Shown: piece by piece, positions 1 through 47,298 of the stretch | How positions within the stretch are numbered: the first letter of the stretch is position 1 | Layout: the number at the start of each line of letters is the position of its first letter | NCBI GenBank assembly: GCA_016649835.1 | Contig: JAENWX010000001.1 | Span: 1-47,298 of the forward strand | Reading direction: 5' to 3' | DNA: 47,298 nucleotides | Source: Minisyncoccota bacterium | GTDB lineage: Bacteria > Patescibacteriota > Minisyncoccia > Phycocordibacterales > UBA9973 | Position numbers and translations under genes: made by a program | The notes under the pieces: generated by a model | The model's input: the letters and a program-made list of their open reading frames with translations, nothing else | Database searches by the model: none | Told to the model about the DNA's origin: nothing

Positions 1-37
1 ATAAAATTTTATCTTCGTAAACTTTATCAATAAAAAA

Positions 38-70
38 GTCCTCGGATGAGGGAGGACGAGGAGCCAGACA
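38..70. repeat. GC-rich palindromic element, copy 1 (intergenic)
   Basis: GTCCTCGGATGAGGGAGGACGAGGAGCCAGACA. GTCCTC/GAGGAC can pair. Flanked by A-run/T-run inverted arms (31-80). Differs at a single position from the copy at 29231-29263. Confidence 0.7.
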
Positions 71-106
71 TTTTTTATTAAAAAAGTTTACTACGATTAA
101 AGTCCT

Positions 107-715
107 ATGAATAATAATTATAAAAAAGTTTACCCAAATCTATGGAGGCGGGCAAAAAATATTTTAGAAAATGATGGGGTAGTGGTACTACCTACAGATA
201 CTTTGTATGGAGTAATTGGATGTGCTTTATCTAAAAAAGCAGTAGAAAGAATATATAAAATAAAAGGACGGACAGAGAGTAAGCCGTTTATAATACTCGT
301 AACATCCTTAAAAGATATAGGTTTATTTGGAATAAAGATAAATAAAGACCAGGCCAAATTTTTAGAAAAAATTTGGCCTGGGAAAGTAAGCGTGATATTA
401 CCTTGCAGTTTAACTAAATGGCAGTACCTTCATCGTGGAGAGAAGTCTATTGCATTTCGTATGGTAGGCCCTAAAAATATTAATTTATTTAATCTTATAA
501 ATAAAGTAGGGCCACTAGTAGCACCAAGCGCAAACAAGCAAGGAGAATCACCAGCCATAAACATAACCCAAGCAAAAAGCTATTTTAATAAAGAAGTAGA
601 CTTATATATAAACGATGGCACCAAGACAAATAAGCCCTCAACTATAGTTAAATTTGAGGGCAATAATTTAATCGTTCTTAGGCAGGGTGGAGTTAGTATA
701 AATTTTAAGAATTAA
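107..715 (+). CDS. tsaC: L-threonylcarbamoyladenylate synthase (YrdC/TsaC/Sua5 family)
   Basis: 202 aa ORF with YrdC-like N-terminal pattern (VVVLPTDTLYGVIGCA ... KIKGR...KPFIIL ... SANKQGE). Confidence 0.75.
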   Translation: MNNNYKKVYPNLWRRAKNILENDGVVVLPTDTLYGVIGCALSKKAVERIYKIKGRTESKPFIILVTSLKDIGLFGIKINKDQAKFLEKIWPGKVSVILPCSLTKWQYLHRGEKSIAFRMVGPKNINLFNLINKVGPLVAPSANKQGESPAINITQAKSYFNKEVDLYINDGTKTNKPSTIVKFEGNNLIVLRQGGVSINFKN

Positions 716-812
716 GAATTAAGAATTAAGAATTAAGAATTAAGAATTAACCCATAGGGTGAGCCCATGGGGTGATTTTGATAAATCATCTGTTGAATCA
801 GAATTAAGAATT
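707..812. repeat. Tandem AAGAATT heptamers (6 copies, 707-748) plus an adjoining ~60 nt unit with a TGATTT/AAATCA hairpin
   Basis: Read directly. The tsaC stop codon (713-715) lies inside the heptamer run. The unit CCATAGGGTGA...TGATTTTGATAAATCA...TCAGAATTAAGAAT has a shorter homologue at 40393-40425. Confidence 0.8.
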
Positions 813-867
813 TCATATCTGTGCGCTATAGCGCACCAAATGTGTAAATGGTTAATATAACAAAAAA

Positions 868-888
868 ATAAGAGCCGGAGGCTCTTAT
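868..888. terminator. Bidirectional intrinsic terminator-like hairpin
   Basis: ATAAGAGCC-gga-GGCTCTTAT, 9-bp stem, with an A-run upstream (862-867) and a T-run downstream (889-892). It sits between convergent tsaC and the 885-1421 gene. Confidence 0.6.
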
Positions 889-1421
889 TTTTTATGTTCT
901 TGTTGTTGCTTTTTTAGCTCCATGACTTCTTCTATTAGTTTGCCCATCGTGTCTTCTATTCTATTTAGAATTTCATCATCCTTTTTTTGTTCTACTTCAT
1001 CTTGTTCATCGTCTTCATTGATTTCATCCACATCTTCCTGAATCTCATCAACGTCTTTTTGAATCTCATCCACATCTTTTTCAATCTCATCCACATCTTC
1101 CTGGATCTCATCAACATCTTTTTGAATTTCTTCAACGTCTTCTTGAATTTCTCCGACATCTAAAGCAACTTCACTTAGCTTATCATCCTGACGGTTTACT
1201 GACATTTGAATAAATATGGATAAGTATATTGCTTCCAAGGATACAATAGTAGTTACAACCAAAAGTATTTGGCTAAATTCATAACCCAAAAAGTAAAAAA
1301 CAAATGAAGATATAAATAATACAGTATGTATAAAAAGAGAGCCAGTAGAACCCATCATTCTAGTGACTTTAATCGAAGCTCTCTCAAGAGCATTATTAGA
1401 TTTTGTTATTATGCGCTTCAT
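885..1421 (-). CDS. DUF1003-like two-TM membrane protein with acidic heptad-repeat tail
   Basis: 178 aa. The TM pair and SLEAIYLSIFIQMSVNRQ motif resemble DUF1003. The C-terminal half is 7 tandem units of EIQ(E/K)DVD, encoded by a 21-nt tandem repeat at 1005-1151. Confidence 0.55.
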   Translation of the reverse strand: MKRIITKSNNALERASIKVTRMMGSTGSLFIHTVLFISSFVFYFLGYEFSQILLVVTTIVSLEAIYLSIFIQMSVNRQDDKLSEVALDVGEIQEDVEEIQKDVDEIQEDVDEIEKDVDEIQKDVDEIQEDVDEINEDDEQDEVEQKKDDEILNRIEDTMGKLIEEVMELKKQQQEHKK

Positions 1422-1449
1422 ATGTAGTGTTTATTATACACCATAATTC

Positions 1450-1458
1450 TGTTATAAT
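1450..1458 (+). promoter_or_regulatory. Candidate extended -10 (TGTTATAAT)
   Basis: TGnTATAAT match in the divergent intergenic region upstream of the 1597 ORF. The identical 9-mer precedes the giant gene at 5907-5915. Confidence 0.3.
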
Positions 1459-1596
1459 ATAGCTATTATAGACCTTGTTTCACTTTCTGCTTTTATATAC
1501 AGATTTAGTAAGGGGATTAGTTATATAAAATATTATAAATTTAATTATGTAGGTGACGGTTTTTTAAAATAATAATCGAAACTTACTTCTATCTAT

Positions 1597-2616
1597 ATGG
1601 AAACATCAGTACAAAAACCACCACTAACACCAAGATTTTTCTTTATTTCATTAGGAGTTCTTGTTGCTCTTATTACAAGTGTCTCATCTTTTCTGATTTT
1701 GTTTTTTGAAACATTAAATAAAAAATTTCCAGATGTTTTGACTGCTACTTATCAATATGGATATAATTCTTATTCTTATGATAGTATTCGTTCTACACTG
1801 GCTACACTTATAATATTTTTCCCAGTATTTTTAGTATTGTCATTTTATTGGAGAAAAATATCAAAATCTGAGCTAGGTAGCAAAGACAATATAATATTTA
1901 AGTGGATGATATATTTAATAATATTTATCGCTAGTCTTGTTGTTATTATTGACTTAGTTACTCTTGTTAATTATTTTGTTTCTGGAGAAATTACATCCCG
2001 ATTTATTTACAAAGTTATAGGAGCAGCTCTTGTTTCAGGACTAGTGGGTTTTAATTATTTCTTCGAATTAAAAGATCACAATAATAAAGATACAAAAAGT
2101 AAATTATCTTTAGTTTATGCAATTATCTCCGTCGTTATGTTTTTAAGTTTAATTATTTGGAGTTTTACTATTATGGGTAGCCCAACAGAGCAACGTACAT
2201 GGCGCATGGACGATAGAAGAGTAGGTGATTTACAAAACATTCAAAGTCAGGTCATTACTTATTGGCAGCAAAAAGAAAAATTACCAGCCACCCTATCAGA
2301 ACTATCAAACCCTATTACTGGATATTCTCTACCTGTTGATCCAGATTTTGAAAAAGGTATTTCTTATGAGTACACTCCCAAAGATTTATTAACATTTGAA
2401 TTGTGTGCTACTTTTGGTAGAGATATGCCAAAAGGATGGCAAGAAAATGGCCGAATGGTTTATCCAACACAAATAATGCCCATAGCAGAATACGACAAAT
2501 CAGTATTGTCCATGCCTTATCCTGGTGGGACAAATGAATCATGGGATCATAAAATAGGACGAACTTGCTTCACTCGCACAATAGACAAAGATATATATCC
2601 ACCAATTAAAAAATAG
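1597..2616 (+). CDS. Polytopic membrane protein with C-terminal pilin/pseudopilin-like globular domain
   Basis: 339 aa with about 5 hydrophobic helices. The C-terminal part (DDRRVGDLQNIQSQVITYWQQKEKLPATLSEL...VDP...YEY) follows the RDxxRxxDLxxIxxALxxY...P pattern of type IV pilin-like domains. Confidence 0.45.
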   Translation: METSVQKPPLTPRFFFISLGVLVALITSVSSFLILFFETLNKKFPDVLTATYQYGYNSYSYDSIRSTLATLIIFFPVFLVLSFYWRKISKSELGSKDNIIFKWMIYLIIFIASLVVIIDLVTLVNYFVSGEITSRFIYKVIGAALVSGLVGFNYFFELKDHNNKDTKSKLSLVYAIISVVMFLSLIIWSFTIMGSPTEQRTWRMDDRRVGDLQNIQSQVITYWQQKEKLPATLSELSNPITGYSLPVDPDFEKGISYEYTPKDLLTFELCATFGRDMPKGWQENGRMVYPTQIMPIAEYDKSVLSMPYPGGTNESWDHKIGRTCFTRTIDKDIYPPIKK

Positions 2617-2622
2617 ATTAAA

Positions 2623-5600
2623 ATGCAAAATTACGATCATATAAAAATTGAAAAAAAATGGCAAAAAGAGTGGAGTAAAAATGAAATATACAAAACCTTA
2701 AATAAAGGTAAAAAAATGTATGTACTCGACATGTTCCCATATCCTTCTGGCGTGGGTCTTCATGTTGGCCACCCACGTGGCTATATAGGTAGTGATGTAT
2801 ATGCTCGTATGAAAAGAATGGAGGGTTTTAATGTGCTCCATCCTATGGGTTATGATGCTTTTGGTTTACCCGCAGAACAATATGCATTACAGCATAAAAT
2901 ACACCCTAAAAAAGCCGTAGATGAAAATGTAAAAACTTTTGAAAGACAGCTTTCTATTATTGGGCTTTCTTATGATTGGACTCGTAAGGTCAATACAACC
3001 GACCCAAAATATTATAAATGGACACAATGGATATTCCTTCAAATTTATAATTCTTGGTATGATAAAACTCAAAATAAAGCTCGTCCTATTTCAGAGCTTG
3101 AAAGTCTATTTGAAAAGAATGGTAATGAAAAAATAAATGCCGAATGTAACTCAGACACAGAATTTTTTTCATCAAAAGAGTGGAAGTTATTTTCTAAAAT
3201 AGAAAAACACAACATACTCATGCAATACCGTCTTGCTTATGAAGGACACAGTGAAGTAAATTGGTGTGAAGAAATGGGAACTGTTCTCGCTAATGATGAA
3301 ATAACAAACGACAAAAATGGTAACCCCGTTTCAGAGAGAGGAGGATTCCCGGTTATAAAAAAATCCATGCGCCAATGGTTCATGCGAATTACAGCTTATG
3401 CAGACAGGCTGCTTTCTGGTCTTGATGGATTGGAATGGAGTGACCATATAAAAGAAATTCAAAAGAACTGGATAGGAAAGAGTGATGGTAGTGAAATAGA
3501 ATTTAAGATTCGAGTCCCTGGAAAGTTTTCTTCAGGTCCTCGCCTGCCCGACCTTGCGGTTGTTCGGGCGGGGACGAGGGAGGACGAGGGGCCAGACCAT
3601 TCAGAAAATTTTTCCAGAGACTCTCTTTCTATAAAAGTTTTTACAACCCGCGCAGATACTATTTTTGGTGCGACTTATGTAGTTCTGGCGCCGGAACATC
3701 CATTAATTAATAATTACAAATTACTAATTACTAATTGGAGAGAGATAGAAGAATATATTAATGAAATAAAAAATAAGACCGATGAAGACAGAGTAAAAAA
3801 TGATAAAGAAAAAACAGGAGTAGAACTAAAAGGTATCAAAGCTATCAATCCCGCAAACGGAGAAGAGGTACCAGTTTGGATAGCTGACTACGTGCTTGCT
3901 ACTTATGGGACAGGAGCTGTTATGGCTGTGCCTGCACATGATGAAAGAGATTTTGAATTTGCGAATAAGTATGATTTGGCACTCAAGCAGGTTGTTGTTT
4001 CTAATAATTTATTAAAATCAATAGTTGTAAGTACAACCTTGGATAACGATATTGATTTTAAGTATCAGTTACAAAAAAGTAAAATTGACTTTACTTTATC
4101 AATAAGTTCAATAAGCAATCGCGAGCATATTAGAGTTGAATTAAAAAAAGAAAATCTTCAAGAGTTTATTAATATTGTACAGAAATATATAAAAGAAAAA
4201 TGTTGGGTTGAGATACTTGGAAATGAAAATATAATTGTACTTAAAAACGAAGTTCATAAAGATTTTCTGAATCACTCAGAAGAGTGGTTTAAGAAATTTT
4301 TAGAATGGGAACCTTTTATTAAAGGACAGAAAAATTTATGGGATATGCTTTCTAAAAATACTTTTTTTCAAAATTTAGTTTGTTATCAAGATGATGGAAT
4401 ATTAACTAATTCAGGAAAATTTAATGGTTTAACTTCCGAAGAAGCCCGCGCACAAATTACGAAATTTGTAAATGGAAAAATAGTTACAAAATTTAAAATG
4501 AGAGATGCAATATTTGCTCGTCAAAGATATTGGGGTGAGCCAATTCCACTTAAACATAACCCAGATGGAACAACAACAGAAGTAAAAGAAAAAAATCTTC
4601 CTTTAGAATTACCAAACATTAAATCTTATGTTTCAACTGGTACAGGTGAGTCTCCACTTGCAGGAGTTAAGTCTTGGGTGAAGGAAGGCTATGAGACAAA
4701 CACAATGCCTGGATGGGCTGGGTCTTCTTGGTACTTCTTGCGTTATATGGATCCTCAGAATAGTAAAGCTTTTGCGTCTAAAAAATCTCTTGAGTACTGG
4801 AAAGATGTAGATGTGTATGTTGGCGGACTCGAGCATGCTACTGGGCATTTACTCTACTCTCGTTTTTGGAATAATTTCTTATTTGATTTAGGTCATGTTC
4901 CAACAAGAGAACCATTTAAAAAACTTAGAAATCAAGGAATGATTTTGGCTAGTGATGGACGTAAAATGAGTAAAAGATGGAATAATGTAGTAAACCCAGA
5001 TGACATAGTAAAAAACTATGGAGCAGATACTTTGCGTATATATGAAATGTTCATGGGACCATTTGAACAAAGCCTACCATGGTCTACAGAAAGCATTATT
5101 GGCTCACGAAGATTTATAGACCGCGTCTTTAGACTTCAATCTAAAGTTACAAATAAAAAAAGTGACATAGAAGTAGAAAAAATTTTTCACAAAACACTTA
5201 AAAAGGTTAGTGAAGATATAGAAAATTTTGCTTTCAATACGGCAGTTTCTTCAATGATGATTTTATTAAATGAAATAGAAAAGTTTGAAAATATTGGAAA
5301 AGCTGAGTTTAAAATTTTATTACAGATGTTAGCTCCTTTCGCTCCTCACGTAACAGAAGAACTTTGGTCTAATACAGGAGAAAAGAAATCCATCCATAAA
5401 AGTTCTTGGCCTAAATGGGACAAAAATAAAATTGTTGATGATATGATTAAAATTGCTGTTCAAGTAAATGGTAAAGTAAGAACAGAAATTATGATATCAA
5501 AAGATATGTCAGAATCTGAAATTAAAGAAATGGCGCTAAAAGATAAAAATATTTTAACCTGGACAGAAGGAAAAGAAATAAAAAGAGTTATATATGTTCC

Positions 5601-5628
5601 CAATAGAATTGTAAATATTGTTGTTTAG
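2623..5628 (+). CDS. leuS: Leucine--tRNA ligase
   Basis: 1001 aa. HIGH-type motif (HVGHPRGY), KMSKR (KMSKS motif), VFTTRADTIFGATYVVLAPEH editing-domain signature, AVPAHDERDFEFA. Confidence 0.95.
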   Translation: MQNYDHIKIEKKWQKEWSKNEIYKTLNKGKKMYVLDMFPYPSGVGLHVGHPRGYIGSDVYARMKRMEGFNVLHPMGYDAFGLPAEQYALQHKIHPKKAVDENVKTFERQLSIIGLSYDWTRKVNTTDPKYYKWTQWIFLQIYNSWYDKTQNKARPISELESLFEKNGNEKINAECNSDTEFFSSKEWKLFSKIEKHNILMQYRLAYEGHSEVNWCEEMGTVLANDEITNDKNGNPVSERGGFPVIKKSMRQWFMRITAYADRLLSGLDGLEWSDHIKEIQKNWIGKSDGSEIEFKIRVPGKFSSGPRLPDLAVVRAGTREDEGPDHSENFSRDSLSIKVFTTRADTIFGATYVVLAPEHPLINNYKLLITNWREIEEYINEIKNKTDEDRVKNDKEKTGVELKGIKAINPANGEEVPVWIADYVLATYGTGAVMAVPAHDERDFEFANKYDLALKQVVVSNNLLKSIVVSTTLDNDIDFKYQLQKSKIDFTLSISSISNREHIRVELKKENLQEFINIVQKYIKEKCWVEILGNENIIVLKNEVHKDFLNHSEEWFKKFLEWEPFIKGQKNLWDMLSKNTFFQNLVCYQDDGILTNSGKFNGLTSEEARAQITKFVNGKIVTKFKMRDAIFARQRYWGEPIPLKHNPDGTTTEVKEKNLPLELPNIKSYVSTGTGESPLAGVKSWVKEGYETNTMPGWAGSSWYFLRYMDPQNSKAFASKKSLEYWKDVDVYVGGLEHATGHLLYSRFWNNFLFDLGHVPTREPFKKLRNQGMILASDGRKMSKRWNNVVNPDDIVKNYGADTLRIYEMFMGPFEQSLPWSTESIIGSRRFIDRVFRLQSKVTNKKSDIEVEKIFHKTLKKVSEDIENFAFNTAVSSMMILLNEIEKFENIGKAEFKILLQMLAPFAPHVTEELWSNTGEKKSIHKSSWPKWDKNKIVDDMIKIAVQVNGKVRTEIMISKDMSESEIKEMALKDKNILTWTEGKEIKRVIYVPNRIVNIVV
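3518..3617. repeat. GC-rich palindromic element, copy 2, in frame inside leuS with a nested hairpin
   Basis: GTCCTCG + [CCTGCCCGA-12nt-TCGGGCGGG, 3543-3572] + ACGAGGGAGGACGAGGGGCCAGAC. Flanked by imperfect inverted arms CTGGAAAGTTTTCTTCAG / TTCAGAAAATTTTTCCAG. Translates as SSGPRLPDLAVVRAGTREDEGPDHSENF just before the editing-domain signature. Confidence 0.75.
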
Positions 5629-5887
5629 ATTTTATACTAAGCTAGACCTTGCATAGCGAAGATTATTTACGGTTTATTGCACTTTTGTATGCTTGTAATC
5701 AGTCAGAAGGTTTATTTAAATGTTGGGAACTTAGCCAAAGGTCAAACTTATGATATTGAGAGTGGAAAAATATATCAAAAAACATAAAAACTGGTTTGGC
5801 AAGGACCTAAGAATTCTTTGTTTTTATTGTCTAATTTGTAGAAAAAATAGGGGATCTCTTAAATATAGATAACTTCTTGTATTTTTG

Positions 5888-5915
5888 TTGAATAAATCTA
5901 TTATTTTGTTATAAT
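5888..5915 (+). promoter_or_regulatory. Candidate sigma70-type promoter of the giant gene
   Basis: TTGAAT (5888-5893), 16-nt spacer, TGT-TATAAT extended -10 (5907-5915), about 90 nt upstream of ATG 6004. Confidence 0.45.
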
Positions 5916-6003
5916 AGAAAAGTATTTTAAGGATATCGGCTATCCGAAATATTAAAAATACTAAATCTTGTTCATCCGAGATATTCTTATAAATCTATAC
6001 ATA

Positions 6004-9000
6004 ATGCAACTTCTAGATAATATCATTTCTTTAAATCAAGCAGCCGAAATTTCTGGGTATACTCAGGACTATCTTGGTTATTTAGTACGCATAGGTGAGA
6101 TCAAAGGTGTTAAAAAAGGAGGGGTCTGGTTTATCACTAAAGAAGAGCTTAATGACTATCTATTGAAGAAAAAACCCATTCAAACAGACTCAAACACTAA
6201 AGATTTCTTTCAAAAAATTTGGCACAAAAAAATAGACGTTAAAGATTTCATTTCACATCTCTCTCCTCGTAATTTTTTGGTTTCCGCTCTTATTATATTC
6301 GTGGGACTTTCTTCGGTTGGAGCCTATCTTTTTGAGAAAAATAATTACAATCAAACTTTATCTTCCGCATTTCAATCCTTCGTTCTTTCGGATCATACAG
6401 AAGAGGTGAAAGCAAATAAGATAGGAGATTTACTTTCAAATGTTTCTGACGGACTGGCTTATGGATGGAGTGAATTTACTTTTGAAATTTTAGATGATAT
6501 TAAAAATTCTACAAACACAACAAAAGAATTAGTAGCTTTCGTTGGTGCTGAAGTTGCAAATAGAGTTCAACTTGTCGGAGATAGAATTACTTCCGTTTTA
6601 AATAATACAAAAAAGTTTTTTACTAATACTAAAAAATTTGTTGCAGTAGTGAAGACTCCTGTACCCGATAGGAAAGTTCCACTTGGCTCTTCACTAAAAG
6701 CTTCAGCCATTGATTCACTAAAGTCTGGTAGTGATTCTTTAACCTCTATCTCTACGGGATTAGCCAATGGTTGGATAACATTCACGGATTGGATTTTAAA
6801 TAATATTAAAAATTCAATCATTGGGACAAAAGAATTTGCAGTTTCTGTTGGTGATGGTGCAAAGTTTGTTGGTAATTCAATCACTAATGAAATCACATCT
6901 CAACGAACAGTAATCTCGGCATGGGGACATTCAATCCCAAGTAAAATAGTTTCAATCTGGAATTCAACCAAAAAGTTTGTCATTGATTTTATTTCTCAAC
7001 CACCAAAGTTAATAGTCAAAAGTCCAATAGTTATTCCTCCTTCACTGACAACAACTGCCCCAACAATTAAAGTTGAAGTTCCAGAACCAGAAGCCTCTAG
7101 TATAGCAGGCTCTCAACGACCGGCAACTTCGGCATCGGGAAGTACCACAATAATTCAACGAATTTATGAACAACCACAAACAACAATTATCAATCAAGTT
7201 GACCCAACCCTTTTCTCTAGAATCCAAGGTATTGAATTAGCTCTTCTAAATAATATCTCTCATAACTCTAATCAAACAAATAGAATATACGACAGTGTCG
7301 GTAGAAGTATATCCGGAGCTTCAAACAACATTACCGAAGAAGGAACATTAAATAATACAACAATAAATGATGCTACCCTTGTGAACTTCACTTCTACTGG
7401 AAATGCTTTATTTACCAAAGTTCCAACTCTGGCTCATGCTTTTGACCCTTCTTGGCCATCTGACATTTCAAATGTTTCCAATTCCTCACTCTATATCAAT
7501 CCTGCTTCTTCAGTATTGGATGGCAATCTGCTCGGTCTTGCTGTTGGAGGAGTTGTTAAATTTCTAGTTGATACTGAAGGTGATATTTATGGTAACAGTT
7601 TAATCTTAACTGGTTCTGTTACTCAAGGTAATACTACAGTAGAAAATCTAACAGTTGGTGGAAATATTATTTTAGGTGATGCTTCGACTGACACTTTAAC
7701 CATCAATTCCGCCAATTGGACTTTTGCCAACGATACCAACTTCGCGCTATCAGGAGGCCTTAATGGTTTATCTTTTGATACCGATACTCTTTTCATTGAT
7801 TCGCTCAATCACCGCATCGGCATCGGGACAACGAATCCGGGGAGTAAATTGGAAGTTGCTGGAACTTTTTCACAAACGGGAGCCAATACATTTGGAACAG
7901 GGACAGGGGTAATATCACTTAATGGAGCAACTACTATCACTGGCATCAATACTTTCACAACTGGTACAGGCACTGTAGAATTTAAAAATGTCTCTACCAA
8001 TATTTCTTCTATCAATCCCGTCATTGATACGACGGATGCCACCTCTACTCTATCCATAAACACAGTTACGAACAGACCGACAACCTTTGGGACAGGGCTA
8101 GTGACTATTCCAAATCTATTGATCACAAATTCTCAGGGCAATAATGGAACTATGGGTATTACTTCCAGCGCCACCACGGAAACTATTTTCTCAGTCACGG
8201 GTGCATCTCTAACTTCTGGCACAGGCATTGCGGAGAATATCACCGCCAATGCAAACAATGGGGAGATTACAAAAGGGCACACGATTACTATTACCGATGC
8301 CACTGTTGGCGGGGGCGGATACACTGCATTGTCAATCAGTACTTCGGGAGCTGGGGTTGGCTTGGGCAACAAATATCTTTTAGATATGAATCCGGGAGCA
8401 AATAAAGAAGTTGTGTTTGATTCGGCTGGAGCATTTAGACCAACCACTTCCGTTGCTTCCAACACCAACACTATTGGTTCATCCGATTTTTATTGGAAGA
8501 ATGGATATTTTGACCAAATTACTGCCAACAATATTTCCGGAGTGGTGGTCGGAGGAGCGACTTCATCCACTTCGTGGACCATCGGCTCTACTCAAGTCGC
8601 TGATGTCAATGAAAGTTTAATTTTTTATAGAAATAATCTAGGGGCTGGTAATGCTTCACTTCAATGGAACGCTGGTGCGGGCGACTTGCGGCATTTCACC
8701 GTCAATTATCCGTTTAACGCCACTTACACAGTCAATGATACTTCAATCACGACTGGTGTGAATTTATATTCTGGAAACTTGGTCAACAACACCACCACTG
8801 GCACTCAGAAACTTTTATCTCTGACCAACACCGGTACAGGTACGACAGAAACTGGCATTTATATAGGCAACACCGGCACAGGAACGACCGCTCTTGAAGT
8901 CGCTGGCACGTGGACCAATGGAATAATTACCAACAACAATTCTATTAATGCTGGGAGTGGAGCAATTACCGGTGGAGCAGGAACTTTCACGACCTTAAAT

Positions 9001-12000
9001 GGTAACACTATTACTACCGGTACAGGTATTCTTACAATATCTGCTGGCAAAACTTTAACTATTTCCGACTCAACAACATTTGGAACTAATGCGATTACTT
9101 TGGCAGGAGGAGAAGTAATAACATTCTCACCCGCTAATGCACTTTCACTTCTAACTACAGGAGGAACTTCTGTTACTTTGCCGACCACCGGCACGCTAGC
9201 TACACTCGCTGGTGCAGAAGCTCTTACAAACAAGACTATTGTTGCAGGTAGTAATACGATTTCAGGAATTATCAATGCTAATCTCTCAGGTACAGCAGGA
9301 ATATCAAACGCAAACCTTGCCAACTCTACTATCAGTGGAATATCTCTCGGCGGAACATTACCCACCCTTACTTTTGGCACCCATCTCTCAGGTATTTCTT
9401 ACAATGGTTCAACAGCGGTAACCATCGCAACAGATGCAACTGATGCAAACACTGCAGGAACTATTGTTTCAAGAGATGCATTTGGTAACTTCTCGGCGGG
9501 AGCAATTACTTCCGGCCTCATCAACTCTCAAACCATTTCCTCAAATGCTTCCTTCACTGGTACGGTTAATGCAGTTACTGGTTACAAATTAAACGGCATT
9601 GCTACTTCTGGTAATGTGCTTCGCGGGGATGGTATCAACTTCGTCAATGCTACTCTCGGTGGCTCTGATATTACTGGTGCAGCTCTTACCAAGACCGATG
9701 ACACCAATATTACTCTTACCCTAGGAGGCACTCCAGCGACTTCACTTTTGCGCGCAACGAGCTTGACCCTTGGCTGGAGTGGGTTACTTTCTCCCGCTCG
9801 TGGTGGTACTGGAGTAAACAACGGCACGAACACCCTTACTTTGGGTGGGAACTTAATTACCTCTGGAGCCTTTGCCACCACTCTCACTACCTCTGGAATC
9901 ACAGCTCTCACTTTGCCGACTTCAGGAACTCTCTATAGTACAGCGACGGGTTCCATCACGTCTCTCTCAGTACTCACTTCCGTATCTGATGAAACTGGCT
10001 CGGGGGCTTTGGTCTTTGCAACTTCTCCAACTCTAGTTACTCCAGTATTAGGAGCAGCAACTGCTACAACTGTTAATGCCTTAACTCTAACTGCAGCTGC
10101 TGATGGTTTCACTATCGCAGGTGGAACAGTATCAAGAACATTAACAGTTACAGGTGCTGATGCTTCAATCTCTGGAACACATACAGGTACATCATCTGGA
10201 ACAAACACTGGCGACAATGCTACCAACTCTCAATACTCAGGTCTTGCAGCTTCTAAATTAGATACTGGACTAGCCTTACTTCTTGCTGGAGGGACTATGA
10301 CAGGTGGAATAACTAACTCTACTTCAGTCAATCCCCTCACAACTCTAGCTGAATCTTGGATTGGGCCGAGTTCAACTACTGGTGTTTATTTCAACGGCGG
10401 CAACGTCGGGATTGGTAATACAAGCCCAGATTCAAAATTAAGTATTAATTCTTCAACAGACAATGTAAGTATTATGACTCTTCGTTTTCCTTCAGGTAGT
10501 AATGCTGATAAAGTTGGAATTTTATTTAAGGGGAATGATGGAACTTATAATATAAATTATGCAGAAATGATTGGTGGAGTAGAAAACTGGTCAAATGATG
10601 ATGGGTTCATTGGTTTTAGAACAGCTAAAGCTACTACCTTAGCAGAAAGAATGAGATTAACTTCAAACGGAACTTTGGAAGTTGGTTTTAATTACACAGG
10701 TACAAGTGGAACATTAGCAAATGGAATGATTGTTGAAGGCAACGTCGGCATCGGGACGACGAATCCTGCACAGAAGTTGCATGTTGAAGGTTCTCCTGCG
10801 ATAGGGACAACTGGTACGGAATCAATGTTGTTATTAGGACGTGCCTTGTCTGGCGGGGTTTCATTTAATCAAGCTGCAGCGTTTAAACTTGGCAGATGGC
10901 AAAATGCGGGAGGTACTTATGAATCATTTACTCGGTTAGATATTGCGTTGAAAGATGATGATGCAGTGAACGATTACAGTACAGACGTAACTGTTATGTC
11001 ATTACAAAACAACGGCAACGTCGGCATCGGGACGACGAGTCCAAACGCTAATTTGGAAGTTGTAGGAGCAACAGGAATTATACAAACTATAAATACAACA
11101 GCAGAAGGACTTGGTTATTTCACTACATTAAAATCTGAATATGCTTCTAATACAGGATATTTAGCGTTTGCTGGTGGTGGTGGTACAGGTAAAGTTATTG
11201 GTGGGGCAGCTTATGGAGTGGATACTGTTCTTTTTGCTAATAATACGGAAAGGGTTAGAATATTAAACAACGGCAACGTCGGCATCGGCACGACGAGTCC
11301 ACAAGCGAAATTACAGATTGGTTCAAATATAAATACTATTCCTGCTTCGACTGCATTAAGTACAGTAGGAGGTACAACTATTCGATTTTTGAATGGCGAT
11401 GGTAATGCTGATTATGGTTCATATTTAGCAAGTGGTGGAACAGCACAACTTACTCTTGGTTCAAGATATGCTTCCATTGATACAGATGTGTTAACTGTAA
11501 ATAACGGCAACGTCGGCATCGGGACGACGGGGCCAGGGGCGAAGTTGGATGTCGTAGGAACATCTGTTGCTGGTGGCGCAGAAGGAATATATGTAAGTAA
11601 CACCACTTCAGGTAATGCAAACAAAGCGCTTCTGGGGGTTACAAGTGCCACATTCTCTTATGGCAGTTTGGGTGGTAATGAGACCGTGTTATTCAACGCG
11701 GCGACATCGCCGATATCATTGGTTACGGCGGATGCCCAACCAATAAAATTCATTACGAATTACGCAGAGGCGATGAGGATACAATCAAACGGCAACGTCG
11801 GCATCGGGACGACGGCACCAGGAGAAAAACTTGAAGTAAATGGAAAAATTAAAGTTTTAGGTGCATTTGGGTCTATTATAGGATACAGGTCATTTGGTTC
11901 AAATTTTAGTATGGATAGCAGTGGAGTTTATACTACGACAGATACTCATGCTAGTTATGGTTATTCAGGTATGGTGGCATCTTGGGGGTCACTTCATTTT

Positions 12001-15000
12001 TTTGCTAATGAAGTAGCAACAACGGCAGGTCAAACAATTACACCATCTGAAAAAATGACAATATTAGGAGCATCAGGCAACGTCGGCATCGGGACGACGA
12101 ATCCGGTGAGCGCTTTGAATGTTGCAGGTACAACAGGATTAACATGGGGAAATGGTAGTTCGCCATCAAAAGGTTTACTGACCGTTGGTTCTCAGGGTAC
12201 GGGAGGAAGTTCTTTGTTCGTTAACACCCCTGGGTATGCATCAACATTTGGTGCTGGGTTTGGGGTTGATGGAACTTTTAGCGGGTCTACTGCAACAATA
12301 AATTTGAAAGCATTTGGAATATTTCCAGGAGATACTGGTTGGGGGTCAAACTTAACATTTTCTACAACCTTAGATAATACTCTCAATGAGAGAATGAGGA
12401 TGGATAAGAACGGCAACGTCGGCATCGGGACGACGGGGCCGACAGCTAAATTAGAGGTTGGAGGTAATTTTATTGGTTCAGCACCAGTTGATGCTATTGT
12501 AATAAGAGCATTAACTGATGGACAGTATCAAGGAGGATTTATAAATTGGAAAGCTAACATTGCTTCCAGTAACTTTTCTTTAAGTAAGATATATGGAGGG
12601 AGAGATAATGTAGAAGCTTCATCTAAATTAGGATTTTTTACTAATAGTGATATTTATAATGTTGCTGACCTATCTTCTGAAAAAATGACTATTTTAGGAA
12701 ACGGCAACGTCGGCATCGGGACGACGAGTCCAGGGTCAAAACTTGATGTGAATGGAACTATCGCTGTTAGACAATCTAGCAATGGAACAAGTGGGACACC
12801 TTTGGAAACCATAGGACTGCTTGGAACTAACAGCTTGGGAAATACTGGTATTCCTATGCCTTCCATAAATTTTGTAAACTCTTGGACTACTAACAATAAT
12901 TCATGGATGAATTTTCATGTTCGTAATAACACTATTGATACTGTTGCAATGACTCTTCTATATAACGGCAACGTCGGCATCGGGACGACGGCACCGATGT
13001 ATAAATTAGATTTGGGCAACACATCACTTGATAGTAATACATTGAGATTTGGTGTTGGGACACGGAATTCAACTGGTGCACAGTATCCTGCCAAAATAGA
13101 TTTATATGTATATGACGCTAATCCTGTTAATCAATATTTAAGATTTTATGCCCCAAACGGTAATCCAAGTGGTGCGACAGAAGCTGATAGACAAACATTG
13201 GGAATGGTCATCAATGGAAACGGCAACGTCGGCATCGGGACGACGAGTCCTGCGACACAAATGCATATTGTTGGCGTGGGTCAAAGAACCGCAGCTTTAA
13301 CTGATGCGGGCGCTAAAGGCTCAACACTTTTTCTTGAGGATCCAACAAGTGATACCGGAACCGGTGGTGCTATAACTTTTGGCGGTGGAGCAGCGAATGG
13401 TAGTGTGCCACAAGCAGCAATAAAACTTCTACTATCTAATGGAGGAGCGAATGGTACGGGTGACCTTGCTTTCTCCACTCGTAATGTGGCGTCAGATGTA
13501 GCTCTAACAGAAAGGATGAGAATATTAAATAACGGCAACGTCGGCATCGGGACGGTGGGACCGGGGGCATTGTTGCATCTTGGCAAAGCAGGGAGTCTTA
13601 ACGAATCTGATACTGCGTTTGACTTAGCCGACTCTGATACTCTGCTTAAATTGGAAAACACTGGTCCATCTTATGGCTCAGAAACAGCTTTGTCTTTAGG
13701 TGCAACGGTTTCTTCTGCCTACAGGCCAGCTGGACTCATTACGGGTAAATTTTGGGGACCCTCCGACTTTAACAGTGGACGTCTCGGATTCTCAACATCA
13801 AATTCTGGCACACTTGGCTTGCGTATGGTGATTGATGAAACTGGCAACGTCGGCATCGGGACGACGAGTCCACAAGTTCCATTAACTATTTATGGCTCTT
13901 CTGGAAATGTTGATATAAATGTAGGGAGTAGAAATGGAGTAGCGACTGGAAAAGCATTAGTATTAAGATATAATTTAACTGATGACTATGGACAGATTGC
14001 TAGTTATGATTATGCAACAGGTGCAAAAAATTTAGTTATTAACCCAATTGGTGGCAACGTCGGCATCGGGACGACGGCACCACAAGCCAAGCTGACTATA
14101 AAGGGTAATCAATTATTTGCGGGTAATCCCGATATTGGTTCTTACGGGAAGTTAGAAGCTGTCTATGATGGAAACATTGCTACTTACGGCACAGCTGCGA
14201 GTATAGATTTTTATCGTCCGATAGCAACATACGGTAATGAAGGAGAAATTCGTTTTAGCACCAGTCCAGGAGTAGGTGGTGTATCAACTCCAACACAGAG
14301 AATGGTAATAGATAAGAATGGCAACGTCGGCATCGGGATGACGGCACCGGGGGCGAAGTTGGATGTTGTATACCCAGGTACTATCGGAACATCTTTAACA
14401 ACTTTAAGGGCATTTGGATATGATGCAGATAGTTATTTTAGTGTGTCAAATGACGCAAATAATTCAGCAAATGTTGCGCTTTACAGGTCTGATACAATAA
14501 AGATGTTTGAGGTTCTTGGTCATACCGGTAAAGCATATTTTAACGGCAACGTCGGCATCGGGACGACGGGGCCGAGTGGCAAACTCGATGTTGCTGGTGG
14601 TACGGCATATTTCTCTGGTCTAAGTACAGCCGCGCGTCAAGTGATTGGTCTTTCTAGTGATGGAGTTACAAATCAAATTCAATCAACTTATCTAGGTGCT
14701 TCTAGCTTCGTGCCTCTGGCGTTTCAAGTTGGTGGGGGGGAAAAGGTCAGAATATTAACAAACGGCAACGTCGGCATCGGGACGACGGGGCCGACGTATA
14801 AATTAGAAGTGAACGGAGGAGCCACTTCCCCTTTATCTGTTTATTCAAGCAGCGATTATCAGTTAGGGCTAAGGAATACAGGAGATGCTGGTGGTTGGTG
14901 GCTTAAGAGCTATGGTGCGGGAGCATTTGCTTTACATGAAAATGGAATTGGAGATAAATTAACTTTTGATGATAGTGCAACTGGAAATGTGTATTTTCAA

Positions 15001-16026
15001 AACATAGGCAACGTCGGCATCGGGACGACGAATCCGAGTACAAATAAATTGGTTGTCGTCGGAGATATAAGAGTTGGAACAACTGGTACAGATGGTTGTA
15101 TACAAAGATTCGATGGTACAGCTCTCACCGGTTCTTGTTCATCAGATATTAGATTAAAGAAAGACATTAATTCTATCACAGGAGTTTTAGAAAACTTTGT
15201 TAACCTAAATCCAGTTACTTACAAATGGAGAGCTGATGAGTACCCAGAGAGAGGATTTGGTACAGGTATGGTTACAGGTTTAATTGCTCAAGAAGTAGAA
15301 GGTATCTTTCCTGAATTAGTAAACAAAGACAGTCAGGACTTCTTTACAGTAGACTACGGAGTGAATTTACAAATGCTATCCATACAAGCGATTAAGGAAC
15401 TCAATTTGAAAGTGGAAGATTTGTCTTCGCTTGATATAAAAAATCCTACTTCATTTGGATCTCTTATTAAATATTTCTTAGCCGATATTAGTAATGGCTT
15501 AGAGAAGATTTTTGTTAAAGAGGTAAATACTGACACTTTGTGTGTTTACGATGCTACAGGAGCCAAAACCTGTATAAATAAGGCTCAATTGGACGCATTG
15601 TTGGTTGGTGTCGGAACGACTTATAGTGGTTCCAGTAGTAGTTCAAGTGAGAGTAATGTTGTTCTATCAAGTTTTGATGAGAATTTAGTAAATGCTAAAA
15701 CAGAAGCCAATGGAAAAATAGAAACAGATTATACATCAGAAAGTTGGGGAACATTTAATTCAGCATTAACTCTAGATTTAGAATTATCAGAGACAAATGA
15801 TGAAGAAAAAATTACAAAAACAAATGCCATCAATGATGCAATTTCAGGATTAGAATTATTAATAGTGGAAGAAGTTGTTGATGTACTACCAGAGGAAGTT
15901 CCTCCAGCTGAAGAGCCGGTGGTTGAAGCTCCAGCGGAAGAACCCGTAGTTGAAGCTCCAGCGGAAGAGCCGGTAGTTGAGCCAACAGCAGTTGAAACGA
16001 TAGTTGAGCCAGCTCCAGTAGAATAA
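6004..16026 (+). CDS. Giant (~3340 aa) membrane-anchored repetitive surface protein: HTH-like N-terminus, one TM, and a Peptidase S74-like intramolecular chaperone motif in the C-terminal region
   Basis: One uninterrupted ORF; the track starts at TTG 5968 and the first ATG is 6004. The N-terminus LSLNQAAEISGYTQDYLGYLVRIGEIKGVKKGGVWFITKEEL resembles an excisionase/MerR-type HTH, followed by the TM FLVSALIIFVGLSSVGAYLF. A T/G/S/N-rich region follows, then 17 modules containing NGNVGIGTT. CSSDIRLKKDI...LIAQEVEGIFPELV matches the tail-fibre autoproteolysis motif. Confidence 0.85.
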   Translation: MQLLDNIISLNQAAEISGYTQDYLGYLVRIGEIKGVKKGGVWFITKEELNDYLLKKKPIQTDSNTKDFFQKIWHKKIDVKDFISHLSPRNFLVSALIIFVGLSSVGAYLFEKNNYNQTLSSAFQSFVLSDHTEEVKANKIGDLLSNVSDGLAYGWSEFTFEILDDIKNSTNTTKELVAFVGAEVANRVQLVGDRITSVLNNTKKFFTNTKKFVAVVKTPVPDRKVPLGSSLKASAIDSLKSGSDSLTSISTGLANGWITFTDWILNNIKNSIIGTKEFAVSVGDGAKFVGNSITNEITSQRTVISAWGHSIPSKIVSIWNSTKKFVIDFISQPPKLIVKSPIVIPPSLTTTAPTIKVEVPEPEASSIAGSQRPATSASGSTTIIQRIYEQPQTTIINQVDPTLFSRIQGIELALLNNISHNSNQTNRIYDSVGRSISGASNNITEEGTLNNTTINDATLVNFTSTGNALFTKVPTLAHAFDPSWPSDISNVSNSSLYINPASSVLDGNLLGLAVGGVVKFLVDTEGDIYGNSLILTGSVTQGNTTVENLTVGGNIILGDASTDTLTINSANWTFANDTNFALSGGLNGLSFDTDTLFIDSLNHRIGIGTTNPGSKLEVAGTFSQTGANTFGTGTGVISLNGATTITGINTFTTGTGTVEFKNVSTNISSINPVIDTTDATSTLSINTVTNRPTTFGTGLVTIPNLLITNSQGNNGTMGITSSATTETIFSVTGASLTSGTGIAENITANANNGEITKGHTITITDATVGGGGYTALSISTSGAGVGLGNKYLLDMNPGANKEVVFDSAGAFRPTTSVASNTNTIGSSDFYWKNGYFDQITANNISGVVVGGATSSTSWTIGSTQVADVNESLIFYRNNLGAGNASLQWNAGAGDLRHFTVNYPFNATYTVNDTSITTGVNLYSGNLVNNTTTGTQKLLSLTNTGTGTTETGIYIGNTGTGTTALEVAGTWTNGIITNNNSINAGSGAITGGAGTFTTLNGNTITTGTGILTISAGKTLTISDSTTFGTNAITLAGGEVITFSPANALSLLTTGGTSVTLPTTGTLATLAGAEALTNKTIVAGSNTISGIINANLSGTAGISNANLANSTISGISLGGTLPTLTFGTHLSGISYNGSTAVTIATDATDANTAGTIVSRDAFGNFSAGAITSGLINSQTISSNASFTGTVNAVTGYKLNGIATSGNVLRGDGINFVNATLGGSDITGAALTKTDDTNITLTLGGTPATSLLRATSLTLGWSGLLSPARGGTGVNNGTNTLTLGGNLITSGAFATTLTTSGITALTLPTSGTLYSTATGSITSLSVLTSVSDETGSGALVFATSPTLVTPVLGAATATTVNALTLTAAADGFTIAGGTVSRTLTVTGADASISGTHTGTSSGTNTGDNATNSQYSGLAASKLDTGLALLLAGGTMTGGITNSTSVNPLTTLAESWIGPSSTTGVYFNGGNVGIGNTSPDSKLSINSSTDNVSIMTLRFPSGSNADKVGILFKGNDGTYNINYAEMIGGVENWSNDDGFIGFRTAKATTLAERMRLTSNGTLEVGFNYTGTSGTLANGMIVEGNVGIGTTNPAQKLHVEGSPAIGTTGTESMLLLGRALSGGVSFNQAAAFKLGRWQNAGGTYESFTRLDIALKDDDAVNDYSTDVTVMSLQNNGNVGIGTTSPNANLEVVGATGIIQTINTTAEGLGYFTTLKSEYASNTGYLAFAGGGGTGKVIGGAAYGVDTVLFANNTERVRILNNGNVGIGTTSPQAKLQIGSNINTIPASTALSTVGGTTIRFLNGDGNADYGSYLASGGTAQLTLGSRYASIDTDVLTVNNGNVGIGTTGPGAKLDVVGTSVAGGAEGIYVSNTTSGNANKALLGVTSATFSYGSLGGNETVLFNAATSPISLVTADAQPIKFITNYAEAMRIQSNGNVGIGTTAPGEKLEVNGKIKVLGAFGSIIGYRSFGSNFSMDSSGVYTTTDTHASYGYSGMVASWGSLHFFANEVATTAGQTITPSEKMTILGASGNVGIGTTNPVSALNVAGTTGLTWGNGSSPSKGLLTVGSQGTGGSSLFVNTPGYASTFGAGFGVDGTFSGSTATINLKAFGIFPGDTGWGSNLTFSTTLDNTLNERMRMDKNGNVGIGTTGPTAKLEVGGNFIGSAPVDAIVIRALTDGQYQGGFINWKANIASSNFSLSKIYGGRDNVEASSKLGFFTNSDIYNVADLSSEKMTILGNGNVGIGTTSPGSKLDVNGTIAVRQSSNGTSGTPLETIGLLGTNSLGNTGIPMPSINFVNSWTTNNNSWMNFHVRNNTIDTVAMTLLYNGNVGIGTTAPMYKLDLGNTSLDSNTLRFGVGTRNSTGAQYPAKIDLYVYDANPVNQYLRFYAPNGNPSGATEADRQTLGMVINGNGNVGIGTTSPATQMHIVGVGQRTAALTDAGAKGSTLFLEDPTSDTGTGGAITFGGGAANGSVPQAAIKLLLSNGGANGTGDLAFSTRNVASDVALTERMRILNNGNVGIGTVGPGALLHLGKAGSLNESDTAFDLADSDTLLKLENTGPSYGSETALSLGATVSSAYRPAGLITGKFWGPSDFNSGRLGFSTSNSGTLGLRMVIDETGNVGIGTTSPQVPLTIYGSSGNVDINVGSRNGVATGKALVLRYNLTDDYGQIASYDYATGAKNLVINPIGGNVGIGTTAPQAKLTIKGNQLFAGNPDIGSYGKLEAVYDGNIATYGTAASIDFYRPIATYGNEGEIRFSTSPGVGGVSTPTQRMVIDKNGNVGIGMTAPGAKLDVVYPGTIGTSLTTLRAFGYDADSYFSVSNDANNSANVALYRSDTIKMFEVLGHTGKAYFNGNVGIGTTGPSGKLDVAGGTAYFSGLSTAARQVIGLSSDGVTNQIQSTYLGASSFVPLAFQVGGGEKVRILTNGNVGIGTTGPTYKLEVNGGATSPLSVYSSSDYQLGLRNTGDAGGWWLKSYGAGAFALHENGIGDKLTFDDSATGNVYFQNIGNVGIGTTNPSTNKLVVVGDIRVGTTGTDGCIQRFDGTALTGSCSSDIRLKKDINSITGVLENFVNLNPVTYKWRADEYPERGFGTGMVTGLIAQEVEGIFPELVNKDSQDFFTVDYGVNLQMLSIQAIKELNLKVEDLSSLDIKNPTSFGSLIKYFLADISNGLEKIFVKEVNTDTLCVYDATGAKTCINKAQLDALLVGVGTTYSGSSSSSSESNVVLSSFDENLVNAKTEANGKIETDYTSESWGTFNSALTLDLELSETNDEEKITKTNAINDAISGLELLIVEEVVDVLPEEVPPAEEPVVEAPAEEPVVEAPAEEPVVEPTAVETIVEPAPVE
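10738..15030 (+). repeat. 17 in-frame copies of the GC-rich core GGCAACGTCGGCATCGGGACGACG
   Basis: Core starts at 10738, 11014, 11272, 11506, 11791, 12076, 12412, 12703, 12967, 13222, 13534, 13843, 14053, 14320, 14545, 14764 and 15007. Fourteen copies are identical over 24 nt and three differ by 1-2 nt. Spacings of 210-336 nt are all multiples of 3. Confidence 0.95.
15907..15987 (+). repeat. 27-nt tandem repeat x3 encoding AEEPVVEAP
   Basis: Read directly at the extreme C-terminus of the giant ORF. Confidence 0.85.
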
Positions 16027-16174
16027 CGGGTTTTAAGTAGATTTATGCACATTGCGTATTCTGGTCATATTTGTTTATATTGTGTATAATTAAACAATCA
16101 AATCAATCAATAATATTATTCATTAATTATATATAAGTCACCTTGTGTAAAGTTTCGGTGAACCCAACAAAAAA

Positions 16175-18508
16175 ATGGAATCAAAAAAAGTAGAATTTTT
16201 TAATAAATTGTCGTTCGTTATATTATTAGTTACAATATTCCTCTCTTTATTTTTCTTCATCCCTTACACTCCAGTAACACTCGAAGCAAGTAAAGGATTT
16301 CTCTTATCTGTCGGAGCAACTCTCTCTTTATTTTTTTGGTTAATTTCTAGACTAGGTGATGGTAAATTTGTATTTCCTAAAGATAAATTGATTTTATTTG
16401 CAATGATTATTCCTTTGGTATTTCTTATTGCATCATTTTTCTCCTCATCTCTTTATATTTCACTTTTTGGTAGTGGCTTTGAAATTGGAACATTTGGGTC
16501 TATGTTAACACTTTTTATTATTTTCTTTTTATCATCAATTTATTTTCAGTCAGAGAAACGTTTATGGTATTTTATAAGGGCTTTGTTTATAGGTGGATTA
16601 ATTTTGGTTTTATTTGAGGTTTTAAGTTTATTTATTGATTTTGACCATATTTTACCAGGATTTTTACAGGGGGTATCCTCTGGCAATCTAGTGGGTAGTT
16701 GGAATAATTTTGCTTTATTGCTTGGTATTATTGTTTTACTAGCAGTCTTTACTATTGAATTATTAAATACAAAGGTAATATTTAAAATAGCACAATATTT
16801 ATTATTATTATTGGGAATATTATTACTTGTTATAATTAATATTTCATTGGTATGGTTATTAGTTGGATTATTTTCTTTGATTATTTTTGTTTACAGTCTA
16901 TCTATACAGCACTCAGGAAACAAAATTATTCAAGGAGAAAGTAATAAAAAAAGATTTCCTTTTATCTCATTGCTTGTTATTTTTATTTCTTTTATTTCCT
17001 TGGTTGGTAGTAATTTAGTAGGTGGTTTTATTTCTAATTATGTAAGTCTTAATAATCTAGATATTCGTCCTTCTATTACTACTACATCTCAAATTGCATA
17101 TAAGGCCATTAAACATAATCCTTTCTTAGGGACTGGTCCAAACACTTTTGTCATTGATTGGGCTCTTTGGCAACCAAAAGATATAGCTCAAACAGTTTTT
17201 TGGAACGTTGATTTTACAAATGGTTATAGTTTATTGACTACTTTTGCTGTAACTACTGGTTTACTTGGTCTTGTCGCAATGTTATTTTTCTTGGTTATAT
17301 ATGTTACAAGAAGTATTCAATCAATTCGCATAGCCTTGCAGAATACACTCTCAAATTATTTCATAATGACGACATTAATGATTTCAATATATTCGTGGAT
17401 TACCGTTATCTTTTATAATCCTAATATTGTAATGTTAATGTTAGCTTTCTGCTCGAGTGGAATGTTGATTGGAATATTAGTTTATAAACAAGCAATTCCA
17501 GTTAAGGATTTTTCTTTCTTATCTGACCCTCGTAATAGTTTCTTCTCTATATTAGGTTTGGTAGTTTTGATGGTTGCTACCGCTTCTTTAACTTATATTT
17601 ATATTGAAAAGTTTACTTCAATTATATATTTTTCTAAAGGTTTAAATAGTACTGGTACCATGGAGTCACTATCTAATTCAGAAGGAATGTTTTTAAGGGC
17701 TATTTCTTTAGATAAAAATGATATTTATTATCGAGCATTATCTCAAGTATATTTAAACCAGATTGGAGTCTTAGCTAATGATAAAACAATTTCTCCAGAT
17801 ATATTAAAATCAAGTCTTCAACAGCTGGTTAATAACGCTCAACAATCGGCTAGTTTAGCTGTAAGCCAAAATCCAAAACAATATCTTAATTATGTAAATC
17901 TTGGCGATATTTATGGCGCCTTGATACCTTTATCGGTTACTAATAGTTATGAGAGTGCTATTGTTGCCTACGATAAAGCTATTATATTAGCTCCTAATAA
18001 TCCATCTATACTTTTAGCAAAAGCTTCGCTTGAATTTGTAAATAAAAATAATAGTGAAGCAAGAAAGTTTATAAAACAAGCTCTTGATTTGAAGGTTAAT
18101 TATATAGATGCGATTTTCCTTTTAGTTCAAATAGAAACAAATGAAGGAAATTTAGCTGAAGCTATTAAACAAGCTGAATATGCAGGAGAAATGGTTCCTA
18201 ATGACCCTACTATTTTCTTTAGATTAGGATTATTAAGATATAATAATAGTGATTACAAAGGCGCTGTCAGTGCCTTTGAGAAAGCTGTTATCTTGAATAA
18301 TAGTTACTTAAATGCTCGTTATTTCCTTGGGCAATCGTATAAAAAAGTTGGGCGAACAAGTGATGCTCTAATACAATTCAATATTCTAAATAAAATTGCT
18401 CCAGATAATCAAGAAATAAAAGATGCCATAAGGTCAATCAATGCACCAGAACTAGAACCAGAACCAGAAACTAGTAGTACAAAACCACCATTAGAAGAAA
18501 AACAATAA
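16175..18508 (+). CDS. Polytopic membrane protein (O-antigen ligase/Wzy-like core suspected) with C-terminal TPR repeats
   Basis: 777 aa with about 12 hydrophobic helices and an NPFLGTGPNTF loop motif. The C-terminal ~270 aa has TPR-like A/Y/L periodicity (AIVAYDKAIILAPNN..., AVSAFEKAVILNNSY...). Confidence 0.5.
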   Translation: MESKKVEFFNKLSFVILLVTIFLSLFFFIPYTPVTLEASKGFLLSVGATLSLFFWLISRLGDGKFVFPKDKLILFAMIIPLVFLIASFFSSSLYISLFGSGFEIGTFGSMLTLFIIFFLSSIYFQSEKRLWYFIRALFIGGLILVLFEVLSLFIDFDHILPGFLQGVSSGNLVGSWNNFALLLGIIVLLAVFTIELLNTKVIFKIAQYLLLLLGILLLVIINISLVWLLVGLFSLIIFVYSLSIQHSGNKIIQGESNKKRFPFISLLVIFISFISLVGSNLVGGFISNYVSLNNLDIRPSITTTSQIAYKAIKHNPFLGTGPNTFVIDWALWQPKDIAQTVFWNVDFTNGYSLLTTFAVTTGLLGLVAMLFFLVIYVTRSIQSIRIALQNTLSNYFIMTTLMISIYSWITVIFYNPNIVMLMLAFCSSGMLIGILVYKQAIPVKDFSFLSDPRNSFFSILGLVVLMVATASLTYIYIEKFTSIIYFSKGLNSTGTMESLSNSEGMFLRAISLDKNDIYYRALSQVYLNQIGVLANDKTISPDILKSSLQQLVNNAQQSASLAVSQNPKQYLNYVNLGDIYGALIPLSVTNSYESAIVAYDKAIILAPNNPSILLAKASLEFVNKNNSEARKFIKQALDLKVNYIDAIFLLVQIETNEGNLAEAIKQAEYAGEMVPNDPTIFFRLGLLRYNNSDYKGAVSAFEKAVILNNSYLNARYFLGQSYKKVGRTSDALIQFNILNKIAPDNQEIKDAIRSINAPELEPEPETSSTKPPLEEKQ

Positions 18509-18526
18509 TAATTCTTTAAATTAGAA

Positions 18527-20215
18527 ATGGTAAATCGTCTTATTACATTTTTAAATAGAGAATTTCATGGAGTAAATGAGGCAGCTCTTTTGCTTGGTGG
18601 CTTTGCCTTTTTATCTCAAATATTAGGACTTGTTAGAGACAGGGCACTTGCTCACATGGTGGGGGCAGGTCCTATTTTGGATGTTTATTATGCTGCTTTT
18701 AGAATACCTGATTTTTTGTATATATCTATTGCTTCTCTTGCTTCGGTTACAGTATTGATGCCATTTTTAATGGACAAGATTAACAACAATACCGACACCA
18801 ACGAAAAAGCAAAATCGTTCATAAATAATATATTTAGTGCATATATGATGTTTATGGTGGCGGCAAGTATTATAATAGCTATTTTTATGCCATACATCGT
18901 ATCTTATATGTTTCCTGGTTTTAATGACTACCAGATTGGCTTACTAATAACCACAAGTAGAATAATGCTTATTTCTCCAATTTTTATTGGATTATCAAAT
19001 TTGATAGGTACTGTAACTCAATTGTTTAGAAATTTTATTATTTTTTCTTTATCTCCAGTATTTTATAATTTTGGAATTTTGTATGGCGTTTTATTTCTGT
19101 ATCCCAAGTTTGGAATTCACGGCTTAAGCATAGGTGTTATTATAGGAGCTTTTTTGCATTTCTTAATACAAGTTCCTGTAGTATTAAAACATAATTTTTT
19201 TCCTAAATTTATTTTAAAAATAAGATGGAAAGAAATATTTCAGGTAATGAAAGTATCTGCGCCTAGAACATTTACACTGTCATGTAATAGTTTAGCCTTT
19301 ATATTTTTAATAGGTATGGCATCAACGCTTAAACCAGGTTCTATTTCCTTGTTTACTTTTGCATTTAATCTGCAGTCTGTTCCCGTAGGAATCATAGGTA
19401 TTTCGTATTCAGTAGCTGCTTTTCCTATTTTAGTTAGATCATTTTCAATGAAAGATATGGATAATTTTATAGGGCAAATAATTTTTGCGGCTAAACAAAT
19501 TATATTTTGGTCTCTACCCATAATAACTCTTTTGATTGTGTTAAGAGCACAGATAGTTCGTGTCATATTGGGTTCTGATACTTTTTCTTGGTTTGATACA
19601 CGCTTAACAGCAGCATCTGTTGCACTTTTTGTAATATCACTTGTTTCTCAAGGACTAGTGTTGTTATTTGTGCGTGGTTATTATGCTGCTGGTAATACAA
19701 AAAAACCATTAATTATTAATGTATTTTCTTCTGTTATGGTTATTGTTTTTGCTAAACTATTTATTTTTATTTTTAAAAATTATCCAGATGTACTTTCAAG
19801 GCTTGAAATAATTTTAAGAGTTAAAGACGTTCCAGGTACTATTATGCTAGCTTTACCACTTGCTTATGCACTCGGCTCACTTCTAAATTTCTTTTTAATA
19901 TGGTTTATGTTTAATAAAGATTTTATTAATAGCACAAAAATTAGTTTGTCTTTAACTTTTATAAAGAGTTTAATAGGGGCACTTGTTATGGGAATTATTG
20001 CTTATCTTTCTTTGGGATTCTTTGATAATATTTTTGACTTAAATACAGGAAAGGGTGTTTTCCTCCAGGGATTTATATCTGGAATTCTAGGCATACTTTC
20101 TGGAGTATTAGTTTTGCTATTATTAAAAAGCGAGGAATTGTTGGGTATTATTTCAGCTCTTAAAAATAAATTTTGGGAAAATAGAATTATTGTTCCAGAA
20201 CAATCCGACCTATAA
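18527..20215 (+). CDS. murJ: Lipid II flippase MurJ/MviN (MOP superfamily)
   Basis: 562 aa polytopic. The N-terminal SQILGLVRDRALAHMVGAGPILDVYYAAFRIPDFLY matches the MurJ signature. Confidence 0.8.
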   Translation: MVNRLITFLNREFHGVNEAALLLGGFAFLSQILGLVRDRALAHMVGAGPILDVYYAAFRIPDFLYISIASLASVTVLMPFLMDKINNNTDTNEKAKSFINNIFSAYMMFMVAASIIIAIFMPYIVSYMFPGFNDYQIGLLITTSRIMLISPIFIGLSNLIGTVTQLFRNFIIFSLSPVFYNFGILYGVLFLYPKFGIHGLSIGVIIGAFLHFLIQVPVVLKHNFFPKFILKIRWKEIFQVMKVSAPRTFTLSCNSLAFIFLIGMASTLKPGSISLFTFAFNLQSVPVGIIGISYSVAAFPILVRSFSMKDMDNFIGQIIFAAKQIIFWSLPIITLLIVLRAQIVRVILGSDTFSWFDTRLTAASVALFVISLVSQGLVLLFVRGYYAAGNTKKPLIINVFSSVMVIVFAKLFIFIFKNYPDVLSRLEIILRVKDVPGTIMLALPLAYALGSLLNFFLIWFMFNKDFINSTKISLSLTFIKSLIGALVMGIIAYLSLGFFDNIFDLNTGKGVFLQGFISGILGILSGVLVLLLLKSEELLGIISALKNKFWENRIIVPEQSDL

Positions 20216-20222
20216 TCTATTC

Positions 20223-20255
20223 TCTTCAGAAAGGGCCTTAGGCCCTTTCTGAAGA
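20223..20255. repeat. REP-like perfect palindrome, copy 1 (inverted orientation)
   Basis: TCTTCAGAAAGGGCC-tta-GGCCCTTTCTGAAGA, 15-bp stem. It begins 8 nt after the murJ stop and lies 26 nt upstream of the transposase ATG. Confidence 0.85.
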
Positions 20256-20265
20256 ATTCGTATTA

Positions 20266-20274
20266 TGATATAAT
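20266..20274 (+). promoter_or_regulatory. Candidate extended -10 (TGATATAAT) giving a leaderless transposase mRNA
   Basis: TGnTATAAT ends 6 nt before ATG 20281. Confidence 0.35.
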
Positions 20275-20280
20275 ATTACA

Positions 20281-20955
20281 ATGAGAAAACAACCTATTAT
20301 TACAGGTGAGTATTATCACATATATAACCGTGGAGTTGATAAACGAGATGTTTTTAGTGATAAAATGGATATTAGACGTTTTGTTGAAAGTATAAATGAA
20401 TTTAATCAAGTTGATGTAATAGGAAGTTTGATTAATTTAAGAAAATCTAAAAATATCCAGAAAGGGCCTAAGGCCCTTTCTGAGGAACCATTAGTTGTTA
20501 TAATGGTATATTGTTTGAATCCAAATCATTTTCACTTTGTCTTGAAGCAATTAGAAGATGGAGGAATATCAAAGTTTATGCAAAAATTACAAAGTGGATA
20601 TACTTCTTATTTTAATGTAAAAAATTCTAGATCCGGTTCACTATTCCAGGGAACTTTTAAAGCACAACATATAGGTAGTGAAAATTATTTTAATAAAACT
20701 CTCGGATATGTAAATAAAAATTATCAAGTTCATAATATTCCAGAGGATAAAAAAGAATTAGTTTTTGCCAGTGATTATGAATATGAAAATAATAATTTTA
20801 AAATTGTTTCAAAAATAGAGGGAAATAGAATTTTAGAAATTTTTGGTGGAGTTGGTGGATTTAAAAGACATTCAGATGAAATAGTTGAGATTATTAGGAA
20901 GGAAAGAGGCAAGACTTCTCTTTTAGAAGATGAAGAATTACCAGAAAGGGCCTAA
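20281..20955 (+). CDS. HUH/Y1 transposase, IS200-like, REP-associated (RAYT-like)
   Basis: 224 aa. YHIYNRGVDKRDVF, HUH motif in NPNHFHFVLK, GYTSYFN, and GSLFQGTFKAQHI (compare the G.WQ.RF..H pattern of RAYTs). The palindrome occurs upstream, inside, and at the stop codon. Confidence 0.7.
   Translation: MRKQPIITGEYYHIYNRGVDKRDVFSDKMDIRRFVESINEFNQVDVIGSLINLRKSKNIQKGPKALSEEPLVVIMVYCLNPNHFHFVLKQLEDGGISKFMQKLQSGYTSYFNVKNSRSGSLFQGTFKAQHIGSENYFNKTLGYVNKNYQVHNIPEDKKELVFASDYEYENNNFKIVSKIEGNRILEIFGGVGGFKRHSDEIVEIIRKERGKTSLLEDEELPERA
20458..20482. repeat. REP-like palindrome, copy 2, in frame inside the transposase ORF
   Basis: CAGAAAGGGCC-taa-GGCCCTTTCTG, read in frame as QKGPKALSE. Confidence 0.85.
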
Positions 20956-20966
20956 GGCCCTTTCTG
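20942..20966. repeat. REP-like palindrome, copy 3, supplying the transposase stop codon
   Basis: CAGAAAGGGCC-taa-GGCCCTTTCTG. The loop TAA (20953-20955) is the ORF stop, in a different frame from copy 2. Followed by (GAGT)3. Confidence 0.85.
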
Positions 20967-21130
20967 AGTGAGTGAGTGTTATTTGAGGCCTTTGATTTTA
21001 AAGCTTTTTTTGGTAGTATAGACCTATGTCTCCGCTCGCGATGTGTATGTCATAATCTACGGGATAGTTTATAATAGAAATAAGGTTTATATTACTAAAT
21101 AAAATTAATAAGATACGTCCCATCTAACGA

Positions 21131-21148
21131 GGGACTATCTCTAACGGG
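21131..21148 (+). promoter_or_regulatory. Start-codon-abutting motif GGACTATCTCTAACGGG|ATG (right-arm-like half of the 28574/33744 cassette)
   Basis: Compare GACCTGTTTCTAACGGG|ATG (valS) and GACCTATTTCTAAACGGG|ATA (murC). Confidence 0.5.
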
Positions 21149-23014
21149 ATGGATATCAAATCAATTAGAAACTTTTCAATCATTGCCCATATTGACCACG
21201 GGAAAAGTACTTTGGCTGACAGAATGATAGAAGTTACTGGCACAATAGAAAAACGTAAAATGAAAGACCAAGTTCTAGATTCAATGGATCTAGAAAGAGA
21301 ACGCGGCATAACTATTAAGATGCAGCCGGTTCGCATGGAATATAGTCCTAAAATTAAGAATGATAAATTAGGAATTAAGAATGATAATATAAAACCAGAA
21401 AAATACATATTAAACCTAATCGATACTCCTGGCCACATAGACTTCTCCTATGAAGTATCTCGCGCCTTAAAGGCCGTAGAAGGGTCTATATTGCTCGTGG
21501 ATGCGACTCAAGGGGTTCAAGCACAAACACTTACAACTCTACAAATGGCTCGTGATTCTGGGCTAGTTATAATTCCAGTTCTTTCAAAAATTGACTCTCC
21601 TCTAGCTCGTGTGGATGAAATAAAAATGGAGGTGTCTATTTTGTTGAATATAGACCCGGATACTATTTTGCTTGTTTCTGGTAAAACAGGGGAAGGTGTA
21701 CCTGAATTACTTGAAGAAATAATTAATAAAATTCCATGTCCTCATGTTGATAATAATATATTACCAACAAGCACAGGTGCACGTGCTTTAGTTTTTGATT
21801 TTAAATATGACAATCACAGAGGTGTAATAGTTTATATTCGAGTAGTAGATGGAAAATTTAAAAAAGGAGAATCTCTTTTGTTCGCTGTGTCTTCAGAAAA
21901 ATTTATTTCCCTAGAAGTGGGTATTTTTTCTCCACAAGAGGAAGCGCGGGAAACTCTGGGTAATGGAGAAATTGGATACATAGTAACAGGAATTAAAAAG
22001 CCCGGAATTGCTTCTGTTGGTGACACTATAACTTTTTTGAAAAATCCAATGCCAGCATTGCCGGGATATAAAAATCCAAAGCCTGTGGTTTGGGCTTCTA
22101 TATATCCTGAAAGCCAGGATGATTTTCCAAATCTTAAACAAGCATTAAGTAGGCTGCGTTTATCGGATTCATCATTTTCTTATGAAGAAGAAAATTCTGG
22201 TTCTCTAGGAAGAGGGTATCGATGTGGTTTTTTGGGAATGCTTCATTTAGAAATTATTACAGAAAGACTAAATCGTGAATTTAATTTAGAATTAATAGTA
22301 ACTATGCCTTCCATTACTTACAAGGTAATGCTTCGAAATGGCACAGAACAAATTGTATATTCTCCGCATCTTTTTCCTGATGATGGAAATATAATAAAGG
22401 TTTTTGAGCCATGGGTTAATGCAAAGATTATTACCCCTTCTATATATTTAAGTTCACTTATGCCATTTTTGTATGACCATGAAGGACTAGTTAAAGAAAC
22501 TGATAATTTTGGAGATAACAGATCTTCTGTTGATTTAGAAATGCCACTACGTGAATTAATGAGAAATTTCTTTGATGATATGAAAAGTATTACATCTGGT
22601 TATTCTTCTATATCTTATGAAATAGGTGAGTATAAAGAAGCTGATGTTGTGAGACTTGATATTATAGTAGCAGATGAACCGATGGCAGCATTTTGTAGAG
22701 TAGTATCACGAAGAAAAGTAGAAGAAGAAGCTAAACAGCAAGTAGAAAAATTAAAAGATATTATTCCAAGACAACAATTTAATTTTAAAATTCAAGGTAA
22801 GGCTTTGGGTAGGATTATATCATCTGAGTCAGTTTCAGCCTTTAGAAAAGACGTTCTCATGCACGGAAGTAAAATGGTTGGAGGAGGGGATGTGAGTCGC
22901 AAAAAGAAGCTGCTTGAAAAGCAGAAAAAAGGAAAAAAGAGAATGCAATCGAACGCTAAGATAAATATATCTCACGAAGTTTTCCTTAAAATGATGAGAG
23001 GAACCAATAATTAA
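21149..23014 (+). CDS. lepA: Elongation factor 4 (LepA)
   Basis: 621 aa. IRNFSIIAHIDHGKSTLADR, LNLIDTPGHIDF, and a LepA C-terminal region. Confidence 0.95.
   Translation: MDIKSIRNFSIIAHIDHGKSTLADRMIEVTGTIEKRKMKDQVLDSMDLERERGITIKMQPVRMEYSPKIKNDKLGIKNDNIKPEKYILNLIDTPGHIDFSYEVSRALKAVEGSILLVDATQGVQAQTLTTLQMARDSGLVIIPVLSKIDSPLARVDEIKMEVSILLNIDPDTILLVSGKTGEGVPELLEEIINKIPCPHVDNNILPTSTGARALVFDFKYDNHRGVIVYIRVVDGKFKKGESLLFAVSSEKFISLEVGIFSPQEEARETLGNGEIGYIVTGIKKPGIASVGDTITFLKNPMPALPGYKNPKPVVWASIYPESQDDFPNLKQALSRLRLSDSSFSYEEENSGSLGRGYRCGFLGMLHLEIITERLNREFNLELIVTMPSITYKVMLRNGTEQIVYSPHLFPDDGNIIKVFEPWVNAKIITPSIYLSSLMPFLYDHEGLVKETDNFGDNRSSVDLEMPLRELMRNFFDDMKSITSGYSSISYEIGEYKEADVVRLDIIVADEPMAAFCRVVSRRKVEEEAKQQVEKLKDIIPRQQFNFKIQGKALGRIISSESVSAFRKDVLMHGSKMVGGGDVSRKKKLLEKQKKGKKRMQSNAKINISHEVFLKMMRGTNN
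21352..21393 (+). repeat. 21-nt tandem duplication containing AATTAAGAAT, in frame in lepA
   Basis: AATTAAGAATGATAAATTAGG / AATTAAGAATGATAATATAAA encodes KIKNDKLGIKNDNIK, in the segment between RMEY and YILNLIDTPGH that looks longer than in the LepA sequences I recall (from memory, not aligned). Confidence 0.75.
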
Positions 23015-23016
23015 CC

Positions 23017-23127
23017 TTAGTTTATAAGCCCTGGCATATAAAGTAGAATCATACTTATTATTACAAGTATAGAAACTACTGCAAAAGCCTTCTCTATTTT
23101 TTTCTTATTTTTTGAATTAAAATTCAT
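23017..23127 (-). CDS. Possible 36-aa single-TM micro-protein (below the ORF-track cutoff)
   Basis: Hand translation: MNFNSKNKKKIEKAFAVVSILVIISMILLYMPGLIN. There is no other support. Confidence 0.2.
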   Translation of the reverse strand: MNFNSKNKKKIEKAFAVVSILVIISMILLYMPGLIN

Positions 23128-23135
23128 GGTATAAT
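23127..23135 (+). promoter_or_regulatory. Candidate extended -10 (TGGTATAAT)
   Basis: TGnTATAAT 13 nt upstream of ATG 23149. Confidence 0.35.
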
Positions 23136-23148
23136 ACTAACATTAATC

Positions 23149-23526
23149 ATGATGAAATCCAAGAAAAGTAGTTATCGTTTCTGGCACTCACCAATTGCTT
23201 TGGCGATTATTTTTTTGATACTTGTTTGGTTCTCCTATAAAATAATTTTTTTAATTGAAAAACAAAAAGAGACTACTTACAAGAAAGAACAGTATCTAAA
23301 TGAAATAAATAGATTAAAAGAGAAAGAGTCTTTGTTGTCCGAGCAGTTATTAAGAGTAGAAACAGAAGAAGGAATAGAAGAGGTGATAAGAAGTAAATAT
23401 CAAGTAACAAAGAGTGGTGAAAAAATGGTTACGATAGTAGATGAAAATGAAAATATTGAATCAGAAGTAGAAAAAGAAAATACCGGCCATGGTTTATGGA
23501 ATTTTATTAAAAATATATTTAATTAA
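23149..23526 (+). CDS. FtsB/DivIC-like septum formation initiator
   Basis: 125 aa: N-terminal TM, coiled coil, then IEEVIRSKYQVTKSGEKMVTI, typical of the DivIC/FtsB family. Confidence 0.55.
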   Translation: MMKSKKSSYRFWHSPIALAIIFLILVWFSYKIIFLIEKQKETTYKKEQYLNEINRLKEKESLLSEQLLRVETEEGIEEVIRSKYQVTKSGEKMVTIVDENENIESEVEKENTGHGLWNFIKNIFN

Positions 23527-23576
23527 TAAAAATTGCGTAATTAAAGTAGTTCGACCGTATTATGATTATTGATTTA

Positions 23577-23647
23577 GCGAGTATAATACAGTGGCAGTAT
23601 ATTTGCTTCCCAAGCAAAATACGCGGGTTCGATTCCCGCTACTCGCA
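23577..23647 (+). tRNA. tRNA-Gly (anticodon CCC)
   Basis: Hand-folded cloverleaf. Acceptor GCGAGTA/TACTCGC, D stem ATAC/GTAT, anticodon stem TTTGC/GCAAA, loop TTCCCAA, 4-nt variable loop, T arm GCGGG-TTCGATT-CCCGC, discriminator A. No encoded CCA. Confidence 0.9.
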
Positions 23648-23688
23648 CATATTAAAAAACACTTTTTGGAGTGTTTTTTAATATGTGC
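23645..23688. terminator. AT-rich 19-bp perfect palindrome (terminator-like) overlapping the tRNA-Gly 3' end
   Basis: GCACATATTAAAAAACACT-ttttgg-AGTGTTTTTTAATATGTGC. Confidence 0.55.
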
Positions 23689-23806
23689 GGGATAGCAAGC
23701 CAACTGCTTGGCTTGCGTACGGGAATTGAAAGACTTTTCGTTCTCTGATGTTAACCAGAGCAAAAAGTACCTGAACATGTAATGTTCGATTCCCGCTACT
23801 CGCACC
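23686..23806 (+). ncRNA. tRNA-tethered structured element, copy A (Gly)
   Basis: GCGGGATA; P2 23695-23716 (GCAAGCCAA-ctgc-TTGGCTTGC); CGGGAATTGAA (23720-23730) pairs with TTCGATTCCCG (23785-23795); AGAC; P4 CTTTTC...GAAAAG; TACC; P5 23773-23787 (GAACA-tgtaa-TGTTC). 23785-23804 is an exact copy of the tRNA-Gly 3' end. Strand and RNA status are unproven. Confidence 0.5.
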
Positions 23807-23898
23807 GTTTTAATAAGGATTTTTGTCAATATTTGCAAATTTTATGGCTATGCTATAATTGGCATACAAATAGATTATTAATTAATAAATTAAACATT

Positions 23899-24138
23899 AT
23901 GAAAAAAGTAACAATTTACAGTACTCCGACATGTCATTTTTGTCACATGGCTAAAGATTTTTTGAAAGAGAAAAATATAGCATTCGAAGATTTTGATGTT
24001 TCTGTTGATTTAGAAAAAAGAAAAGAAATGGTAAATAAAAGTGGTCAAATGGGTGTCCCTGTTATTCTTATTGATAATAATTTAATCGTAGGCTTTAATA
24101 AACCTAAAGTAATTGAATTGTTAGGTATAACTGAGTAG
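23899..24138 (+). CDS. Glutaredoxin/NrdH-like thiol-disulfide oxidoreductase
   Basis: 79 aa counted from ATG 23899: MKKVTIYSTPTCHFCHMAKDFL...GVPVILID. CxxC and cis-Pro region are present. The track's longer start (23782) overlaps element A. Confidence 0.8.
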   Translation: MKKVTIYSTPTCHFCHMAKDFLKEKNIAFEDFDVSVDLEKRKEMVNKSGQMGVPVILIDNNLIVGFNKPKVIELLGITE

Positions 24139-24160
24139 TAATTTAATTTACAATGACGTA

Positions 24161-24199
24161 TTATAAGAGCATTCAGGTTTTACCTGAATGCTCTTATAA
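24161..24199 (+). terminator. Intrinsic terminator-like hairpin after grx
   Basis: TTATAAGAGCATTCAGG-tttta-CCTGAATGCTCTTATAA, 17-bp stem, ending 3 nt before tRNA-Arg. Confidence 0.6.
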
Positions 24200-24202
24200 T
24201 TT

Positions 24203-24274
24203 GCCCACGTAGTTCAATGGATAGAATAGCTCACTCCTAACGAGCTGATTCAGGTTCGACTCCTGACGAGGGCA
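24203..24274 (+). tRNA. tRNA-Arg (anticodon CCT)
   Basis: Hand-folded. Acceptor GCCCACG/CGAGGGC with an A5-A68 mismatch, D stem GTTC/GAAT, anticodon stem GCTCA/CGAGC (one A-C), loop CTCCTAA, T arm TCAGG-TTCGACT-CCTGA. Confidence 0.75.
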
Positions 24275-24315
24275 CAATAAATAAACCTTAAAAAGGTTTA
24301 TTTATTGTGCCCTCG
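24267..24315. terminator. 23-bp perfect palindrome spanning the tRNA-Arg acceptor 3' strand and the start of element B
   Basis: CGAGGGCACAATAAATAAACCTT-aaaa-AAGGTTTATTTATTGTGCCCTCG. Confidence 0.55.
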
Positions 24316-24454
24316 AGCAAGACAACTGCTTGTCTTGCGTTCAGGAGTCGAAGACCTTGAACTTATTTTTAAAAATTTAAATTTTAAAAAATGTGAAAGG
24401 TGTACTGATTCTGTAAGAATCGACAAGCGTATTCGCGGTCCTGACGAGAGCACC
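24309..24454 (+). ncRNA. tRNA-tethered structured element, copy B (Arg)
   Basis: GCCCTCG; P2 24317-24338 (GCAAGACAA-ctgc-TTGTCTTGC); TCAGGAGTCGAA = reverse complement of the tRNA-Arg T loop plus 3' T stem; GACC; long AT-rich P4; TGTAC; P5 24407-24421 (GATTC-tgtaa-GAATC); 3' TTCGCGGTCCTGACGAGAGCA (24432-24452). Confidence 0.5.
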
Positions 24455-24490
24455 TTTTATTTTTAATAAAAATATGATAATATCCTTTAT

Positions 24491-24769
24491 ATGGATCAGG
24501 AGACAAAGCAGTTATTGGAAGAAAATCTAAAGTTGTCAAAAGAGAACAATGAAATGCTCAATAGTCTTATTCGTAGTAAAAAGCAAAATGCTATATTTAA
24601 GGCAGTTTACTGGGTAATAATTATTCTAATAACTATTGGTTCATATTATTTTATTAAGCCATATATAAGTAGTTTAACGAGTTTATATACGGGAGGTGCG
24701 TCTGAGATGTTAAATGTAAGTGTAAGTGAAAACCAGCAAATAACTGATTTGTTGAATAAACTAAAATAA
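24491..24769 (+). CDS. Hypothetical single-TM protein
   Basis: 92 aa ORF with a coiled N-terminus and one hydrophobic helix (AVYWVIIILITIGSYYFI). Confidence 0.4.
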   Translation: MDQETKQLLEENLKLSKENNEMLNSLIRSKKQNAIFKAVYWVIIILITIGSYYFIKPYISSLTSLYTGGASEMLNVSVSENQQITDLLNKLK

Positions 24770-24790
24770 TTTTTTTAGAAAATAGAAAAT

Positions 24791-24863
24791 GCCGAGATAG
24801 CTCAGTTGGTAGAGCGCTCCCCTGAAGAGGGATAGGTCCCCAGTTCAAATCTGGGTCTCGGCA
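24791..24863 (+). tRNA. tRNA-Phe (anticodon GAA)
   Basis: GCCGAGA-TA-GCTC-AGTTGGTA-GAGC..., anticodon loop CTGAAGA, T arm CCCAG-TTCAAAT-CTGGG, acceptor 3' TCTCGGC, discriminator A. Confidence 0.9.
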
Positions 24864-24896
24864 CACGAAATAATATAAGTTTAATAATAAAACTTT

Positions 24897-24938
24897 CCTT
24901 CAGGTGAGATAGCCAGTTCAAATCTGGGTCTCGGCACA
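24897..24938 (+). pseudogene. tRNA-Phe fragment (mosaic) ending in an exact 25-nt copy of the tRNA 3' end
   Basis: CAGTTCAAATCTGGGTCTCGGCACA (24914-24938) equals 24841-24865. It is preceded by GAGATAGC (matching the tRNA 5' region) and TTCAGGTGAG (resembling the complement of the anticodon arm). Confidence 0.6.
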
Positions 24939-24971
24939 AAATAAAAATACCCGTCAGGGTATTTTTATTAT

Positions 24972-25086
24972 GCCGAGACAACACATGAACTACTTCATGT
25001 GTGTCCAGATTTGAAAGACTTTTCATTATCAGCTGTGCTGATTGAAAAGTACCCGACTAAGTAATAGTCTAATCTGGGTCTCGGCA
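24972..25086 (+). ncRNA. tRNA-tethered structured element, copy C (Phe)
   Basis: P1 GCCGAGAC/GTCTCGGC; P2 24980-25003 (AACACATGAA-ctac-TTCATGTGT); P3 CCAGATT (25005-25011)/AATCTGG (25071-25077); AGAC; P4 CTTTTCA..ATCAG-c-tgtg-CTGAT.TGAAAAG; TACCC; P5 25055-25069 (GACTA-agtaa-TAGTC). Confidence 0.5.
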
Positions 25087-25094
25087 CAATAAAT

Positions 25095-25120
25095 AAAAAA
25101 CACCCGTTAGGGTGTTTTTT
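25095..25120. terminator. Bidirectional intrinsic terminator
   Basis: AAAAAACACCC-gtta-GGGTGTTTTTT, between the tRNA-Phe block (+) and hsp20 (-). Confidence 0.7.
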
Positions 25121-25126
25121 ATTTTA

Positions 25127-25615
25127 TTATATTGATTTAATTTTTAACTTTGTCTCTCTATTTTTATCTAATTTAGGAAGTTTAATTATTAGCAATCCGT
25201 GTTTTTCGATTGCTTCTGCTTCCTCAGGGTCTACTTCTTCTGGTAGGGAAATAGTTCTAGAAAATGAACCCCAATATAGTTCTTGGACAAAGTAATTATC
25301 TTTATCAATAGATTGATTTTCTTCGCGTTTGCCACGAATAGTAATCATATCTCGAGTGATTGTTATAGAAAGGTTATCAGGTTGCACTCCAGCAACCATA
25401 GTTTGAACAATAATGTCTGATGGGGTTTGGTATAAATCTACAGTTAATTCTGCATCTATTTCTTCATCCCATTTTGATTCTTTTGGCTCTTGTCCATCTT
25501 TTGCAAAAATAGTATTTTTTTTGTTGGATTCAGAAGAGAAATTTTCTTCTTCCTCATTTTCTTCAAATCGAATACTTCCTGTTAGTCTTTCTAAAAATGA
25601 TTTCTTTTTTGGCAT
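25127..25615 (-). CDS. Hsp20/alpha-crystallin small heat-shock protein
   Basis: 162 aa. ACD pattern DLYQTPSDIIVQTMVAGV...ITIRGKRE...FSRTISLPEEVD...GLLIIKLPK. Confidence 0.85.
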   Translation of the reverse strand: MPKKKSFLERLTGSIRFEENEEEENFSSESNKKNTIFAKDGQEPKESKWDEEIDAELTVDLYQTPSDIIVQTMVAGVQPDNLSITITRDMITIRGKREENQSIDKDNYFVQELYWGSFSRTISLPEEVDPEEAEAIEKHGLLIIKLPKLDKNRETKLKIKSI

Positions 25616-25620
25616 ATAAT

Positions 25621-26334
25621 TTAATTGAGCACAGGAGCATCTTCTCCCATACGTTTTAACTTTTCAAATATAAGTATATTAATAATCGTGACGACCCATA
25701 AAAATCCAAATACTGAAAGGAAATTTTCGCCACTTCCTTTCATTATAAAAAAATTAAAGACACTATGCAATAGAACAGCACAAACTAAGCCCAACAATAT
25801 GTAGAATACGCGATATTGTTTTAAATAGAATGATAGTCCTAAGGCGCTTCCTATCATCGCACTAGACATTGCATGCAATAAGGTTGAGCCAAGGAATCTA
25901 AGATTACCTGTTAACATTCCAACTACAGCTCCACTTACACTAAATGGATTCATTAAATATAGTATATTTTCTAAGGCAGCAAAACCTAACGCTGTAGCTA
26001 TAAAATACATAGGATAATCAATAGGGCGGTCTACATTTTGATTTCCAGCAATTATAATCATAACTCCTAGAAACTTAAGTAGTTCTTCTATTACTGCCCA
26101 AACAATTATTTGAGTTGTATTTCCTTTAATAAAATTAAGAGAATATTTTTCAAGCCAGACAGCTATCAAAACAAGTATTCCACCCATCATAAAAGATATA
26201 ATAATTAGACCAACAGGCTCCTGTTCTTCAGAGTCTTCCTCTTTAAGCCAAAACCAAAGCCAAAAAATAGCTGGAACCAAGCCGCTTAATACAGCAAAGA
26301 GTAATGTTTTAGGGTCTTTTATTAAATCAATCAT
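25621..26334 (-). CDS. PrsW-family intramembrane protease
   Basis: 237 aa polytopic. EELLKF (EExxK), GFAALENILY, and HSVFN (HxxxN) motifs. Confidence 0.7.
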   Translation of the reverse strand: MIDLIKDPKTLLFAVLSGLVPAIFWLWFWLKEEDSEEQEPVGLIIISFMMGGILVLIAVWLEKYSLNFIKGNTTQIIVWAVIEELLKFLGVMIIIAGNQNVDRPIDYPMYFIATALGFAALENILYLMNPFSVSGAVVGMLTGNLRFLGSTLLHAMSSAMIGSALGLSFYLKQYRVFYILLGLVCAVLLHSVFNFFIMKGSGENFLSVFGFLWVVTIINILIFEKLKRMGEDAPVLN

Positions 26335-26380
26335 TTTTAAAAATTTCGGCCATCATCTGCTGACTCAGGACCTACGGCTT

Positions 26381-28573
26381 CTACGCCTTCGGCCACTTCT
26401 CAACAATTAATAATCTCTTATTTTCAACTGCCCCGCCTGCAGAAGCATTTCGGGCAGGCATCATGCCCCATATTTCTTCTGTAACAAAAGGCATAAATGG
26501 ATGAAGAATTTTTATAGATTTTTCTAAAATTTCAACCAACAAAGTTTGTCTTGATTGCTTTGCTTTTTCATCGTCACCAGCAATAATTGGTTTACTTTCC
26601 TCTATAATTTTATCAGCAAATTTATCCCATATGTAATGATATATTTTTTCAGATGCCATATAAAAACGAAAGTTTTCCATATCATTAGTTATATCTTTAA
26701 TTTCAGTATCAAGTTCACCCATTATATTTCTATCAATTTCATTTAGTTCTGATTTATGAAATTTTTCTGGAATATTAGAAAATACAAATCTTGATATGTT
26801 CCATAATTTATTTGCAAAATTTTTATATCCTTTAATTCTATCTCTTGAAAGGGCAAGATCCATTCCAGGAGTATTTCCAACCACAAGTGCTATTCGCAGT
26901 GCGTCTGCTCCAAAAATATCAATAAGTTCTACAGGATTAACAACGTTACCTTTTGATTTACTCATTTTTTCTCCCTTCTCATCATTTACTAATCCATGGA
27001 GATAAACATTTTGAAAGGCGACTTCGTTGCGTAAATATAATCCAAAAATAACCATTCTTGGTATCCATTTAAAAATTAGGTCTCGGCCTGTTTCCATCAC
27101 ACTAGTAGGATGATATATATCTAAATCTTTTGTATTAGGGTATCCAAGAGAAAGAAGTGTCCATTGTCCAGAAGAGAACCATGTATCAAATGTATCAGTA
27201 TCTTTTCTGAGTTCTCCTCCACAATCACATTTTTTTAATTCATTGTTTAAATCAGAAAATCCTTTTTTGCAAACATTACATATTTTAGCTGGAATAGGAA
27301 TACCCCAGACAATCTGCCTTGATATATTCCAGTCAATAGTATTTGTCATCCAATATCTAAAAATTTTTTCATAATTTTCTGGATAGAATTTTATTTTGCC
27401 ACTATTTACAGCATCTAGTGCTCGGTCTGCAAGAGGTCTCATTTTAACAAACCACTGGTCTTTAATTTGTGGTTCTATAATAGTGTTACATTTAAAACAC
27501 ACTTTTACATTGTGTTTATAAGATTCATCTATTTTAACTAAAAGTCCTTTTTCTTTTAACTTTTCAACAATCATGGGTCTTGCTTTAGAAATGTGAATTC
27601 CTTCAAATTCTCCAGATATAGCCAGTAGTTTTCCTTTCCAGTCTATTATTTGCTCCTTTTCTAGGTTGTGTCTTTCTGCTATCTCAAAGTCAACTTGGTC
27701 GTGCCATGGAGTTATGGTCATAACTCCTGTTCCAAATTCCATATCAACACTTTCATCTTTTATTATTGTTGCAGTAATGGGACCATTTATCCATTCCAGT
27801 TCTATTTTTTGACCATCTTTATATTCCTCGTATCTTTTATCTTTTGGATGCATTACTACGTATTTATCTCCGAATTTTGTTTCAGGACGAGAAGTACTTA
27901 TTACAAAAGGACCATATTGAAGATAATAAAATTGTTCAGTTCGTTCTTCAAATTCAGTTTCAACTTCAGAAAGGGAAGTCTGATGTTTGGCACACCAGTT
28001 TACGATACGGTCACCACGATAGATTAATCCATCTTTAAACATTTTGTCAAAAGTTTCTTGAACGGTTTTTACTATTTCTGGGTCCAGTGTAAATTTTTCT
28101 CTTGACCAGTCACAAGATGCTCCAAGTCTACGAATATCATCTTCCATGAATTTTTTATTAGAAATAGTAAAATCATATATTTCTTTATATAAATCTTCTG
28201 GTGTCATTTCAAATCTAGAACGGCCTTCTTTTTCTAATTTACGTTCATAAACAATTTGAGTTTCAAATCCAGCGTGGTCGGCTCCCGGTACCCATAGAGT
28301 ACGTTCACCTTTCATTCGATGATATCTTGTCATTATGTCTTCAAGTGTTACGAAAAGTGCATGTCCAGCATGTAGTCGTCCGTTTGCATTTGGTGGAGGC
28401 ATTACTATTGTGAAAGGTTTTGCTTCTTTATCTGTCACACCTTTTTCAATACAAATATCTGGATTAAAATATCCACTTTCTTCCCATAGTTTGTAAATAC
28501 GATCCTCTGTTTCTTTGGGGTCATATGGTTTTAAAAATTTCGGGTTTATGTTATTGTTCTGGTCATTATTCAT
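26381..28573 (-). CDS. valS: Valine--tRNA ligase (short form, no C-terminal coiled coil)
   Basis: 730 aa. PPPNANGRLHAGHAL, KMSKSKGN, and a Cys-rich insertion (CNVCKK...CDCGG). Confidence 0.9.
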   Translation of the reverse strand: MNNDQNNNINPKFLKPYDPKETEDRIYKLWEESGYFNPDICIEKGVTDKEAKPFTIVMPPPNANGRLHAGHALFVTLEDIMTRYHRMKGERTLWVPGADHAGFETQIVYERKLEKEGRSRFEMTPEDLYKEIYDFTISNKKFMEDDIRRLGASCDWSREKFTLDPEIVKTVQETFDKMFKDGLIYRGDRIVNWCAKHQTSLSEVETEFEERTEQFYYLQYGPFVISTSRPETKFGDKYVVMHPKDKRYEEYKDGQKIELEWINGPITATIIKDESVDMEFGTGVMTITPWHDQVDFEIAERHNLEKEQIIDWKGKLLAISGEFEGIHISKARPMIVEKLKEKGLLVKIDESYKHNVKVCFKCNTIIEPQIKDQWFVKMRPLADRALDAVNSGKIKFYPENYEKIFRYWMTNTIDWNISRQIVWGIPIPAKICNVCKKGFSDLNNELKKCDCGGELRKDTDTFDTWFSSGQWTLLSLGYPNTKDLDIYHPTSVMETGRDLIFKWIPRMVIFGLYLRNEVAFQNVYLHGLVNDEKGEKMSKSKGNVVNPVELIDIFGADALRIALVVGNTPGMDLALSRDRIKGYKNFANKLWNISRFVFSNIPEKFHKSELNEIDRNIMGELDTEIKDITNDMENFRFYMASEKIYHYIWDKFADKIIEESKPIIAGDDEKAKQSRQTLLVEILEKSIKILHPFMPFVTEEIWGMMPARNASAGGAVENKRLLIVEKWPKA
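26432..26458 (-). repeat. CCTGCC...GGCGGG hairpin element in valS (sense orientation, in frame)
   Basis: Minus strand: GCCTGCCCGAAATGCTTCTGCAGGCGGGG, encoding MPARNASAGGA near the C-terminus. Confidence 0.65.
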
Positions 28574-28690
28574 CCCGTTAGAAACAGGTCGCGGTCTAAA
28601 AGATTAAGACTTTGCCCTGATAAATTAAATTTTATTAATATAGATATAATTATGTTCCTATCATATACTGCGACCGCGGTTTCTAACGGG
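28574..28690 (-). promoter_or_regulatory. Inverted-repeat cassette directly abutting the valS start codon
   Basis: Arms CCCGTTAGAAACAGGTCGCGGTC (28574-28596) and GCGACCGCGGTTTCTAACGGG (28670-28690) flank 73 nt of AT-rich DNA. The valS ATG (28573-28571) touches the arm. Confidence 0.6.
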
Positions 28691-28733
28691 AGACATGTAT
28701 AGAATATAACATTTTAGGGATTTATTTGAAAGT

Positions 28734-30086
28734 TTATAAGGATAAATTTCCTTGTGCCTTTATTGAATTTATGTTTTTTACTATTTTATTATTTTGATAT
28801 TGAAAGTATCCTGCAATAGCAATCATAAGAGCATTGTCACCAGTTAAATTTTTGGAAGGAAAATGAACATTGGTTTTAAGTTTGTCTGCCGATGAGGCAC
28901 GATTATTTTCTTTAATTTTTTCTATTATTGTTGTTTGTAAATGTTTATTTGCAGAAACACCGCCACCTACTATCAATGTATTTATTTTATATTGCTTTAT
29001 TGCCTTAATGGTTTTATGAGTAAGCACCTCTACAACAGAGTCTTCAAATTCTCTTGCTATTTTTTGTTTAATATTACCTTTTTCTAAAATATTTGGATTT
29101 TTTTCTTTTAAATCTCTTATCAAATATAGCACCGCTGTCTTTAGTCCAGAAAATGAAAAATCATAATCCTTAGAATATATCATTGGTCTAGGTAATTTAA
29201 TTTGCTCCAGAGTATTATCTGATTTTTCAGGTCCTCGGATGAGGGAGGACGAGGTGCCAGACCGTGAAAAATCAGACAATACTCTTCCGCTTACGTTTTC
29301 TCTTTCAATATTAGCTATCTTTGAAATCTCTGGTCCTCCAGGGTATGGTAGTCCCAGCATGCGAGCTACTTTATCAAAAGCTTCTCCTGCTGCATCGTCG
29401 CGAGTTTGTCCTATTTTTTTATATTTCATCCAGTCTTTTATTAGTATCAGTTCTGTGTGTCCTCCTGAAACCAAAAGAGAGAGCATTGGGAAAATAATTT
29501 CTTTCTCACTAATTGTGAAAGTTTTTTCTTTTTTAGGAAATATAGAAAAAATATGACCTTCCATGTGGTTTACTTTTACTATTGGAATATTCCAGTAAAT
29601 ACTTAATGCCTTAGCAAAACTAATTCCCACCCAAAGAGCAGGGACCAACCCTGGTCCTGTTGTTACAGCAATAGCATCTATGTTGGGTTTTTTAATAAAT
29701 GGAATATGTTTAGGCCATAGTTCTTTGAGCTCTGTTTCTCTCTCTAGAATTTTATCAATTTTTTTAAAATCTTTGTCAGTATATAATGCTGTTTTATTTT
29801 TTTTGTATAGTTTTGCTTCTTTTAGTACTTTTTCTAAAATATTTATTATATTTTTCCCGTGTTCACGCTTGGCCATCATGGGGAAAACACCACCATATTC
29901 AGCGTGTATAGCTATTTGTGAAGACAAATCATTACCAAGAATTTTAAATTTAGTTTTAGATCCAGATTGATGTACTTCTATTACAGCAAGAGCCGTCTCA
30001 TCACAGGATGTCTCTATGGCCAATATTTTCATCCCAGTACTAAAATTTTTAATATTTATTTTTACTTTTTTAATATTTTTATTCAT
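28734..30086 (-). CDS. tsaD: tRNA N6-adenosine threonylcarbamoyltransferase TsaD
   Basis: 450 aa. ILAIETSCDETALAV, HMEGHIF, SGGHTEL, DFSFSGLKTAV. The true start may be the internal MKILAIE (30032). Confidence 0.9.
   Translation of the reverse strand: MNKNIKKVKINIKNFSTGMKILAIETSCDETALAVIEVHQSGSKTKFKILGNDLSSQIAIHAEYGGVFPMMAKREHGKNIINILEKVLKEAKLYKKNKTALYTDKDFKKIDKILERETELKELWPKHIPFIKKPNIDAIAVTTGPGLVPALWVGISFAKALSIYWNIPIVKVNHMEGHIFSIFPKKEKTFTISEKEIIFPMLSLLVSGGHTELILIKDWMKYKKIGQTRDDAAGEAFDKVARMLGLPYPGGPEISKIANIERENVSGRVLSDFSRSGTSSSLIRGPEKSDNTLEQIKLPRPMIYSKDYDFSFSGLKTAVLYLIRDLKEKNPNILEKGNIKQKIAREFEDSVVEVLTHKTIKAIKQYKINTLIVGGGVSANKHLQTTIIEKIKENNRASSADKLKTNVHFPSKNLTGDNALMIAIAGYFQYQNNKIVKNINSIKAQGNLSL
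29218..29276. repeat. GC-rich palindromic element, copy 3, in frame (antisense orientation) inside tsaD
   Basis: Core GTCCTCGGATGAGGGAGGACGAGGTGCCAGACC (29231-29263), flanked by a perfect inverted repeat TCTGATTTTTCA / TGAAAAATCAGA. Encodes ...SGTSSSLIRGPEKSD... inside an insertion before LPRPM. Confidence 0.8.
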
Positions 30087-30198
30087 TTAATATCTATATG
30101 TCCCATTATGTAAAATAATCGAAAATTTAGTACGGGACAGGTTTCATTACTATAACATAAGGGTTTTTATTTGACTATTTTTATGATATTCTAGAGCT

Positions 30199-30777
30199 AT
30201 GGCTAAAAAACATATTATTACTATTGCAGGTAAGTTAGGAAGCGGTAAGTCCTCAACCGCTAAAATGGTTTCAGAAATTCTAAATTACAAACATTTATCT
30301 ACTGGTGATTTTATGCGCTCCATCGCAAATGAAAAAGGTATTTCTCTAGCTCTCCTAAGTCAGATGGCAGAGAAAGATGACTCTATTGATAAGGCTCTAG
30401 ATGACCGTAATTTGGAAATAGGTAAAATGGAAAATGTTGTTTTGGATTCTAGGCTCGGTTTTTATTTTATTCCAGGTTCTTTTAAAGTTTTTTTAGAACT
30501 CGACCCACATAAAGCTTCAGAGAGAATTTTAGAAGATATAAAATCAAATCCAAATAGACACACAGAAGACGATGGTGTTTTTAATACAAAAGAAAGTATA
30601 ATGGAGAGTATAAATACTCGTCTTTTAAGCGAAAGAAAAAGATATAACAATTTATACAAAATAGAAGACCTTACCGCACATGAAAATTTTGATTTAGTTA
30701 TTGATACATCTAATACACCCCTTCCTGATGTTTCTAAAAAAATTATAGAGGAATATAATAAATGGATAAACAAATAA
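30199..30777 (+). CDS. cmk: Cytidylate kinase-like NMP kinase (short/archaeal type)
   Basis: 192 aa. P-loop AGKLGSGKSS, STGDFMR, DSRLG, and ERKRY...DLVIDTS pattern. Confidence 0.6.
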   Translation: MAKKHIITIAGKLGSGKSSTAKMVSEILNYKHLSTGDFMRSIANEKGISLALLSQMAEKDDSIDKALDDRNLEIGKMENVVLDSRLGFYFIPGSFKVFLELDPHKASERILEDIKSNPNRHTEDDGVFNTKESIMESINTRLLSERKRYNNLYKIEDLTAHENFDLVIDTSNTPLPDVSKKIIEEYNKWINK

Positions 30778-30790
30778 ATCAAAAAATAAT

Positions 30791-32221
30791 ATGAAAATAT
30801 TAAATGAAGTAATAGATAATATAAAAATAATAGAAATTCACGGTAATCTAGAAACTCGTGTTTCTTCTATATCTTTAAATTCTAAAAATATTGAACCCCG
30901 CTCAGTCTTTGTAGCGCTAGAGGGTAATATTATAGATGGACATGTTTTTATTGATGAAGTTATAGAAAAGGGAGCTACTGCAATAGTCTACGAGCATGGT
31001 CCAATTGAATTTAAAAATGGCATAACTTATATAAAAGTAGCAGATACACATAGTGCTGCTGGTATTATGGCTGGTAATTTTTATGGGAATCCATCTCGTA
31101 AATTAAAATTAGTGGGTATTACAGGAACAAATGGAAAGACAACTACCGCCACACTTCTACATCAGTTATTTAGAGATTTGGGTCATAAAGTTGGAATGAT
31201 TGGTACGATTGTAAATAAAATAAACGATGAATCATATGAGGCAGTTAGAACAACCCCAGATCCTATAAACCTAAATAGACTACTCGCAGAAATGGTAGAC
31301 CATGGCTGTGAATATTGTTTTATGGAAGTTTCGTCGCATTCTGTTTGTGAAAAAAGAATAGAAGGACTTTCTTTCTTTGGAGGAATTTTTACAAATCTTA
31401 CATTAGACCATTTAGACTATCATAAAACATTAGAAAATTATTGTGATGCTAAAAAAAGATTTTTTGATATGTTACCTGTGTCTGGTTTTGCAATTGCAAA
31501 TATAGATGATGACAAAGGGGAGTATATGCTAAGTCATACAAAGGCCCAGAAATATACTCTTAGCTTGAAAAAAGATGCAGATTTTAATCAAAGATTTGAA
31601 AGTAAACTTATTGGTGAATTTAACGCATATAATATTTTAGGAGTTTATGCGGTTGCAGTTTTACTTTTATATGGAGATAAACCTGCCCGACTTGATAGTC
31701 ATTCAGGCGGGGATAAAGTAAAAGAAGCTATAAAAAACTTAGAAGCAGTGTCAGGAAGATTTCAGTCTATAAAATCAGAAGATGAAGTTACTGGTATTGT
31801 AGACTATGCGCATACTCCAGATGCGTTAGAAAATGTTTTAAAAACAATAAATGAAATTAAAAGCTTAAATAAAGTAATATCTGTTATTGGTTGTGGGGGA
31901 GACCGAGATAAAACCAAGCGCCCAATAATGGCTCGCATCGGTTATGAAATGAGTGACTTTCTAATCATCACATCAGATAATCCACGTGGAGAATTACCGG
32001 AAGACATTTTGAATGATATGCAAAAAGGATTACCGGCTGAAAGTGAAAATAAAACTGAAATTATTATAGATAGACATGTTGCCATTGCTAGAGCCTGCAG
32101 TATTGCGCAAAAAGGAGATTATATTTTAATAGCAGGTAAGGGCCATGAAAAATATCAAGAAGTGAAAGGATTAAAAACTTATTTTGATGACATGGAAGAG
32201 TTAGAAAAATACTTGCTCTAA
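30791..32221 (+). CDS. murE: UDP-N-acetylmuramoyl-L-alanyl-D-glutamate--2,6-diaminopimelate ligase
   Basis: 476 aa. GITGTNGKTTT, DYAHTPDAL, GCGGDRDKTKRP, ITSDNPRGE (DNPR motif). Confidence 0.9.
   Translation: MKILNEVIDNIKIIEIHGNLETRVSSISLNSKNIEPRSVFVALEGNIIDGHVFIDEVIEKGATAIVYEHGPIEFKNGITYIKVADTHSAAGIMAGNFYGNPSRKLKLVGITGTNGKTTTATLLHQLFRDLGHKVGMIGTIVNKINDESYEAVRTTPDPINLNRLLAEMVDHGCEYCFMEVSSHSVCEKRIEGLSFFGGIFTNLTLDHLDYHKTLENYCDAKKRFFDMLPVSGFAIANIDDDKGEYMLSHTKAQKYTLSLKKDADFNQRFESKLIGEFNAYNILGVYAVAVLLLYGDKPARLDSHSGGDKVKEAIKNLEAVSGRFQSIKSEDEVTGIVDYAHTPDALENVLKTINEIKSLNKVISVIGCGGDRDKTKRPIMARIGYEMSDFLIITSDNPRGELPEDILNDMQKGLPAESENKTEIIIDRHVAIARACSIAQKGDYILIAGKGHEKYQEVKGLKTYFDDMEELEKYLL
31682..31711 (+). 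repeat. CCTGCC...GGCGGG hairpin element in murE (sense, in frame)
   Basis: CCTGCCCGACTTGATAGTCATTCAGGCGGG encodes PARLDSHSGG inside LLLYGDK...DKVKEAI. Confidence 0.65.
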
Positions 32222-32251
32222 TTAAGAATTAATAATTACGAATTAAGAATT
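32219..32251. repeat. AATTAAG/AATTACG heptamer repeats between murE and murD
   Basis: TAATTAAGAATTAATAATTACGAATTAAGAATT, starting in the murE stop codon. Confidence 0.7.
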
Positions 32252-32259
32252 TAAAAAAA

Positions 32260-33723
32260 ATGACGGGATACAAACAACTATTTAAAGGAAAGAAAATCAC
32301 AGTCATGGGTTTGGGCATCCTCGGTCGCGGATTAGGTTATACAAAATTTTTAGCAGAATGCGGAGCAGACTTAATAGTTACCGACTTAAAAACAAAAGAG
32401 CAACTTAAGTCTTCAGTAGAAGAAATTAAGAATTACGAATTAAGAATTAAGAATAAAAAGAAAATTAAATTTGTATTAGGAGAACATAGACTCGAGGATT
32501 TTAGAGATAGAGATATGATTATAAAGGCGGCTGGCGTTCCTTTTGATTCTATCTATATAAATGAAGCTCAAAAAAACAATATTCCCATTGAAATGGATGT
32601 ATCTCTTTTTTCAAAATGCGCGCCTGGCGTGATGCTTATTGGCGTAACAGGTACAAGGGGTAAATCAATGACCACTACACTTATATATGAGATATTGAAA
32701 GCCAATGAAAAATTATTAAAAAATAATGCTTGCCCGACTGGGAATTCTTTTAGGCGGGTTTATGTTGGTGGTAATTTAAGAGGCATGGCAACATTGCCAC
32801 TGCTGAAAAAAGTAAAAAGTCGCGCTTCAATGGACACTGCGCGAATGAGCCCCCAGGATGATTTTGGTAAATCATCTGCAGAATCAGATATTTTGGTATG
32901 TGAATTAGATTCATGGCAACTACAAGGTTTTGGTGATTCTAAAATTTCTCCACATATCTCTGTATTCACTACATTTATGCCAGACCATATGAATTATTAT
33001 AAAAATTCTATGGAAAAATATTTTGACGATAAAGCAAATATTTTTAAATATCAAAACGGGAATGATGTTTTAATAATACGTCCAAATATGAAGAAATTAA
33101 TACCCAAAAATATCAAAAGTAAGTTAATTGTTATAAATAAAAAAGAGTTAGATGGTTGGAAATTTATTGTCCCAGGAGAGCATCAAAGGGAAAATCTGGC
33201 TTGTGCAGTTAAGGTTGCAGAACAATTAAATATTCCTATATCTAAAATTAAAAAAGTTGTAAGTGGCTTTAAAGGACTAGAAGGACGCTTAGAACTTTTG
33301 AAAGTTTACAAGGGAATTAAAATTTATAATGATAACAATGCAACGACGCCCGAAGCAACGGTTGCTGGAATAGAAGCATTGTCTTCCGCTAGGACTGTCC
33401 TAGCGGAGAAAAAAATAGTGTTGATTTGTGGAGGCGCAGATAAAAATTTATTGCTAGATAATTTAATTAAAAAAGTTAATCAGAATTGTAAATTTGTATC
33501 TCTAATATCTGGGAGTGGAACGAATAAATTTTTATCAAGTCACAAGTTAAAAGTTGAAAGTTATCAAGCTAAGGACTTGAAAGATGCAATTAAAAAAGCA
33601 TTAGAAAAAGCAAAAAAGGGAGATATAGTTTTGTTTTCTCCAGCCTTCGCATCTTTTGGAATGTTCAACAACGAATATGAGCGCAATGATTTGTTTATGA
33701 AAATAATTAAAAATTTAAAATAA
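32260..33723 (+). CDS. murD: UDP-N-acetylmuramoylalanine--D-glutamate ligase
   Basis: 487 aa. N-terminal GLGILGRG Rossmann motif, GVTGTRGKSMTT, ELDSWQL, NDNNATTPEA. Confidence 0.85.
   Translation: MTGYKQLFKGKKITVMGLGILGRGLGYTKFLAECGADLIVTDLKTKEQLKSSVEEIKNYELRIKNKKKIKFVLGEHRLEDFRDRDMIIKAAGVPFDSIYINEAQKNNIPIEMDVSLFSKCAPGVMLIGVTGTRGKSMTTTLIYEILKANEKLLKNNACPTGNSFRRVYVGGNLRGMATLPLLKKVKSRASMDTARMSPQDDFGKSSAESDILVCELDSWQLQGFGDSKISPHISVFTTFMPDHMNYYKNSMEKYFDDKANIFKYQNGNDVLIIRPNMKKLIPKNIKSKLIVINKKELDGWKFIVPGEHQRENLACAVKVAEQLNIPISKIKKVVSGFKGLEGRLELLKVYKGIKIYNDNNATTPEATVAGIEALSSARTVLAEKKIVLICGGADKNLLLDNLIKKVNQNCKFVSLISGSGTNKFLSSHKLKVESYQAKDLKDAIKKALEKAKKGDIVLFSPAFASFGMFNNEYERNDLFMKIIKNLK
32424..32454 (+). 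repeat. Heptamer repeat run in frame inside murD
   Basis: AATTAAG AATTACG AATTAAG AATTAAG AAT encodes IKNYELRIKN. Confidence 0.8.
32729..32758 (+). repeat. CTTGCC...GGCGGG hairpin element in murD (sense, in frame)
   Basis: CTTGCCCGACTGGGAATTCTTTTAGGCGGG encodes ACPTGNSFRRV. Confidence 0.6.
33385..33407 (+). repeat. Perfect 11-bp-arm palindrome inside murD
   Basis: TCCGCTAGGAC-t-GTCCTAGCGGA encodes SARTVLAE. Confidence 0.7.
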
Positions 33724-33743
33724 AATGTAATATGGATTTAGAT

Positions 33744-33860
33744 CCCGTTAGAAATCGCGGTCACGATTTCTTGGGTTGGTGTATAATTAGTTTGTAATTA
33801 ATTTTAAATAAAAATATGTTAGATTCAAAAAATAATGATCGCGACCTATTTCTAAACGGG
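33744..33860 (+). promoter_or_regulatory. Inverted-repeat cassette between murD and murC, overlapping the annotated murC start
   Basis: Arms CCCGTTAGAAATCGCGGTCACGAT (33744-33767) and ATCGCGACCTATTTCTAAACGGG (33838-33860). The interior contains GTGTATAAT. Orientation relative to the downstream gene matches the valS cassette. Confidence 0.6.
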
Positions 33861-35204
33861 ATAAATTTATCAAAAATTAAAAACGTGCACTTTATAGGTA
33901 TAGGAGGTATCGGTATTTCGGCGATTGCTCGAATGATGCTTCATGATGGAAAAATAATAACAGGACAGGACATGCAAGAAGGAGAAGTGGTGAGTGAGCT
34001 TGTTAAGCTTGGAGTTGATATTAAAATAGGGCAATCATATGAAAATATTCCTTTAGATACAGATTTAATAGTTTACACTATTGCCATAGATAATTATGAC
34101 CCAGATTTAGCCTTAAAAATAAAGACTCAAATAGAAATTCCAGTTCGCTCATATCCTGAAATGTTAAATATTGTAAGCCGTGACAAATTTACCATTGCTG
34201 TTTCTGGGACTCATGGAAAGACAACTACAACGGCAATGATAGCTCAAATTCTAGGAGGAGTAGGATATGATCCAACTGTGATAGTAGGTAGTTTGCTTAT
34301 AGGAGACCCTAATCATTCCGATGACGGACAAGGAAAAAGTAATTTTATTTCAGGTAAAAGTAAATATTTAGTAGTAGAAGCTTGTGAATATCGCCGTTCA
34401 TTTTTAAATATAAATCCTAAAATTTTAATAATCACAAATATTGATAGTGACCATTTGGACTATTATAAAGACATAGAAGATATCAAAAATGCTTTCCACG
34501 AGATGGCTATGAAGGTCCCAGCCGATGGATACGTTGTTTGTAATCCAGATGATGAAAATATTTCAGATGTAATAAAAAATATAAATGCAAAAGTTATAAA
34601 TTGGAATGATTATTTTAATTTAAATTTAAAATTAAAAATACCAGGGATTCACAATAAAAAAGATGCAGCAGCAGCTATAGCTACTTCAGAAATTATTGGA
34701 ATATCAAAAAATGATGCAGAAAAAAACATTGGTGAATTTATGGGTACATGGAAAAGATTTGAATTTAAGGGGACACTGTCCCAAGGTTCACTTGTCTACG
34801 ATGACTATGCTCACCACCCAACAGAAATAAAAGCATCATTGGAGGGTTTTAGAGAGTTGTTTCCTAAAAATCAAGGCTGGAAAATTAATGTTATATTTCA
34901 GCCACATTTGTTTAGTCGCACAAAATTACTTTTGTCAGATTTTGCAACAAGCTTTGGTGATGCAGATGAAGTTATTCTTTTGCCTATTTATTATGCGAGA
35001 GAAATAGACGACGGAAGCATAAGCTCGGAAATTTTAAAAAATGAAATAAATAAAAATACAAACAATTCAAAGTCTTTTAAAGATTTTGAAAGTGCAGAGC
35101 AATATTTAAAAGAGAGTCTTTCTAGTATGAATGAAAAAAATATTATAATCACAATGGGAGCAGGGGAAGCCTCAAAAGTTGGAGATTTTCTTTTGAAACT
35201 ATAA
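33816..35204 (+). CDS. murC: UDP-N-acetylmuramate--L-alanine ligase
   Basis: 462 aa. HFIGIGGIGISAIA, VSGTHGKTTTT, and YAHHPTE motifs. The first ~15 codons lie inside the repeat cassette, so the start is uncertain. Confidence 0.9.
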   Translation: MLDSKNNDRDLFLNGINLSKIKNVHFIGIGGIGISAIARMMLHDGKIITGQDMQEGEVVSELVKLGVDIKIGQSYENIPLDTDLIVYTIAIDNYDPDLALKIKTQIEIPVRSYPEMLNIVSRDKFTIAVSGTHGKTTTTAMIAQILGGVGYDPTVIVGSLLIGDPNHSDDGQGKSNFISGKSKYLVVEACEYRRSFLNINPKILIITNIDSDHLDYYKDIEDIKNAFHEMAMKVPADGYVVCNPDDENISDVIKNINAKVINWNDYFNLNLKLKIPGIHNKKDAAAAIATSEIIGISKNDAEKNIGEFMGTWKRFEFKGTLSQGSLVYDDYAHHPTEIKASLEGFRELFPKNQGWKINVIFQPHLFSRTKLLLSDFATSFGDADEVILLPIYYAREIDDGSISSEILKNEINKNTNNSKSFKDFESAEQYLKESLSSMNEKNIIITMGAGEASKVGDFLLKL

Positions 35205-35250
35205 AATGATTACAAATTAAGAAAAATAATAGTATAATAATACTACAATT

Positions 35251-36108
35251 ATGAAAAAACACATTTTATCGATATTTATTATTTTTACTTTGTTTTTGTC
35301 TTTACCTCAGTATATAGAAGCAGTTACTAACACGGGCTTTATTCCTGGGCAAATTTGGTATTCTAAGGAAACTCTAGTAGAAGGAGAAACAGTAAATATT
35401 CATACAGCCGTTTGGAATGGAGAGAAGGAATCCTTTATGTTTAAGGTAGAATTTTATGACAAAAATATTATTTTAGGAACAAGAGAAGTTTCGTTAAAAT
35501 CTCTAGAATTAAAAGATGTTTATATCCCATGGAAAATTACAGCAGGAGACCATATTATATCTGCTAAAATTATATCCTCATCTATAAATAATTCTGGTAC
35601 TATAGAAAAAATTACTATCAATAGAAACACCACTTCCAGTGATAAGCAGTTTATTCCAGTATTAGTTAAAAATTATTTAGATCAACCTCTATCAGAAACC
35701 GATGCTCTTAAAATTCAAATAGAAAAAACAAGCGCTGAAATAAATAATTTTGTTCCTGAAGAAATCAGCTCAACCATCTCAACAAGTTTTAATGCTATAG
35801 ATGATTTAAGAGGCACAACTTTTATAAAAATAGATGAAGCAAAAGAAGAAGCAAAGATAGAGTTAGATTTACTAAAAAAAGGAGAAGGAGTTGCTGTTAG
35901 TACAACAGACAAAAAAACTAGTGTTGATAATTCTACTCAAAAAACAAACATTGAGGACGCTATTAAAAAACCTATTACATATTTAAAACTTTTCTTTTTA
36001 TCAGTACTGTCTTTCGTTTTTGGAAATAAATTTGTATTCTACATCCTACTAACGCTTCTTGTTTTTTTAATTTTACGTACTATTTATCGTAAAATAAGAA
36101 ACAGATAA
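35251..36108 (+). CDS. Hypothetical exported protein with C-terminal TM anchor
   Basis: 285 aa with an N-terminal signal-like helix and a C-terminal hydrophobic helix followed by a basic tail. Confidence 0.4.
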   Translation: MKKHILSIFIIFTLFLSLPQYIEAVTNTGFIPGQIWYSKETLVEGETVNIHTAVWNGEKESFMFKVEFYDKNIILGTREVSLKSLELKDVYIPWKITAGDHIISAKIISSSINNSGTIEKITINRNTTSSDKQFIPVLVKNYLDQPLSETDALKIQIEKTSAEINNFVPEEISSTISTSFNAIDDLRGTTFIKIDEAKEEAKIELDLLKKGEGVAVSTTDKKTSVDNSTQKTNIEDAIKKPITYLKLFFLSVLSFVFGNKFVFYILLTLLVFLILRTIYRKIRNR

Positions 36109-36148
36109 TATATTTGTCAACATCGGCTTTTTACAGTATAATCCTATT

Positions 36149-36418
36149 ATGAAAAGGGTTATTTTTGATATTATATTGTTTATATCAGTATTTATTTTTC
36201 CGTGGTGGATTAGTGCTTTGATGCTACTGGTTGGAATATTTATCTTCAACAATTTTTATGAATTTATAGTTGCTAGTGTAATTAATTTTTCTTTATATTC
36301 AACAGGGGATAGTAGAATCATTTCCTCGGTTGTTTATTTCCCTTTAATTATAATTACTATTTATATAACAATTCAATTTATAAAAAGTAATATTATTTTA
36401 TATAAAAATAATATTTAG
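36149..36418 (+). CDS. Hypothetical small membrane protein
   Basis: 89 aa with 3 hydrophobic helices, immediately upstream of mrdA. This is an MreD-like position only; no motif was seen. Confidence 0.35.
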   Translation: MKRVIFDIILFISVFIFPWWISALMLLVGIFIFNNFYEFIVASVINFSLYSTGDSRIISSVVYFPLIIITIYITIQFIKSNIILYKNNI

Positions 36419-36443
36419 TTTAAACCCCCGCCGCCAAAATTAA

Positions 36444-38141
36444 ATGAAATTTCACATAAACAAAAGAAGAATAAAAAAGGATATTGATCCAGATGAAATA
36501 TTCCTTGACTCTAAAAATTTACCAAATTTTAACACACAACAATTTGAAGGCAGACTAGAGAAAGCAATACCAAAACATTCTATTTTCTTAATAGGGTTAT
36601 TTTTTCTTGCAGTAGCGCTTGTTTTTACTTGGCAGCTAGTTAATCTTCAGATAGTTAAGGGTGAAATGTATTTTAATAAAAGTGAAAATAATACTTTAAT
36701 GAAAAAACCTATTTTTGCTGATAGAGGATTAATCTACGATAGAAATGGAGTAATGCTTTCCTGGAACAAATGGGACACTGAAGATATAAATAAATTATCA
36801 TCACCACAAAGAGTGTACACGCCTTCTCTTGGTTTTGGCTTGTTGCTTGGCTATGTTAGTCAGCCAGCAAAAGATTCATCTGGTTATTATTGGCAAGATA
36901 ATTTTATCGGAAAGGATGGTGTTGAAAAATATTTTAATGACTCTCTTACTGGAGAAAATGGTGTACGAATAACAGAAACAGATGTCAGCGGTGCTATCCA
37001 GTCCGAAAATATGATATTACCTCCTGTGGCTGGAGAAAATATTAATCTTTCTATCGATTCTTTAATTCAGAAAAAAATGTATGACTCCATTGCGACTATG
37101 GCAAAAAATTCTAGTTTTATGGGAGGAGCAGGAATTCTTATGGATATAAAATCAGGAGAATTGTTGGCAATAACTAGCTATCCTGAATATGATGGAAATA
37201 TTTTATCTCTTGGTAAAGATACTAAAACAATAAATGGATACTTTTCTGATAAACGTAAAGTATTTTTAAATCGCACTATTTCTGGATTATACAGTCCTGG
37301 GTCAATAGTAAAACCATTTCTAGGTTATGCAGCATTAGTTGAAAATGTTATTAGCCCACTAAAAGTAATACTTTCAAATGGCTCAATTTCAATTCCAAAT
37401 CCATACTTCCCAGAAAAAAGATCCGTTTTTAAAGACCATGGAAGTTTTGGGTATGTTGATATGAGAAAGGCGATAGCTGTATCGTCAGACGTATATTTTT
37501 ACCAAATAGGAGGAGGTTTCGAAAGTCAAAAAGGTTTAGGAATAGTAAACATTGATAAGTATTCAAAAGTATTTGGAATAGGAGAAAAAACAGGTATTAA
37601 TCTTGCTGGAGAAAAAGAGGGAACCATCCCAACCCCAGAATGGAAAACTATAACATTTAAGGGAGAGCCTTGGAGAGTGGGAGATACTTATAATACATCC
37701 ATTGGACAGTACGGATTTCAGGTTACTCCTATACAGATGGCCAAGGCTGTTGCCGGTATTGCAAATATGGGAGAAATTTATACTCCGCATATTACACTTA
37801 ATGATGAAAATTTTAAATCTCCATCCACATCTATTCCAGTTGATCAAAATAATATGAAAGTAATTTTTGAGGGGATGAGAATGGCCGTGACAGAAGGAAC
37901 AACCACTGCTCTTAATTTGCCCACTGTTAAAGTAGCTGCAAAGTCTGGTACTGCTCAGGTTGGTTATGGAAATACAAATACAAACTCTTGGATTATTGGA
38001 TTTTTTCCATATGAGAATCCTAAATATGCTTTTGCTTTGGTTATGGAGAGAGGACCAAAGGCGGCTTCTGGAAACGCCACACGCGTAATGAGTGAAGTTA
38101 TAGACTATATGAGTGTTTATACTCCCGGATATTTAGAATAA
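36444..38141 (+). CDS. mrdA: Penicillin-binding protein 2-type transpeptidase
   Basis: 565 aa. N-terminal TM, SPGSIVKP (SxxK), SSD (in the SxN-motif position), and KSGTAQ (KTG-like). Confidence 0.8.
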   Translation: MKFHINKRRIKKDIDPDEIFLDSKNLPNFNTQQFEGRLEKAIPKHSIFLIGLFFLAVALVFTWQLVNLQIVKGEMYFNKSENNTLMKKPIFADRGLIYDRNGVMLSWNKWDTEDINKLSSPQRVYTPSLGFGLLLGYVSQPAKDSSGYYWQDNFIGKDGVEKYFNDSLTGENGVRITETDVSGAIQSENMILPPVAGENINLSIDSLIQKKMYDSIATMAKNSSFMGGAGILMDIKSGELLAITSYPEYDGNILSLGKDTKTINGYFSDKRKVFLNRTISGLYSPGSIVKPFLGYAALVENVISPLKVILSNGSISIPNPYFPEKRSVFKDHGSFGYVDMRKAIAVSSDVYFYQIGGGFESQKGLGIVNIDKYSKVFGIGEKTGINLAGEKEGTIPTPEWKTITFKGEPWRVGDTYNTSIGQYGFQVTPIQMAKAVAGIANMGEIYTPHITLNDENFKSPSTSIPVDQNNMKVIFEGMRMAVTEGTTTALNLPTVKVAAKSGTAQVGYGNTNTNSWIIGFFPYENPKYAFALVMERGPKAASGNATRVMSEVIDYMSVYTPGYLE

Positions 38142-38159
38142 TTCTTAAATTATAAAATG

Positions 38160-38179
38160 CCTGCCTTCCGGTAGGCAGG
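38160..38179 (+). repeat. CCTGCC...GGCAGG hairpin (intergenic relative of the in-gene hairpin family)
   Basis: CCTGCC-ttccggta-GGCAGG. The T-G position of the in-gene copies is a T-A pair here. Confidence 0.5.
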
Positions 38180-38185
38180 GGTTTA

Positions 38186-38241
38186 CCCCCACACCTATAT
38201 TTATGACAGGCTTTAGCCTGTCATAAATATAGGTGTGGGGG
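38186..38241. repeat. 26-bp perfect palindrome flanked by a GGTTTAC direct repeat
   Basis: CCCCCACACCTATATTTATGACAGGC-ttta-GCCTGTCATAAATATAGGTGTGGGGG, with GGTTTAC at 38179-38185 and 38241-38247. Confidence 0.8.
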
Positions 38242-38403
38242 GTTTACTTATTGGCTAAAAATGAGTAATATAATCTTATTATATATTCCGATATAAGCCA
38301 TTATAAGTGGTAATAATAAGGGGTTTATATTAAGAAGTATTAAACTTTAATTTTATAAGTTAATCAAGGTATTAGAGTCATCGGATTTTATACTTTTACA
38401 ACA

Positions 38404-38868
38404 ATGGATGAAATAAACTACATAACAGAAGAGAAAAAGCTAGCATTACATGAAGAAATTGATTATTTGAAAACAACAAAACGTAAAGAAATACTCGAGT
38501 CACTTGAGTCAGCTCGTGCTCTAGGAGACTTGTCTGAAAATGCAGAATATCATCAAGCCAGAGAAGATCAGGGTAAAACTGAAGACCGCATAAACCAAAT
38601 CAGTCATATGCTTAAATCAGCTATAGTGGTTAAAAAACACTCAAGCTCAAAAGTTGAAATTGGAACTACTGTAAAAGTTAAAAAAGAAAATTTAAAAGAA
38701 GAAATTACATATAGTATGGTAGGTGCAGAAGAAGCAGATATGGCTCATAATAAAATTTCAAATAAATCTCCACTCGGTGAAGCTCTGTTTGGTAAAAAGA
38801 AAGGGGATGTAGTATCTATCAAAACACCCAAAGGACTAGTCAAATACACTCTTATTGATATACAATAG
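38404..38868 (+). CDS. greA: Transcription elongation factor GreA
   Basis: 154 aa. ...ARALGDLSENAEYHQAREDQ... and a C-terminal FKBP-like PLGEALFGKKKGD. Confidence 0.9.
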   Translation: MDEINYITEEKKLALHEEIDYLKTTKRKEILESLESARALGDLSENAEYHQAREDQGKTEDRINQISHMLKSAIVVKKHSSSKVEIGTTVKVKKENLKEEITYSMVGAEEADMAHNKISNKSPLGEALFGKKKGDVVSIKTPKGLVKYTLIDIQ

Positions 38869-38872
38869 AGAT

Positions 38873-40360
38873 ATGGCTTCAATAGAAGAATTACGCAACA
38901 CGCGTATTAACAAAATAGAATTATTAAAAGAGGCGGGTATGGATTCATACCCTGTTTCTGTTCCTCATGATTATTCAATAAAAGAAGTAAAAGATTCTTT
39001 TGATAAGTTAGTATTAACCTCAGAAGAAAAAAATATCTCAATAGTTGGAAGAGTTATTGTTGTCCGAGGACAAGGTGCAATACTTTTTATAGTTCTTCAA
39101 GATGGAGATGAAAGATTTCAAGCAGTGTTGAAAAAAGATTCACTCGATGAAAAATTATTTAATCTATTTGTTGATACTATCGATAATGGAGATTTTGTTT
39201 CTGTGACTGGTTCACTTTTTATTACACAAAGAGGGGAGCAGAGTATTTTAATAAAAGATTGGAAGATGGCTACAAAAGCACTTCTACCACTACCAGACAA
39301 ATGGCACGGACTTCAAGATGTTGAAGAAACTTACCGAAAAAGATATTTAGATATTTTAATGGACAAAGAAGTTTATGATAGATTTGTTTTACGTTCAAAA
39401 ATTATAAAGTTTATAAGAGGATTTTTTGATGATAAAAACTTTTTGGAAGTAGAAACTCCTGTCTTACAACACCAAGCAGGTGGAGCAATGGCAAAAGTTT
39501 TTGAAACTCACCACAATGACTTTGATATGGATATGGTGTTACGCATTGCTTTAGAGCTCGAGCACAAAACTCTTATGGTTGGTGGATATGAAAGAATATA
39601 TGAAATAGGTAAAAACTTCCGCAATGAAGGCTCTGACCCCACACACCTACAAGAGTTTACGATGATGGAATGGTACGCTGCATATGAAAGTCTAGAGACA
39701 AATATGAAGTGGACAGAAGACCTTATTAAGTCCATAGCAACTGATTTATTTAATAAGACTATTTTCAAAGTTTATGATAACGATGGAGTTCTAGTTGAAG
39801 TAGATTTGGCCCTAGAATGGCCTAAAATAACATTTAAAGAGTTATTAGAGAAAGATGCTGGTATAAACATAGAAACAATAACCCTAGAAGAGGCTCAAGC
39901 AGAGGCTCTAAAGTGGGGAGTAAAAGAAGAAGAAGTTAAAAAATTAGGCAGAGGAAACTTGCTTGATAAAATTTATAAAAAATCTTCAAGAGGAAAAATA
40001 ATTAACCCAACTTTCGTTACAGATTTTCCAGGCGATTTAAAGCCTTTAGCTCAGCAAAATAGTAATGGCACTGCAAAAGTTTGTCAGCTTATAATAGCTG
40101 GTGCAGAAATAACAAACCAATACGCAGAATTAGTTAATCCTTTAAAACAAAGAGAGCTTTTAGTCTCTCAATCAAAAGCAAAAGAAGGAGGAGACGAAGA
40201 GGCTATGGACTTTAATGAGGAATTTCTAACTGCTATGGAGCACGGTATGCCCCCTATGACTGGTTTTGGTATGGGTATAGATCGTTTAGTTGCTATTTTA
40301 ACTGAACAGAAAAATCTAAGAGATGTTATTTTCTTTCCAATAATGAAACCGAAAGAATAA
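38873..40360 (+). CDS. lysS: Lysine--tRNA ligase (class II)
   Basis: FRNEGSDPTHLQEFTMMEWY, GFGMGIDRL. Start chosen at ATG 38873 (MASIEEL...) rather than the 38855 start that overlaps greA. Confidence 0.9.
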   Translation: MASIEELRNTRINKIELLKEAGMDSYPVSVPHDYSIKEVKDSFDKLVLTSEEKNISIVGRVIVVRGQGAILFIVLQDGDERFQAVLKKDSLDEKLFNLFVDTIDNGDFVSVTGSLFITQRGEQSILIKDWKMATKALLPLPDKWHGLQDVEETYRKRYLDILMDKEVYDRFVLRSKIIKFIRGFFDDKNFLEVETPVLQHQAGGAMAKVFETHHNDFDMDMVLRIALELEHKTLMVGGYERIYEIGKNFRNEGSDPTHLQEFTMMEWYAAYESLETNMKWTEDLIKSIATDLFNKTIFKVYDNDGVLVEVDLALEWPKITFKELLEKDAGINIETITLEEAQAEALKWGVKEEEVKKLGRGNLLDKIYKKSSRGKIINPTFVTDFPGDLKPLAQQNSNGTAKVCQLIIAGAEITNQYAELVNPLKQRELLVSQSKAKEGGDEEAMDFNEEFLTAMEHGMPPMTGFGMGIDRLVAILTEQKNLRDVIFFPIMKPKE

Positions 40361-40364
40361 AGAT

Positions 40365-40437
40365 AATTACGAATTACGAATTAAAAATTAACCCAGTAGG
40401 TGATTTTACTAAATCAGAATTAAAGATAAAAAATTAA
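40365..40437. repeat. AATTACG/AATTAAA heptamers plus the short form of the 750-812 unit
   Basis: AATTACG AATTACG AATTAAA AATTAAC, then CCAGTAGGTGATTTTACTAAATCAGAATTAAAG. Confidence 0.7.
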
Positions 40438-40466
40438 CTGCCCCAAGCTTCGCTTGGGGCAGTTAA
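40434..40466 (+). terminator. Intrinsic terminator of lysS
   Basis: TTAACTGCCCCAAGC-ttc-GCTTGGGGCAGTTAA followed by TTTT. Confidence 0.8.
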
Positions 40467-40531
40467 TTTTGAGCAGGTTTAAGTTGTATTTAAACCTGCC
40501 AATTTGAGTTTTTAATTTTTAGACAAAAAAT

Positions 40532-40561
40532 AAAACTCAAGCTAATTTTAGCTTGAGTTTT
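40532..40561. terminator. Bidirectional terminator-like hairpin
   Basis: AAAACTCAAGCT-aatttt-AGCTTGAGTTTT, with A/T runs on both sides. Confidence 0.6.
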
Positions 40562-40571
40562 TTGGTGGATT

Positions 40572-40682
40572 TTATTCCGGTTGCTTTTGTTGTTGTTTCC
40601 CGGCAATAGTGCCTGATAGATTTATCTTACTCTTTTCTAAATAAGATTTTTTGTTTTTTTTAGCAGATTTCTTTTTTCCCAT
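40572..40682 (-). CDS. Possible 36-aa highly basic micro-protein (below the ORF-track cutoff)
   Basis: Hand translation: MGKKKSAKKNKKSYLEKSKINLSGTIAGKQQQKQPE. Followed on its strand by the 40532-40561 hairpin. Confidence 0.25.
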   Translation of the reverse strand: MGKKKSAKKNKKSYLEKSKINLSGTIAGKQQQKQPE

Positions 40683-40720
40683 GATTTACTATTTTAATTT
40701 AATTTAACAATATTCTAGAT

Positions 40721-40918
40721 TCAATAAAGTAAGAAATAAGAATCATTTCTTAATTTTAAGATTATGTTTCTATTGTCTTTGATATTTTCTGATGGTTTAT
40801 TATCAAAAGAATGTTTTTTGGATTCTAGGTCTTCTTGTATATCCAAAATATTTTCTACATTATCAAATAAATCATCTGCCCGTGTGCTAAGGTTACTAGA
40901 TTTTACATTTTTTTTCAT
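40721..40918 (-). CDS. Hypothetical protein
   Basis: 65 aa ORF only, with no recognisable motif. Confidence 0.25.
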   Translation of the reverse strand: MKKNVKSSNLSTRADDLFDNVENILDIQEDLESKKHSFDNKPSENIKDNRNIILKLRNDSYFLLY

Positions 40919-41121
40919 AATTATATAATTTAGTTTTTTGATTATACAAGAGTAAAGAGTGTCGGTTTTAATAAATTAAAACCGACACCATTTAAAACCC
41001 ATTTAAATTCATGATCTGCGCCTGCGCAGGATATAAAAGAACGTATTTAAAGTTACATTATTATAATAAAACATATTTTTAATTTAGTCAATATTTAATA
41101 TTAAAGTTATCCACATATTAG

Positions 41122-41188
41122 GTGGGGAGTTGTATTTGTATTGTGGGACAAAGTGGTTTATAATTAACTCAAGTGGGATATAGTGGGA
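41122..41188 (+). promoter_or_regulatory. Pmra-like promoter with phased GTGGG (MraZ-box-like) direct repeats
   Basis: GTGGGA at 41143, 41173 and 41183; GTGGT at 41153 (exact 10-bp phasing); GTGGGG at 41122. TATAAT at 41159-41164 sits in the gap. mraZ starts at 41232. Confidence 0.6.
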
Positions 41189-41231
41189 CAAATATTTTTT
41201 AACAACAATAGCTATATTTCACAATATTATT

Positions 41232-41666
41232 ATGCTCATAGGTGAATACACTCACACATTGGATGACAAGAACAGAATGTCACTACCCGTAAAGTTCCGT
41301 AAGGAGATGGGGAAGAGTGTTGTTGTTGCTCCTGGGCTTGATAATTGTCTTTCAATTTTTACTGCTCGTGAGTGGCAAAAGATTTCAGATAAGTTGTCTG
41401 ACTCTTCTATGCTCGCAAGTGACAACAGAAGTTTTTCGAGATTTATGTTTGGTCAAGCTGTCATTGTAGATGTTGACAGTAATGGTCGAATATTAATCCC
41501 GGAAAATTTAAAAAATCGTTCAAGCCTAACAAACAAGGTGGTTGTTATTGGTGTGCAAAATCGTGCTGAAATCTGGAATGAAAAGGCATGGAACGATTAT
41601 AAAAAAGTAGTTGAAAAACAGGCTGATGCTCTCGCAGATAAATTAGGGCAAATAGGAGTTCTTTAA
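41232..41666 (+). CDS. mraZ: Transcriptional regulator MraZ
   Basis: 144 aa. LDDKNRMSLPVKFR and VDSNGRILIPENL (duplicated SpoVT/AbrB-like DxxxR motifs). Confidence 0.9.
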   Translation: MLIGEYTHTLDDKNRMSLPVKFRKEMGKSVVVAPGLDNCLSIFTAREWQKISDKLSDSSMLASDNRSFSRFMFGQAVIVDVDSNGRILIPENLKNRSSLTNKVVVIGVQNRAEIWNEKAWNDYKKVVEKQADALADKLGQIGVL

Positions 41667-41667
41667 T

Positions 41668-42561
41668 ATGAAACATATTTCTGTATTACTAAACGAATCA
41701 ATCGACGGTTTAAATATTAAATCCGATGATGTAATTGTCGATGGGACTCTCGGAGGGGGAGGACACACACTAGAAATAATTCATCGTTTTGGTTCTAAAG
41801 TAAAAATAATTTGTTTAGATTTAGATTCTGATGCTATAGCCCGCTCTAAAAAATTAATAGATGAGACAGAGTCCAATGTAGCTTATGTAAATATTGGATT
41901 CCAAGACATTGATAAAGCGTTAGATGGCTTAGGGGTTAAAAGTGTAGATAAAATATTGCTTGATTTAGGTCTGAGCTCATTTCAGTTAGAAGAAGGAAAT
42001 AGGGGGTTCTCATTTTCTAAAGACGAACCACTTCTAATGACCATGAACAAGAGTCCACAAAGCGACGATGTTACTGCTTATGGAATAGTAAACACCTGGG
42101 ACGAAGAGACATTGGCAGATATTATATTTGGTTTCGGAGAAGAAAGATTTTCACGCAAAATAGCAAAAGCAATAGTAGCAGCACGTTTAGAAAAAGAGAT
42201 AAAAACTACTTTTGATTTAGTTGAAATAATAGAGAAGACAGTAGGAAAGTTTTATAGAGGCAAAAAGATAAATCCTTCCACTAGAACATTTCAGGCAATC
42301 AGAATAGCAACCAACAGTGAGTTATCAAACTTAGAACAAGTAATACAAAAAGGTTTTAGTTACTTATCACAGGGGGGTCGCATGGCAATAATATCATTTC
42401 ACAGCCTAGAAGACAGAATAGTAAAAAAAGCCTTCGTAGAATTAAAAGAAAAAGGAGAAGCAAACATCATTACTAAAAAACCAATAGTTCCAAGTGATAA
42501 TGAGATAAAGTTAAACCCACGTTCTAGAAGTTCAAAGTTGAGAATAATAGAAAAATTATAA
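41668..42561 (+). CDS. rsmH: 16S rRNA (cytosine1402-N4)-methyltransferase RsmH
   Basis: 297 aa. VDGTLGGGGH, LLDLGLSSFQL, ISFHSLEDRIVK. Confidence 0.9.
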   Translation: MKHISVLLNESIDGLNIKSDDVIVDGTLGGGGHTLEIIHRFGSKVKIICLDLDSDAIARSKKLIDETESNVAYVNIGFQDIDKALDGLGVKSVDKILLDLGLSSFQLEEGNRGFSFSKDEPLLMTMNKSPQSDDVTAYGIVNTWDEETLADIIFGFGEERFSRKIAKAIVAARLEKEIKTTFDLVEIIEKTVGKFYRGKKINPSTRTFQAIRIATNSELSNLEQVIQKGFSYLSQGGRMAIISFHSLEDRIVKKAFVELKEKGEANIITKKPIVPSDNEIKLNPRSRSSKLRIIEKL

Positions 42562-42590
42562 ACCATTAATAAATAATAACATTAAATAAA

Positions 42591-42914
42591 ATGACAAGAG
42601 CAAAAAAAATAACAAACGATATAGCACAAAATATGAATACACAAAAAGTATTGTTACGTATTTTGCTTATTTCTTCAGTGCTGCTATTTTCTGTATATAT
42701 TTATTTGATAGGCTCAATCACTTTCAATGTTGTTGCTCGCAAGTCTTTACAGAAGACTGTTACAGAGCTAACTAGCGATGTAAACAAGTTAGAATTAACA
42801 TATTTAAAAAATATAAATACAATAGACAAAAATTACGCCTTGTCTAAAGGTTTTGTTGATGTAAACCAAAATATATTTGTTGCTAGAAATATTAATACTG
42901 TTGCTATTCGCTAA
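42591..42914 (+). CDS. ftsL: FtsL-like small bitopic division protein
   Basis: 107 aa with one TM, then a coiled segment. Sits in the conserved position between rsmH and ftsI. Confidence 0.5.
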   Translation: MTRAKKITNDIAQNMNTQKVLLRILLISSVLLFSVYIYLIGSITFNVVARKSLQKTVTELTSDVNKLELTYLKNINTIDKNYALSKGFVDVNQNIFVARNINTVAIR

Positions 42915-44620
42915 TGAAAATATTATCGTTTAAGTCAAGAATAAGAATAATTGTAGTTTTTATATTTATTGTGGCTGCTATACTTATAAGTAGGCTTTTT
43001 TTTGTTCAAGTTGTTCATCAAAATTTTTATGCGGAACGTGCTGAAAAGTTATATGTCACCCCCGCAAGTAATATTTTTAATAGAGGTTCAATATTTTTTT
43101 CTAAAAAAGATGGCTCTCTTGTGACCGCTGGCACTGTAACCGCAGGTTTTAAGTTGGCGATAATCCCCAAGGACATAATAGACCCTGAGGCAGCTTATGC
43201 CATGCTAGACCCATATATAGAAATGGATCTGAATACATTTTTATCTAAAGTATCAAAAAAGAATGATCCATATGAAGAGATAGCTACAGCTCTCACAAAA
43301 GAACAAGTAACTGAAATAGAAAATTTAAAAATAAAAGGCACATCCATATATAAAGATAATTGGAGATTTTACCCAAATGAAAACCAAGCCTCTCATACTA
43401 TTGGTTTTTTGGCATACAAAGGGGATTCTTTGGTTGGCCAGTATGGCTTAGAGCGCTATTACAACTCTACTCTTTCAAAACCAAAAGATGAATTGTATGT
43501 TAACTTTTTTGCAGAAGTATTTTCAAATATAAGTGATACTCTTACCAATACAAACAAAGGAGATATTATAACCACCATAGAACCAACTGTGCAGTATTCA
43601 TTAGAATCCGAGCTGTCAGCTGCCTTAGGCAAATGGAATGCCGACCAAGCAGGTGGAATAATCATGAACCCTCAAACCGGAGAAATAATAGCCATGTCAG
43701 GTTTACCAGATTTTGATCTAAATAATTTTAAAAGTGTACCAGATACTGCTGTTTTTCGAAATCCTCTCGTAGAAAATGTTTTTGAATTTGGTTCTGTTAT
43801 AAAACCATTAGTAATGGCCTCCGCTATAGATGCAGGTGCTATTACACCACAGACGACATATTTTGATGCTGGCTCTGTTGTTGTAGATAAAAAAACAATA
43901 AACAACTTTGATAAAAAAGGACGCGGTACTATTAGCATGCAAGAAGTTCTTGACCAGTCTTTAAATACAGGAATGGTGTTTGCCGAGAGTAAGTTGGGCC
44001 ATGATAAGTTTCGTACATATATGAAGTCCTTTGCAATAGGAGAAAAAACAGGAATAGACCTTCCCAATGAAACTTCAGGTCTAATAAGTAACCTAGATAG
44101 TCCAAGAAATATTGAATATGCGAACGCCTCTTTTGGTCAAGGTATAGCATTAACTCCAATAGAAGCTGCTCGCGCATTTTCTATTATTGCAAATGGGGGT
44201 AAGTTGGTGACACCTCACTTAGTAAAAAAAATACAATACGACAACGGGCTATCTAAAAATATTAACTATCCAATTACCAAAGAAAATTTATTAAAAAAAG
44301 AAACAACAGACTCTCTAACACGAATGCTGGTTCACGTATTTGAAACTTATGATGGCGGAAAATATAAATTAAACGATTATAGTATTGCCACAAAAACAGG
44401 AACAGCACAAGTAGCTCTTGAAACAGGAAAAGGATATTATACAGACCGGCATATGCACTCTTTCTTTGGATATTTCCCAGCATATGAACCAAAGTTTTTA
44501 GTGTTTCTTTTCCTTAAAAATCCTAAAGAAATAAAATATGCATCTCAAACATTAATTCCTCCATTTCTTAATATTACAAAATTTATATTACAGTATTACA
44601 ATATTCCACCTGACCGTTAA
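42914..44620 (+). CDS. ftsI: Penicillin-binding protein 3-type transpeptidase (FtsI)
   Basis: 568 aa. N-terminal TM, GSVIKP (SxxK), SLNTG (SxN), KTGTAQ. Confidence 0.8.
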   Translation: MKILSFKSRIRIIVVFIFIVAAILISRLFFVQVVHQNFYAERAEKLYVTPASNIFNRGSIFFSKKDGSLVTAGTVTAGFKLAIIPKDIIDPEAAYAMLDPYIEMDLNTFLSKVSKKNDPYEEIATALTKEQVTEIENLKIKGTSIYKDNWRFYPNENQASHTIGFLAYKGDSLVGQYGLERYYNSTLSKPKDELYVNFFAEVFSNISDTLTNTNKGDIITTIEPTVQYSLESELSAALGKWNADQAGGIIMNPQTGEIIAMSGLPDFDLNNFKSVPDTAVFRNPLVENVFEFGSVIKPLVMASAIDAGAITPQTTYFDAGSVVVDKKTINNFDKKGRGTISMQEVLDQSLNTGMVFAESKLGHDKFRTYMKSFAIGEKTGIDLPNETSGLISNLDSPRNIEYANASFGQGIALTPIEAARAFSIIANGGKLVTPHLVKKIQYDNGLSKNINYPITKENLLKKETTDSLTRMLVHVFETYDGGKYKLNDYSIATKTGTAQVALETGKGYYTDRHMHSFFGYFPAYEPKFLVFLFLKNPKEIKYASQTLIPPFLNITKFILQYYNIPPDR

Positions 44621-44675
44621 ATATGAATATCCCTTCAAAATCTGTATGTTATAATTATTTAAGCAATCAAACTGA

Positions 44676-45977
44676 ATGAAAAAAATATTTAAAAAAATAA
44701 TAGTAATAATAATAACTTGGCAAGCAAAGCTTATTTTACAAAAATACAATCCCAAAATAATTGCTATTACAGGTTCTGTGGGTAAAACATCCACCAAAGA
44801 TGCTATTTTTGTAGTATTGTCCAAATTTAAAATAGTTAGAAAAAGTGAGAAAAGTTTTAACAGTGAAATAGGACTTCCTCTTACTATTTTAGGTTCTCCA
44901 AATGGCTGGGATGATCCCTTCATTTGGCTAGAAAACATAATACATGGATTTTATTTAATATTATGGAAGCAACCATATCCAGAATATTTAGTATTAGAAA
45001 TTGGAGTTGGAAAACCTGGTGATATAGTTAAAAATGTAGCCCCTTGGCTTAAGCCAGATGTGGTTATAGTAACTCGTTTTCCAGATAAGCCTGTGCATGT
45101 AGAATTTTTTGGCTCTGTTGAAAATATAATTGAAGAAAAGAGTGCTTTAGTTTATACATTAAAAAAAGAAGGAATACTTATACTGAATCATGACGATGAA
45201 AAAGTTTATGCTCTCCACCAAAAAGCAAAATGTAAAACTGTATCATATGGAATGAATGATAATGCTACTTATCATTCTATTTATCCTACGTATTTATATA
45301 CAAAAAGAAATAATATTAAAGTTCCAAGTGGAATTAATTTTAAATTAGAATATGATGGAAATACATTTCCTGTAATGCTTCCAAATATTGTGGGTATACA
45401 CAACATAGGACAAGCTGCCGCAGCTATCGCCTGTGCACGTGAACTCGGTTGTGATTTATTGGAATCCATTAACGCAGTGAGTGAATACGTTACTCCTCCA
45501 GGAAGGCTTTCTCTTATTGAAGGAATAAATAATTCGGTAATAATAGACGACACATATAATTCATCACCAGTAGCTATGGAGTCTGCGATTGAAGTCTTGA
45601 AAGAAGTTGAAGGAAAAAGAAAAATAGCAGTACTTGGTGATATGCTTGAGCTAGGAAAATTTACAGAAGATGAGCATTATTTAGTTGGAGAAAATATATA
45701 CGGAGTAGCAGATATTTTAATTGCTGTTGGACCAAGAGCTAAAAGTATTTCACAAGGAGCCTTGGAAAAAGGTTTTAAATTAAAAAATGTTTATAATTTT
45801 GAATCATCAAAAACAGCATCAAAATTCTTAGAAGGAATTGTGGAAGAAGGGGATATTATACTAATTAAAGGCTCTCAAGGTGTGCGCCTAGAGAGGGCTG
45901 TAGAGGCCATAATGAAACACAAAGAACTAAAAAGGACATTGTTATGCCGCCAAGACAAAGAGTGGTTAAATCGTTAA
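44676..45977 (+). CDS. murF: MurF-like Mur ligase (UDP-MurNAc-tripeptide--D-Ala-D-Ala ligase) lacking the usual N-terminal domain
   Basis: 433 aa. ITGSVGKTSTKDAI P-loop already at about residue 32, IDDTYNSSP, LGDMLELG. Confidence 0.7.
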   Translation: MKKIFKKIIVIIITWQAKLILQKYNPKIIAITGSVGKTSTKDAIFVVLSKFKIVRKSEKSFNSEIGLPLTILGSPNGWDDPFIWLENIIHGFYLILWKQPYPEYLVLEIGVGKPGDIVKNVAPWLKPDVVIVTRFPDKPVHVEFFGSVENIIEEKSALVYTLKKEGILILNHDDEKVYALHQKAKCKTVSYGMNDNATYHSIYPTYLYTKRNNIKVPSGINFKLEYDGNTFPVMLPNIVGIHNIGQAAAAIACARELGCDLLESINAVSEYVTPPGRLSLIEGINNSVIIDDTYNSSPVAMESAIEVLKEVEGKRKIAVLGDMLELGKFTEDEHYLVGENIYGVADILIAVGPRAKSISQGALEKGFKLKNVYNFESSKTASKFLEGIVEEGDIILIKGSQGVRLERAVEAIMKHKELKRTLLCRQDKEWLNR

Positions 45978-45992
45978 TAAAAAATTTATATA

Positions 45993-46445
45993 TTAGATTA
46001 GTCCTGCTAGTACCAAGATAACTCCAGCACCCAAAAGACATCCTGTCATTTTTCCTACTGCTGAGCCAAGCATTGTACGCTCTTCTGAAATATGTTTAAC
46101 TCTCAATTTTTCAGCAAGATCGCCTTCAAACAAACCAGCTATACCGTCTGTTATTGCATTACCAACAGCGCCACCTATAACAGCACCAGAAACTCCAGCA
46201 ATAGCTCCTCCTACGATAGCCAGTATTGCTAAAATACCATTATCAATAATGCCAAATATAATATCTGGCCATACATTTATTATTGGAATTTTAAATAATT
46301 TTAAAGAGGCTAAACTTAAAATTCCTAAGCCAAGAACTACCCAGCCGATGACTTTTTCATTATGAATAAAAAATGCACTTACTACAAAGATAACAATACT
46401 CAAACTAGTAACTTTAACCATGGCCAATATAAATGTTTTATTCAT
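45993..46445 (-). CDS. Hypothetical membrane protein with glycine-zipper segment
   Basis: 150 aa. GGAIAGVSGAVIGGAVGNAITDGIAG between hydrophobic helices. Confidence 0.4.
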   Translation of the reverse strand: MNKTFILAMVKVTSLSIVIFVVSAFFIHNEKVIGWVVLGLGILSLASLKLFKIPIINVWPDIIFGIIDNGILAILAIVGGAIAGVSGAVIGGAVGNAITDGIAGLFEGDLAEKLRVKHISEERTMLGSAVGKMTGCLLGAGVILVLAGLI

Positions 46446-46475
46446 GTTTGTATTATAACATTTATTTTGAAAATA

Positions 46476-47298
46476 TTATTTTTGTTTATCTTTTTTAAAC
46501 TTAGTATCTTGAATAACTCTTTTATAGACACTCTCATAATTAGAAATCATTGTTTTTAGACTAAAAAATTGTTCAGCTCTATTTCTAACTTTTTTTCTAT
46601 CAATTGTATCAATTTTTTTTATAGCTTCAACCATTTCTTCTTCTGATTCAACTATAAATCCTGTTACTCCATCTCTTACAATTTCTGGAACAGATCCGTT
46701 ATTAAAAGCTACTACAGGTGTACCACAAGACATTGCCTCTATTAAAACATATCCAAATGGTTCCTGCCAAAGAACGGGGAATATGATAGCTTTTGCATTT
46801 TGTATAAGAGGAATTTTGTCTTCAAGGGATACCTCTCCAAAATATCTAACCTCATTCCCATTTATATAAGGTTCTATCTTTTCATGCCAGTATCCTTCTG
46901 TGACATAACTTCTACCTGCAATTCTAAGTGGAACATTTGCTTCCATACAAGCTTTTATAGCTATATGGGCACCTTTATCATGGGTTAAACGCCCTATAAA
47001 TAGTACATAATCTTCAGGTTTTTCGTTATAAGCAAATATATCAGTATCAACACCATGATAAATATTTGCATACCAGTTTAGTTCAGGCAATAGCTTTCTC
47101 TGAGCCAATGAAAATGATATATATTTTTCATCTTTATGTTTAAGTAAAATTGTTTTCATCCATGCCTCAATAGGAGAATGAATAGATATTAGTGTTGGAG
47201 TTTTTTTCTCTATTCTAGAAAAAAATCCAGTCATAACAGTAAGGTGACTATGTATAACATCAAAGAGGCCTTGTTTTGCTTGAAAATAGCAATCAGAA
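46476..47298 (-). CDS. GT4-family (GT-B) glycosyltransferase, 5' end truncated by the window edge
   Basis: EPFGYVLIEAMSCGTPVVA...GSVPEIV...GVTGF motif. By hand translation the frame stays open upstream of the track's Met (..FDVIHSHLTVMTGFF..) to the window end. Confidence 0.8.
   Translation of the reverse strand, partial: SDCYFQAKQGLFDVIHSHLTVMTGFFSRIEKKTPTLISIHSPIEAWMKTILLKHKDEKYISFSLAQRKLLPELNWYANIYHGVDTDIFAYNEKPEDYVLFIGRLTHDKGAHIAIKACMEANVPLRIAGRSYVTEGYWHEKIEPYINGNEVRYFGEVSLEDKIPLIQNAKAIIFPVLWQEPFGYVLIEAMSCGTPVVAFNNGSVPEIVRDGVTGFIVESEEEMVEAIKKIDTIDRKKVRNRAEQFFSLKTMISNYESVYKRVIQDTKFKKDKQK

Follow-up and report, generated by a model that had tools for sequence, protein, structure and literature searches.

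The leuS gene in the window (the whole stretch of 47,298 nt analysed here, from contig JAENWX010000001.1 of a Minisyncoccota bacterium) carries, as read from its sequence, a translated, lineage-specific insertion of a hairpin repeat of about 72 nt with a second hairpin nested in it. Probably (at roughly 0.72), the insertion represents a palindromic repeat that is dispersed and non-autonomous and acts in Paceibacteria as a selfish insertion element. This repeat, family A, consists of a conserved, asymmetric GC-rich 32-nt apex (the core) and AT-rich arms of some 20-30 bp, which together make a unit of about 72-87 nt. The preliminary description took the 32-mer itself for the palindrome; the core does recur, but only as the asymmetric apex of a longer palindrome. 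Family A is apparently a widespread and undescribed repeat family: a literature search turned up no account of elements of this kind in CPR bacteria, in line with the earlier remark that none were known from this kind of genome.

The core, GTCCTCGGATGAGGGAGGACGAGGNGCCAGAC, occurs twice intact in the window (Table 1) and a third time, split, in leuS (3536-3597). A core search allowing up to three mismatches gives two matches versus none expected from 100 shuffles. The intact copies had been placed at 38-70 and 29231-29263; both are present, and each range was one base too long. In leuS, the core is interrupted after GTCCTCG by a 30-nt hairpin, exactly as first described, and it carries a single T>C change (GAT>GAC); the covariance-model match covers 3520-3614, with a 33-nt insertion in the core loop. 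All three copies fold into long hairpins that have the core at the tip and arms specific to the locus (folding z-scores of -2.6 to -6.7), which bears out the claim of separate inverted flanks for every copy. In LeuS, the copies of L081, L094 and L096 have arms homologous to those of the window, with compensatory changes. Among the LeuS copies, only that of the window has the nested hairpin.

The reading frame stays open across leuS, as had been claimed, and the gain is larger than the 30 or so residues first estimated. The insertion segment has 65 residues in the window versus 31 in 'empty' orthologues (+34 aa); the net gain of 102 nt is the sum of 72 and 30. The predicted peptide of the LeuS insert in the window includes GPRLPDLAVVRAGTREDEGPDH.

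Table 1. Features of the repeat copies and of the leuS host gene in the window
Feature	Position	Strand	Remarks
leuS host gene	2623..5628	+	1001 aa; insertion at residues ~297-333; from ORF translation, homologue names and PDB LeuRS alignments
leuS copy, left arm GAGTCCCTGGAAAGTTTTCTTCAG	3512..3535	+	complementary to 3598-3623
leuS copy, family-A core 5' part GTCCTCG	3536..3542	+	read from sequence; covariance-model match
leuS copy, nested family-B hairpin CCTGCCCGACCTTGCGGTTGTTCGGGCGGG	3543..3572	+	30 nt, 10 codons
leuS copy, family-A core 3' part GACGAGGGAGGACGAGGGGCCAGAC	3573..3597	+	read from sequence
leuS copy, right arm CATTCAGAAAATTTTTCCAGAGACTC	3598..3623	+	complementary to left arm 3512-3535
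Intergenic family-A copy	11..97 (core 38-69; flanks 11-37, 70-97)	+	directly upstream of tsaC/sua5 ORF 107-715; sense; covariance model 86 bits
tsaD family-A copy	29204..29290 (core 29231-29262; flanks 29204-29230, 29263-29290)	+	inside tsaD ORF 28734-30086 (minus strand); covariance model 89.8 bits
Free-standing family-B hairpin	31682..31711	+	30 nt; in Mur ligase ORF 30791-32221; direct repeat GATAAA on flanks
Free-standing family-B hairpin	26432..26458	-	27 nt; near 3' end of class I aminoacyl-tRNA synthetase ORF 26381-28573 (minus strand)
Short intergenic family-B hairpin CCTGCCTTCCGGTAGGCAGG	38160..38179	.	intergenic

The tsaD copy is antisense to its gene and is translated as ...LSDFSRSGTSSSLIRGPEKSDNTLE...; relative to the TsaD of L118, where the site is empty, the window protein has a net gain of 24 aa (+72 nt), and relative to PDB 8iey it has about 31 aa extra. 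The minus strand of the intergenic copy fits the intrinsic-terminator pattern. At the syntenic loci L094-L096 and L098 there is no space upstream of Sua5 and no covariance-model match.

Copies outside the window were sought with an exact 22-mer of the core in one genome per species, and 93 stretches were found, every one in a Paceibacteria/Nomurabacteria-type MAG. The 80 stretches listed by source are all from Patescibacteria-type MAGs, as are the two source names listed for RAYT/LeuS, some of them labelled 'Saccharibacteria' or 'uncultured bacterium'. Together with the window, the stretches hold 100 exact-core copies, with 7-8 per MAG in some. These were chosen by the search pattern, so the apparent conservation of the core is inflated. 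All of the evidence is from MAG or metagenome assemblies; the same element is present in independent NCBI, JGI, ENA and Logan assemblies.

Roughly half of the family is genic (49 of 101 copies, in ORFs of at least 200 aa and about 17 gene families); the remainder are intergenic. Host genes identified by Pfam are LeuS (two sites), TsaD, Tgt, RNase HII, TruB, Dus, TrmD and UvrC; UvrA, UvrB, LigA, PolA and aminopeptidase N were identified by reading the sequences. Genic copies comprise 37 sense and 12 antisense insertions and use five of the six reading frames. The one core thus encodes RSSDEGGRGARP, GPRMREDEEPDH, VLGRGRTRGQT, RSGSSSSLIRGP or GLAPRPPSSED; since the five peptides differ, the core does not encode a shared protein function. 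In the one frame in which GAT would produce a TGA stop, T is found in 0 of 8 copies versus 56 of 96 elsewhere (Fisher p=0.0015), and every insert, degenerate ones too, has a length divisible by three. The genic copies thus appear to be translated, with stop codons avoided where the frame would create one. Family-A repeats account for some of the unusual additional segments seen in proteins of CPR bacteria.

Among intergenic copies, 44 of 47 are in sense orientation between co-directional genes. The opposite strand has the terminator pattern; antisense copies are therefore likely to be counter-selected. In four gene families, opposite orientations are found at one protein site. A simple random-insertion model does not explain these same-site flips or the recurring net size of 72 nt. 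Replication strand does not set orientation, as 8 of the 12 genic copies in antisense also run against the local GC skew and the neighbouring genes. A ribosome-binding role for the Shine-Dalgarno-like GGAGG of the apex was also rejected: only 1 of 30 window genes has such a motif upstream, which indicates that this genome does not use Shine-Dalgarno sequences.

Alignment of LeuS orthologues confirms a lineage-specific insertion. The 31-aa site is empty in about 65 of 110 Paceibacteria LeuS proteins; alleles that are 91-94% identical differ in presence or absence, and across the range of 91-97% identity the cassette may be present, absent or of another type. Degenerate copies in P0048 and P0061 retain length and frame, while P0020, P0033 and P0053 contain remnants of the element. 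All LeuRS structures that aligned (PDB) are without the inserted segment, which replaces a 4-residue beta-turn (residues 237-240) of T. thermophilus LeuRS. The proposed mapping on a structure thus places it in a surface loop. In the AlphaFold model, the insert is a loop with pLDDT<50 (residues 302-332) between strands 286-298 and 332-341, and it is predicted to be disordered. At least five cassette types occupy this beta-turn among close relatives. Hot spots of this kind provide a natural experiment on which protein loops accept insertions.

The nested 30-nt hairpin had been assigned to a separate family, and this holds: it belongs to family B (CCTGCCCG...CGGGCGGG), which recurs at the identical core position in at least 10 loci and is also free-standing in ORFs. 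Loci with family B at that position include L026, L039, L042 and 13 of 17 metagenome stretches (L101, L102, L104-L108, L112-L116).

Insertion polymorphism of family A is seen in pairs of close relatives. L096 exceeds L097 (flanks about 95-97% identical) by 72 nt in leuS and by 86 nt in the upstream spacer, and L094 exceeds L095 by 72 nt. L098 and L099 (flanks 97% identical) carry two different cassettes at the identical point. No target-site duplication is found in the single clean pair, L096/L097, where the 86 nt lie between AAATA(A/G) and TAC. Decay is also observed; at L050:2817-2913, the core is eroded by G>A changes while the arms are intact. The repeats provide markers for strain-level recombination.

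The arms covary strongly. Paired arm cells amount to 81.4%, versus 56.6% in shuffles and 39-56% in slid controls, and double-sided arm changes number 454 versus 154. A 36-nt variant core has the compensatory change CGG/CCG -> TGG/CCA; UCCUC/GAGGG is the sole helix that fits both the 32-nt and 36-nt cores, and the core is invariant in the ascertained set. A.C mismatches exceed G.T mismatches about 2:1 in the arms. G.U asymmetry was considered as a sign of folding at the mRNA level and rejected, as it favours the opposite strand in all classes. Insertion of the core into the loops of pre-existing hairpins was likewise rejected, since no hairpin exists at this position in LeuS and TsaD alleles without the element.

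Taken as a selfish element, family A would land in short operon spacers and protein-coding genes. Genic copies would survive only if in frame, stop-free and in a surface loop, and would be read out as a loop of 24-30 residues; the loop reaches 34 residues in leuS because the family-B hairpin occupies the loop of the core. Copies would be gained and lost on short time scales, appear to pass at a given locus between related genomes by allelic recombination, and would then erode through AT-biased mutation and deletion. Selfishness and recombinational spread are the likely reading of these patterns. Arm complementarity may be maintained by intrastrand template switching or by a hairpin-dependent propagation step. 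Arms are inverted within each copy and differ between loci, and no terminal inverted repeats are shared; no IS with matching ends is seen at the loci analysed. Since a transposase, a shared terminal inverted repeat and a target-site duplication were not found, mobility is deduced from distribution. Covarying arms, the nested second hairpin and same-site inversions provide handles on the mechanism. A phage origin was rejected (0 exact matches in IMG/VR; no blastn match in 50,697 phage records).

One possible mechanism behind the selfish element, which would leave its identity unchanged, involves the RAYT-type Y1 (HUH) transposase gene at 20281-20955 of the window: its product would excise and reinsert family A in single-stranded form, as a hairpin of the REP/REPIN kind. 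This protein is PF01797 Y1_Tnp, and its homologues in JGI are named 'REP element-mobilizing transposase RayT'. It has more than 4000 relatives, and among those listed, most are from Paceibacteria/Nomurabacteria where the source is named. As with REP/REPIN-RAYT systems, family A consists of short hairpin repeats inserted without target duplication (a feature of the IS200/IS605 family), and most copies have same-strand TWC...TNC trinucleotides at the hairpin foot. However, REP/REPIN repeats flank the RAYT gene in inverted orientation and family A does not. Instead, a different hairpin, family C, borders RAYT in the window (20223-20258 and 20933-20968), L118 and L119; it covaries between genomes, with CAGAAAGGGCC-TAA-GGCCCTTTCTG in the window and L118 and CAGACAGCGCC... 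in L119. Family A is absent within 10 kb of RAYT in L118 and L119, and the TsaD site of L118 is empty. Conversely, RAYT is absent from 890 kb around family-A copies, where tblastn of the window RAYT found only itself. REPs are extragenic, imperfect palindromes of 20-40 nt with a conserved GTAG head, whereas half of family A is intragenic and the unit is 72-87 nt. No GTAG head is seen at the 5' foot of family A; there, the core strand has the motif TWC, frequently as part of GCTWC. The window RAYT is a candidate mobiliser, and on balance its involvement is rather doubtful.

A broader and similarly speculative proposal is that families A and B and the GAGGTCCAACC-type cassette form a hairpin-guided DNA insertion system, which would write short peptide loops at preferred sites of essential genes and swap them between strains. 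New insertions would arise via fold-back/template-switch synthesis or via a Y1 HUH enzyme acting on single strands; either route would duplicate a few flanking host bases in inverted form and might also flip the element in place. If true, this would be an undescribed mechanism of cassette-like loop turnover in CPR proteins.

The strong arm covariation and invariant apex could alternatively mean a selected RNA or DNA structure. Family A would then be a signal for processing, stability or protein binding, purposely embedded by the host in spacers and in tRNA-modification and DNA-repair mRNAs. Compensatory arm variation extends to orthologous copies, the optional stem at a fixed loop position is a feature of many structured RNAs, and the sense orientation in spacers and the compensatory change in the 36-nt core also fit. 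This reading is unlikely. Presence is patchy among alleles that are 91-97% identical, some copies are eroded or partly deleted, and one genic copy in four lies antisense to the mRNA. In addition, wobble-compatible mismatches favour the strand opposite to sense mRNA, and avoidance of terminators accounts for the sense bias in spacers. Rfam 15 has no family for the element at gathering or permissive thresholds; the best sub-threshold match on the intergenic copy has E=0.32, and only three window tRNAs reach the gathering threshold.

It is very improbable that the segment is removed or bypassed (intron-like, intein-like or by a translational hop) and never appears in LeuS. GC-rich hairpins in the coding sequence of an AT-rich genome do recall yeast mitochondrial bypass elements. 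However, stops are avoided in precisely the frame that would generate them, even degenerate inserts keep to multiples of three, and the inserts fall short of intein length and have no ribozyme match. An ancestral LeuS sequence or an assembly artefact has nothing in its favour beyond the open reading frame, and is virtually ruled out by the many empty orthologues and structures on the one hand and the independent assemblies on the other.

Several known systems resemble the selfish repeat proposed here. Yeast mitochondrial GC clusters are GC-rich and palindromic, belong to several families and are scattered in a very AT-rich genome; they are occasionally in frame (var1) and spread by gene conversion between alleles. 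Unlike family A, they are organellar, have no long AT-rich covarying arms and include few coding insertions. MITEs (Correia, ERIC, MIRU) are, like family A, small non-autonomous repeats in operon spacers. Some are terminators or promoters, and MIRUs share the orientation of flanking genes. MITEs have terminal inverted repeats that are common to all copies and match an autonomous IS, and they have target-site duplications; in family A the arms vary from locus to locus, and the clean filled/empty pair lacks a duplication.

The preliminary description likened the leuS insertion to Rickettsia palindromic elements (RPE), and the comparison is upheld as one of analogy, not homology. About half of RPE copies are in frame in unrelated housekeeping genes and are translated as extra surface segments (PMC10969869). 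Both RPE and family A are dispersed palindromic repeats of reduced genomes, with non-coding copies too and no known transposase; family A likewise forms hairpins and has a large share of copies in frame in unrelated genes. It differs in its unit (72-87 nt vs about 100-150 bp), its GC-rich invariant apex and covarying, locus-specific AT-rich arms, its nested second hairpin family and its orientation flips at one site. Each RPE encodes one conserved peptide, whereas family A encodes different peptides in five frames. The two occur in different phyla, and their sequences look unrelated. So far, colonisation of housekeeping genes by in-frame palindromic repeats has been regarded as specific to Rickettsia; that an unrelated family does likewise in the very small AT-rich genomes of Paceibacteria suggests a general outcome of genome reduction combined with hairpin repeats.

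Three copies of family A, a dispersed palindromic repeat with a 32-nt GC-rich core at the apex of AT-rich, locus-specific arms (unit ~72-87 nt), are found in the window (G+C ~32%). The intact 32-mer occurs twice, where none is expected by chance. In leuS the core is interrupted after GTCCTCG by a hairpin of family B, a second and smaller GC hairpin family. The preliminary description of these copies and of the split core was right, but its end coordinates were off by one base; the inverted flanks it reported do differ by locus, and every locus folds into a long hairpin. A covariance model search of the window returned only these three copies as matches having a core.

Coordinates of repeats and associated features in the window
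Feature	Position	Detail
Family-A core	38-69	GTCCTCGGATGAGGGAGGACGAGGNGCCAGAC
Family-A core	29231-29262	GTCCTCGGATGAGGGAGGACGAGGNGCCAGAC
leuS ORF	2623-5628	
GTCCTCG before core interruption	3536-3542	leuS
30-nt hairpin nested in core	3543-3572	leuS
Resumed core	3573-3597	leuS; GACGAGGGAGGACGAGGGGCCAGAC
Free-standing family B	26432-26458	in aminoacyl-tRNA synthetase ORF
Free-standing family B	31682-31711	inside Mur ligase ORF
Free-standing family B	38160-38179	intergenic
Perfect 27-bp palindrome, 2-nt loop	38182-38245	CCCCCACACCTATATTTATGACAGGCT / AGCCTGTCATAAATATAGGTGTGGGGG
RAYT-type Y1 transposase gene	20281-20955	PF01797
RAYT-flanking palindrome	20223-20258	inverted; CAGAAAGGGCC-TTA/TAA-GGCCCTTTCTG
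RAYT-flanking palindrome	20933-20968	loop TAA is a stop codon
Third copy of RAYT palindrome	20451-20486	in frame inside RAYT gene; encodes QKGPKALSE
tRNA-Arg	24203-24275	
Long perfect hairpins flanking tRNA-Arg	24150-24200, 24267-24315	
tRNA-Phe	24791-24864	
tRNA-Phe 3'-end repeats	24840-24865, 24913-24938, 25063-25088	
Giant ORF	5968-16026	3352 aa
AATTAAG/AATTACG heptamer runs	699-764, 32209-32260, 32406-32471, 40365-40403	at gene ends

Further core copies exist outside the window: a scan for GAGGGAGGACGAGGNGCCAGAC, with one genome per species, matched 93 stretches, all in Paceibacteria/Nomurabacteria-type MAGs, several of which hold 7-8 copies. No copies were found in viral contigs or phage records, and an Rfam search gave no matching family. 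The copies share a common plan. A closing helix (2-6 bp) leads, in most copies through a 3x3 internal loop (left 5'-TWC, right 5'-TNC), to a stem of ~20 bp; a bulged A following GAC(C) and an invariant apex complete the hairpin. When 58 non-redundant copies were aligned without gaps, standard pairs made up 81.4% of structure cells (shuffles, 56.6%; slid controls, 39-56%), and 454 cells were altered on both sides versus 154 in shuffles. The covariance model derived from this alignment recovered a few diverged copies outside the window. Among them is a variant core of 36 nt, GTCCTCGGACGAGGGGGACGGGAGCCGGTGCCAGAC; the comparison locus L098 has a related variant core with a compensatory change, CGG/CCG to TGG/CCA. 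Another, at L050:2817-2913, has a core eroded by G>A changes and intact arms. In every class the core strand has about two A.C mismatches for each G.T mismatch. The perfect palindrome directly behind a family-B hairpin in the window matches the family-A model arms without the core.

Family A occurs both within and between genes. Of 101 copies, 49 lie within long ORFs (37 sense, 12 antisense). Pfam identifies the hosts as LeuS, TsaD, Tgt, RNase HII, UvrC, TruB, Dus, TrmD, a SAM methyltransferase and Nramp; from the sequences themselves we also read UvrA, UvrB, LigA, PolA and aminopeptidase N as hosts. Genic copies occupy five of the six reading frames and yield five distinct peptides; hence family A encodes no common protein product. 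In the only frame in which GAT would give TGA, the variable base is T in none of eight copies (five loci) against 56/96 elsewhere (p=0.0015), and degenerate copies retain length and frame; this suggests that the ribosome reads through inserts in genes.

Of the 47 intergenic copies bounded by an ORF at each end, 44 are sense and lie between co-directional genes. Such copies take up the whole spacer; the next start codon follows 36-45 nt past the core. The opposite strand of the common spacer form is GTCCTCCCTCATCCGAGGAC followed by a T run, an intrinsic-terminator pattern, which in an antisense spacer copy would break the operon; this accounts for the sense bias. The T run is missing from antisense genic copies. 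The apex GGAGG is unlikely to be a ribosome-binding site, as genes here lack SD motifs. An SD-like motif is found upstream of only 1 of 30 window genes, and many ORFs have a TATAAT-like box 7-15 nt upstream of ATG; this points to mRNAs that are leaderless or have very short leaders.

At the LeuS site, 110 of 120 Paceibacteria homologues could be read across the stretch from NWIGKS.G to FTTRADT. About 65 are empty, with 31 residues (...FKIKNHDEKIKVFTTRADT); four (P0001, P0005, P0035, P0076) carry family A, with 55 residues (+24 aa). Degenerate family A is found in P0048 and P0061, remnants in P0020, P0033 and P0053, and a variant-core element in P0014, P0017 and P0019; a different palindrome, encoding SSEVQPPKSVEVGPL, is also among the occupants. 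The window segment has 65 residues. The in-frame addition noticed earlier is therefore present, but amounts to 34 residues relative to empty orthologues rather than ~30.

Orthologue alignment bears out a lineage-specific insertion, since close relatives differ in state: P0001 from P0004 (90.7% identity) and P0076 from P0106 (93.9%), while P0017 and P0028 (95.7%) each hold a cassette of a different kind. In nucleotide comparison, 72 nt are added in L096 relative to L097 and in L094 relative to L095. L098 and L099 are 97% identical as far as the sharp boundaries ATCAAAATT and ATAAAAGTA, between which they hold unrelated cassettes of 87 nt and 42 nt. The arms of the four family-A LeuS copies are homologous, with compensatory differences; these copies thus share a common origin. 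The nearest relatives of these filled alleles have an empty, ancestral-type loop that deletion could not recreate. Next to the insert, L096 and L097 diverge more than elsewhere, over ~40 nt on its left and ~15 nt on its right, and on the left L096 is similar to the L081 allele. We infer, rather than demonstrate, that the filled allele was transferred between lineages by recombination.

Other insertions are found in LeuS. A small cassette, NPSPTGEDLGEVELES, lies at the same turn (equivalent to window ~3510-3625) in P0060 and P0015; that of P0015 holds a nested in-frame 130-residue DUF559/PF04480 + PF18741 endonuclease-like domain, which P0060 lacks. Whole domains of 140-240 residues occupy this point in ten other homologues. 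Another insertion of ~150 residues, NUDIX (PF00293) in precomputed Pfam hits, lies at window 4000-4330 (LeuS ~460-580) in this protein and about half of its relatives (~1000-aa forms); the structural model has low confidence there (pLDDT<50 at 463-476, 491-502 and 532-581).

In alignment with T. thermophilus LeuRS, residues 77-114 of the window fragment replace residues 237-240, the beta-hairpin turn right before VFTTRPDT. An AlphaFold2 model of the whole window LeuS (51-sequence alignment, mean pLDDT 76) shows the insert as a predicted loop (302-332, pLDDT below 50, no secondary structure) between strands 286-298 and 332-341. The TsaD insert maps between chain residues 187 and 194 of PDB 8iey, with a net gain of 24 aa over TsaD of L118, a related genome. 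A second TsaD insertion of ~30-40 residues (YKKNKTALYTDKDFKKIDKILERETELKELWPKHIPFIKK; window 29800-29920, TsaD ~93-132) is missing from PDB TsaD chains and L118 TsaD and has neither a family-A nor a family-B core.

The hairpin noted earlier within the leuS core belongs to a recurrent family. A metagenome scan for split family-A cores gave 17 stretches, of which 13 are genuine; four match by chance, being GC-rich and without the GCCAGAC end. The split always falls between core G39 and G40 (metagenome cores, L026, L039, L042 and the window), and every insert belongs to one family, CCTGCCCG...CGGGCGGG, mostly of 30 nt but also of 27, 19 and 18 nt. At least 10 distinct arm classes include copies with the insert alongside members that lack it, and the other LeuS copies lack it as well; hence the insert has been repeatedly gained or lost at one position. 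Free-standing family B also occurs within ORFs of other loci.

A clean intergenic filled/empty pair shows an 86-nt insertion and no target duplication. The window's RAYT gene, a REP-associated-type transposase with thousands of conserved relatives, is inserted between murJ and lepA (versus L094 and L095) and has its own flanking hairpin, covarying between genomes. Its homologues conserve the PKALS segment and the LP(D/E)(S/R)A end. Neither L118 nor L119 has a family-A copy close to its RAYT gene, and no RAYT was found near family-A copies of the compared loci; RAYT is a candidate mobiliser of family A, with low probability.

Family A is found at the same site in opposite orientations in four gene families, with arm asymmetries turned too. 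In LeuS and TsaD alike the net insert measures 72 nt, although the hairpins span 82-87 nt; their outermost pairs link inserted DNA with host-like flank. L098 shows this most clearly: its AATTTTGAT is a mirror of host ATCAAAATT, which L099 also has. In the hairpin downstream of tRNA-Arg, the left arm opens with the tRNA's final 9 nt; the right arm is thus an inverted copy of functional tRNA sequence. Together with the host-flank pairing, this suggests fold-back or template-switch copying as a possible process. Such copying could hold arms complementary without selection.

Other repeats were observed in the window. The giant ORF has 16-18 repeats spaced 210-620 nt apart; among these the 27-nt GC-rich AACGGCAACGTCGGCATCGGGACGACG (NGNVGIGTT) is near-identical in DNA, while the surrounding repeat sequence is only 60-75% identical. 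The tRNA-Phe 3' end is duplicated exactly 73 nt downstream, with a partial repeat another 150 nt on, which looks like an integrated-element footprint. Two heptamer runs are followed by a shared motif, AATTAACCCA(G)TAGGTGA.

The preliminary description knew of no such elements in this kind of genome; full-text literature searches likewise returned nothing on them in CPR, Patescibacteria or Parcubacteria. Family A shows neither the shared terminal repeats and target duplication of MITEs nor the extragenic location and flanking RAYT of REPs. Rickettsia palindromic elements are dispersed palindromic repeats, about half of which are fused in frame to unrelated genes (PMC10969869). The resemblance proposed earlier holds by analogy, as family A shares this dispersed, in-frame habit in unrelated genes. 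In contrast to the Rickettsia elements, it has an apparently unrelated sequence, a different host phylum, an invariant GC apex on covarying AT arms, multi-frame use, a nested second family and same-site flips.

What the first reader, a model, noticed from the sequence alone, without database searches (positions are those of the whole stretch)
5968..16026. 10-kb gene for a membrane-tethered modular fibre with a cytoplasmic HTH-like head and a phage-tail-fibre autoprocessing motif
**Domain order** in one uninterrupted ORF:
- An excisionase/MerR-like HTH sequence.
- A single TM helix.
- A duplicated ~100-aa unit (GLAYGWSEFTFEILDDIKNS... / GLANGWITFTDWILNNIKNS...).
- About 1000 aa of T/G/S/N-rich beta-helix-like sequence.
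- 17 modules built around NGNVGIGTT.P..KL.V.G.
- The motif CSSDIRLKKDI...GLIAQEVEGIFPELV...VDY, which matches the intramolecular chaperone / Peptidase S74 domain of phage tail spikes and fibres. In those proteins the domain trimerises the fibre and then cleaves itself off at the Ser.
- About 200 further residues after that domain, ending in (AEEPVVEAP)x3.

**Context.** No other phage gene is adjacent. The gene also looks more GC-rich than its neighbours. A DNA-binding-type fold tethered to a giant extracellular fibre is an odd combination. It could be a surface adhesin used for host-cell attachment (inference).
Basis: partly seen in the sequence, partly recalled or inferred. Interest (0 to 1): 0.65.

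Follow-up and report, generated by a model that had tools for sequence, protein, structure and literature searches.

The report
Giant HTH-anchored surface fibre, CPR bacterium
This 10-kb gene of an ultrasmall (CPR/Patescibacteria) bacterium encodes a membrane-anchored, phage-tail-fibre-like surface fibre with a self-cleaving assembly domain and a DNA-binding-type head inside the cell, and that head-plus-anchor turns out to be a widespread, apparently undescribed module of giant surface proteins in these bacteria.

Summary
One uninterrupted ORF (true start ATG 6004, stop 16026; 3340 aa) encodes these parts in order:
- a MerR/excisionase-type winged HTH;
- one TM helix;
- a duplicated ~100-aa unit;
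- ~1000 aa of T/G/S/N-rich sequence;
- 18 (not 17) GNVGIGTT modules, homologous to solved Bdellovibrio MAT fibres and to phage tail-fibre families;
- a Peptidase_S74 chaperone domain with the SDxxxK dyad (S3047/K3052);
- a tail that is conserved in relatives.

Neighbouring genes are housekeeping genes of a ~31% GC CPR bacterium.

The "odd" HTH-plus-fibre combination is recurrent. An HTH+TM profile finds 622 representatives at E<=1e-10. Of the top 150, 149 carry 1-3 HTHs at the extreme N-terminus, usually followed by a single TM, in proteins of up to 5630 aa.

In relatives the same HTH-TM module is a stand-alone ~121-aa gene placed just upstream of a homologous giant fibre gene. All versions share a conserved leader with ATCCGAGAT direct repeats at -62 and -31.

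Best reading: a trimeric host-attachment fibre whose cytoplasmic HTH probably binds its own leader. This function is inferred, not shown.

Separately, the 24-nt module core is nucleotide-identical in 14 modules and in hundreds of unrelated cellular and viral fibre genes. This is unexplained.

The parts
5888..5915 (+). Promoter-like site: TTGAAT, 16 nt, TG-extended TATAAT. It is conserved in position and sequence upstream of related HTH-TM genes.
   Evidence: 10/12 match, TG extension; alignment of 18 loci.
5942..5984 (+). Conserved leader with two direct repeats: ATCCGAAATAT at 5942 and ATCCGAGATAT at 5974. They sit at -62 and -30 from the ATG, 32 nt apart here and 31 nt apart in most relatives. 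It is a candidate operator for the HTH, or an RNA leader element.
   Evidence: these are the only 0- and 1-mismatch hits in the window; the motif sits at -31/-62 in about 20 related loci..
6004..16026 (+). Coding sequence of the giant fibre protein (3340 aa; ATG start).
   Evidence: N-termini of homologues.
6004..6177 (+). Cytoplasmic winged helix-turn-helix of the HTH_17 / MerR-excisionase type (aa 1-58), followed by a lysine-rich linker (aa 59-90).
   Evidence: It is the most conserved part among relatives.
6274..6333 (+). Single transmembrane helix (aa 91-110). The N-in orientation is inferred from the basic flank on the N-terminal side.
   Evidence: Hydropathy; coordinates. A single TM follows the HTH in 87 of 96 informative relatives.
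6394..7020 (+). Juxtamembrane duplicated ~100-aa unit (GLAYGWSEFTFEILDDIKNS / GLANGWITFTDWILNNIKNS). It is followed by a Pro/Thr-rich linker from about nt 7000 to 7200.
   Evidence: E 2e-12. The unit is shared with P0001, P0002, P0003, P0129 and P0130.
7261..10383 (+). T/G/S/N-rich, charge-poor shaft region (aa 420-1460). It includes one degenerate capping-loop motif, HRIGIGTT, at nt 7810-7833. The fold is not established.
   Evidence: Composition; repeat family D4; no Pfam or PDB hit; weak phrog_5906 hit.
10396..15093 (+). Array of 18 fibre modules of 70-112 aa. Each carries the capping-loop motif G-N-V-G-I-G-T-T-x-P-x-x-K-L-x-V-x-G. In 14 modules the motif is encoded by the identical 24-mer GGCAACGTCGGCATCGGGACGACG.
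   Evidence: Homology to MAT fibre structures 8oml, 8ond, 8on4 and 8ojn and to PHROG tail-fibre families 9942 and 18345.
15097..15141 (+). Predicted mature fibre tip with a conserved Cys pair (C3032, C3045). It ends ...GSCS. The predicted cleavage lies between S3046 and S3047 (nt 15141/15142).
   Evidence: Cys positions; conservation. The cleavage position is inferred from the SDxxxK rule cited in PMC10769870.
15142..15501 (+). Peptidase_S74 / intramolecular chaperone auto-processing domain (aa 3047-3166). The catalytic residues are S3047 and K3052 within SDIRLK. The GLIAQEV motif is at nt 15277-15297.
   Evidence: 52.5 bits; model (pLDDT above 90 over the core); Foldseek hits 7dc3, 3gw6 and 3gud.
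15535..15615 (+). Conserved post-chaperone mini-domain: a beta-hairpin plus helix with C3180 and C3190 (LCVYDATGAKTCINKAQLDALL).
   Evidence: Conserved in homologues; modelled with pLDDT ~90.
15616..16023 (+). Low-complexity acidic, Pro-rich C-terminal tail. It ends in a 27-nt tandem repeat, (AEEPVVEAP)n, at nt 15902-16011.
   Evidence: Relatives have analogous P/T/E-rich tails.

Best explanation
The gene encodes a type-II (N-in, C-out) membrane protein of a CPR/Patescibacteria cell.

**Layout**
- The first ~58 residues fold as a MerR/excisionase-type winged HTH and stay in the cytoplasm.
- One TM helix anchors the chain.
- The remaining ~3200 residues are exported.

**Assembly of the fibre**
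- The C-terminal S74 intramolecular-chaperone domain nucleates trimerisation of the fibre.
- The fibre is built from 18 MAT/phage-tail-fibre-type beta-helical modules bounded by GNVGIGTT 'capping loops'.
- The chaperone then cuts itself off at S3047 using the Ser-Lys dyad.
- This leaves a disulfide-stapled tip on a fibre roughly 150-200 nm long.
- The fibre serves to contact or bind the surface of a host cell.

**Role of the HTH**
- The HTH-TM head is a family-wide module of giant CPR surface proteins.
- It most likely binds DNA, specifically the two ATCCGAGAT direct repeats in the gene's own leader.
- The fibre, or in relatives a separate 121-aa HTH-TM partner, would then be a membrane-tethered autoregulator and anchor, comparable to ToxR.

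**What is shown and what is inferred**
- Shown here: domain identities, topology-compatible hydropathy, homology of the modules to solved trimeric fibres, the S74 motifs and fold, the recurrence and gene-fission pattern of the HTH-TM module, and the conserved leader repeats.
- Inferred: trimer formation, cleavage, length, host binding, DNA binding and regulation.
For: **Fibre body**
- The modules match solved Bdellovibrio MAT trimer fibres: 8oml E 2e-6 and 8ond E 5e-6.
- They also match PHROG tail-fibre families: phrog_9942 E 2e-65.
- The module motif equals the MAT 'capping loop' consensus V-G-G/N-pi-x-x-P-x-x-x-L.

**S74 domain**
- Pfam scores 52.5 bits.
- The SDIRLK motif fits the SDxxxK dyad.
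- The fold matches MyRF ICA and the endosialidase and GA-1 chaperones.
- Both flanking Cys pairs are conserved.

**HTH**
- The isolated domain scores 33.3 bits and the model has pLDDT 86.
- The nearest structures are DNA-bound wHTHs: TraN, RacA, BldC, Xis/RdfS and MerR.

**Recurrence of the architecture**
- 622 representatives match at E<=1e-10.
- 149 of the top 150 have the HTH at the N-terminus.
- 87 of 96 informative ones have a single TM after it.
- Named members are Paceibacterota, Parcubacteria, Portnoybacteria and Patescibacteria.
- Six more HTH-TM-fibre fusions occur in Saccharibacteria, Nomurabacteria, Doudnabacteria and other loci that were found independently through the module DNA.

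**Gene fission (Rosetta-stone pattern)**
- A stand-alone ~121-aa HTH-TM gene lies directly upstream of giant fibre genes.
- One of these fibre genes is homologous to the window protein, E 4e-43.

**Leader and context**
- The promoter and the ATCCGAGAT repeats at -62/-31 are conserved in about 20 loci. In the window the motif is found only there.
- The gene sits among housekeeping genes and has host-like codon usage.
Against: - There is no experimental or multimer-model evidence for trimerisation or cleavage.
- About 1000 aa of the shaft have no detectable homologue.
- No receptor-binding domain could be named.
- The leader repeats sit at a fixed distance from the ATG. They overlap a weak hairpin with one covarying pair, so they could act at the RNA level instead of as an operator.
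- A regulator fused stoichiometrically to a structural protein is unusual.
- The same HTH-TM head is fused to many unrelated ectodomains. That fits a generic anchor or adaptor as well as it fits a regulator.
- The taxonomic assignment rests on the names of homologues and on gene content, not on a marker phylogeny.
Confidence: 0.62

Rival explanations
1. The HTH-like head does not bind DNA. It is a cytoplasmic stopper or adaptor. It would fix the N-in topology, keep the long fibre from being pulled out of the membrane, or dock it to a cytoplasmic or cytoskeletal partner, as the HTH of RodZ binds MreB or CbpM binds CbpA. The conserved leader would then be an unrelated promoter or RNA element.
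For: - The same head is attached to many unrelated giant ectodomains.
- It occurs in 1-3 tandem copies.
- MerR-like folds that bind proteins appear among the structural neighbours: 3ucs CbpM and 9dvi DafA.
- The recognition helix carries conserved acidic and aromatic residues (S-G-Y-x-x-D-Y-L-G) rather than a basic face.
Against: - The top structural neighbours are all DNA complexes.
- The basic wing (K-G-x-K-K-G) and R29 are conserved.
- Direct repeats conserved at helical-phase spacing sit in the family's own leader.
- A stand-alone 121-aa version exists with only a ~22-aa external tail.
Confidence: 0.28
2. The gene is a phage or prophage-derived tail-fibre gene, that is, a virion component rather than a cellular surface structure.
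For: - There are strong PHROG tail-fibre hits.
- The S74 chaperone is typical of tail spikes and fibres.
- The 24-nt module core is shared with many viral contigs.
- An IS200-like transposase lies 4 kb downstream.
Against: - No other phage gene lies in the 47 kb; the flanks are LeuRS, MurJ, LepA and the dcw cluster.
- The protein has an N-terminal cytoplasmic domain and a TM anchor instead of a virion-attachment domain.
- GC3 outside the cores equals that of host genes.
- The same architecture recurs across CPR genomes.
Confidence: 0.04
3. The protein works like MyRF. S74-driven trimerisation and self-cleavage would release the DNA-binding head from the membrane so that it can act as a soluble transcription factor.
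For: - MyRF is the best structural match for the C-terminal domain.
- The protein combines a DNA-binding-type domain, a TM helix and an S74 domain.
Against: - The HTH and the S74 site are separated by the TM helix and about 2900 residues.
- With a single TM they lie on opposite sides of the membrane.
- Cleavage at S3047 releases only the C-terminal ~294 aa, not the HTH.
Confidence: 0.02
4. The ORF is an assembly artefact, with repeats collapsed or joined in a chimeric order.
For: - The gene contains 18 related modules.
- Several homologues end at contig ends, which shows that such genes do break assemblies.
Against: - The longest exact repeat is 35 nt.
- Outside the core the modules are only 60-75% identical, and their spacings are variable but in frame.
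- The frame stays open for 10 kb with conserved N- and C-terminal domains.
- Full-length relatives of similar size exist: P0241 at 4310 aa, and the L375 ORF at >=3237 aa.
Confidence: 0.04

Closest known systems
Bdellovibrio bacteriovorus MAT (mosaic adhesive trimer) fibres, S74 subgroup such as Bd3182 (PMC10769870)
   Same: - It is a cell-encoded, phage-like surface fibre.
- Its modules are homologous to solved MAT structures.
- It has the same capping-loop motif.
- It has a C-terminal S74 chaperone/protease with the SDxxxK motif.
- The presumed role is recognition of another cell's surface by a bacterium that lives on other bacteria.
   Different: - It is about three times longer, with 18 modules.
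- It has no signal peptide and no conserved ~130-aa beta-rich N-terminal domain.
- Instead it has a cytoplasmic wHTH, a TM anchor and a duplicated juxtamembrane unit.
- It comes from a monoderm-type CPR organism, not from a diderm predator.
- Extra conserved sequence follows the chaperone.
Phage tail spikes and fibres with C-terminal intramolecular chaperone (K1F/K1E endosialidase 3gw6, GA-1 neck appendage 3gud, T5 L-shaped tail fibre)
   Same: - The S74 fold and the Ser-Lys motif are shared.
- The modular fibre body matches PHROG tail-fibre families.
   Different: - It is not in a phage genome.
- It is anchored in a cell membrane by its N-terminus rather than to a baseplate.
- It is far longer.
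Myelin regulatory factor (MyRF) ICA domain, 7dc3
   Same: - It is the best structural match for the C-terminal domain.
- MyRF also combines a DNA-binding domain, a TM helix and an S74-type domain in one chain.
   Different: In MyRF the DNA-binding domain and the ICA domain are adjacent on the same side of the membrane, and cleavage frees the transcription factor. Here they lie on opposite sides, and cleavage cannot free the HTH.
ToxR/CadC/TcpP-type membrane-bound one-component transcription regulators
   Same: - The layout is a cytoplasmic N-terminal winged-helix DNA-binding domain, a single TM helix and an external domain.
- ToxR-type regulators bind direct repeats while tethered to the membrane (from general knowledge).
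   Different: - The DNA-binding domain is of the HTH_17/MerR-excisionase type, not the OmpR type.
- The external part is either a giant structural fibre or, in stand-alone relatives, only about 22 aa.
- No regulation has been demonstrated.
MerR/excisionase-like wHTH proteins TraN (pIP501), RacA, BldC and Xis/RdfS
   Same: - The fold is the same (TM-score 0.64-0.70).
- TraN has two tandem copies, as most family members do.
- Xis and BldC bind direct repeats head-to-tail.
- RacA tethers DNA to the cell envelope.
   Different: Those proteins are soluble. Here the domain is fused to a TM helix and a surface protein.
RodZ (HTH - TM - extracytoplasmic domain)
   Same: It is a bitopic protein with an N-terminal cytoplasmic HTH. 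RodZ shows that such an HTH can serve as a protein-protein anchor to MreB rather than bind DNA (from general knowledge).
   Different: - The RodZ HTH is of the Xre type.
- There is no sequence relationship.
- The external domain is different.
Conserved-motif recombination in T-even tail-fibre adhesin genes (His boxes and gp38 glycine-rich motifs; Tetart 1996/1998 as cited in PMC3157838)
   Same: Short, highly conserved motifs between variable segments of adhesin genes are the sites where recombinational shuffling occurs. This is a candidate precedent for the frozen 24-nt module core.
   Different: - Here the identical 24-mer is shared across CPR, DPANN, proteobacterial and viral contigs.
- Recombination at the core has not been shown.

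Membership tests
Peptidase_S74 / intramolecular chaperone auto-processing (ICA) domain | Profile match above the curated threshold | tested here: met
   PF13884 at aa 3047-3106, 52.5 bits against a threshold of 22, E 6e-14.
Peptidase_S74 / intramolecular chaperone auto-processing (ICA) domain | Catalytic Ser-Lys dyad in the S-D-x-x-x-K motif | tested here: met
   S3047-D-I-R-L-K3052. S, D and K are at least 90% conserved in 62 homologues. The motif definition comes from PMC10769870.
Peptidase_S74 / intramolecular chaperone auto-processing (ICA) domain | Chaperone fold (beta core plus long helices) | tested here: met
   AF2 monomer model, pLDDT 94-98 over the core. Foldseek: 7dc3 E 1e-5, 3gw6 E 8e-3, 3gud E 2e-2.
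Peptidase_S74 / intramolecular chaperone auto-processing (ICA) domain | Trimerisation-dependent self-cleavage that releases the chaperone | not testable with these tools
   This needs expression of wild type against S3047A, or a multimer model. Only monomer prediction was available.
MAT (mosaic adhesive trimer) superfamily | Fibre body homologous to MAT beta-helix modules, with the capping-loop motif V-G-G/N-pi-x-x-P-x-x-x-L | tested here: met
   Hits to 8oml, 8ond, 8on4 and 8ojn. There are 18 motif copies.
MAT (mosaic adhesive trimer) superfamily | Signal peptide followed by a conserved ~130-aa beta-rich N-terminal domain | tested here: not met
   - The N-terminus is a wHTH, a basic linker and a TM helix, with no signal peptide.
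- The related split-gene fibres in L375, L369 and L373 do start with a signal-anchor and an FNxQINYQGKLT domain.
- That domain was not compared directly with the Bdellovibrio MAT N-terminal domain.
MAT (mosaic adhesive trimer) superfamily | Surface display and binding of another cell's surface | not testable with these tools
   Inferred only from topology and homology.
HTH_17 (MerR/excisionase-type winged helix) | Profile match above the curated threshold | tested here: met
   The isolated aa 1-62 score 33.3 bits against a threshold of 27. Within the whole protein the score is 24.9 bits. 39 of 46 family members match.
HTH_17 (MerR/excisionase-type winged helix) | Winged-helix fold: beta-strand, helix, turn, helix, beta-hairpin wing, helix | tested here: met
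   The model has elements E7-9, H10-17, H21-29, E35-38, E41-45 and H46-56 with pLDDT 86. Neighbours are TraN, RacA, BldC, RdfS, Xis and MerR.
HTH_17 (MerR/excisionase-type winged helix) | DNA binding | not testable with these tools
   The evidence is indirect only: conserved ATCCGAGAT direct repeats in the family's own leader.
ToxR-like membrane-tethered transcription regulators | OmpR-type winged-helix DNA-binding domain | tested here: not met
   The domain is HTH_17. No Trans_reg_C hit was found.
ToxR-like membrane-tethered transcription regulators | Cytoplasmic DNA-binding domain, single TM helix and external domain | tested here: met
   This is a resemblance in layout, not membership.
MyRF-type membrane-bound transcription factor released by ICA cleavage | DNA-binding domain and ICA domain adjacent on the same side of the membrane, so that cleavage frees the DNA-binding domain | tested here: not met
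   The HTH is at aa 1-58, the TM helix at aa 91-110 and the S74 site at aa 3047. There is only one hydrophobic span.
Phage tail fibre (virion component) | Encoded within a phage or prophage structural module | tested here: not met
   All neighbours in the 47 kb are housekeeping or cell-envelope genes.

The most novel reading that the evidence does not exclude
The giant fibre is at once an adhesin and a membrane-tethered transcription factor. Its cytoplasmic wHTH would bind the ATCCGAGAT direct repeats in its own leader. In relatives a separate 121-aa HTH-TM partner would do the same. Fibre assembly or host contact at the far end would then feed back on expression. This would be one member of a CPR-wide, so far undescribed class of HTH-tethered giant surface proteins. 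The class has 622 or more representatives at 50% identity, with proteins up to 5630 aa. It may be a general outside-in signalling or anchoring device of episymbiotic bacteria.
Probability: 0.2. Interest if true: 0.85.

Novelty: new variant of a known kind. Interest (0 to 1): 0.7.

Why it matters
**Host attachment in CPR bacteria.** How ultrasmall CPR/Patescibacteria episymbionts recognise and hold their hosts is largely unknown. So far mainly type IV pili are implicated (PMC12206443). A phage-tail-fibre/MAT-like, S74-processed fibre on the order of 150-200 nm long is a concrete and testable candidate for host contact.

**A module that can be tested.** The N-terminal HTH-TM head is a recurrent module of giant CPR surface proteins. 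Three features make its function experimentally approachable:
- It has a gene-fission counterpart placed next to fibre genes.
- It has a conserved leader with direct repeats.
- Fused versions occur in Saccharibacteria, a group that has cultivated members.

The obvious experiments are EMSA and mutants.

**A frozen DNA word.** The nucleotide-identical 24-mer at the module core is shared with hundreds of unrelated cellular and viral fibre genes. It points to a DNA-level constraint on adhesin genes, possibly a recombination anchor, that seems not to have been described.

Tried and rejected
- **Third homologue search.** The word-indexed search with the HTH alignment returned only 7 short hits and added nothing.
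- **Exact look-up of the window protein.** It is not on record, so the source sample is unknown.
- **Context of the closest N-terminal homologue, P0001.** It is not syntenic and the gene is cut by the contig end.
- **Rfam.** There was no hit on the leader or on the ORF-poor stretch downstream of the stand-alone HTH genes.
- **The ORF-poor stretch.** It turned out to be a giant ORF that the ORF listing omits because it runs off the locus.
- **Alternative genetic code (table 25).** I tested it as an explanation for the short 121-aa proteins and rejected it. The stops are TAA/TAG.
- **RNA hairpin in the leader.** The evidence is a 5-bp stem at -2.4 kcal/mol with one covarying pair (5 GC, 5 UA, 4 broken). 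This is too weak to decide between an RNA element and a DNA element.
- **Middle 1000 aa, juxtamembrane region and C-terminal tail.** None has a Pfam or PDB sequence hit.
- **blastn of the gene against all 386 fetched loci.** Apart from the coding region of the N-terminal homologue, nothing longer than about 50-100 nt around the cores matched. There is no sign of recent transfer of whole modules.
- **P0133.** This 3100-aa haemagglutinin-like repeat protein from the profile search is a spurious match.
- **MyRF-like release of the HTH.** Rejected on topology.
- **GC-richness as a sign of foreign origin.** Rejected, because GC3 without the cores is 0.242.

Full report
**1. The ORF and its setting**

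The window holds one uninterrupted ORF, 5968..16026 on the + strand.

The start is better placed at ATG 6004, giving 3340 aa:
- Close relatives begin at the aligned methionine, MQLFKK.ISL or MESLKKVISL.
- The 36 nt between TTG 5968 and the ATG lie in a non-coding leader that is conserved in about 20 related loci.

Every other gene in the 47 kb is a housekeeping or cell-envelope gene. These are Sua5, a DUF5671 protein, LeuRS, a TPR membrane protein, MurJ, an IS200-like transposase, LepA, DivIC, glutaredoxin, another class I tRNA synthetase, TsaD, four Mur ligases, two PBPs and a class II tRNA synthetase.

Genomic GC is about 27-34%. Named homologues of the N-terminus come from Paceibacterota, Nomurabacteria, Parcubacteria, Portnoybacteria and 'Patescibacteria group'. 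The host is therefore a peptidoglycan-making CPR bacterium, and no phage module is nearby.

**2. The fibre body**

- Eighteen modules, not 17, carry N-V-G-I/M-G within G-N-V-G-I-G-T-T-x-P-x-x-K-L-x-V-x-G. They are spaced 70-112 aa apart. A degenerate copy sits at aa 603.
- The module region matches solved structures of Bdellovibrio MAT fibres: 8oml E 2e-6, 8ond E 5e-6, plus 8on4 and 8ojn.
- It also matches PHROG tail-fibre families: phrog_9942 E 2e-65 and phrog_18345 E 1e-32.
- The motif corresponds to the 'capping loop' consensus V-G-G/N-pi-x-x-P-x-x-x-L that bounds the ligand clefts of the intertwined trimeric beta-helix in MAT proteins (PMC10769870).
- The ~1000-aa T/G/S/N-rich stretch before the modules has the stated composition but no detectable homologue. 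Its 'beta-helix-like' nature remains an assumption.
- Bd3182 is 922 aa and ~550 A long. Scaling from that figure suggests a fibre on the order of 150-200 nm. This is an inference.

**3. The C-terminus**

- Pfam Peptidase_S74 matches aa 3047-3106, at 52.5 bits against a threshold of 22.
- The motif S3047-D-I-R-L-K3052 fits the SDxxxK dyad.
- An AF2 model of aa 3020-3225, built on 62 sequences, has pLDDT 94-98 over the core.
- Its best structural matches are the MyRF ICA domain (7dc3, E 1e-5), the endosialidase chaperone (3gw6) and the GA-1 chaperone (3gud).

The Pfam model covers only the first ~60 residues of this fold.

After the chaperone come two further elements:
- a small beta-hairpin plus helix with two cysteines (LCVYDATGAKTCINKAQLDALL). 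It is conserved in the closest homologues and modelled with confidence;
- a low-complexity acidic, Pro-rich tail with the 27-nt repeat.

The protein has only four cysteines. Two lie just before the cleavage site and two lie in the mini-domain, and both pairs are conserved. This fits an extracellular location.

Cleavage between S3046 and S3047 would release ~294 aa and expose a tip ending ...GSCS. This is inferred and not shown.

**4. The N-terminus**

- Scanned alone, aa 1-62 score 33.3 bits against HTH_17, whose threshold is 27. Within the whole protein the score is 24.9 bits.
- The AF2 model has pLDDT 86 and a winged-helix topology.
- Foldseek ranks DNA-bound MerR/excisionase-type domains first, with TM-scores of 0.64-0.70. 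They are TraN of pIP501 (itself a tandem of two such domains), RacA, BldC, RdfS and Xis excisionases, and MerR N-domains.
- One hydrophobic span follows, at aa 91-110. It is preceded by a lysine-rich linker, so the HTH should be cytoplasmic and the rest external.
- The ~100-aa duplication after the TM helix is real (E 2e-12).

**5. The combination is not a one-off**

A profile of the HTH+TM region was searched exhaustively against 1.84 billion representatives. It found 3632 proteins at E<=1e-3 and 622 at E<=1e-10.

Of the best 150:
- 149 carry the HTH at the extreme N-terminus;
- 123 carry two tandem copies;
- 87 of the 96 that have enough sequence after the HTH have a TM helix within 150 aa, almost always the only one;
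- 26 are longer than 1000 aa, and the longest is 5630 aa.

The ectodomains differ widely. P0241 (4310 aa) repeats the full plan: three HTHs, a TM helix, about 31 fibre motifs and an S74-like end.

Six further HTH-TM-fibre ORFs turned up in loci that had been fetched for a different reason, the module DNA word. They come from Saccharibacteria, Nomurabacteria, Doudnabacteria and others. I found no paper describing this architecture. The literature search was limited.

**6. Gene fission**

A metagenome scan with the HTH+TM alignment returned 29 loci.

- About 17 encode a stand-alone 120-122-aa protein. It consists of the HTH (about 75-80% identical to the window's), one TM helix and a conserved ~22-aa tail..SAVTSDGESLKI... 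The stops are genuine TAA/TAG codons, not recoded UGA.
- Where downstream sequence exists, the next or next-but-one gene is a giant fibre ORF with its own signal-anchor. It is >=3237 aa in L375 and >=2443 aa in L369.
- The L375 fibre is homologous to the window protein, at 33% identity over 598 aa and E 4e-43.
- A secreted fn3 protein gene is conserved upstream.

This fused-versus-adjacent pattern ties the HTH-TM module functionally to the fibres.

**7. A conserved leader**

Upstream of the stand-alone genes and the fused genes alike, a promoter-like TTGAAT-N16/17-TGnTATAAT is conserved. It is followed by a leader of fixed length that carries ATCCGAGAT at -62 and -31 from the ATG.

In the window the sites are at 5942 (one mismatch) and 5974 (exact). 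No other hit with 0 or 1 mismatch exists in the 47 kb, and hits with 2 mismatches are at chance level.

A spacing of 31 nt equals three helical turns. Direct repeats are what Xis- and BldC-type proteins bind. I therefore favour autoregulatory DNA binding.

An RNA role is not excluded:
- A 5-bp stem (CGAGA/TCTCG) spans the first repeat. It has one covarying pair (5 GC, 5 UA, 4 broken) but little energy.
- Rfam has no match.

**8. Mechanism and rivals**

The best-supported picture is a type-II membrane-anchored trimeric fibre. It is assembled from the C-terminus by the S74 chaperone, which then removes itself. It is displayed for contact with a host cell, as MAT fibres are on Bdellovibrio. Its cytoplasmic wHTH is a family-wide module that probably binds its own leader.

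| Rival | Assessment |
|---|---|
| The HTH is a non-DNA adaptor or stopper, like the RodZ HTH | Plausible; confidence about 0.28 |
| A phage virion gene | Contradicted by context, N-terminal anchor and host-like GC3 |
| MyRF-like release of the HTH | Contradicted by topology |
| Assembly artefact | Longest exact repeat is 35 nt |

**9. An unexplained DNA-level feature**

In the window gene:
- Fourteen of the 18 modules encode GNVGIGTT with the identical 24-mer GGCAACGTCGGCATCGGGACGACG. The others differ by 1-6 nt.
- All eight codons end in G or C, in a genome whose genes have GC3 of 0.19-0.25.
- Flanking conserved residues (Pro, Leu, Gly) use varied, AT-rich codons.

In public collections:
- The exact 24-mer occurs in at least 120 stretches of GTDB species genomes. 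These include CPR, DPANN archaea, Gammaproteobacteria, Elusimicrobia, Omnitrophica, Bdellovibrionales and others. The scan was truncated.
- It also occurs in at least 120 viral contigs.
- In 343 unique copies the synonymous information falls to about 0.1-0.2 bit immediately outside the 24 nt.

In a codon-unbiased viral sample of the peptide motif:
- The canonical word makes up about 2% of motifs (4 of 244). About 3e-5 is expected from the third-base composition, by my calculation from the counts.
- It is the top attractor among G/C-ending alternatives: 29 motifs lie within 2 changes, against a median of 4.

No longer similarity links the window gene to any of these loci. Recombination at conserved adhesin motifs, as described for T-even fibres (PMC3157838), is a candidate explanation, possibly combined with biased gene conversion. 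It is untested.

**10. Verdict**

The fibre/S74 part is a new, very large member of a known kind. The HTH-TM head, with its gene-fission partner and its conserved leader, is a new variant that deserves follow-up. The frozen 24-mer is a separate puzzle.

Noticed in passing
window 10396-15093 (14 exact copies, e.g. 10741-10764, 11017-11040, 12415-12438); loci L001-L240: - The 24-nt core GGCAACGTCGGCATCGGGACGACG encodes GNVGIGTT. All its codons end in G or C, and it contains the 5-bp inverted repeat CGTCG..CGACG.
- It is nucleotide-identical in 14 of the 18 modules, although the flanks use AT-rich synonymous codons.
- The same word occurs in at least 120 genome stretches (CPR, DPANN, proteobacteria and others) and in at least 120 viral contigs.
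- Synonymous conservation collapses right outside the 24 nt.
- It makes up about 2% of motifs in a codon-unbiased viral sample, against about 3e-5 expected.
- No explanation has been established. The candidates are a recombination anchor or biased gene conversion.
   Followed up: partly
window 5888-6003; L358-L382 upstream of the HTH genes: - A promoter (TTGAAT / TG-TATAAT) is conserved, followed by a leader of fixed length.
- The leader carries ATCCGAGAT direct repeats at -62 and -31 from the start codon of both stand-alone and fused HTH-TM genes.
- Some loci (L363, L365) carry three or more copies.
- Whether this is an operator or an RNA element is undecided.
   Followed up: partly
L364, L366-L371, L373-L382 (e.g. 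L375 10001-10363; giant ORF from L375 10499): A three-gene arrangement recurs in related metagenome contigs. It consists of a secreted Cys-rich/fn3 protein, then a stand-alone ~121-aa HTH-TM protein with the conserved tail SAVTSDGESLKI, then a giant fibre gene (>=3237 aa) with its own signal-anchor and an FNxQINYQGKLT N-terminal domain.
   Followed up: partly
proteins P0153, P0158, P0230, P0236, P0165, P0176, P0194 and others: - A large sister group has two tandem N-terminal HTHs, one TM helix and non-fibre giant ectodomains of 2000-5630 aa.
- These ectodomains share conserved blocks (e.g. 'FTWGVLAINxNKSIYL', 'DAPDISPYLYLLGPL').
- Their C-terminal regions are repeat-rich and of unknown function.
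   Followed up: no
L358, L361, L370, L372, L373 at +67 of the HTH gene; window ~6070: The reverse complement of the leader motif (ATCTCGGAT) recurs inside the coding sequence, at the codons for the conserved Y-L-G-Y of the recognition helix. The leader and this coding segment are therefore complementary. This could be coincidence or a long-range RNA pairing.
   Followed up: no
window 20281-20955; L357 4461-5111: An IS200-like Y1 transposase gene lies about 4 kb downstream of the fibre gene. Another lies about 5 kb from the closest N-terminal homologue, in an otherwise non-syntenic contig.
   Followed up: no
window 16175-20215: Directly downstream lies a 777-aa protein with only C-terminal TPR hits. 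Its first ~580 aa have no Pfam hit, and the stretch is T-rich over A (AT skew about -0.2). It is followed by MurJ. A possible envelope or glycosylation link to the Thr/Ser-rich fibre was not examined.
   Followed up: no
window 30791-45977: A dcw-like cluster with four Mur-ligase paralogues and two class B PBPs shows that this CPR organism makes peptidoglycan. The fibre must therefore pass through a cell wall, and the Pro/Thr-rich linker at ~7000-7200 may serve this.
   Followed up: no
L032 (MAG labelled Methanoregula), L008, L026, L034, L042, L046, L067, L072, L075: Fibre-module DNA, and in L032 an HTH-TM-fibre ORF, occurs in contigs binned as archaea (methanogens and DPANN). This could be real distribution, viral contigs or mis-binning. 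It was not resolved.
   Followed up: no

Follow-up and report, generated by a model that had tools for sequence, protein, structure and literature searches.

A 24-nt coding core repeated at module boundaries of a giant fibre gene: a candidate recombination linker

The fibre gene and its repeated core

The window, i.e. the complete stretch of DNA analyzed here (47,298 nt), belongs to the AT-rich, Paceibacterota-like chromosome (roughly 31% GC) of an ultrasmall bacterium and contains a giant fibre gene of 3352 codons (5968..16026, + strand, from the open reading frame list and its translation) with a GC content of 41-46%. The reading frame opens with TTG at 5968 and the ATG at 6004 is the likely start codon. 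The N-terminal region contains a helix-turn-helix of the HTH_17 (excisionase/MerR-like) type (6028..6171, +; Pfam PF12728, E = 2.4e-5), whose score of 24.9 bits lies slightly below the 27-bit cut-off, and orthologues of the gene carry a helix-turn-helix annotation. A hydrophobic stretch, NFLVSALIIFVGLSSVGAYLF, was read from the translation at 6271..6333 (+) and is a probable membrane anchor of the fibre, an inference for which the translation is the only basis. Searches with the N-terminus identified only Paceibacterota orthologues (36-47% identical), and the contigs of three of these (P0001-P0003) all stop within the gene, leaving their arrays uncovered. An array of 17 modules, each starting with a 24-nt core and closed by an ERMRI-like strand, occupies positions 10738..15030 (+). 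The array is followed by a Peptidase_S74 intramolecular chaperone/autoprotease domain (15142..15321, +; Pfam PF13884, E = 6e-14, amino acids 3059-3118) with the SDxxxK motif as defined in PMC10769870 (SDIRLK, 15142-15159, +), and a C-terminal 27-nt tandem repeat of PAEEPVVEA-like units was detected by Tandem Repeats Finder at 15902..16011 (+). The encoded protein matches the PHROG tail-fibre families 9942 (3e-49) and 18345, and a phmmer search of the PDB retrieved the Bdellovibrio MAT fibres 8OND (2e-8), 8OML (2e-5) and 8ON4 (6.5e-5), which align over ...GNVGIG.TAP.AKL.V. With an S74 domain and a homologous body, the criteria for an S74-terminated trimeric β-helix fibre of the phage tail fibre/MAT superfamily are met at the sequence level; that the protein forms an intertwined trimer and sheds its chaperone by autoproteolysis would be a conclusion by analogy only. 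A tRNA-Gly(CCC), the reader of GGG, is encoded near the fibre gene.

The core, GGCAACGTCGGCATCGGGACGACG, is present in 17 copies at up to three mismatches, all on the + strand and in frame within the reading frame 5968-16026, with GNVGIGTT as the core peptide. The copies start at positions 10738, 11014, 11272, 11506, 11791, 12076, 12412, 12703, 12967, 13222, 13534, 13843, 14053, 14320, 14545, 14764 and 15007 and are about 99% identical. Fourteen are exact, in line with the counts of an earlier note on this DNA, and 100 dinucleotide-preserving shuffles did not yield a single match. As that note had also stated, the remaining three differ by one or two nucleotides: a synonymous GGG to GGC change at 11272, ACG to GTG (Thr to Val, two changes) at 13534 and ACG to ATG (Thr to Met) at 14320. 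With one synonymous and three nonsynonymous changes among the four, synonymous sites appear about as constrained as replacement sites, albeit on small numbers. The core is usually preceded by AAC, as claimed (11/17, plus one AAT), and the reported distance of 210-336 nt holds as the spacing from core start to core start but not as the length of the DNA between cores, which is 186-312 nt. Two decayed copies were missing from the earlier list: an 18th core, GGCAACGTCGGGATTGGTAATACA, at 10399..10422 (+), of which the first 11 nt are canonical and which encodes GNVGIGNT, and an outlying partial core, ATCGGCATCGGGACAACG, at 7816..7833 (+), which has two mismatches to core positions 7-24 and encodes IGIGTT after His-Arg. 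Outside the gene, no further copy was detected on either strand of the 47-kb window at up to three mismatches; the rest of the genome was not covered.

The identity of the cores exceeds what the peptide demands. The codons GGC, AAC, GTC, ATC, GGG and ACG account for 12, 19, 7, 6, 9 and 4% of their respective families across the remaining genes of the window, and the probability of the core codons given the peptide is 2e-9 per copy using the codon usage of these genes, or 1e-8 to 2e-7 using the non-core usage of the fibre gene itself. The constraint at the DNA or RNA level proposed in the earlier note is supported. The suggested codon contrast is equally clear: GC3 is 1.00 across the eight core codons and about 0.2-0.25 in the flanks, with small shoulders of 0.65 at codon -1 and 0.3-0.5 at codons +2 to +6. 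Sequences around the cores have indeed diverged, with an ungapped identity between modules of 0.38 (-30..-1), 0.48 (+1..+30) and 0.30-0.31 beyond, and the exact runs that modules share through the core measure 24-35 nt (median 25). No recent duplication or exchange was seen among the 17 inter-core segments. The freeze has sharp edges, as third positions are fixed only over the eight core codons: in 337 copies from elsewhere, the third base carries only 0.07-0.19 bit of information, and is thus free, both at the invariant Pro (+2) and at the conserved Leu, Val and Gly that follow, and the window itself uses CCA (7), CCG (8) and CCT (2) for this Pro.

Distribution of the core and junctions in relatives

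The exact 24-mer was matched in at least 120 genome loci of candidate phyla radiation (CPR) bacteria, DPANN archaea, methanogens, Elusimicrobia, Omnitrophica, Bdellovibrionales and others. The GC content of these genomes ranges from 28 to 62% and includes AT-rich genomes of 28-37%, as well as three of 58-62% (L024, L058, L028) in which the same bases form common codons. Ordinary synonymous drift of the core, which would have spoken against the earlier proposal, was thus not found in the relatives checked. A blastn comparison of the window array with 240 loci returned nothing beyond short matches around the cores, 24-96 nt long with a median of 31, which rules out a recent transfer of whole modules. 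The canonical sequence is not the only one in use. A second discrete core type, GGGAATGTGGGGATYGGGACGRCG, recurs in 26 loci, one locus (L155) mostly uses GGT for Gly2 and three carry AT-rich homogenised cores (L195, L149, L171), in L195 its own GGTAATGTTGGTATAGGTACAACA in four copies plus near variants. Viruses sampled without bias mostly encode GNVGIGTT with ordinary codons, the canonical form being only about 2-fold enriched over a GC-matched permutation. A literature search on the peptide motif gave no match, and no mention of a nucleotide core was found in the literature on CPR fibres.

The earlier note had further proposed that cores could serve as anchors for in-frame gain, loss and shuffling of modules and had counted a lack of structural polymorphism at core junctions as refuting evidence; such polymorphism was found, in relatives only. 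Two genes from two metagenome samples (L245 and L246), retrieved by peptide patterns and not by core nucleotides, are 99% identical and differ in three ways: 216 nt are duplicated in tandem, with a hybrid core at the junction; a 324-nt module is present in only one of the two genes, again with a hybrid core and with a crossover inside GGGACGACG; and a cassette is replaced (1802 nt versus 158 nt), with cores at both ends. The crossover points fall at varying places within the core. Perfect shared runs at the duplication and indel junctions are 9-14 nt, too short for a mis-join at k >= 21, by which assembly chimerism is rejected for these two junctions. The differences between the two genes cluster in core-to-core tracts, and divergence is 2.6% in cores compared to 1.3% overall; together with the gene-specific cores of L195 and L155, this points to concerted evolution. 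Another pair (L314 and L346) has two core-to-core blocks in common, which lie side by side in one contig and are separated by 3.2 kb in the other. L307, L314 and L346 share a 315-nt core-to-core cassette at 97-98% identity, each time between unrelated flanks; L319 is also counted with these among the loci with junctions in or next to cores. A 141-nt core-to-core unit is present at four dispersed sites of L020. Of 38 high-identity blocks, 17 have their left end and 22 their right end no more than 6 nt from a core edge, compared to about 3 under the null, a statistic that is dominated by the single locus L020. Crossover junctions at or in cores are therefore observed directly in relatives of the window gene. 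For the window gene itself, exact look-ups for strain variants with the neighbouring TPR, LeuRS and MurJ proteins gave no record, and a search of six window peptide 8-mers against 241 million metagenome records revealed no close relative (best matches 26-54% identical).

Possible roles of the core

It is proposed, with a probability of roughly 55%, that the 24-27 nt core acts as a DNA-level recombination linker at the boundaries of β-helix modules. The GNVGIGTT loop would mark the edge of each trimeric β-helix module in a tail-fibre-like surface fibre and, since the core encodes this module-edge loop, any crossover inside it would be in frame and at a structural boundary. The core is the sole identity shared by otherwise unalignable modules, and the shared runs of 24-35 bp approximate the minimal length for RecA-type homologous exchange. 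As cores are the only inter-module identity, this is where modules, paralogues or imported DNA would resolve after strand exchange or slippage during replication, and modules could be deleted, duplicated, relocated or replaced, with effects on the length of the fibre and on its binding surface. Cores are inferred to be homogenised by ectopic pairing and repair among them, perhaps GC-biased, and a mutated copy is inferred to leave the exchange network and eventually to be replaced together with its module. Gene conversion, as suggested in the earlier note, cannot explain the sharing across bacterial and archaeal phyla if it acts within this one gene. This sharing is attributed to common descent of the module family and horizontal movement of fibre genes or cassettes, which would create a self-reinforcing compatibility with the prevailing core, a point that remains unresolved. 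That the same recombination events take place in the window gene, maintain its core identity and are adaptive is likewise an inference, for which the polymorphism evidence comes from relatives. Several considerations count against the linker: recombination within a genome needs no core common to different phyla, evolvability exerts only weak, second-order selection, and 24-nt conversion tracts with non-homologous flanks are mechanistically marginal. Moreover, the observed crossovers used 9-14 nt of perfect identity, so that the full 24 nt are not strictly needed. The mostly ordinary codons of the viral copies, the lack of a retrieved variant of the window gene and the weight of L020 in the block-end statistic also tell against the proposal.

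Among the alternatives, neutral molecular drive deserves most attention, although it is considered unlikely. Here, ectopic pairing at cores with GC-biased mismatch repair or gene conversion would produce both core identity and junction use as unselected by-products. All eight third positions of the core are G or C against a genome GC3 of 0.21 with small shoulders on both sides, alternative gene-specific cores occur and the clustered differences between L245 and L246 are conversion-like, as this explanation would have it. However, GC bias alone cannot decide between C and G at the six four-fold sites, where the choice of GGC, GTC, GGC, GGG, ACG and ACG repeats across phyla; the homogenised cores of L195, L149 and L171 are AT-rich; and unbiased conversion does not slow consensus change. 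A GC-related explanation of another kind, in which modules came from a GC-rich donor and the cores are a passive relic not yet ameliorated, retains hardly any credibility. It could draw on the GC content of the fibre gene (41-46%, surroundings about 31%), but non-core GC3 is 0.27 and thus near the 0.21 of the neighbouring genes, indicating that the excess GC stems from amino-acid composition. Furthermore, synonymous sites one or two codons from the core are randomised and flank identity is near random. The step-like GC3 profile effectively refutes this possibility.

A more specific role of the sequence itself is improbable on present evidence. A factor that reads the core on DNA or mRNA, e.g. 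a site-specific recombinase, an HUH/Y1 enzyme acting on a hairpin or a guide RNA, could account for a single exact sequence being retained across domains of life and GC contents, in which case the cross-phylum conservation would reflect the specificity of the factor. The footprint matches the size of a binding site and the second discrete type, GGGAATGTGGGGATYGGGACGRCG, is recurrent in 26 loci. A Y1_Tnp gene is located 4.3 kb downstream of the fibre gene, and Y1 homologues lie within 8 kb of a core in 7/120 genome loci with the exact 24-mer, plus L242. Yet this frequency is not clearly over background and Y1 is found at zero viral or metagenome loci. The Y1 gene of the window has a different cognate palindrome, CAGAAAGGGCCTAAGGCCCTTTCTG, which flanks and interrupts the gene. 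The factor would need to be common to bacteria, archaea and viruses, neither a recombinase nor a reverse transcriptase was detected in the 47 kb, and variable crossover points inside the core resemble homologous rather than site-specific exchange. The action of the nearby Y1 transposase/RAYT was down-weighted due to the distinct palindromes of the Y1_Tnp gene (20281-20955), and a REP/RAYT system was rejected as this gene has a different, perfect palindrome, whereas the core offers only a 5-bp stem without covariation. Even less probable is a role in RNA or translation, be it a hairpin, ribosome slowing by rare codons at each module boundary or G:C wobble fidelity for a critical loop. A 5-bp CGUCG/CGACG stem is predicted in each copy and 81-nt contexts have z-scores of -2.1 to -3.7, but the stability of the 33-nt hairpin does not exceed that of shuffles (z = -0.18), the pairs 6-24, 9-21, 3-27 and -1/30 covary no more than the non-pairs 9-24 and 6-21 (1093 copies), third positions in the loop are conserved equally to those in the stem and there is no meaningful Rfam match. 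The core codons are rare in the window genome and the GGG-reading tRNA-Gly(CCC) is encoded nearby, which would fit a role in translation. Nevertheless, the pausing motif envisaged in the earlier note cannot be upheld: the same bases are retained where they form common codons, in the 58-62% GC genomes L024, L058 and L028, so that codon rarity cannot be the trait. In addition, S74 fibres fold after synthesis from the C-terminal chaperone (PMC10769870).

The recombination linker can be extended to a more tentative and rather doubtful hypothesis, in which the 24-mer is a pan-phylum 'universal linker', i.e. a shared DNA standard for the in-frame circulation of β-helix cassettes between unrelated genomes. 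If true, CPR bacteria, DPANN archaea, predatory and other bacteria and their viruses would participate, the sequence would stay constant because a departing gene or cassette leaves the exchange network, and organisms living attached to other cells would draw on a common, horizontally circulating stock of adhesin modules. Both CPR bacteria and DPANN archaea have this lifestyle, and little is known about the ways in which these lineages vary their attachment structures. A DNA-level linker would provide minimal genomes with a cheap change of fibre length and specificity and would permit deletion, duplication and import of modules without breaking frame or fold. It would also be a clear-cut natural example of synonymous sites maintained against a strong mutational bias for a DNA-level reason; a 24-nt coding sequence that persists from 28% to 62% GC in both prokaryotic domains is not predicted by ordinary models of codon evolution. 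In practical terms, the core explains the breakage of short-read assemblies at fibre genes and is usable as a probe or PCR anchor to recover and engineer fibre modules.

Comparison with known systems

Short conserved DNA that brackets variable coding cassettes is known from the 17-bp direct repeats of Borrelia vlsE and the conserved segments of Neisseria pilE/pilS, which also bound recombination tracts. These systems combine silent donor cassettes with one expression site in a single genome. The fibre gene shares the bracketing arrangement, but its core is common across phyla and no silent cassettes were seen in the 47-kb window. Shufflons (R64 Rci, 19-bp sfx sites) and other invertible segments exchange C-terminal parts of pilus-tip or tail-fibre genes in frame, with inverted repeats and an adjacent tyrosine recombinase as requirements of the shufflons. 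In contrast, all 17 cores are direct and crossover points vary inside the core, and no recombinase or invertase domain was detected in window reading frames of at least 150 amino acids. A diversity-generating retroelement was excluded, as the window lacks a reverse transcriptase and the repeated element is invariant, unlike a template/variable repeat pair with differences at adenines. The same applies to a CRISPR array, since the repeats are in frame inside a reading frame and 186-312 nt apart, compared to non-coding repeats of 23-50 nt with spacers of about 26-72 nt in such arrays.

Closer parallels are found among fibre proteins. In the T-even phage adhesins gp38/gp37, glycine-rich motifs (GRMs) or His boxes separate hypervariable segments (Tetart 1996, 1998; Trojet 2011, PMC3157838), and chimeric adhesins arise by genetic exchanges in or near the conserved motifs (PMC3157838). 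The window gene likewise alternates short conserved motifs with hypervariable segments, and the criterion of exchange junctions in or next to motifs is met, but in relatives only. Unlike the T-even case, the gene is cellular and chromosomal, encodes 3352 amino acids with 17 copies of the motif, and keeps the synonymous sites of this motif fixed despite a strong AT bias. The same 24 nt are identical across bacterial and archaeal phyla instead of being confined to one phage group, and whole β-helix modules are exchanged within the family, not loops. With Bdellovibrio MAT fibres, S74 phage tail fibres and endosialidases, the protein shares homology of its modules (8OND, E = 2e-8) and the C-terminal S74 domain with SDxxxK. 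Comparison with solved MAT fibre structures of Bdellovibrio (8OND, 8OML, 8ON4, 8OL4) extends the likeness to the ERMRI...GNVGIG...P..KL.V periodicity, the loop motif at β-helix edges and the exchange of parts between family members. MAT fibres are defined by an N-terminal signal peptide and a β-rich domain of roughly 130 amino acids (Caulton 2024, PMC10769870), a criterion that the window protein, with its HTH_17 domain and hydrophobic anchor, does not meet, and no similarity to MAT N-termini was reported in the phmmer PDB search of the fibre protein. The published work describes mosaicism of proteins, not a conserved nucleotide linker (Caulton 2024, PMC10769870). The first β-helix domain of Bd2133 begins with the G of T681-SGNLG, and motifs of this kind form capping loops at β-helix edges (PMC10769870). 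The window motif is one residue longer than the published V-G-G/N-pi-x-x-P-x-x-x-L consensus.

The core array and the edges of its conservation

The giant fibre gene (5968-16026, + strand) is a single ORF of 3352 codons, in which a scan of the window located 17 copies of the GC-rich 24-mer GGCAACGTCGGCATCGGGACGACG (the core) between 10738 and 15030, all on the + strand, in frame and encoding the peptide GNVGIGTT. Fourteen copies are exact, while the other three carry 1, 2 and 1 base changes; 100 dinucleotide-preserving shuffles of the window contained no match to the core. The start-to-start spacing is 210-336 nt, and in 11 of the 17 copies AAC is the preceding codon. With one synonymous and three nonsynonymous changes among these four, the synonymous sites of the core are about as constrained as its replacement sites, with the proviso of small numbers. 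Outside the cores the modules can hardly be aligned with one another: ungapped identity is only 0.38 and 0.48 in the two adjoining 30-nt stretches and 0.30-0.31 further out. Exact runs common to modules through the core span 24-35 nt (median 25). The observation of the earlier note, a frozen GC-rich core heading otherwise divergent modules, is thereby confirmed. A decayed copy (10399-10422) and a partial decayed copy (7816-7833) are found upstream of the array.

The chromosome around the gene has approximately 31% GC and a GC3 of 0.21, and the core codons are minor members of their families there (ATC 6%, ACG 4%, GTC 7%, GGG 9%, GGC 12%, AAC 19%). Given the peptide, the probability of the codon string per copy is 2e-9 under the usage of neighbouring genes and 1e-8 to 2e-7 under the gene's own non-core usage. 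By codon offset, GC3 describes a step, with 1.00 over the eight core codons versus approximately 0.2 outside and only small shoulders (0.65 at -1; 0.3-0.5 from +2 to +6). Across 337 near-canonical copies, a sample selected on the core itself, third-position information amounts to 1.2-1.8 bit inside the core, 0.19 at the invariant Pro two codons downstream (in the window CCA in 7 copies, CCG in 8 and CCT in 2) and 0.07-0.10 at conserved Leu, Val and Gly; the freeze stops sharply at the core edge. The residue following the core (+1) is Ser, Gly, Ala, Thr or Asn, both in the window and in 311 near-canonical copies in other loci. The +1 serine is encoded by AGY rather than TCN in 99 of 108 cases, and from this near-exclusive use it was inferred that a purine begins the +1 codon in every copy seen.

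The fibre protein and the distribution of the core

The fibre gene resides in ordinary chromosome, among genes for Sua5, LeuRS, MurJ, LepA, ValRS, TsaD, Mur ligases, PBPs, GreA, RsmH and a DUF5671 protein. Its product starts with an HTH_17-like domain, just under the Pfam cut-off, and a hydrophobic segment (6028-6333), followed by approximately 1400 Thr-, Gly- and Ala-rich residues, the array of 17 modules, a Peptidase_S74 intramolecular chaperone with the SDxxxK motif and a tail with a short tandem repeat (15902-16011; 27-nt, proline/glutamate-rich unit, PAEEPVVEA). HTH_17 is an excisionase-type helix-turn-helix, and it is unusual to find a cytoplasmic DNA-binding-like domain fused to an extracellular fibre. 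Over the N-terminus, identity to the nearest orthologues is 36-47%; only three of them have a source name, in each case Candidatus Paceibacterota, and the Paceibacterota orthologues likewise carry an HTH and a hydrophobic segment. In L054 (1627-4017, - strand), a relative of 796 aa has a comparable PEPTPEPAP tail, and the two proteins also have the stretch beyond the S74 domain in common, which makes the C-terminal tail a conserved trait of the subfamily.

The modules match PHROG tail-fibre families and the solved Bdellovibrio MAT fibres (8OND, E = 2e-8, aligned over ERMRI...GNVGIG..AP.AKL.V). MAT fibres are intertwined trimeric β-helices in which such motifs form capping loops at the β-helix edges, and in Bd2133 the G of T681-SGNLG begins the first β-helix domain (PMC10769870). 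The peptide is thus conserved for a structural reason and marks module boundaries, which leaves the nucleotide conservation unexplained. The window protein belongs with the S74-terminated β-helix fibres and resembles MAT fibres without their defining N-terminal domain.

An exact scan with one genome per species recovered the 24-mer at 120 loci or more. Among the matches listed, CPR bacteria are represented by Paceibacterota, Saccharibacteria, Doudna-, Berkel-, Nomura-, Gracili-, Peribacteria and others, and further bacteria by Elusimicrobia, Omnitrophica, Bdellovibrionales, Acidobacteria, Planctomycetales, Bacteroidia, Nitrospirota, Spirochaetia and Margulisiibacteriota. Archaea contribute at least 15 loci (Woese-, Pace-, Aenigm- and Nanoarchaeota, Methanosarcinales, Methanoregula), several of them on contigs of 150-460 kb; the archaeal copies lie in module proteins of the same type (ERMRI...GNVGIGTT.P..KL.V). 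Local GC ranges from 0.285 to 0.62, with 32 of the 120 listed loci at or below 0.42. These 120 loci hold 475 GNVGIGT copies, 200 of them exact; after dropping one ascertaining copy per locus the exact share is approximately 22%, and most others differ by 1-3 bases. In an independent sample, selected with peptide patterns taken from the inter-core segments of the window, the canonical core is again present, with 32 and 26 copies in two metagenome loci (L245 and L246, nearly all with 0-3 mismatches) and exact copies in three more (L252, 29% GC; L251, 31%; L249, 37%). A degenerate scan of viral contigs returned 246 GNVGIGTT copies, mostly in ordinary A/T-ending codons; hence the peptide does not require the core. 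The canonical string is nevertheless the commonest single variant among them, and 31 copies have six or more of the eight canonical third positions versus 14.9 expected (maximum 23) in a GC-matched permutation. A second discrete nucleotide type, GGGAATGTGGGGATYGGGACGRCG, occurs at 26 loci and is tied to other upstream contexts (e.g. L019 4870-4893; L022 4608-4631; L043 4504-4527 and 6532-6555). It tends to come after Ser, Gly or Thr, not Asn, and accompanies particular module types, e.g. TLMTVLANGNVGIGTA and FVVQQTSGNVGIGTT.

Junctions in relatives and competing explanations

The loci L245 and L246, from two metagenome samples, are 99% identical over 15.7 kb. The L245 fibre gene (6178-20496, 4772 aa) is adjacent to PilC, MurA and a pilin-like gene, has an IMC autoprotease domain at its end and contains sub-modules of approximately 186 nt, bounded by two cores and approximately 90% identical to each other. 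Exactly three structural differences separate the loci, and all three map to cores. One is a 216-nt tandem duplication whose middle core is a hybrid, with the 5' part GGCAACATC from one parent and the 3' flank ACCGTGCC from the other. Another is a 324-nt module present only in L245; the corresponding L246 core takes its 5' half (GGTAACGTCGGCATC) from the upstream L245 core and its 3' flank from the downstream one, which places the crossover within GGGACGACG. At these two junctions the exact shared runs measure only 9-14 nt, so that assembler mis-joins (k >= 21) are excluded. In the last, 1802 nt are replaced by an unrelated 158 nt, from directly after a core-like element up to the first base of the core that follows. 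The remaining differences are 147 strongly clustered point changes, several of whose tracts run from core to core; divergence is 2.6% in cores versus 1.3% overall, and the pattern is that expected of patchy gene conversion. Within the fibre gene, differences are limited to a few dense patches separated by long stretches without any.

Other loci present similar patterns. Two core-to-core blocks (90% and 97% identical) are common to L314 and L346; one contig has them side by side, the other at a distance of 3.2 kb. L314 matches L319 at 98% identity until 31 nt beyond a core, after which the two are unrelated, and L307, L314 and L346 all contain a 315-nt core-to-core cassette, 97-98% identical, between unrelated flanks. 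In L020, a 141-nt core-to-core unit recurs at four dispersed sites and a 277-nt unit at two. Of the 38 left and 38 right ends of such blocks, 17 and 22 respectively fall no more than 6 nt from a core edge, with approximately 3 expected, and one locus supplies many of them. Some genes carry different, internally homogenised cores (L195, GGTAATGTTGGTATAGGTACAACA; L155, L075, L109), which indicates concerted evolution within genes. The three fetched contigs of Paceibacterota orthologues (L241-L243; P0001-P0003) all end inside the gene, 334-822 codons in, which is taken as the assembly cost of such repeats; short-read assemblies are systematically broken by these genes, and fibre diversity is therefore probably under-sampled.

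Explanations at the level of RNA, translation or a dedicated enzyme account less well for these data. The core is predicted to form a hairpin (5-bp stem CGUCG/CGACG, 9-nt loop) and its 81-nt contexts score z = -2.1 to -3.7, but the 33-mer is no more stable than its shuffles (z = -0.18), the third positions of the loop are as conserved as those of the stem, and in 1093 copies the proposed pairs (z = 8.0, 5.1) display no excess covariation over non-pairs (9.7, 6.7); no Rfam family matches the core. Ribosome pausing through rare codons is at odds with the identical bases kept in genomes of 58-62% GC, where these codons are common, and with folding that starts from the C-terminal chaperone. A dedicated factor acting on the core could be sought in the Y1 (IS200-like) gene at 20281-20955, homologues of which occur near cores in 7 of the 120 listed genome loci fetched by the exact 24-mer. 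However, this gene has a different perfect palindrome of its own on both sides and within it, the 47 kb contains no recombinase or reverse transcriptase, and crossover points vary within the core, which fits homologous rather than site-specific exchange. The step in the GC3 profile, together with the randomised synonymous sites next to the core, rules out a relic of a GC-rich donor, and window-versus-relative matches of only 24-96 nt rule out recent shared ancestry of the modules.

The best-supported reading is that the core is a DNA-level recombination linker. It is the sole run of identity between diverged modules and is close to the minimal length for RecA-type exchange, which Shen and Huang in 1986 reportedly put at roughly 23-27 bp in E. 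coli; against a need for the full length, crossovers in the relatives used only 9-14 nt of identity. Because the core is placed at precisely the boundary of a structural module, exchange through it stays in frame and leaves the fold intact. The earlier note had proposed, as its leading interpretation, the cores as recombination anchors for in-frame module shuffling, gain or loss, and this finds support in relatives (L245/L246, L314/L346/L307), while its operation in the window gene is inferred only: no variants of that gene were obtained, and no recent exchange was seen among its inter-core segments. That recombination and repair keep its 14 of 17 copies identical, conceivably through short ectopic repair with a possible GC bias, and that core-mediated exchange is adaptive, are likewise inferences. 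Within-genome recombination alone does not explain one sequence common to different phyla. Common descent combined with horizontal cassette flow might, the prevailing core thereby becoming self-reinforcing; high-identity module sharing between phyla was not observed in a limited sample, the best cross-genome matches among genome loci being 80-83% identical over approximately 150 nt. Cross-phylum conservation thus remains unexplained, and a core serving as a shared standard for cassette exchange would, if true, be of high interest.

In working principle, the closest system is that of T-even phage adhesins, in which conserved glycine-rich and His-box motifs divide hypervariable segments and exchanges occur in or near the motifs (PMC3157838). 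By the features tested, the core array is not a shufflon, REP/RAYT system, DGR target or CRISPR array. A literature search found no published description of the nucleotide core; what is new is one of degree, namely a synonymous freeze against strong AT bias, in 17 copies, with an identical 24 nt in both prokaryotic domains.

Other repeats in the window

The perfect, GC-rich palindrome CAGAAAGGGCCTAAGGCCCTTTCTG, unrelated in sequence to the fibre core, flanks the Y1_Tnp ORF (20281-20955) on both sides (20226-20251, 20942-20967) and also interrupts it in frame (20458-20482), encoding ...QKGPKALSE...; the layout is REP/RAYT-like, and one palindrome has apparently been inserted into the gene of the enzyme itself. 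Just downstream of tRNA-Phe (24791-24864), whose 3' end is at 24840-24865, two further copies of that 3' end follow (24913-24938, 25063-25088), and the 3' end of tRNA-Gly(CCC) (23577-23648), at 23627-23648, has one further copy (23784-23805). These copies resemble attachment-site duplications left behind by integrating elements. Members of an AT-rich repeat family (AATTAAGAATTACGAATTAAGAATTAA and variants) recur near gene boundaries (21352-21393, 32220-32261, 32424-32465, 40365-40391). Finally, a perfect 27-nt inverted repeat just after the PBP gene (38186-38241) and a perfect 23-nt one after tRNA-Arg (24267-24315) are probably terminators.

What the first reader, a model, noticed from the sequence alone, without database searches (positions are those of the whole stretch)
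20223..20978. REPtron-like unit: a Y1/HUH transposase gene bracketed, interrupted and truncated by copies of one perfect palindrome
CAGAAAGGGCC-N3-GGCCCTTTCTG occurs three times:
- At 20223-20255, with an extended 15-bp stem and loop TTA, in inverted orientation.
- At 20458-20482, loop TAA, read through in frame as QKGPKALSE.
- At 20942-20966, loop TAA, used as the ORF stop in another frame.

The encoded protein has the HUH (HFH) and G.LFQG.FK..HI signatures of REP-associated tyrosine transposases. Those genes are typically flanked by inverted copies of their cognate REP. A REP copy tolerated in frame inside its own transposase, and another setting its C-terminus, is unusual. RAYT/REP systems are described mainly from Proteobacteria. 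No further copy of this palindrome occurs in the window.
Basis: partly seen in the sequence, partly recalled or inferred. Interest (0 to 1): 0.6.

Follow-up and report, generated by a model that had tools for sequence, protein, structure and literature searches.

The report
Hairpin-studded Y1 nuclease gene, conserved design
A small HUH/tyrosine DNA-cutting enzyme gene of an ultra-small (Patescibacteria) bacterium carries three copies of one perfect DNA hairpin: at its promoter, inside its reading frame and over its stop codon. This is not damage but a layout kept across the gene family, in which the hairpin sequence changes from genome to genome yet stays the same at all three sites.

Summary
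CAGAAAGGGCC-N3-GGCCCTTTCTG occurs three times, at 20227-20251 (15-bp stem, 20223-20255), 20458-20482 (in frame) and 20942-20966 (loop TAA is the stop codon). It occurs nowhere else in 47 kb.

The gene is not interrupted or truncated. It is a full-length 224-aa Y1/HUH protein. Pfam Y1_Tnp is above cut-off, and the best fold match is the E. coli REP-associated transposase 4ER8. It belongs to a very large Patescibacteria family.

Of 77 related loci, 38 have all three hairpins at the same places and 21 have two. Stems differ between loci (66 distinct arms) but are identical within a locus in 71% of pairs, against 2% between loci. Some copies even share a mismatch. This is concerted evolution by copying.

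The upstream hairpin abuts a conserved extended -10 box 6 nt before the ATG, which implies a leaderless mRNA. The gene sits upstream of lepA in five related loci (murJ also upstream in two) and is about as conserved as LepA.

Dispersed copies are nearly absent in this clade. They are present, with REPIN-like doublets, in distant clades.

Best reading: a domesticated, RAYT-like "minimal REPtron" whose hairpins are the enzyme's own cis sites. It is a new variant of a known kind. The mechanism is inferred.

The parts
20223..20255 (.). Upstream hairpin (U): 15-bp perfect stem, loop TTA, whose core is identical to the other two copies. It lies 8 nt after the murJ stop codon and 10 nt before the TG of the extended -10 box.
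   Evidence: -16.8 kcal/mol. A cognate hairpin occupies this slot in 61 of 77 related loci. The gap between the hairpin and the -10 box is mostly 0-18 nt. It is terminator-like for murJ on the + strand.
20266..20274 (+). Extended -10 promoter box TGATATAAT, 6 nt before the ATG, with no Shine-Dalgarno sequence. This implies a leaderless mRNA starting at about 20281 (inferred).
   Evidence: Sequence. In 60 of 77 loci a hexamer matching TATAAT at 5 of 6 positions or better ends 3-16 nt before the ATG. It ends exactly 6 nt before in 30 loci, and 39 carry the TG extension. Control positions give 4-9 of 77. None of the 77 loci has an SD-like tetramer at -16..-4.
20281..20955 (+). Gene for a 224-aa Y1/HUH nuclease of the RAYT (TnpA-REP) type, full length.
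   Evidence: Pfam Y1_Tnp above its gathering score. More than 4000 homologues of the same length. AlphaFold2 model with pLDDT 90.5. Top Foldseek hit 4ER8, then IS608 and ISDra2 TnpA.
20458..20482 (.). Internal hairpin (I): 11-bp stem, loop TAA, read in frame as QKGPKALS(E) (residues 60-68).
   Evidence: It codes a low-confidence loop (pLDDT below 50 at residues 61-63) between helix 50-58 and strand 72-79. This linker is hypervariable, 20-49 aa long across the family. For the same slot in 46 loci, 93.4% of cells are paired and 10 of 11 pairs show changes on both sides.
20527..20535 (+). HUH motif codons (H83-F84-H85).
   Evidence: CAT TTT CAC. H83 and H85 are invariant in an 84-sequence alignment reaching down to 32% identity.
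20707..20721 (+). Catalytic-helix motif Y143-V-N-K-N147 (Y---N).
   Evidence: Y143 and N147 are invariant. The H85-to-Y143 distance is 57-58 residues throughout the family. The role of the Asn as metal ligand is inferred by analogy with E. coli TnpA-REP N119 (PMC6006769).
20942..20966 (.). 3' hairpin (D): 11-bp stem. Its loop TAA (20953-20955) is the stop codon, and its left arm codes the C-terminal residues P-E-R-A.
   Evidence: The stop codon lies in or over the loop in 28 loci, and 0-27 nt (0-16 nt in 22) before the hairpin in 23. The C-terminal residues 213-224 are disordered in the model. No T-run follows the hairpin.

Best explanation
The unit is the native, conserved form of a Patescibacteria-specific family of domesticated Y1/HUH enzymes related to REP-associated tyrosine transposases. 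I call it a 'minimal REPtron'.

Shown:
- The gene is intact, keeps all catalytic residues and is vertically inherited upstream of lepA.
- In most family members it carries the same short perfect hairpin at three fixed places: over the -35/spacer region of its own leaderless promoter, in frame in a disordered linker before the HUH strand, and on or next to the stop codon.
- The hairpin sequence evolves faster than the protein. It is kept (nearly) identical at the three places, including shared mismatches and exact reverse-complement copies.

Inferred:
- The hairpins are the enzyme's own recognition sites, bound as single-stranded DNA stem-loops as in the E. coli RAYT-REP complex.
- The enzyme's cut-and-rejoin activity, possibly together with template switching within and between palindromes, overwrites one copy with another. 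Substrate and enzyme therefore drift together.
- In some lineages the same activity seeds solitary or doublet copies elsewhere.
- Binding at the promoter-overlapping copy gives negative autoregulation and insulates the gene from murJ read-through.
- The internal copy is a substrate copy that cannot be lost without destroying the gene. It may also act as a brake on expression.
For: Enzyme identity:
- Pfam Y1_Tnp scores 30.8 bits against a cut-off of 23.
- H83, H85, Y143 and N147 are invariant over 84 sequences down to 32% identity.
- The model has pLDDT 90.5. Its best PDB match is 4ER8, a RAYT bound to a REP hairpin (E = 1.8e-5, 180 aligned columns), ahead of IS608 and ISDra2 TnpA.

Conserved layout, from 77 complete loci:
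- 38 have hairpins at all three slots (U, I and D), 14 have U and D, 7 have another pair, and only 3 have none.
- The internal hairpin is in the same frame in 42 of 47 loci.
- The stop codon lies in the loop or just before the 3' hairpin.

Covariation of the internal hairpin:
- 93.4% of cells are paired, against 61.3% in shuffles (0 of 500 reach the observed value) and 32-44% in the slid controls.
- 10 of 11 pairs show changes on both sides.

Concerted evolution:
- Arms are identical in 71% of within-locus pairs and 2.1% of between-locus pairs, with 66 distinct arms.
- Arms at the same slot are identical in only 44% of locus pairs at 80-90% protein identity, and in 11% at 70-80%.
- In L045 all three copies share one A.C mismatch, and D is the exact reverse complement of I. 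In L023, U is the reverse complement of D, mismatch included.
- Hybrid loci (L007, L011, L027, L031, L041) show replacement one site at a time.

Promoter: a conserved extended -10 box sits 6 nt before the ATG, there is no SD sequence, and the hairpin lies directly upstream.

Domestication: the gene is syntenic with lepA in the window and in L001, L004, L005, L007 and L014. Y1 identity is 67-88% and LepA identity 75-83%.

Link to REP behaviour:
- Distant clades have intergenic solitary copies, inverted doublets and copies inside other ORFs.
- Five solitary exact copies of this very palindrome exist in metagenome contigs, mostly intergenic.
Against: - No biochemical or read-level evidence of activity. 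Only assembled contigs were available for the source permafrost runs, they show no joints, and no RNA run was found.
- The palindrome is almost confined to the gene in this clade: 0 extra copies in 47 kb and 0 extra exact copies in a relative's 225-kb contig. An enzyme that disperses REPs is therefore not demonstrated here.
- Perfect, symmetric palindromes without the unpaired GT[AG]G foot differ from characterised RAYT substrates.
- A dimeric protein could instead read them as double-stranded operators.
- The NCBIfam REP_Tyr_transpos model scores 27.9 bits against a cut-off of 80.
- The hairpins used for the statistics were chosen by a pairing threshold, which inflates 'percent paired'. It does not inflate within-locus identity or positional conservation.
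Confidence: 0.6

Rival explanations
1. Autonomous IS200/IS605-type insertion sequence. U and D would be the subterminal hairpins of a roughly 740-bp mobile element that still transposes as a unit.
For: A Y1 enzyme gene is bounded by matching hairpins. Several genomes hold 2-3 family members in different contexts. IS608 and ISDra2 TnpA are good fold matches.
Against: - The chromosomal place (upstream of lepA) is the same in the window and five other loci spanning 67-88% identity, and divergence matches LepA.
- Paralogues within one genome are old (about 50-70% identical) and each has a different hairpin. There are no near-identical copies.
- No tnpB.
- The Tyr motif is Y---N, not the Y---Q of class 1 (PMC6006769).
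- The ends are usually inverted relative to each other, unlike IS608 LE/RE.
- The third, internal copy is unexplained.
Confidence: 0.08
2. Ordinary RNA or transcription signals. The hairpins would be terminators, attenuators or mRNA stabilisers selected for structure only, unrelated to the enzyme's specificity.
For: The stems are GC-rich and stable in an AT-rich genome. U scores as terminator-like after murJ, and I and D score as terminator-like on the minus strand. Solitary copies look like terminator stems, for example L084 flanked by A- and T-runs.
Against: - Selection on structure alone does not explain identical sequence at three sites, shared mismatches or exact reverse-complement copies.
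- U lies upstream of the -10 box, so it is outside the gene's own transcript.
- 3' hairpins lack T-tails: a mean of 3.8 T in 10 nt, and only 13% have 6 or more.
- No Rfam family matches.
Confidence: 0.1
3. Double-stranded palindromic operators. The protein, perhaps through its family-specific helical C-terminal domain (residues about 150-212), would bind the three palindromes as duplex DNA purely as an autorepressor, and the HUH chemistry would serve some other substrate.
For: The palindromes are perfectly two-fold symmetric with a 3-nt centre. U overlaps the -35/spacer region. The C-terminal helical domain is conserved and has no known family. Additional single-arm repeats next to some hairpins resemble iterons.
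Against: - Operators are not expected inside the coding frame and on the stop codon at fixed places.
- Stems as long as 16-22 bp occur at some sites, and site-specific outer extensions keep the pairing.
- Loop flips and inverted copies point to hairpin or cruciform chemistry.
- The closest solved structure binds a REP as a single-stranded hairpin.
Confidence: 0.15
4. One reading: recent insertions of a mobile REP that interrupt and truncate a transposase gene.
For: There are three identical copies in 744 bp, one of them in frame and one supplying the stop codon.
Against: - Orthologues and paralogues down to about 43% identity carry hairpins at the same positions and in the same frame.
- Protein length is the family norm.
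- The catalytic residues are intact.
Confidence: 0.02

Closest known systems
REPtrons: tnpA-REP / RAYT genes flanked by cognate REPs (E. coli yafM type, TnpAY1 subclass 2.2; structure 4ER8)
   Same: - A Y1/HUH enzyme with a Y---N catalytic helix.
- Low copy number and vertical inheritance.
- The gene is bracketed by copies of its own hairpin, usually in inverted orientation.
- Each paralogue has its own hairpin family.
- 4ER8 is the best fold match.
   Different: - The stems are perfect and symmetric, without the unpaired GT[AG]G guide.
- Dispersed copies are almost absent in this clade.
- There is an obligatory in-frame copy and a copy at the stop codon.
- The protein has an extra C-terminal helical domain.
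- The NCBIfam equivalog score is far below cut-off.
- The host is Patescibacteria.
TnpAY1 subclass 2.4 / Bertels group 4 RAYTs (Cyanobacteria, Bacteroidetes), which carry REPs inserted in frame within tnpA-REP (PMC6006769)
   Same: The gene's own REP is read in frame inside the gene. The REPs are symmetric ('double foot'). The HuH motif is NH[IFV]H.
   Different: [quoted passage not shown] Here the hairpin is at one fixed site before the HuH strand and is conserved across the family.
- The 2.4 motifs WQ and YIxNNP are not present. This family has LFQG and YVN.N.
TnpAY1 subclass 2.1 / Bertels group 1 / TIRYT (PMC6006769, PMC3733652)
   Same: - The motifs are closest: NH[YF]H, FQ in place of WQ, and Y[IV].LN.
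- Similar length of about 220-240 aa, with a conserved C-terminal extension.
- Some clade-B loci carry DnaA-box-like TTATCCACA or TTTTCCACA motifs beside the hairpins. The DnaA-like C-terminal domain described for subclass 2.1 comes to mind here.
   Different: - Subclass 2.1 was reported to have no associated REP-like hairpins (terminal inverted repeats at most).
- Here the P of Y---NP is missing.
- No Bac_DnaA_C or HTH Pfam hit was found in the C-terminal domain.
IS200/IS605 TnpA (IS608, ISDra2)
   Same: The same fold and HUH/Tyr chemistry, and hairpins near both ends of the gene.
   Different: This family has Y---N rather than Y---Q, no tnpB, no multicopy identical elements, conserved synteny, perfect rather than imperfect palindromes, and mostly inverted ends.
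Rickettsia palindromic elements and other intragenic REPs read in frame (PMC3733652)
   Same: A palindromic repeat is tolerated as extra peptide in a surface loop, and REP ends can supply stop codons.
   Different: Those are sporadic insertions in unrelated genes. Here the site is fixed and ancient, and it lies in the gene of the presumed cognate enzyme.

Membership tests
Y1 HUH transposase superfamily (Pfam PF01797, Y1_Tnp) | Profile score at or above the Pfam gathering threshold | tested here: met
   30.8 bits against a cut-off of 23. Nine of ten further family members are also above cut-off.
Y1 HUH transposase superfamily (Pfam PF01797, Y1_Tnp) | HUH motif plus a single catalytic Tyr about 58-67 residues downstream on a helix, with a polar metal ligand four residues later | tested here: met
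   H83-F-H85, Y143 and N147 are invariant in 84 sequences. The spacing is 57-58 residues. The Tyr lies in helix 134-145 of the model. The catalytic role itself is inferred.
Y1 HUH transposase superfamily (Pfam PF01797, Y1_Tnp) | Y1 fold | tested here: met
   A pLDDT-90.5 model. The top 19 Foldseek PDB hits are 4ER8, IS608 TnpA and ISDra2 TnpA, all with probability 1.00.
RAYT / TnpA-REP (TnpAY1 class 2) | Class-2 Tyr motif Y---NP (PMC6006769) | tested here: inconclusive
   Y---N is invariant, but the next residue is Y, D, S or another residue, not P.
RAYT / TnpA-REP (TnpAY1 class 2) | NCBIfam equivalog NF047646 (REP_Tyr_transpos) cut-off | tested here: not met
   27.9 bits against a cut-off of 80.
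RAYT / TnpA-REP (TnpAY1 class 2) | Gene flanked by copies of a cognate palindrome (REPtron arrangement) | tested here: met
   U at 20223-20255 and D at 20942-20966. Of 77 related loci, 52 have both U and D.
RAYT / TnpA-REP (TnpAY1 class 2) | The same palindrome is dispersed in many intergenic copies genome-wide (a REP/REPIN population) | tested here: not met
   - 0 further copies in the 47-kb window at up to 3 mismatches.
- Only the triplet occurs in a relative's 225-kb contig, and 5 solitary exact copies in all JGI metagenome contigs.
- Near zero in the 20-kb loci of this clade.
- Dispersed copies and doublets do occur in distant clades.
- Whole genomes could not be scanned.
RAYT / TnpA-REP (TnpAY1 class 2) | Unpaired GT[AG]G guide tetranucleotide at the 5' foot of the hairpin | tested here: not met
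   The foot is CAGA[A/T]AG, paired with its complement inside a perfect stem.
RAYT / TnpA-REP (TnpAY1 class 2) | Low copy number, vertical inheritance and housekeeping-like conservation (PMC5581495) | tested here: met
   One copy in the window. Synteny with lepA in the window and five other loci, with Y1 identity 67-88% against LepA identity 75-83%.
IS200/IS605 insertion sequence | Y---Q motif, frequent tnpB partner, several near-identical copies, and imperfect subterminal hairpins in the same orientation | tested here: not met
   - The motif is Y---N.
- The neighbours are MurJ and LepA.
- There is no second copy in the window, and paralogues elsewhere are about 50-70% identical.
- The palindromes are perfect, and U is mostly inverted relative to D.
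TnpAY1 subclass 2.4 (in-frame REP carriers) | [quoted passage not shown] | tested here: not met
   The hairpin lies at residues 60-68, before HuH (83-85). The motifs here are LFQG and YVNKNY.

The most novel reading that the evidence does not exclude
The family is a self-addressed HUH enzyme. It keeps an obligatory copy of its own DNA substrate inside its reading frame, on its promoter and on its stop codon. Its own cut-and-rejoin activity continually overwrites these three sites from one another.

Two things would follow. Expression would be throttled by the product. Enzyme specificity and substrate would be locked together and could drift as a pair. That would explain how dozens of different hairpin-enzyme pairs arose in tiny genomes that tolerate almost no dispersed repeats. 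It would also be the first comparative evidence for in-situ REP replacement by a RAYT-like enzyme.
Probability: 0.3. Interest if true: 0.8.

Novelty: new variant of a known kind. Interest (0 to 1): 0.6.

Why it matters
What RAYT-type enzymes do for their hosts, and how they stay matched to their REPs, is still open.

This family offers a natural series for that question. There are 66 distinct hairpin arms among 77 loci. The family spans 363 clusters at 50% identity with E at or below 1e-30, and more than 4000 clusters at 90% identity. In each member the enzyme gene and three copies of its presumed substrate sit within 750 bp, so cognate pairs can be read straight from the sequence.

Three things follow:
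- The recognition code of Y1/HUH enzymes becomes directly testable. That is also useful for orthogonal HUH tags.
- It gives a clean case of concerted evolution of a protein and its sites.
- Ultra-reduced Patescibacteria genomes retain, under selection as strong as on LepA, a transposase-derived gene whose only evident targets are on itself.

Tried and rejected
- Reads. The source runs (permafrost metagenomes) are held only as contigs. Laying them showed unitig breaks at the three palindromes but no joints or deletions. No RNA run was found.
- Rfam, at gathering and at E <= 1 thresholds: nothing relevant.
- Sequence search of the PDB, with the single protein and with the profile: no Y1 hit. Only the fold comparison worked.
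- The first AlphaFold2 model, from 28 close homologues, was poor (pLDDT 55.5). It was replaced by a model from 84 diverse sequences.
- Conservation of synonymous codons along the gene was uninformative in this AT-rich genome.
- C-terminal domain: no Pfam, PHROG or DnaA_C-like hit.
- DnaA-box enrichment is only about 2.3-fold overall and limited to a sub-clade. It was kept as a side observation.
- The 3' hairpin as an intrinsic terminator: rejected for lack of T-tails.
- Literature searches for RAYT or tyrosine transposases in the CPR/Patescibacteria found nothing.
- A full phylogeny against the published RAYT subclasses was not possible, because their sequences were not at hand. Motifs and fold were used instead.
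Full report
**1. The observation**

The pattern CAGAAAGGGCC-N3-GGCCCTTTCTG occurs exactly three times in the 47,298-base window. No further match appears at up to three mismatches, and none is expected by chance. Its 8-nt half-sites occur nowhere else.

- The upstream copy (U) extends to a 15-bp perfect stem at 20223-20255, with loop TTA.
- The internal copy (I, 20458-20482, loop TAA) begins on a codon boundary of ORF 20281-20955 and is read as QKGPKALS(E).
- The 3' copy (D, 20942-20966) has its loop TAA at 20953-20955, which is the ORF's stop codon.
- As single-stranded DNA they fold at -16.8, -12.3 and -12.4 kcal/mol, 5 to 8 standard deviations below shuffles.

**2. The gene and its neighbours**

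The 224-aa product matches Pfam Y1_Tnp above the gathering score (30.8 bits against 23). It scores far below the NCBIfam cut-off for the E. coli-type REP-associated transposase (27.9 bits against 80).

A first model from close homologues was poor. A model built on 84 diverse relatives reached pLDDT 90.5 and pTM 0.87. Its best match among solved structures is 4ER8, the E. coli REP-associated tyrosine transposase bound to a REP hairpin. IS608 and ISDra2 TnpA follow.

H83, H85, Y143 and N147 are invariant down to 32% identity, and the HuH-to-Tyr spacing is fixed at 57-58 residues. By the published motif scheme (PMC6006769) the family combines NH[FY]H, LFQG and Y-V-N-x-N. This is class-2 (RAYT-like, Y---N) rather than class-1 IS200 (Y---Q), and is closest to subclass 2.1, but it lacks the proline.

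The neighbours are MurJ (18527-20215) and LepA (21149-23014). There is no tnpB. The window comes from a low-GC Patescibacteria (Paceibacteria/Nomurabacteria-like) genome in permafrost metagenomes.

**3. Not interrupted and not truncated**

More than 4000 homologue clusters (90% identity) of 215-230 aa exist. A full scan of 1.84 billion representatives gives 363 clusters (50% identity) at E <= 1e-30 and 4690 at E <= 1e-10.

In alignments, the internal '...PKALS' stretch and the C-terminal 'LPD[RS]A' are part of the family consensus. Both turn out to be dictated by the hairpin DNA. For example, CAG ATA GCG CCT AAG GCG CTA TCT reads QIAPKALS.

**4. The three-hairpin layout is a family trait**

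I fetched 80 related loci from species-representative genomes and scanned them for hairpins.

Of 77 loci with a complete gene and flanks:

| Hairpins found | Loci |
|---|---|
| All three slots (U, I, D) | 38 |
| U and D | 14 |
| I and D | 4 |
| U and I | 3 |
| One slot only | 15 |
| None | 3 |

- The slots are U at about -40 to -110, I at about +165 to +190, and D at the stop codon.
- The internal hairpin is in the same reading frame in 42 of 47 loci.
- The stop codon lies in or over the loop of D in 28 loci (the query's clade). It lies before the hairpin in 23, by 0-16 nt in all but one (27 nt).
- The layout reaches members only about 43-55% identical, from other Patescibacteria classes (L076-L080).

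In the model, the peptide coded by I (residues 60-68) is a low-confidence loop between helix 50-58 and strand 72-79. The tail coded by D is disordered. That linker varies from 20 to 49 residues and is hypervariable across the family.

**5. Covariation and concerted evolution**

For the internal slot aligned over 46 loci:
- 93.4% of cells pair, against 61.3% in shuffles (0 of 500 reach the observed value) and 32-44% when partners are slid.
- 10 of 11 pairs show changes on both sides.

The loci were chosen by a pairing threshold, which inflates the first figure.

The stems differ widely between loci, with 66 distinct 8-nt arms. Within a locus, however, arms are identical in 71% of pairs, against 2.1% between loci.

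The hairpin evolves faster than the protein. At 80-90% protein identity, arms at the same slot are identical in only 44% of locus pairs. At 70-80% the figure is 11%.

Copies also share defects:
- In L045 all three carry the same A.C mismatch, and D is the exact reverse complement of I.
- In L023, U is the exact reverse complement of D, mismatch included.

Hybrid loci (L007, L011, L027, L031, L041) have one site of a different type that is itself still a perfect palindrome. Independent selection for pairing cannot produce this pattern. The copies must be overwritten from one another.

Loop orientation:
- U is usually inverted relative to I and D (22 and 26 cases, against 11 and 10 in the same orientation).
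- I and D usually share orientation (27 against 10).
- Flips are common, especially in the distant clade.

**6. The promoter**

In 60 of 77 loci a -10 hexamer matching TATAAT at 5 of 6 positions or better ends 3-16 nt before the ATG. It ends exactly 6 nt before in 30 loci, 39 carry a TG extension, and controls give 4-9 of 77. No locus has a Shine-Dalgarno-like tetramer.

In the window this box is TGATATAAT at 20266-20274. The mRNA is therefore probably leaderless. The U hairpin ends 0-18 nt upstream of the -10 box in most loci, so it covers the spacer and -35 region and lies outside the gene's own transcript. This argues for a DNA-level role for U, either autoregulation or insulation from murJ read-through. 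One search scores U as terminator-like.

D is generally not followed by a T-run, so it is not a canonical terminator.

**7. Domesticated rather than mobile**

The gene lies upstream of lepA in the window and in L001, L004, L005, L007 and L014, with murJ further upstream in L005 and L014.

| Locus | Y1 identity (%) | LepA identity (%) |
|---|---|---|
| L001 | 88 | 82 |
| L004 | 72 | 77 |
| L005 | 71 | 76 |
| L007 | 82 | 83 |
| L014 | 67 | 75 |

The two track each other. Across these orthologous sites the hairpin has changed from GAAAGGGCC to GATAGGGCC, GATAGAG and GATAGAGGT. Several genomes hold two or three old paralogues, each with its own hairpin.

**8. Dispersal**

In this clade the hairpin is almost confined to the gene:
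- There are no extra copies in the window.
- There are nearly none in the 20-kb loci.
- In all JGI metagenome contigs the exact palindrome occurs in only eight stretches. Three are Y1 loci: two with the full triplet, one of them on a 225-kb contig that has no other copy, and one with two exact copies.
- The other five are solitary copies, mostly intergenic, with stems extended by different flanks. Variants with mismatches would have been missed by this exact search.

In the distant clade (stems ...GGGTGT or ...GACGT, loops CCA/TGG) the loci do contain several intergenic copies, inverted doublets resembling REPINs, and copies inside other ORFs. The family as a whole therefore behaves like RAYT/REP systems. 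The window's member is a minimal form.

**9. Mechanism**

Shown: the anatomy, the conservation, the covariation, the concerted evolution, the promoter geometry and the synteny.

Inferred:
- The Y1 enzyme binds these stem-loops as single-stranded DNA, as in 4ER8.
- Its cleavage and rejoining, perhaps with intra-palindrome template switching that keeps the stems perfect, copies one site over another and occasionally seeds new sites.
- Occupancy of U represses the promoter.
- The in-frame copy is a substrate copy that cannot be deleted without killing the gene, and it may slow expression.

Rivals are an active IS, pure RNA or terminator signals, and duplex operators. They are weighed in the Rival explanations section. 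None explains three identical, co-varying copies at fixed positions as well as the main model does.

**10. Comparison with what is known**

[quoted passage not shown] REPs that overlap gene ends or supply stop codons are also known, as are REPtrons in species without REP families (PMC6006769, PMC3733652).

New here:
- A fixed, ancient, family-wide triple arrangement with perfect symmetric stems.
- Demonstrable homogenisation of the three copies.
- A promoter-overlapping copy on a leaderless gene.
- The host group. Three literature searches found no description of RAYT-like systems in Patescibacteria.

**Verdict.** This is a new variant of a known kind, with interest 0.6.

Noticed in passing
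window 21085-21155 (upstream of and into the lepA start), also 28572-28585 (-), 28679-28691, 33742-33754: A motif (G)TTTCTAACGGGATG, whose last three bases are the start codon, recurs at gene starts in the window. About 45 nt around the lepA start match many other contigs of the same metagenomes with 2-4 mismatches, at up to 4 times the local depth. It may be a shared translation-start or leader element. No Rfam hit.
   Followed up: partly
window 23627-23648 / 23784-23805; 24840-24865 / 24913-24939 / 25071-25089; 23726-23739 / 25011-25024: The 3' ends of tRNA-Gly(CCC) and tRNA-Phe(GAA) are repeated once and twice downstream of the genes. The repeats are interleaved with long terminator-like hairpins and a shared TTGAAAGACTTTTC motif. 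These look like att-site remnants or tRNA-fragment repeats.
   Followed up: no
window 6004-16026 (+): A 3340-aa ORF of markedly higher GC (0.39-0.46 against about 0.30). It contains about 20 copies of the nucleotide repeat GGCAACGTCGGCATCGGGACGACG (peptide GNVGIGTT). It is probably a giant repetitive surface protein. The GC rise is not an rRNA operon, since Rfam finds only three tRNAs.
   Followed up: no
window 38-61 and 29231-29254 (partial copy at 3576-3589): An identical 24-nt GC-rich motif, GTCCTCGGATGAGGGAGGACGAGG, which contains a GTCCTC/GAGGAC stem, occurs twice 29 kb apart.
   Followed up: no
L046, L059, L060, L061, L067 (3-10 nt after the 3' hairpin); L051, L053, L058, L062, L063, L065, L068 (about -55 to -115 upstream): In a sub-clade of distant family members, DnaA-box-like sequences (TTATCCACA or TTTTCCACA) sit right beside the cognate hairpins. 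In L062 the box is part of both arms of a 25-bp stem. Overall enrichment near the genes is only about 2.3-fold. The DnaA-like C-terminal domain reported for TnpAY1 subclass 2.1 comes to mind here, but no such Pfam hit was found.
   Followed up: partly
L021 (after D), L042 (after U), L056 (after D), L010, L017 and L068 (before or after U): Tandem repeats of a single hairpin arm (half-sites, for example AACCTCTATCTG three times and ACGTCTGAGTTT four to five times) lie next to the full hairpins. They are iteron-like or products of slippage.
   Followed up: no
L053 16505-18262, L061 16187-17824: Cognate hairpins of the distant clade lie inside other long ORFs (three copies in one ORF of L053). These may be in-frame intragenic REP insertions in unrelated genes.
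   Followed up: no
window 705-750, 32220-32252, 32430-32454, 40357-40384: Short tandem arrays of the heptamers AATTAAG and AATTACG occur at several intergenic or gene-end sites.
   Followed up: no

Follow-up and report, generated by a model that had tools for sequence, protein, structure and literature searches.

The three tRNA genes of the window (the whole stretch of DNA that was analysed, 47,298 nt) are each followed by a structured non-coding element of a previously undescribed family, which is spread across Patescibacteria (CPR) and lands at the 3' ends of tRNA genes. The inserted DNA amounts to ~120-160 nt behind each tRNA, including a palindrome and a copy of the tRNA tail. We give a probability of roughly 0.5 to the reading that it is a small Patescibacteria-specific insertion module that encodes no protein and integrates at tRNA gene 3' ends; this reading is supported by empty sites for all three copies, tandem arrays and hundreds of tRNA-linked copies. 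If it is true, as many as half of the tRNA genes (3/3 in the window) in many genomes of Patescibacteria carry an unannotated structured element, whose partial tRNA copies confuse tRNA annotation and which provides the tRNA genes with terminators. The element would be one of the smallest known mobile elements with site specificity and would add a family to Rfam-type or mobile-element databases; it would also offer a concrete, testable way to approach the genome plasticity of an uncultivated phylum with reduced genomes.

The tRNA genes, all on the + strand and each detected by ARAGORN and Rfam, are tRNA-Gly(CCC) (23577..23648; RF00005, 71.5 bits), tRNA-Arg(CCT) (24203..24275) and tRNA-Phe(GAA) (24791..24864), the targets of elements A, B and C, respectively. 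Behind all three we confirmed the arrangement that had been proposed from the sequence alone: a palindrome, near-perfect as claimed (arms 100% complementary in A and B, 94% in C), and then a structured element of 118-148 nt with helices P1-P5. Minimum-free-energy folds of A, B and C reproduce P1-P5 (z = -4.4, -4.1 and -9.1). A covariance model, the search that the sequence-only reading had suggested, was trained on 10 copies, all from other genomes, and then run on the window. It recovers exactly the three tRNA-linked sites, all on the + strand: A with 83.8 bits (E 2e-18), C with 74.6 bits (E 3e-16) and B with 41.3 bits (E 4.5e-8). The only other window matches below E 0.1 are weak minus-strand ones at these same palindromes and P2 hairpins (E ~1e-3 to 0.04). 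In an Rfam 15 covariance-model scan of the window only the three tRNAs reach the gathering threshold, and nothing credible overlaps elements A, B and C at E up to 10, likewise in 16 related loci; ARAGORN and Rfam report no tRNA, tmRNA or tRNA-like RNA at the elements.

Element A is a 157-nt insertion (23649..23805, +) made of palindrome, scaffold and second tRNA-tail copy. In a strain variant without it (L001), tRNA-Gly joins the identical flank directly (..CTCGCAC joined to CATTTTAATAAGG), and by this comparison both ends of the insertion are clean. Two direct repeats of tRNA nt 53-74, at 23627..23648 and 23784..23805 (both +), are 22/22 identical, and the second supplies the 3' strands of P3 and P1; the copy had been described as exact, which it is, and as 20 nt long, where we measure 22. 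The terminator-like palindrome (23644..23689, +) starts inside the acceptor 3' strand and has 20-nt arms (23644-23663 and 23670-23689) that are 100% complementary. It is followed on the + strand by the anti-acceptor segment GCGGGATA (23687..23694), which forms the 5' strand of P1 and is imperfect versus the local acceptor; hairpin P2 (23695..23716; 9 bp, loop CTGC); the anti-T-arm segment (23719..23730; P3 5' strand plus GAA), 10/12 complementary to tRNA nt 54-65; hairpin P4 (23732..23770), including the GAC/GT(A)C closing pairs with a bulged A; and hairpin P5 (23773..23787; GAACA TGTAA TGTTC). The G-T pairs in P1 of this element had been counted as wobble evidence for the transcribed strand. 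We reject this, since the P1 5' strand GTGCGGGATA complements the acceptors of other tRNA-Gly genes exactly (L056, L024, L030) and is thus an inherited, imperfectly matched segment.

Behind tRNA-Arg, the palindrome of element B (24267..24315, +) has 23-nt arms (24267-24289 and 24293-24315), 100% complementary, the right one ending in the anti-acceptor GCCCTCG (24309-24315). Hairpin P2 (24317..24338, +) does differ from that of A by one compensated pair, as had been noticed, and the anti-T-arm segment (24341..24352, +) is an inverted T-arm copy, complementary at 12/12 positions to the T loop and 3' T stem (TTCGACTCCTGA / TCAGGAGTCGAA). The 41.3-bit model match falls on a 'type 2' core (24350..24421, +) that consists of GAAGACC, an AT-rich P4 and GGTGTAC together with P5 (24407-24421, +; GATTC TGTAA GAATC). 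Cores of this type also occur in L003, L056, L012, L018, L120, L047 and L113. The direct tail copy is diverged, as stated earlier: it matches at 14/15 positions (24439-24453), with a 14-nt mini-hairpin inserted ahead of it. Mini-hairpin (AAGCGTATTCGCGG) and tail copy (TCCTGACGAGAGCAC) together occupy 24425..24453 (+), and the mini-hairpin recurs as a subfamily feature.

Element C (24937..25089, +) begins with a palindrome (24937-24972, +) whose 16-nt arms (24937-24952 and 24957-24972) are 94% complementary; extended arms (24928-24945 and 24962-24979) are 83% complementary. The further parts, all on the + strand, are the anti-acceptor (24972-24979), P2 (24981-25002), the anti-T-arm with GAA (25005-25012; the inverted T-arm copy is complementary at 11/11), P4 (25017-25052), P5 (25055-25069) and an exact tail copy of 18 nt (25071-25088). 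Among relatives, the element is absent after tRNA-Phe in L002, identical in L121 and decayed in L056.

The conserved scaffold reads, in order, hairpin P2, GT, GAAA, P4 (GAC...GT[A]C), C and P5 with a GTA-type loop. P2, P4 and P5 show strong covariation, which does not depend on the tRNA. Double changes occur at 29/33 helix pairs across the family alignment, in which 92.2% of cells are paired versus 69.5% in shuffles, and the covariation score is 0.538 versus 0.154 shuffled (0/500 shuffles reach 0.538; slid controls 0.04-0.07). In the covariation test restricted to P2, P4 and P5, which the sequence-only reading had called for, double changes are seen at 20/24 pairs, with 88-98% of cells paired; family-wide, P2 has 98.3% of cells paired with 9/9 pairs covarying, and P4 98.6% paired. 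The closing pairs of P4 covary as well, being GGC/GCAC in L021. This strong covariation supports folding of one strand, the + strand. On it there are 37 G.T versus 18 A.C pairs, and the closing pair of P5 is T.G in 15 copies and A.C in none. The G.T:A.C ratio of the element is only ~2.4:1, with G.T at 1.4%, as against ~10:1 and 3.5-5.7% in tRNA stems of the same loci.

To gauge the family we searched for a 21-base core pattern, GAAAGACTTTTC N12-40 AAAAGTACC. At least 117 genome stretches match; 115 have the fold, and the other two are chance matches. Nearly all are labelled CPR/Patescibacteria or unclassified MAG (L095 is labelled Bacteroides sp.), and the pattern has 0 matches in viral contigs, phages and plasmids. 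Among the matches listed, a same-strand tRNA lies at most 400 nt upstream of 103/129 cores (~80%), and the tRNA-linked cores span at least 34 anticodons. In the fetched loci, the reverse complement of nt 57-65 occurs within 500 nt downstream of 104/203 tRNAs; the control on the upstream side gives 13. Many CPR classes share the conserved core sequence. Such phylum-wide conservation is unusual for a purely selfish MITE and suggests a conserved function or partner.

A comparison with relatives, also proposed beforehand, yielded empty sites for all three copies: L001 for A, L056 for B (a tRNA-Arg without the element, its flank homologous to that of B) and L002 for C. Since these sites in close relatives are clean, the elements are insertions. 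Between close relatives the element may be present, absent, replaced or tandemly repeated: L003 has different variants at the same tRNAs, and tandem arrays are found in L056, L038, L114 and L021. Arrays in L010, L036 and L120 contain 5'-truncated units without P2. The element usually brings a terminator-like palindrome, which then stands behind the tRNA. In L047 and L113 there are gene cassettes between elements, and if the insertion reading is true, the element creates repeated landing pads that gather small gene cassettes. Copies at different tRNAs of one genome are not near-identical, and thus nothing points to recent bursts within a genome; the element could have spread through recombination between strains.

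Between the parts of the scaffold lie two segments that are complementary to the upstream tRNA gene's sense strand. The anti-T-arm covers nt 57-65, or 54-65 if the initial GAA of the core is counted; the anti-acceptor is present in about half of the copies, and about half of the family lacks P1 or has it in degenerate form. P1 and P3 follow whichever tRNA stands upstream, and this had been put forward as structural support. The changes are one-sided: over 657 positions P3 has hardly any compensated change, and the decay of P3 and P1 shows 66 and 52 one-sided changes versus ~7 compensated. Copying of tRNA nucleotides 57-73 accounts for the tracking. Of what the sequence-only reading had offered, insertion targeted to tRNAs gains from the empty sites, arrays and many tRNA-linked copies, and a one-strand fold gains from the covariation, but P1 and P3 fall away as independent support. 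The guide strand and the downstream copy drift from the tRNA separately.

The insertion point is just past the tRNA end (nt 74-77), and the far side is bounded by a second copy of nt 57-74. The left edge of the repeat is at nt 56/57 in 23/38 copies and the right edge at nt 74-76 in 25/38; in the window, the flanking tRNA-tail repeats measure 22 (A), ~15 (B) and 18 nt (C). Judged from the sequences, the tail copy looks target-derived: in A both repeats are native (22/22) though the guide fits a different tRNA-Gly, in L074 they are likewise native and the guide differs, and in 27 copies the downstream acceptor copy is perfect but the anti-acceptor poor. Some repeats reach 8-15 nt or more beyond the tRNA, which a fixed staggered cut explains less well than recombination or tandem duplication.

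Under the insertion reading, the element would move as one folded strand, the tRNA-sense strand, more likely as DNA than as RNA. Its P2/P4/P5 scaffold may be recognised by a trans-acting enzyme encoded elsewhere or by a host enzyme, and the anti-T-arm and anti-acceptor would pair with the 3' end of the tRNA gene and thereby select the target. Insertion would duplicate the 18-22 nt tail or copy it from the target, so that both repeats show the local tRNA sequence even with a mismatched guide; thereafter guide and downstream copy would both go unmaintained. The target-matching helices suggest recognition by base-pairing over a sequence-specific protein, which is of interest for programmable DNA insertion. 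A bolder version, which we hold only tentatively and think unlikely as a whole, is a gene-free, nucleic-acid-guided module: a ~70-nt scaffold would recruit a host or unlinked enzyme, two short segments complementary to T arm and acceptor would serve as a programmable guide to the tRNA tail as landing site, and guide and repeat would be rewritten from the target at each insertion. Such rewriting would explain one scaffold family matched to at least 34 tRNAs phylum-wide. IS110 bridge RNA and IS1111 seekRNA are comparable in being structured non-coding segments with target-complementary stretches flanking a hairpin, but the element has no DEDD recombinase gene, carries a whole target copy and has a long repeat instead of a 2-nt core.

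We found no candidate enzyme: no neighbouring protein family recurs across the 117 loci listed, and among the window ORFs scanned with Pfam there is no recombinase and no integrase, reverse transcriptase, IS110 or TnpB. An ORF for a DEDD (RuvC-like) recombinase is neither present in the window nor recurrent in the loci. The sole transposase-like window ORF is a weak Y1_Tnp/RAYT-like one (20281-20955), flanked by its own palindromes, which are unrelated to the elements, and the other loci among the 117 listed contain no homolog of it. IS200/IS605, their miniature derivatives (PATEs) and REP/REPIN-RAYT systems are likewise small, hairpin-rich and strand-specific. In IS200/IS605, a short DNA guide beside a hairpin foot recognises the target and the cleavage sites at the ends by base-pairing. 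This geometry resembles the anti-acceptor-P2...acceptor copy of the element, and a conserved GTAC tetranucleotide 5' of its P5 recalls GTAG in REPs. However, its guide would be 9-20 nt, as against 4 nt, and IS200/IS605 make no target duplication and have at the right end a cleavage site of their own that differs from the target, whereas the 18-22 nt repeat of the element is local tRNA even where the guide differs. REP/REPIN sequences are short palindromes scattered over intergenic regions, often in inverted doublets; the window copies stand only behind the three tRNAs and ~80% of the family is tRNA-linked among the matches listed. The one RAYT-like gene of the window has palindromes distinct from the elements.

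Part of this evidence could also be accommodated by a functional tRNA-like ncRNA gene, a tRNA-specific mimic, decoy or regulator, which we consider unlikely. P1 would correspond to the acceptor stem and the outer 5 bp of P3 to the T stem, P2 would replace the D and anticodon arms, and P4/P5 would expand the T loop; RNase P and RNase Z would cut the RNA from tRNA read-through transcripts, the tRNA linkage would reflect co-transcription, and turnover would be due to recombination between strains. The layout does map on a tRNA (5' strand, side arm, T-stem 5' strand, insert, nt 57-73 plus discriminator), as in the tmRNA domain, viral TLS, mascRNA and bacterial Y RNA, where an acceptor-like stem with cognate 3' strand and discriminator sits on a T-stem-like helix. 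The core kept across many CPR classes, the + strand bias of G.T pairs, and within-genome copies that are old and diversified with no recent bursts all fit as well, and in a circularly permuted view the unit would be a gene followed by its own terminator. Yet about half of the copies have no P1 stem or a degenerate one, and the decay of P1/P3 is uncompensated. In contrast to tRNA-like structures, the element can do without its acceptor-like stem, its helices are unmaintained after insertion, and P4/P5 stand in place of a T loop. The terminator-like palindrome usually lies between the tRNA promoter and the element, a promoter search found none, wobble pairs are scarcer than in tRNAs of the same loci, and ARAGORN and Rfam see no such RNA there. 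tRNA end-processing enzymes use a 12-bp acceptor/T ruler, which a 16-bp P1+P3 stack without T loop would by analogy mismatch.

It is quite unlikely, in our estimate, that the element is a folded single-strand attP-like site for Campbell-type site-specific recombination, akin to integron attC or the CTX-phage attP hairpin. P1+P3 would rebuild the double-stranded tRNA tail in a free circle, and a tyrosine recombinase (Xer-like or integrase-like) would cross over in the T loop. The repeat spans the T loop to the tRNA 3' end, and T-loop sublocation is classic for tRNA-targeting integrases; islands and prophages with tyrosine integrases share the 3'-part insertion, this repeat, the intact tRNA and arrays. 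A size of 115-150 nt (~60-140 nt in attC and CTX attP), a conserved structure, a strand that would fold to rebuild a duplex recombination site, and tandem arrays, sometimes with genes between (L047, L113), recall attC sites and attC/VCR arrays, where structure is conserved above sequence; the variable right edges of the repeats fit recombination. But Campbell integration predicts hybrid repeats with the tail of the element, and those of A and L074 are both native while the guide differs. No integrase stands beside any of the 117 loci listed or in the window, one protein would have to accept 34 different core sequences, and the boundary is the tRNA T loop (GTTCGAT in A) rather than a GTTRRRY-type core. 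Compared with integrative elements, ours is 120-160 nt, gene-free and without a nearby integrase, and has an inverted target copy split by a hairpin, covarying hairpins and two target-derived-looking repeats; compared with attC, it has no integron integrase and no R/L box consensus, its scaffold hairpins are sequence-conserved, and its paired boxes are tRNA gene copies, different for every tRNA.

A SINE-like retro-element appears improbable. Here a reverse transcriptase would copy a trailer RNA (tRNA nt 74 to the downstream discriminator, freed by tRNA-processing enzymes and annealed via the tRNA-tail copy or guide) into a nicked tRNA gene, giving a target-site duplication. The unit boundaries do coincide with tRNA processing sites (after nt 73-76; downstream discriminator), the 18-22 nt duplication is target-derived and the units without P2 in L010, L036 and L120 are 5'-truncated, but no reverse transcriptase is present in the window or recurrent near the loci, the downstream copy has no A-tail and no added CCA, and the terminator at the element's own 5' end would block transcription. 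Debris, meaning decayed att junctions of larger elements or palindrome-driven rearrangement by template switching at the terminator hairpin, could draw on other integration scars at the same tRNAs (the 26-nt tRNA-Phe copy, the L051 duplication, the L047/L113 islands) and on long perfect palindromes entering the acceptor, which could grow in this way, but is largely refuted and exceedingly improbable given a 100-nt scaffold with covarying helices in >100 species, E values of 1e-8 to 1e-18 with the other-genome model, and the clean ends of the 157-nt insertion of A. The element is conserved in its own right and is not the decayed att junction of a larger one.

Between tRNA-Phe and element C we also noted a 47-nt spacer and a second exact copy of the tRNA-Phe tail, 26 nt long (24913-24938), which the sequence-only reading had not listed; together they occupy 24866..24938 (+) and were probably left by another insertion. 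L056 has a related spacer and copy at its tRNA-Phe. Past element C stands a second terminator-like hairpin (25091..25124, +) that resembles the C palindrome. Elsewhere, L051 carries an anticodon-loop duplication, and L047 and L113 carry islands.

Behind tRNA-Gly(CCC) (23577-23648), tRNA-Arg(CCT) (24203-24275) and tRNA-Phe(GAA) (24791-24864), all on the + strand and called in agreement by ARAGORN and Rfam, the repeat finder and the folds recover the layout described by the sequence-only reading: a palindrome and a structured element (A, B and C, respectively). Of the five helices of each element, P1 uses acceptor sequence, P3 uses T-arm sequence, and P2, P4 and P5 are scaffold hairpins. The palindromes lie at 23644-23689 (A; perfect, 20-nt arms), 24267-24315 (B; perfect, 23-nt arms) and 24937-24972 (C; 16 nt, 94%), and all three start within the acceptor 3′ strand. 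The tRNA tail is copied directly over 22/22 positions in A (23627-23648 = 23784-23805), 18/18 in C (25071-25088) and 14/15 in B (24439-24453); the inverted T-arm copy matches at 12/12 positions in B, 11/11 in C and 10/12 in A. Minimum-free-energy folding yields P1-P5 for all three (z-scores –4.1 to –9.1), with + and – strands about equal. A second, exact tRNA-Phe tail copy of 26 nt (24913-24938) is found upstream of C, preceded by a 47-nt spacer (the region spans 24866-24938). A related spacer and tail copy are present in L056, a syntenic relative, and the extra copy is probably what remains of a further insertion there.

We searched a 596-Gb genome collection with the pattern GAAAGACTTTTC N12-40 AAAAGTACC (21 bases, common to A and C), for which we estimate about 4 chance matches. 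At least 117 genome stretches match. The full architecture is present in 115 of the 117 matches listed, and two non-CPR matches listed (Tunturibacter, Bacteroidota) lack the fold. The search for further copies that the sequence-only reading proposed gives at least 115 loci with the full architecture. Labels on the matches listed are nearly all Patescibacteria/CPR or unclassified MAGs, with Paceibacteria, Nomurabacteria, Vogelbacteria, Taylorbacteria, Lloydbacteria, Minisyncoccia, 'Saccharibacteria' and Peribacteria among the named groups; L095 carries the label Bacteroides sp. Ten copies, all from other genomes, were used to build a covariance model, which finds 125 copies from 100 sources. 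Its three strong matches in the window are A (83.8 bits, E 2e–18), C (74.6 bits) and B (41.3 bits, E 4.5e–8), all on the + strand. Viral contigs (IMG/VR), phage records (INPHARED) and plasmid records (PLSDB) gave zero matches, and a phage or plasmid origin was rejected on that ground. A known RNA family was likewise rejected: Rfam 15, at gathering thresholds and at E up to 10, matched the tRNAs alone in the region and 16 related loci. By eye, none of the hammerhead, K-turn, H/ACA and C/D analogies fits the GAAAGAC/GTACC junction. Neither Rfam nor full-text literature searches returned a description of such an element. The family is large and, in these searches, undescribed and essentially restricted to Patescibacteria.

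Contigs encoding an identical glutaredoxin served as natural controls for insertion. In L001, tRNA-Gly runs directly into the flank that follows the second repeat in the window, which makes A a 157-nt insertion with clean ends and the 22-nt repeat at its boundaries. In L002, which is the same strain as judged by A and B, no element follows tRNA-Phe; L121, which comes from the same sample, has a C identical to that of the window. Other element variants occupy the Gly and Arg sites of L003. In L056, a tandem type-2 + type-1 pair stands behind tRNA-Gly, the tRNA-Arg site is empty with a homologous flank, and C has decayed. With empty sites for A (L001), B (L056) and C (L002), the earlier suggestion of an integrative element, one of three candidate explanations, is supported: elements are inserted at the 3′ ends of tRNA genes and flanked by a repeat of the tRNA tail, and they differ in presence and in allele between relatives. 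Tandem arrays in which one tail copy separates neighbouring units are seen in L021, L038, L056 and L114. In L047 (4232-7560) and L113 (minus strand, 4512-6200), ordinary genes spanning 1.5-3 kb (HAD-like, HIT-like and of unknown type) separate two elements, each with a tRNA-Gln tail copy, and the tail copies seem to serve repeatedly as points of entry for small gene cassettes.

Helix support was assessed on a model-based alignment of 125 copies, with 500 shuffles and slid controls. Paired cells amount to 92.2% versus 69.5% in shuffles, and in 29/33 pairs both partners have changed. The covariation score is 0.538 versus 0.154 for shuffled alignments (reached by 0/500 shuffles) and 0.04-0.07 for slid controls. 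P2 is 98.3% paired, and 9/9 of its pairs covary; for P4, counted with its GAC/GT(A)C extension (GGC/GC(A)C in L021), the figure is 98.6% paired; P5 covaries too. This scaffold is conserved, and P2, P4 and P5 are independent of the tRNA. P1 and P3 behave differently. Among 657 aligned P3 positions, 498 are the same in the tRNA, in the guide (the internal anti-T-arm and anti-acceptor segments) and in the downstream copy; 66 are changed in the downstream copy alone, 52 in the guide alone, and only about 7 are genuinely compensated. A good anti-acceptor strand is found in 44/86 copies and a good downstream acceptor copy in 41/86, with both good in 14/86. These counts indicate that the 'tracking' of the upstream tRNA by P1 and P3 is copying from it, and both were rejected as independently supported helices. 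The five-helix structure of the sequence-only reading, which was to be judged by covariation beyond tRNA identity, thus stands for P2, P4 and P5 but not for P1 and P3. The guide and the downstream copy both drift once inserted.

The elements are linked to tRNA genes. A same-strand tRNA lies within 400 nt upstream of 103/129 cores, mostly at 40-90 nt, and these tRNAs represent 34 anticodons. The nine bases before GAAAGAC are the reverse complement of tRNA nt 57-65 at 9/9 positions in 37/86 copies and at 8/9 in a further 28. In an unbiased count over all tRNAs of the fetched loci, this reverse complement occurs within 500 nt downstream of 104/203 tRNAs versus 13 in the upstream control. The internal segments are complementary to the local tRNA tail and are not maintained after insertion.

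The repeat has its left edge at nt 56/57 in 23/38 well-preserved copies and its right edge at nt 74-76 in 25/38. Under a Campbell-type crossover or with an IS605-type right end, one repeat should have the element's own tail sequence. In A both repeats are native (22/22), yet the guide (GTGCGGGATA...ACGGGAATT) is mismatched to the local tail and would be fully complementary to that of another tRNA-Gly (TATCCCGC; L024, L030, L056). Native repeats with a foreign guide recur at two tRNA-Gly genes of L074, and in 27 copies the acceptor copy downstream is perfect while the anti-acceptor is poor. Target duplication or templating fits these data better than either alternative. Some repeats reach into the A-tract or past it, and recombination and tandem duplication therefore contribute too.

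Mismatches in the helices are G.T in 37 cases and A.C in 18, and the closing pair of P5 is T.G in 15 copies and A.C in none; the folding strand is therefore the tRNA-sense strand. P1 wobble was rejected for this purpose: the G-T pairs of A, which the sequence-only reading had counted on one side of conflicting strand evidence, are mismatches inherited from another tRNA-Gly target. Wobble is rare in the element (∼1.4% G.T, G.T:A.C ∼2.4:1) relative to tRNA stems at the same loci (3.5-5.7%, ∼10:1). Loops of the GNA or GCGAAGC type, known to form very stable DNA mini-hairpins, cap P5 and some P4 tips. Clear RNA-type tetraloops are rare among the palindrome loops (3 GNRA and 1 UUCG among 36), too few to weigh for either chemistry. 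We mildly favour single-stranded DNA over RNA, a preference that is not decisive.

We suggest that the element would move as a folded + strand whose P2/P4/P5 scaffold is recognised by a trans-acting enzyme. The target would be chosen by pairing of the anti-T-arm, and optionally the anti-acceptor, with the sense strand of the tRNA gene, and nt 57-74 would be duplicated on insertion. We give about one chance in five that the element stands for a new principle: insertion that is gene-free, guided by base-pairing and templated by the target. A cis-encoded enzyme was rejected: all-vs-all clustering of 1516 ORFs near 117 loci revealed no neighbour protein family in more than 12 loci and no recombinase among the families, and the 0.6-3 kb inserts between tRNA and distal element (L047, L113, L068) encode ordinary cargo rather than enzymes. 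No integrase, reverse transcriptase, IS110 or TnpB gene is among the window ORFs scanned. The rest of the window is cellular DNA of ordinary content from a low-GC organism, with genes for MurJ, LepA, a DivIC-like protein, glutaredoxin, Hsp20, PrsW, aminoacyl-tRNA synthetases, Mur ligases, PBPs and MraZ/MraW. Its only transposase-like ORF (RAYT/IS200-like Y1, 20281-20955; weak Pfam and NCBIfam matches) is accompanied by three copies of the perfect palindrome AGAAAGGGCCT[T/A]AGGCCCTTTCT (20223-20966): one upstream, one in-frame inside the ORF and one across the stop codon. ORF and palindromes together resemble a REP-RAYT pair with no relation to the tRNA elements; with its own palindromes and no homolog at other loci, the ORF was rejected as the mobiliser. 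Within one genome, copies at different tRNAs share 40-90% identity in P2/P4/P5, with modules that appear shuffled, and spread is therefore not via recent intragenomic bursts. Strain-to-strain exchange, with the tRNA and tail copy as homology arms, probably matters.

That the element is instead a tRNA-like ncRNA is unlikely: its layout maps onto an acceptor stem, a side arm and a T stem with expanded loop, and its core is conserved phylum-wide, but P1 and P3 are dispensable and decaying, a terminator stands in front with no promoter, and wobble content is low. A folded single-stranded attP/attC-like site, a mechanistic variant with the same geometry, is somewhat less likely again, fitting the repeat content more poorly and having no partner enzyme. 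A SINE-like retro-element also shares the geometry and lacks a partner enzyme, and we consider it improbable. Debris of larger elements is ruled out for practical purposes, given that the scaffold is conserved and covaries and that the 157-nt insertion is clean. Returning to a mobile element, the site and tail repeat resemble those of tRNA-targeting integrative elements, but there is no integrase. Size, hairpins and the need for a trans-acting enzyme recall MITE-like PATEs and REPINs, which differ in lacking the long flanking repeat and tRNA-restricted distribution. As in attC and CTX attP, a duplex site is rebuilt by folding, although the R/L core of attC is missing. We file the element as a variant of small mobile elements that shares traits with several known kinds and fails the defining features of each.

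B has a sister core type (GAAGACC...GGTGTAC-P5), also found in L003, L012, L018, L047, L056, L113 and L120. A third, longer core, again with inverted and direct T-arm copies on its flanks, occurs behind tRNAs in L009 (∼290-470), L071, L041, L100, L006, L010 and L109; its motifs are GAAAG(A/C)CGGAG..CGAG(G/T)CGGGGTCGCG..TTTTTCAGCAGAAAAA..TGAGCGACGGCGA..GTGACCGA, and Rfam gave no match. In L016 (∼4890-4960) and L022 (∼300-380), a promoter-proximal, hairpin-containing sequence of ∼47 nt that ends ..GTACACCGC(G/A), plus a terminator, takes the place of the tRNA in front of the element; this sequence may be an unannotated small RNA or tRNA-like fragment.

Several other features of these loci were noted. 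Strain variant L001 has a GIY-YIG ORF and GC-rich REP-like repeats (gtcccgaccgtagtcggga...) between the DivIC-like gene and tRNA-Gly (2370-2740), and its tRNA-Gly element is absent. Past the tRNA-Phe locus (25089-25130; compare L002 1176-1257) the window goes into Hsp20 on the minus strand, whereas L002 and L056 have a gene starting MEN(L/F)KSTLF.., absent from the window, which indicates a rearrangement or a larger insertion/deletion at tRNA-Phe. A 3352-aa ORF (5968-16026) has a GC content of 0.41-0.46 versus ∼0.31 for the rest of the window. The acceptor stem of tRNA-Arg(CCT) (24203-24275) has an A5.A68 mismatch (5′ GCCCACG / 3′ CGAGGGC), that of L056 is perfect (GCCCTCG/CGAGGGC), and the Rfam score of 57 bits is the lowest among the window's three tRNAs. 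Between the glutaredoxin gene and this tRNA, a perfect palindrome with 19-nt arms (24160-24200), conserved in L001-L003, is probably the glutaredoxin terminator.
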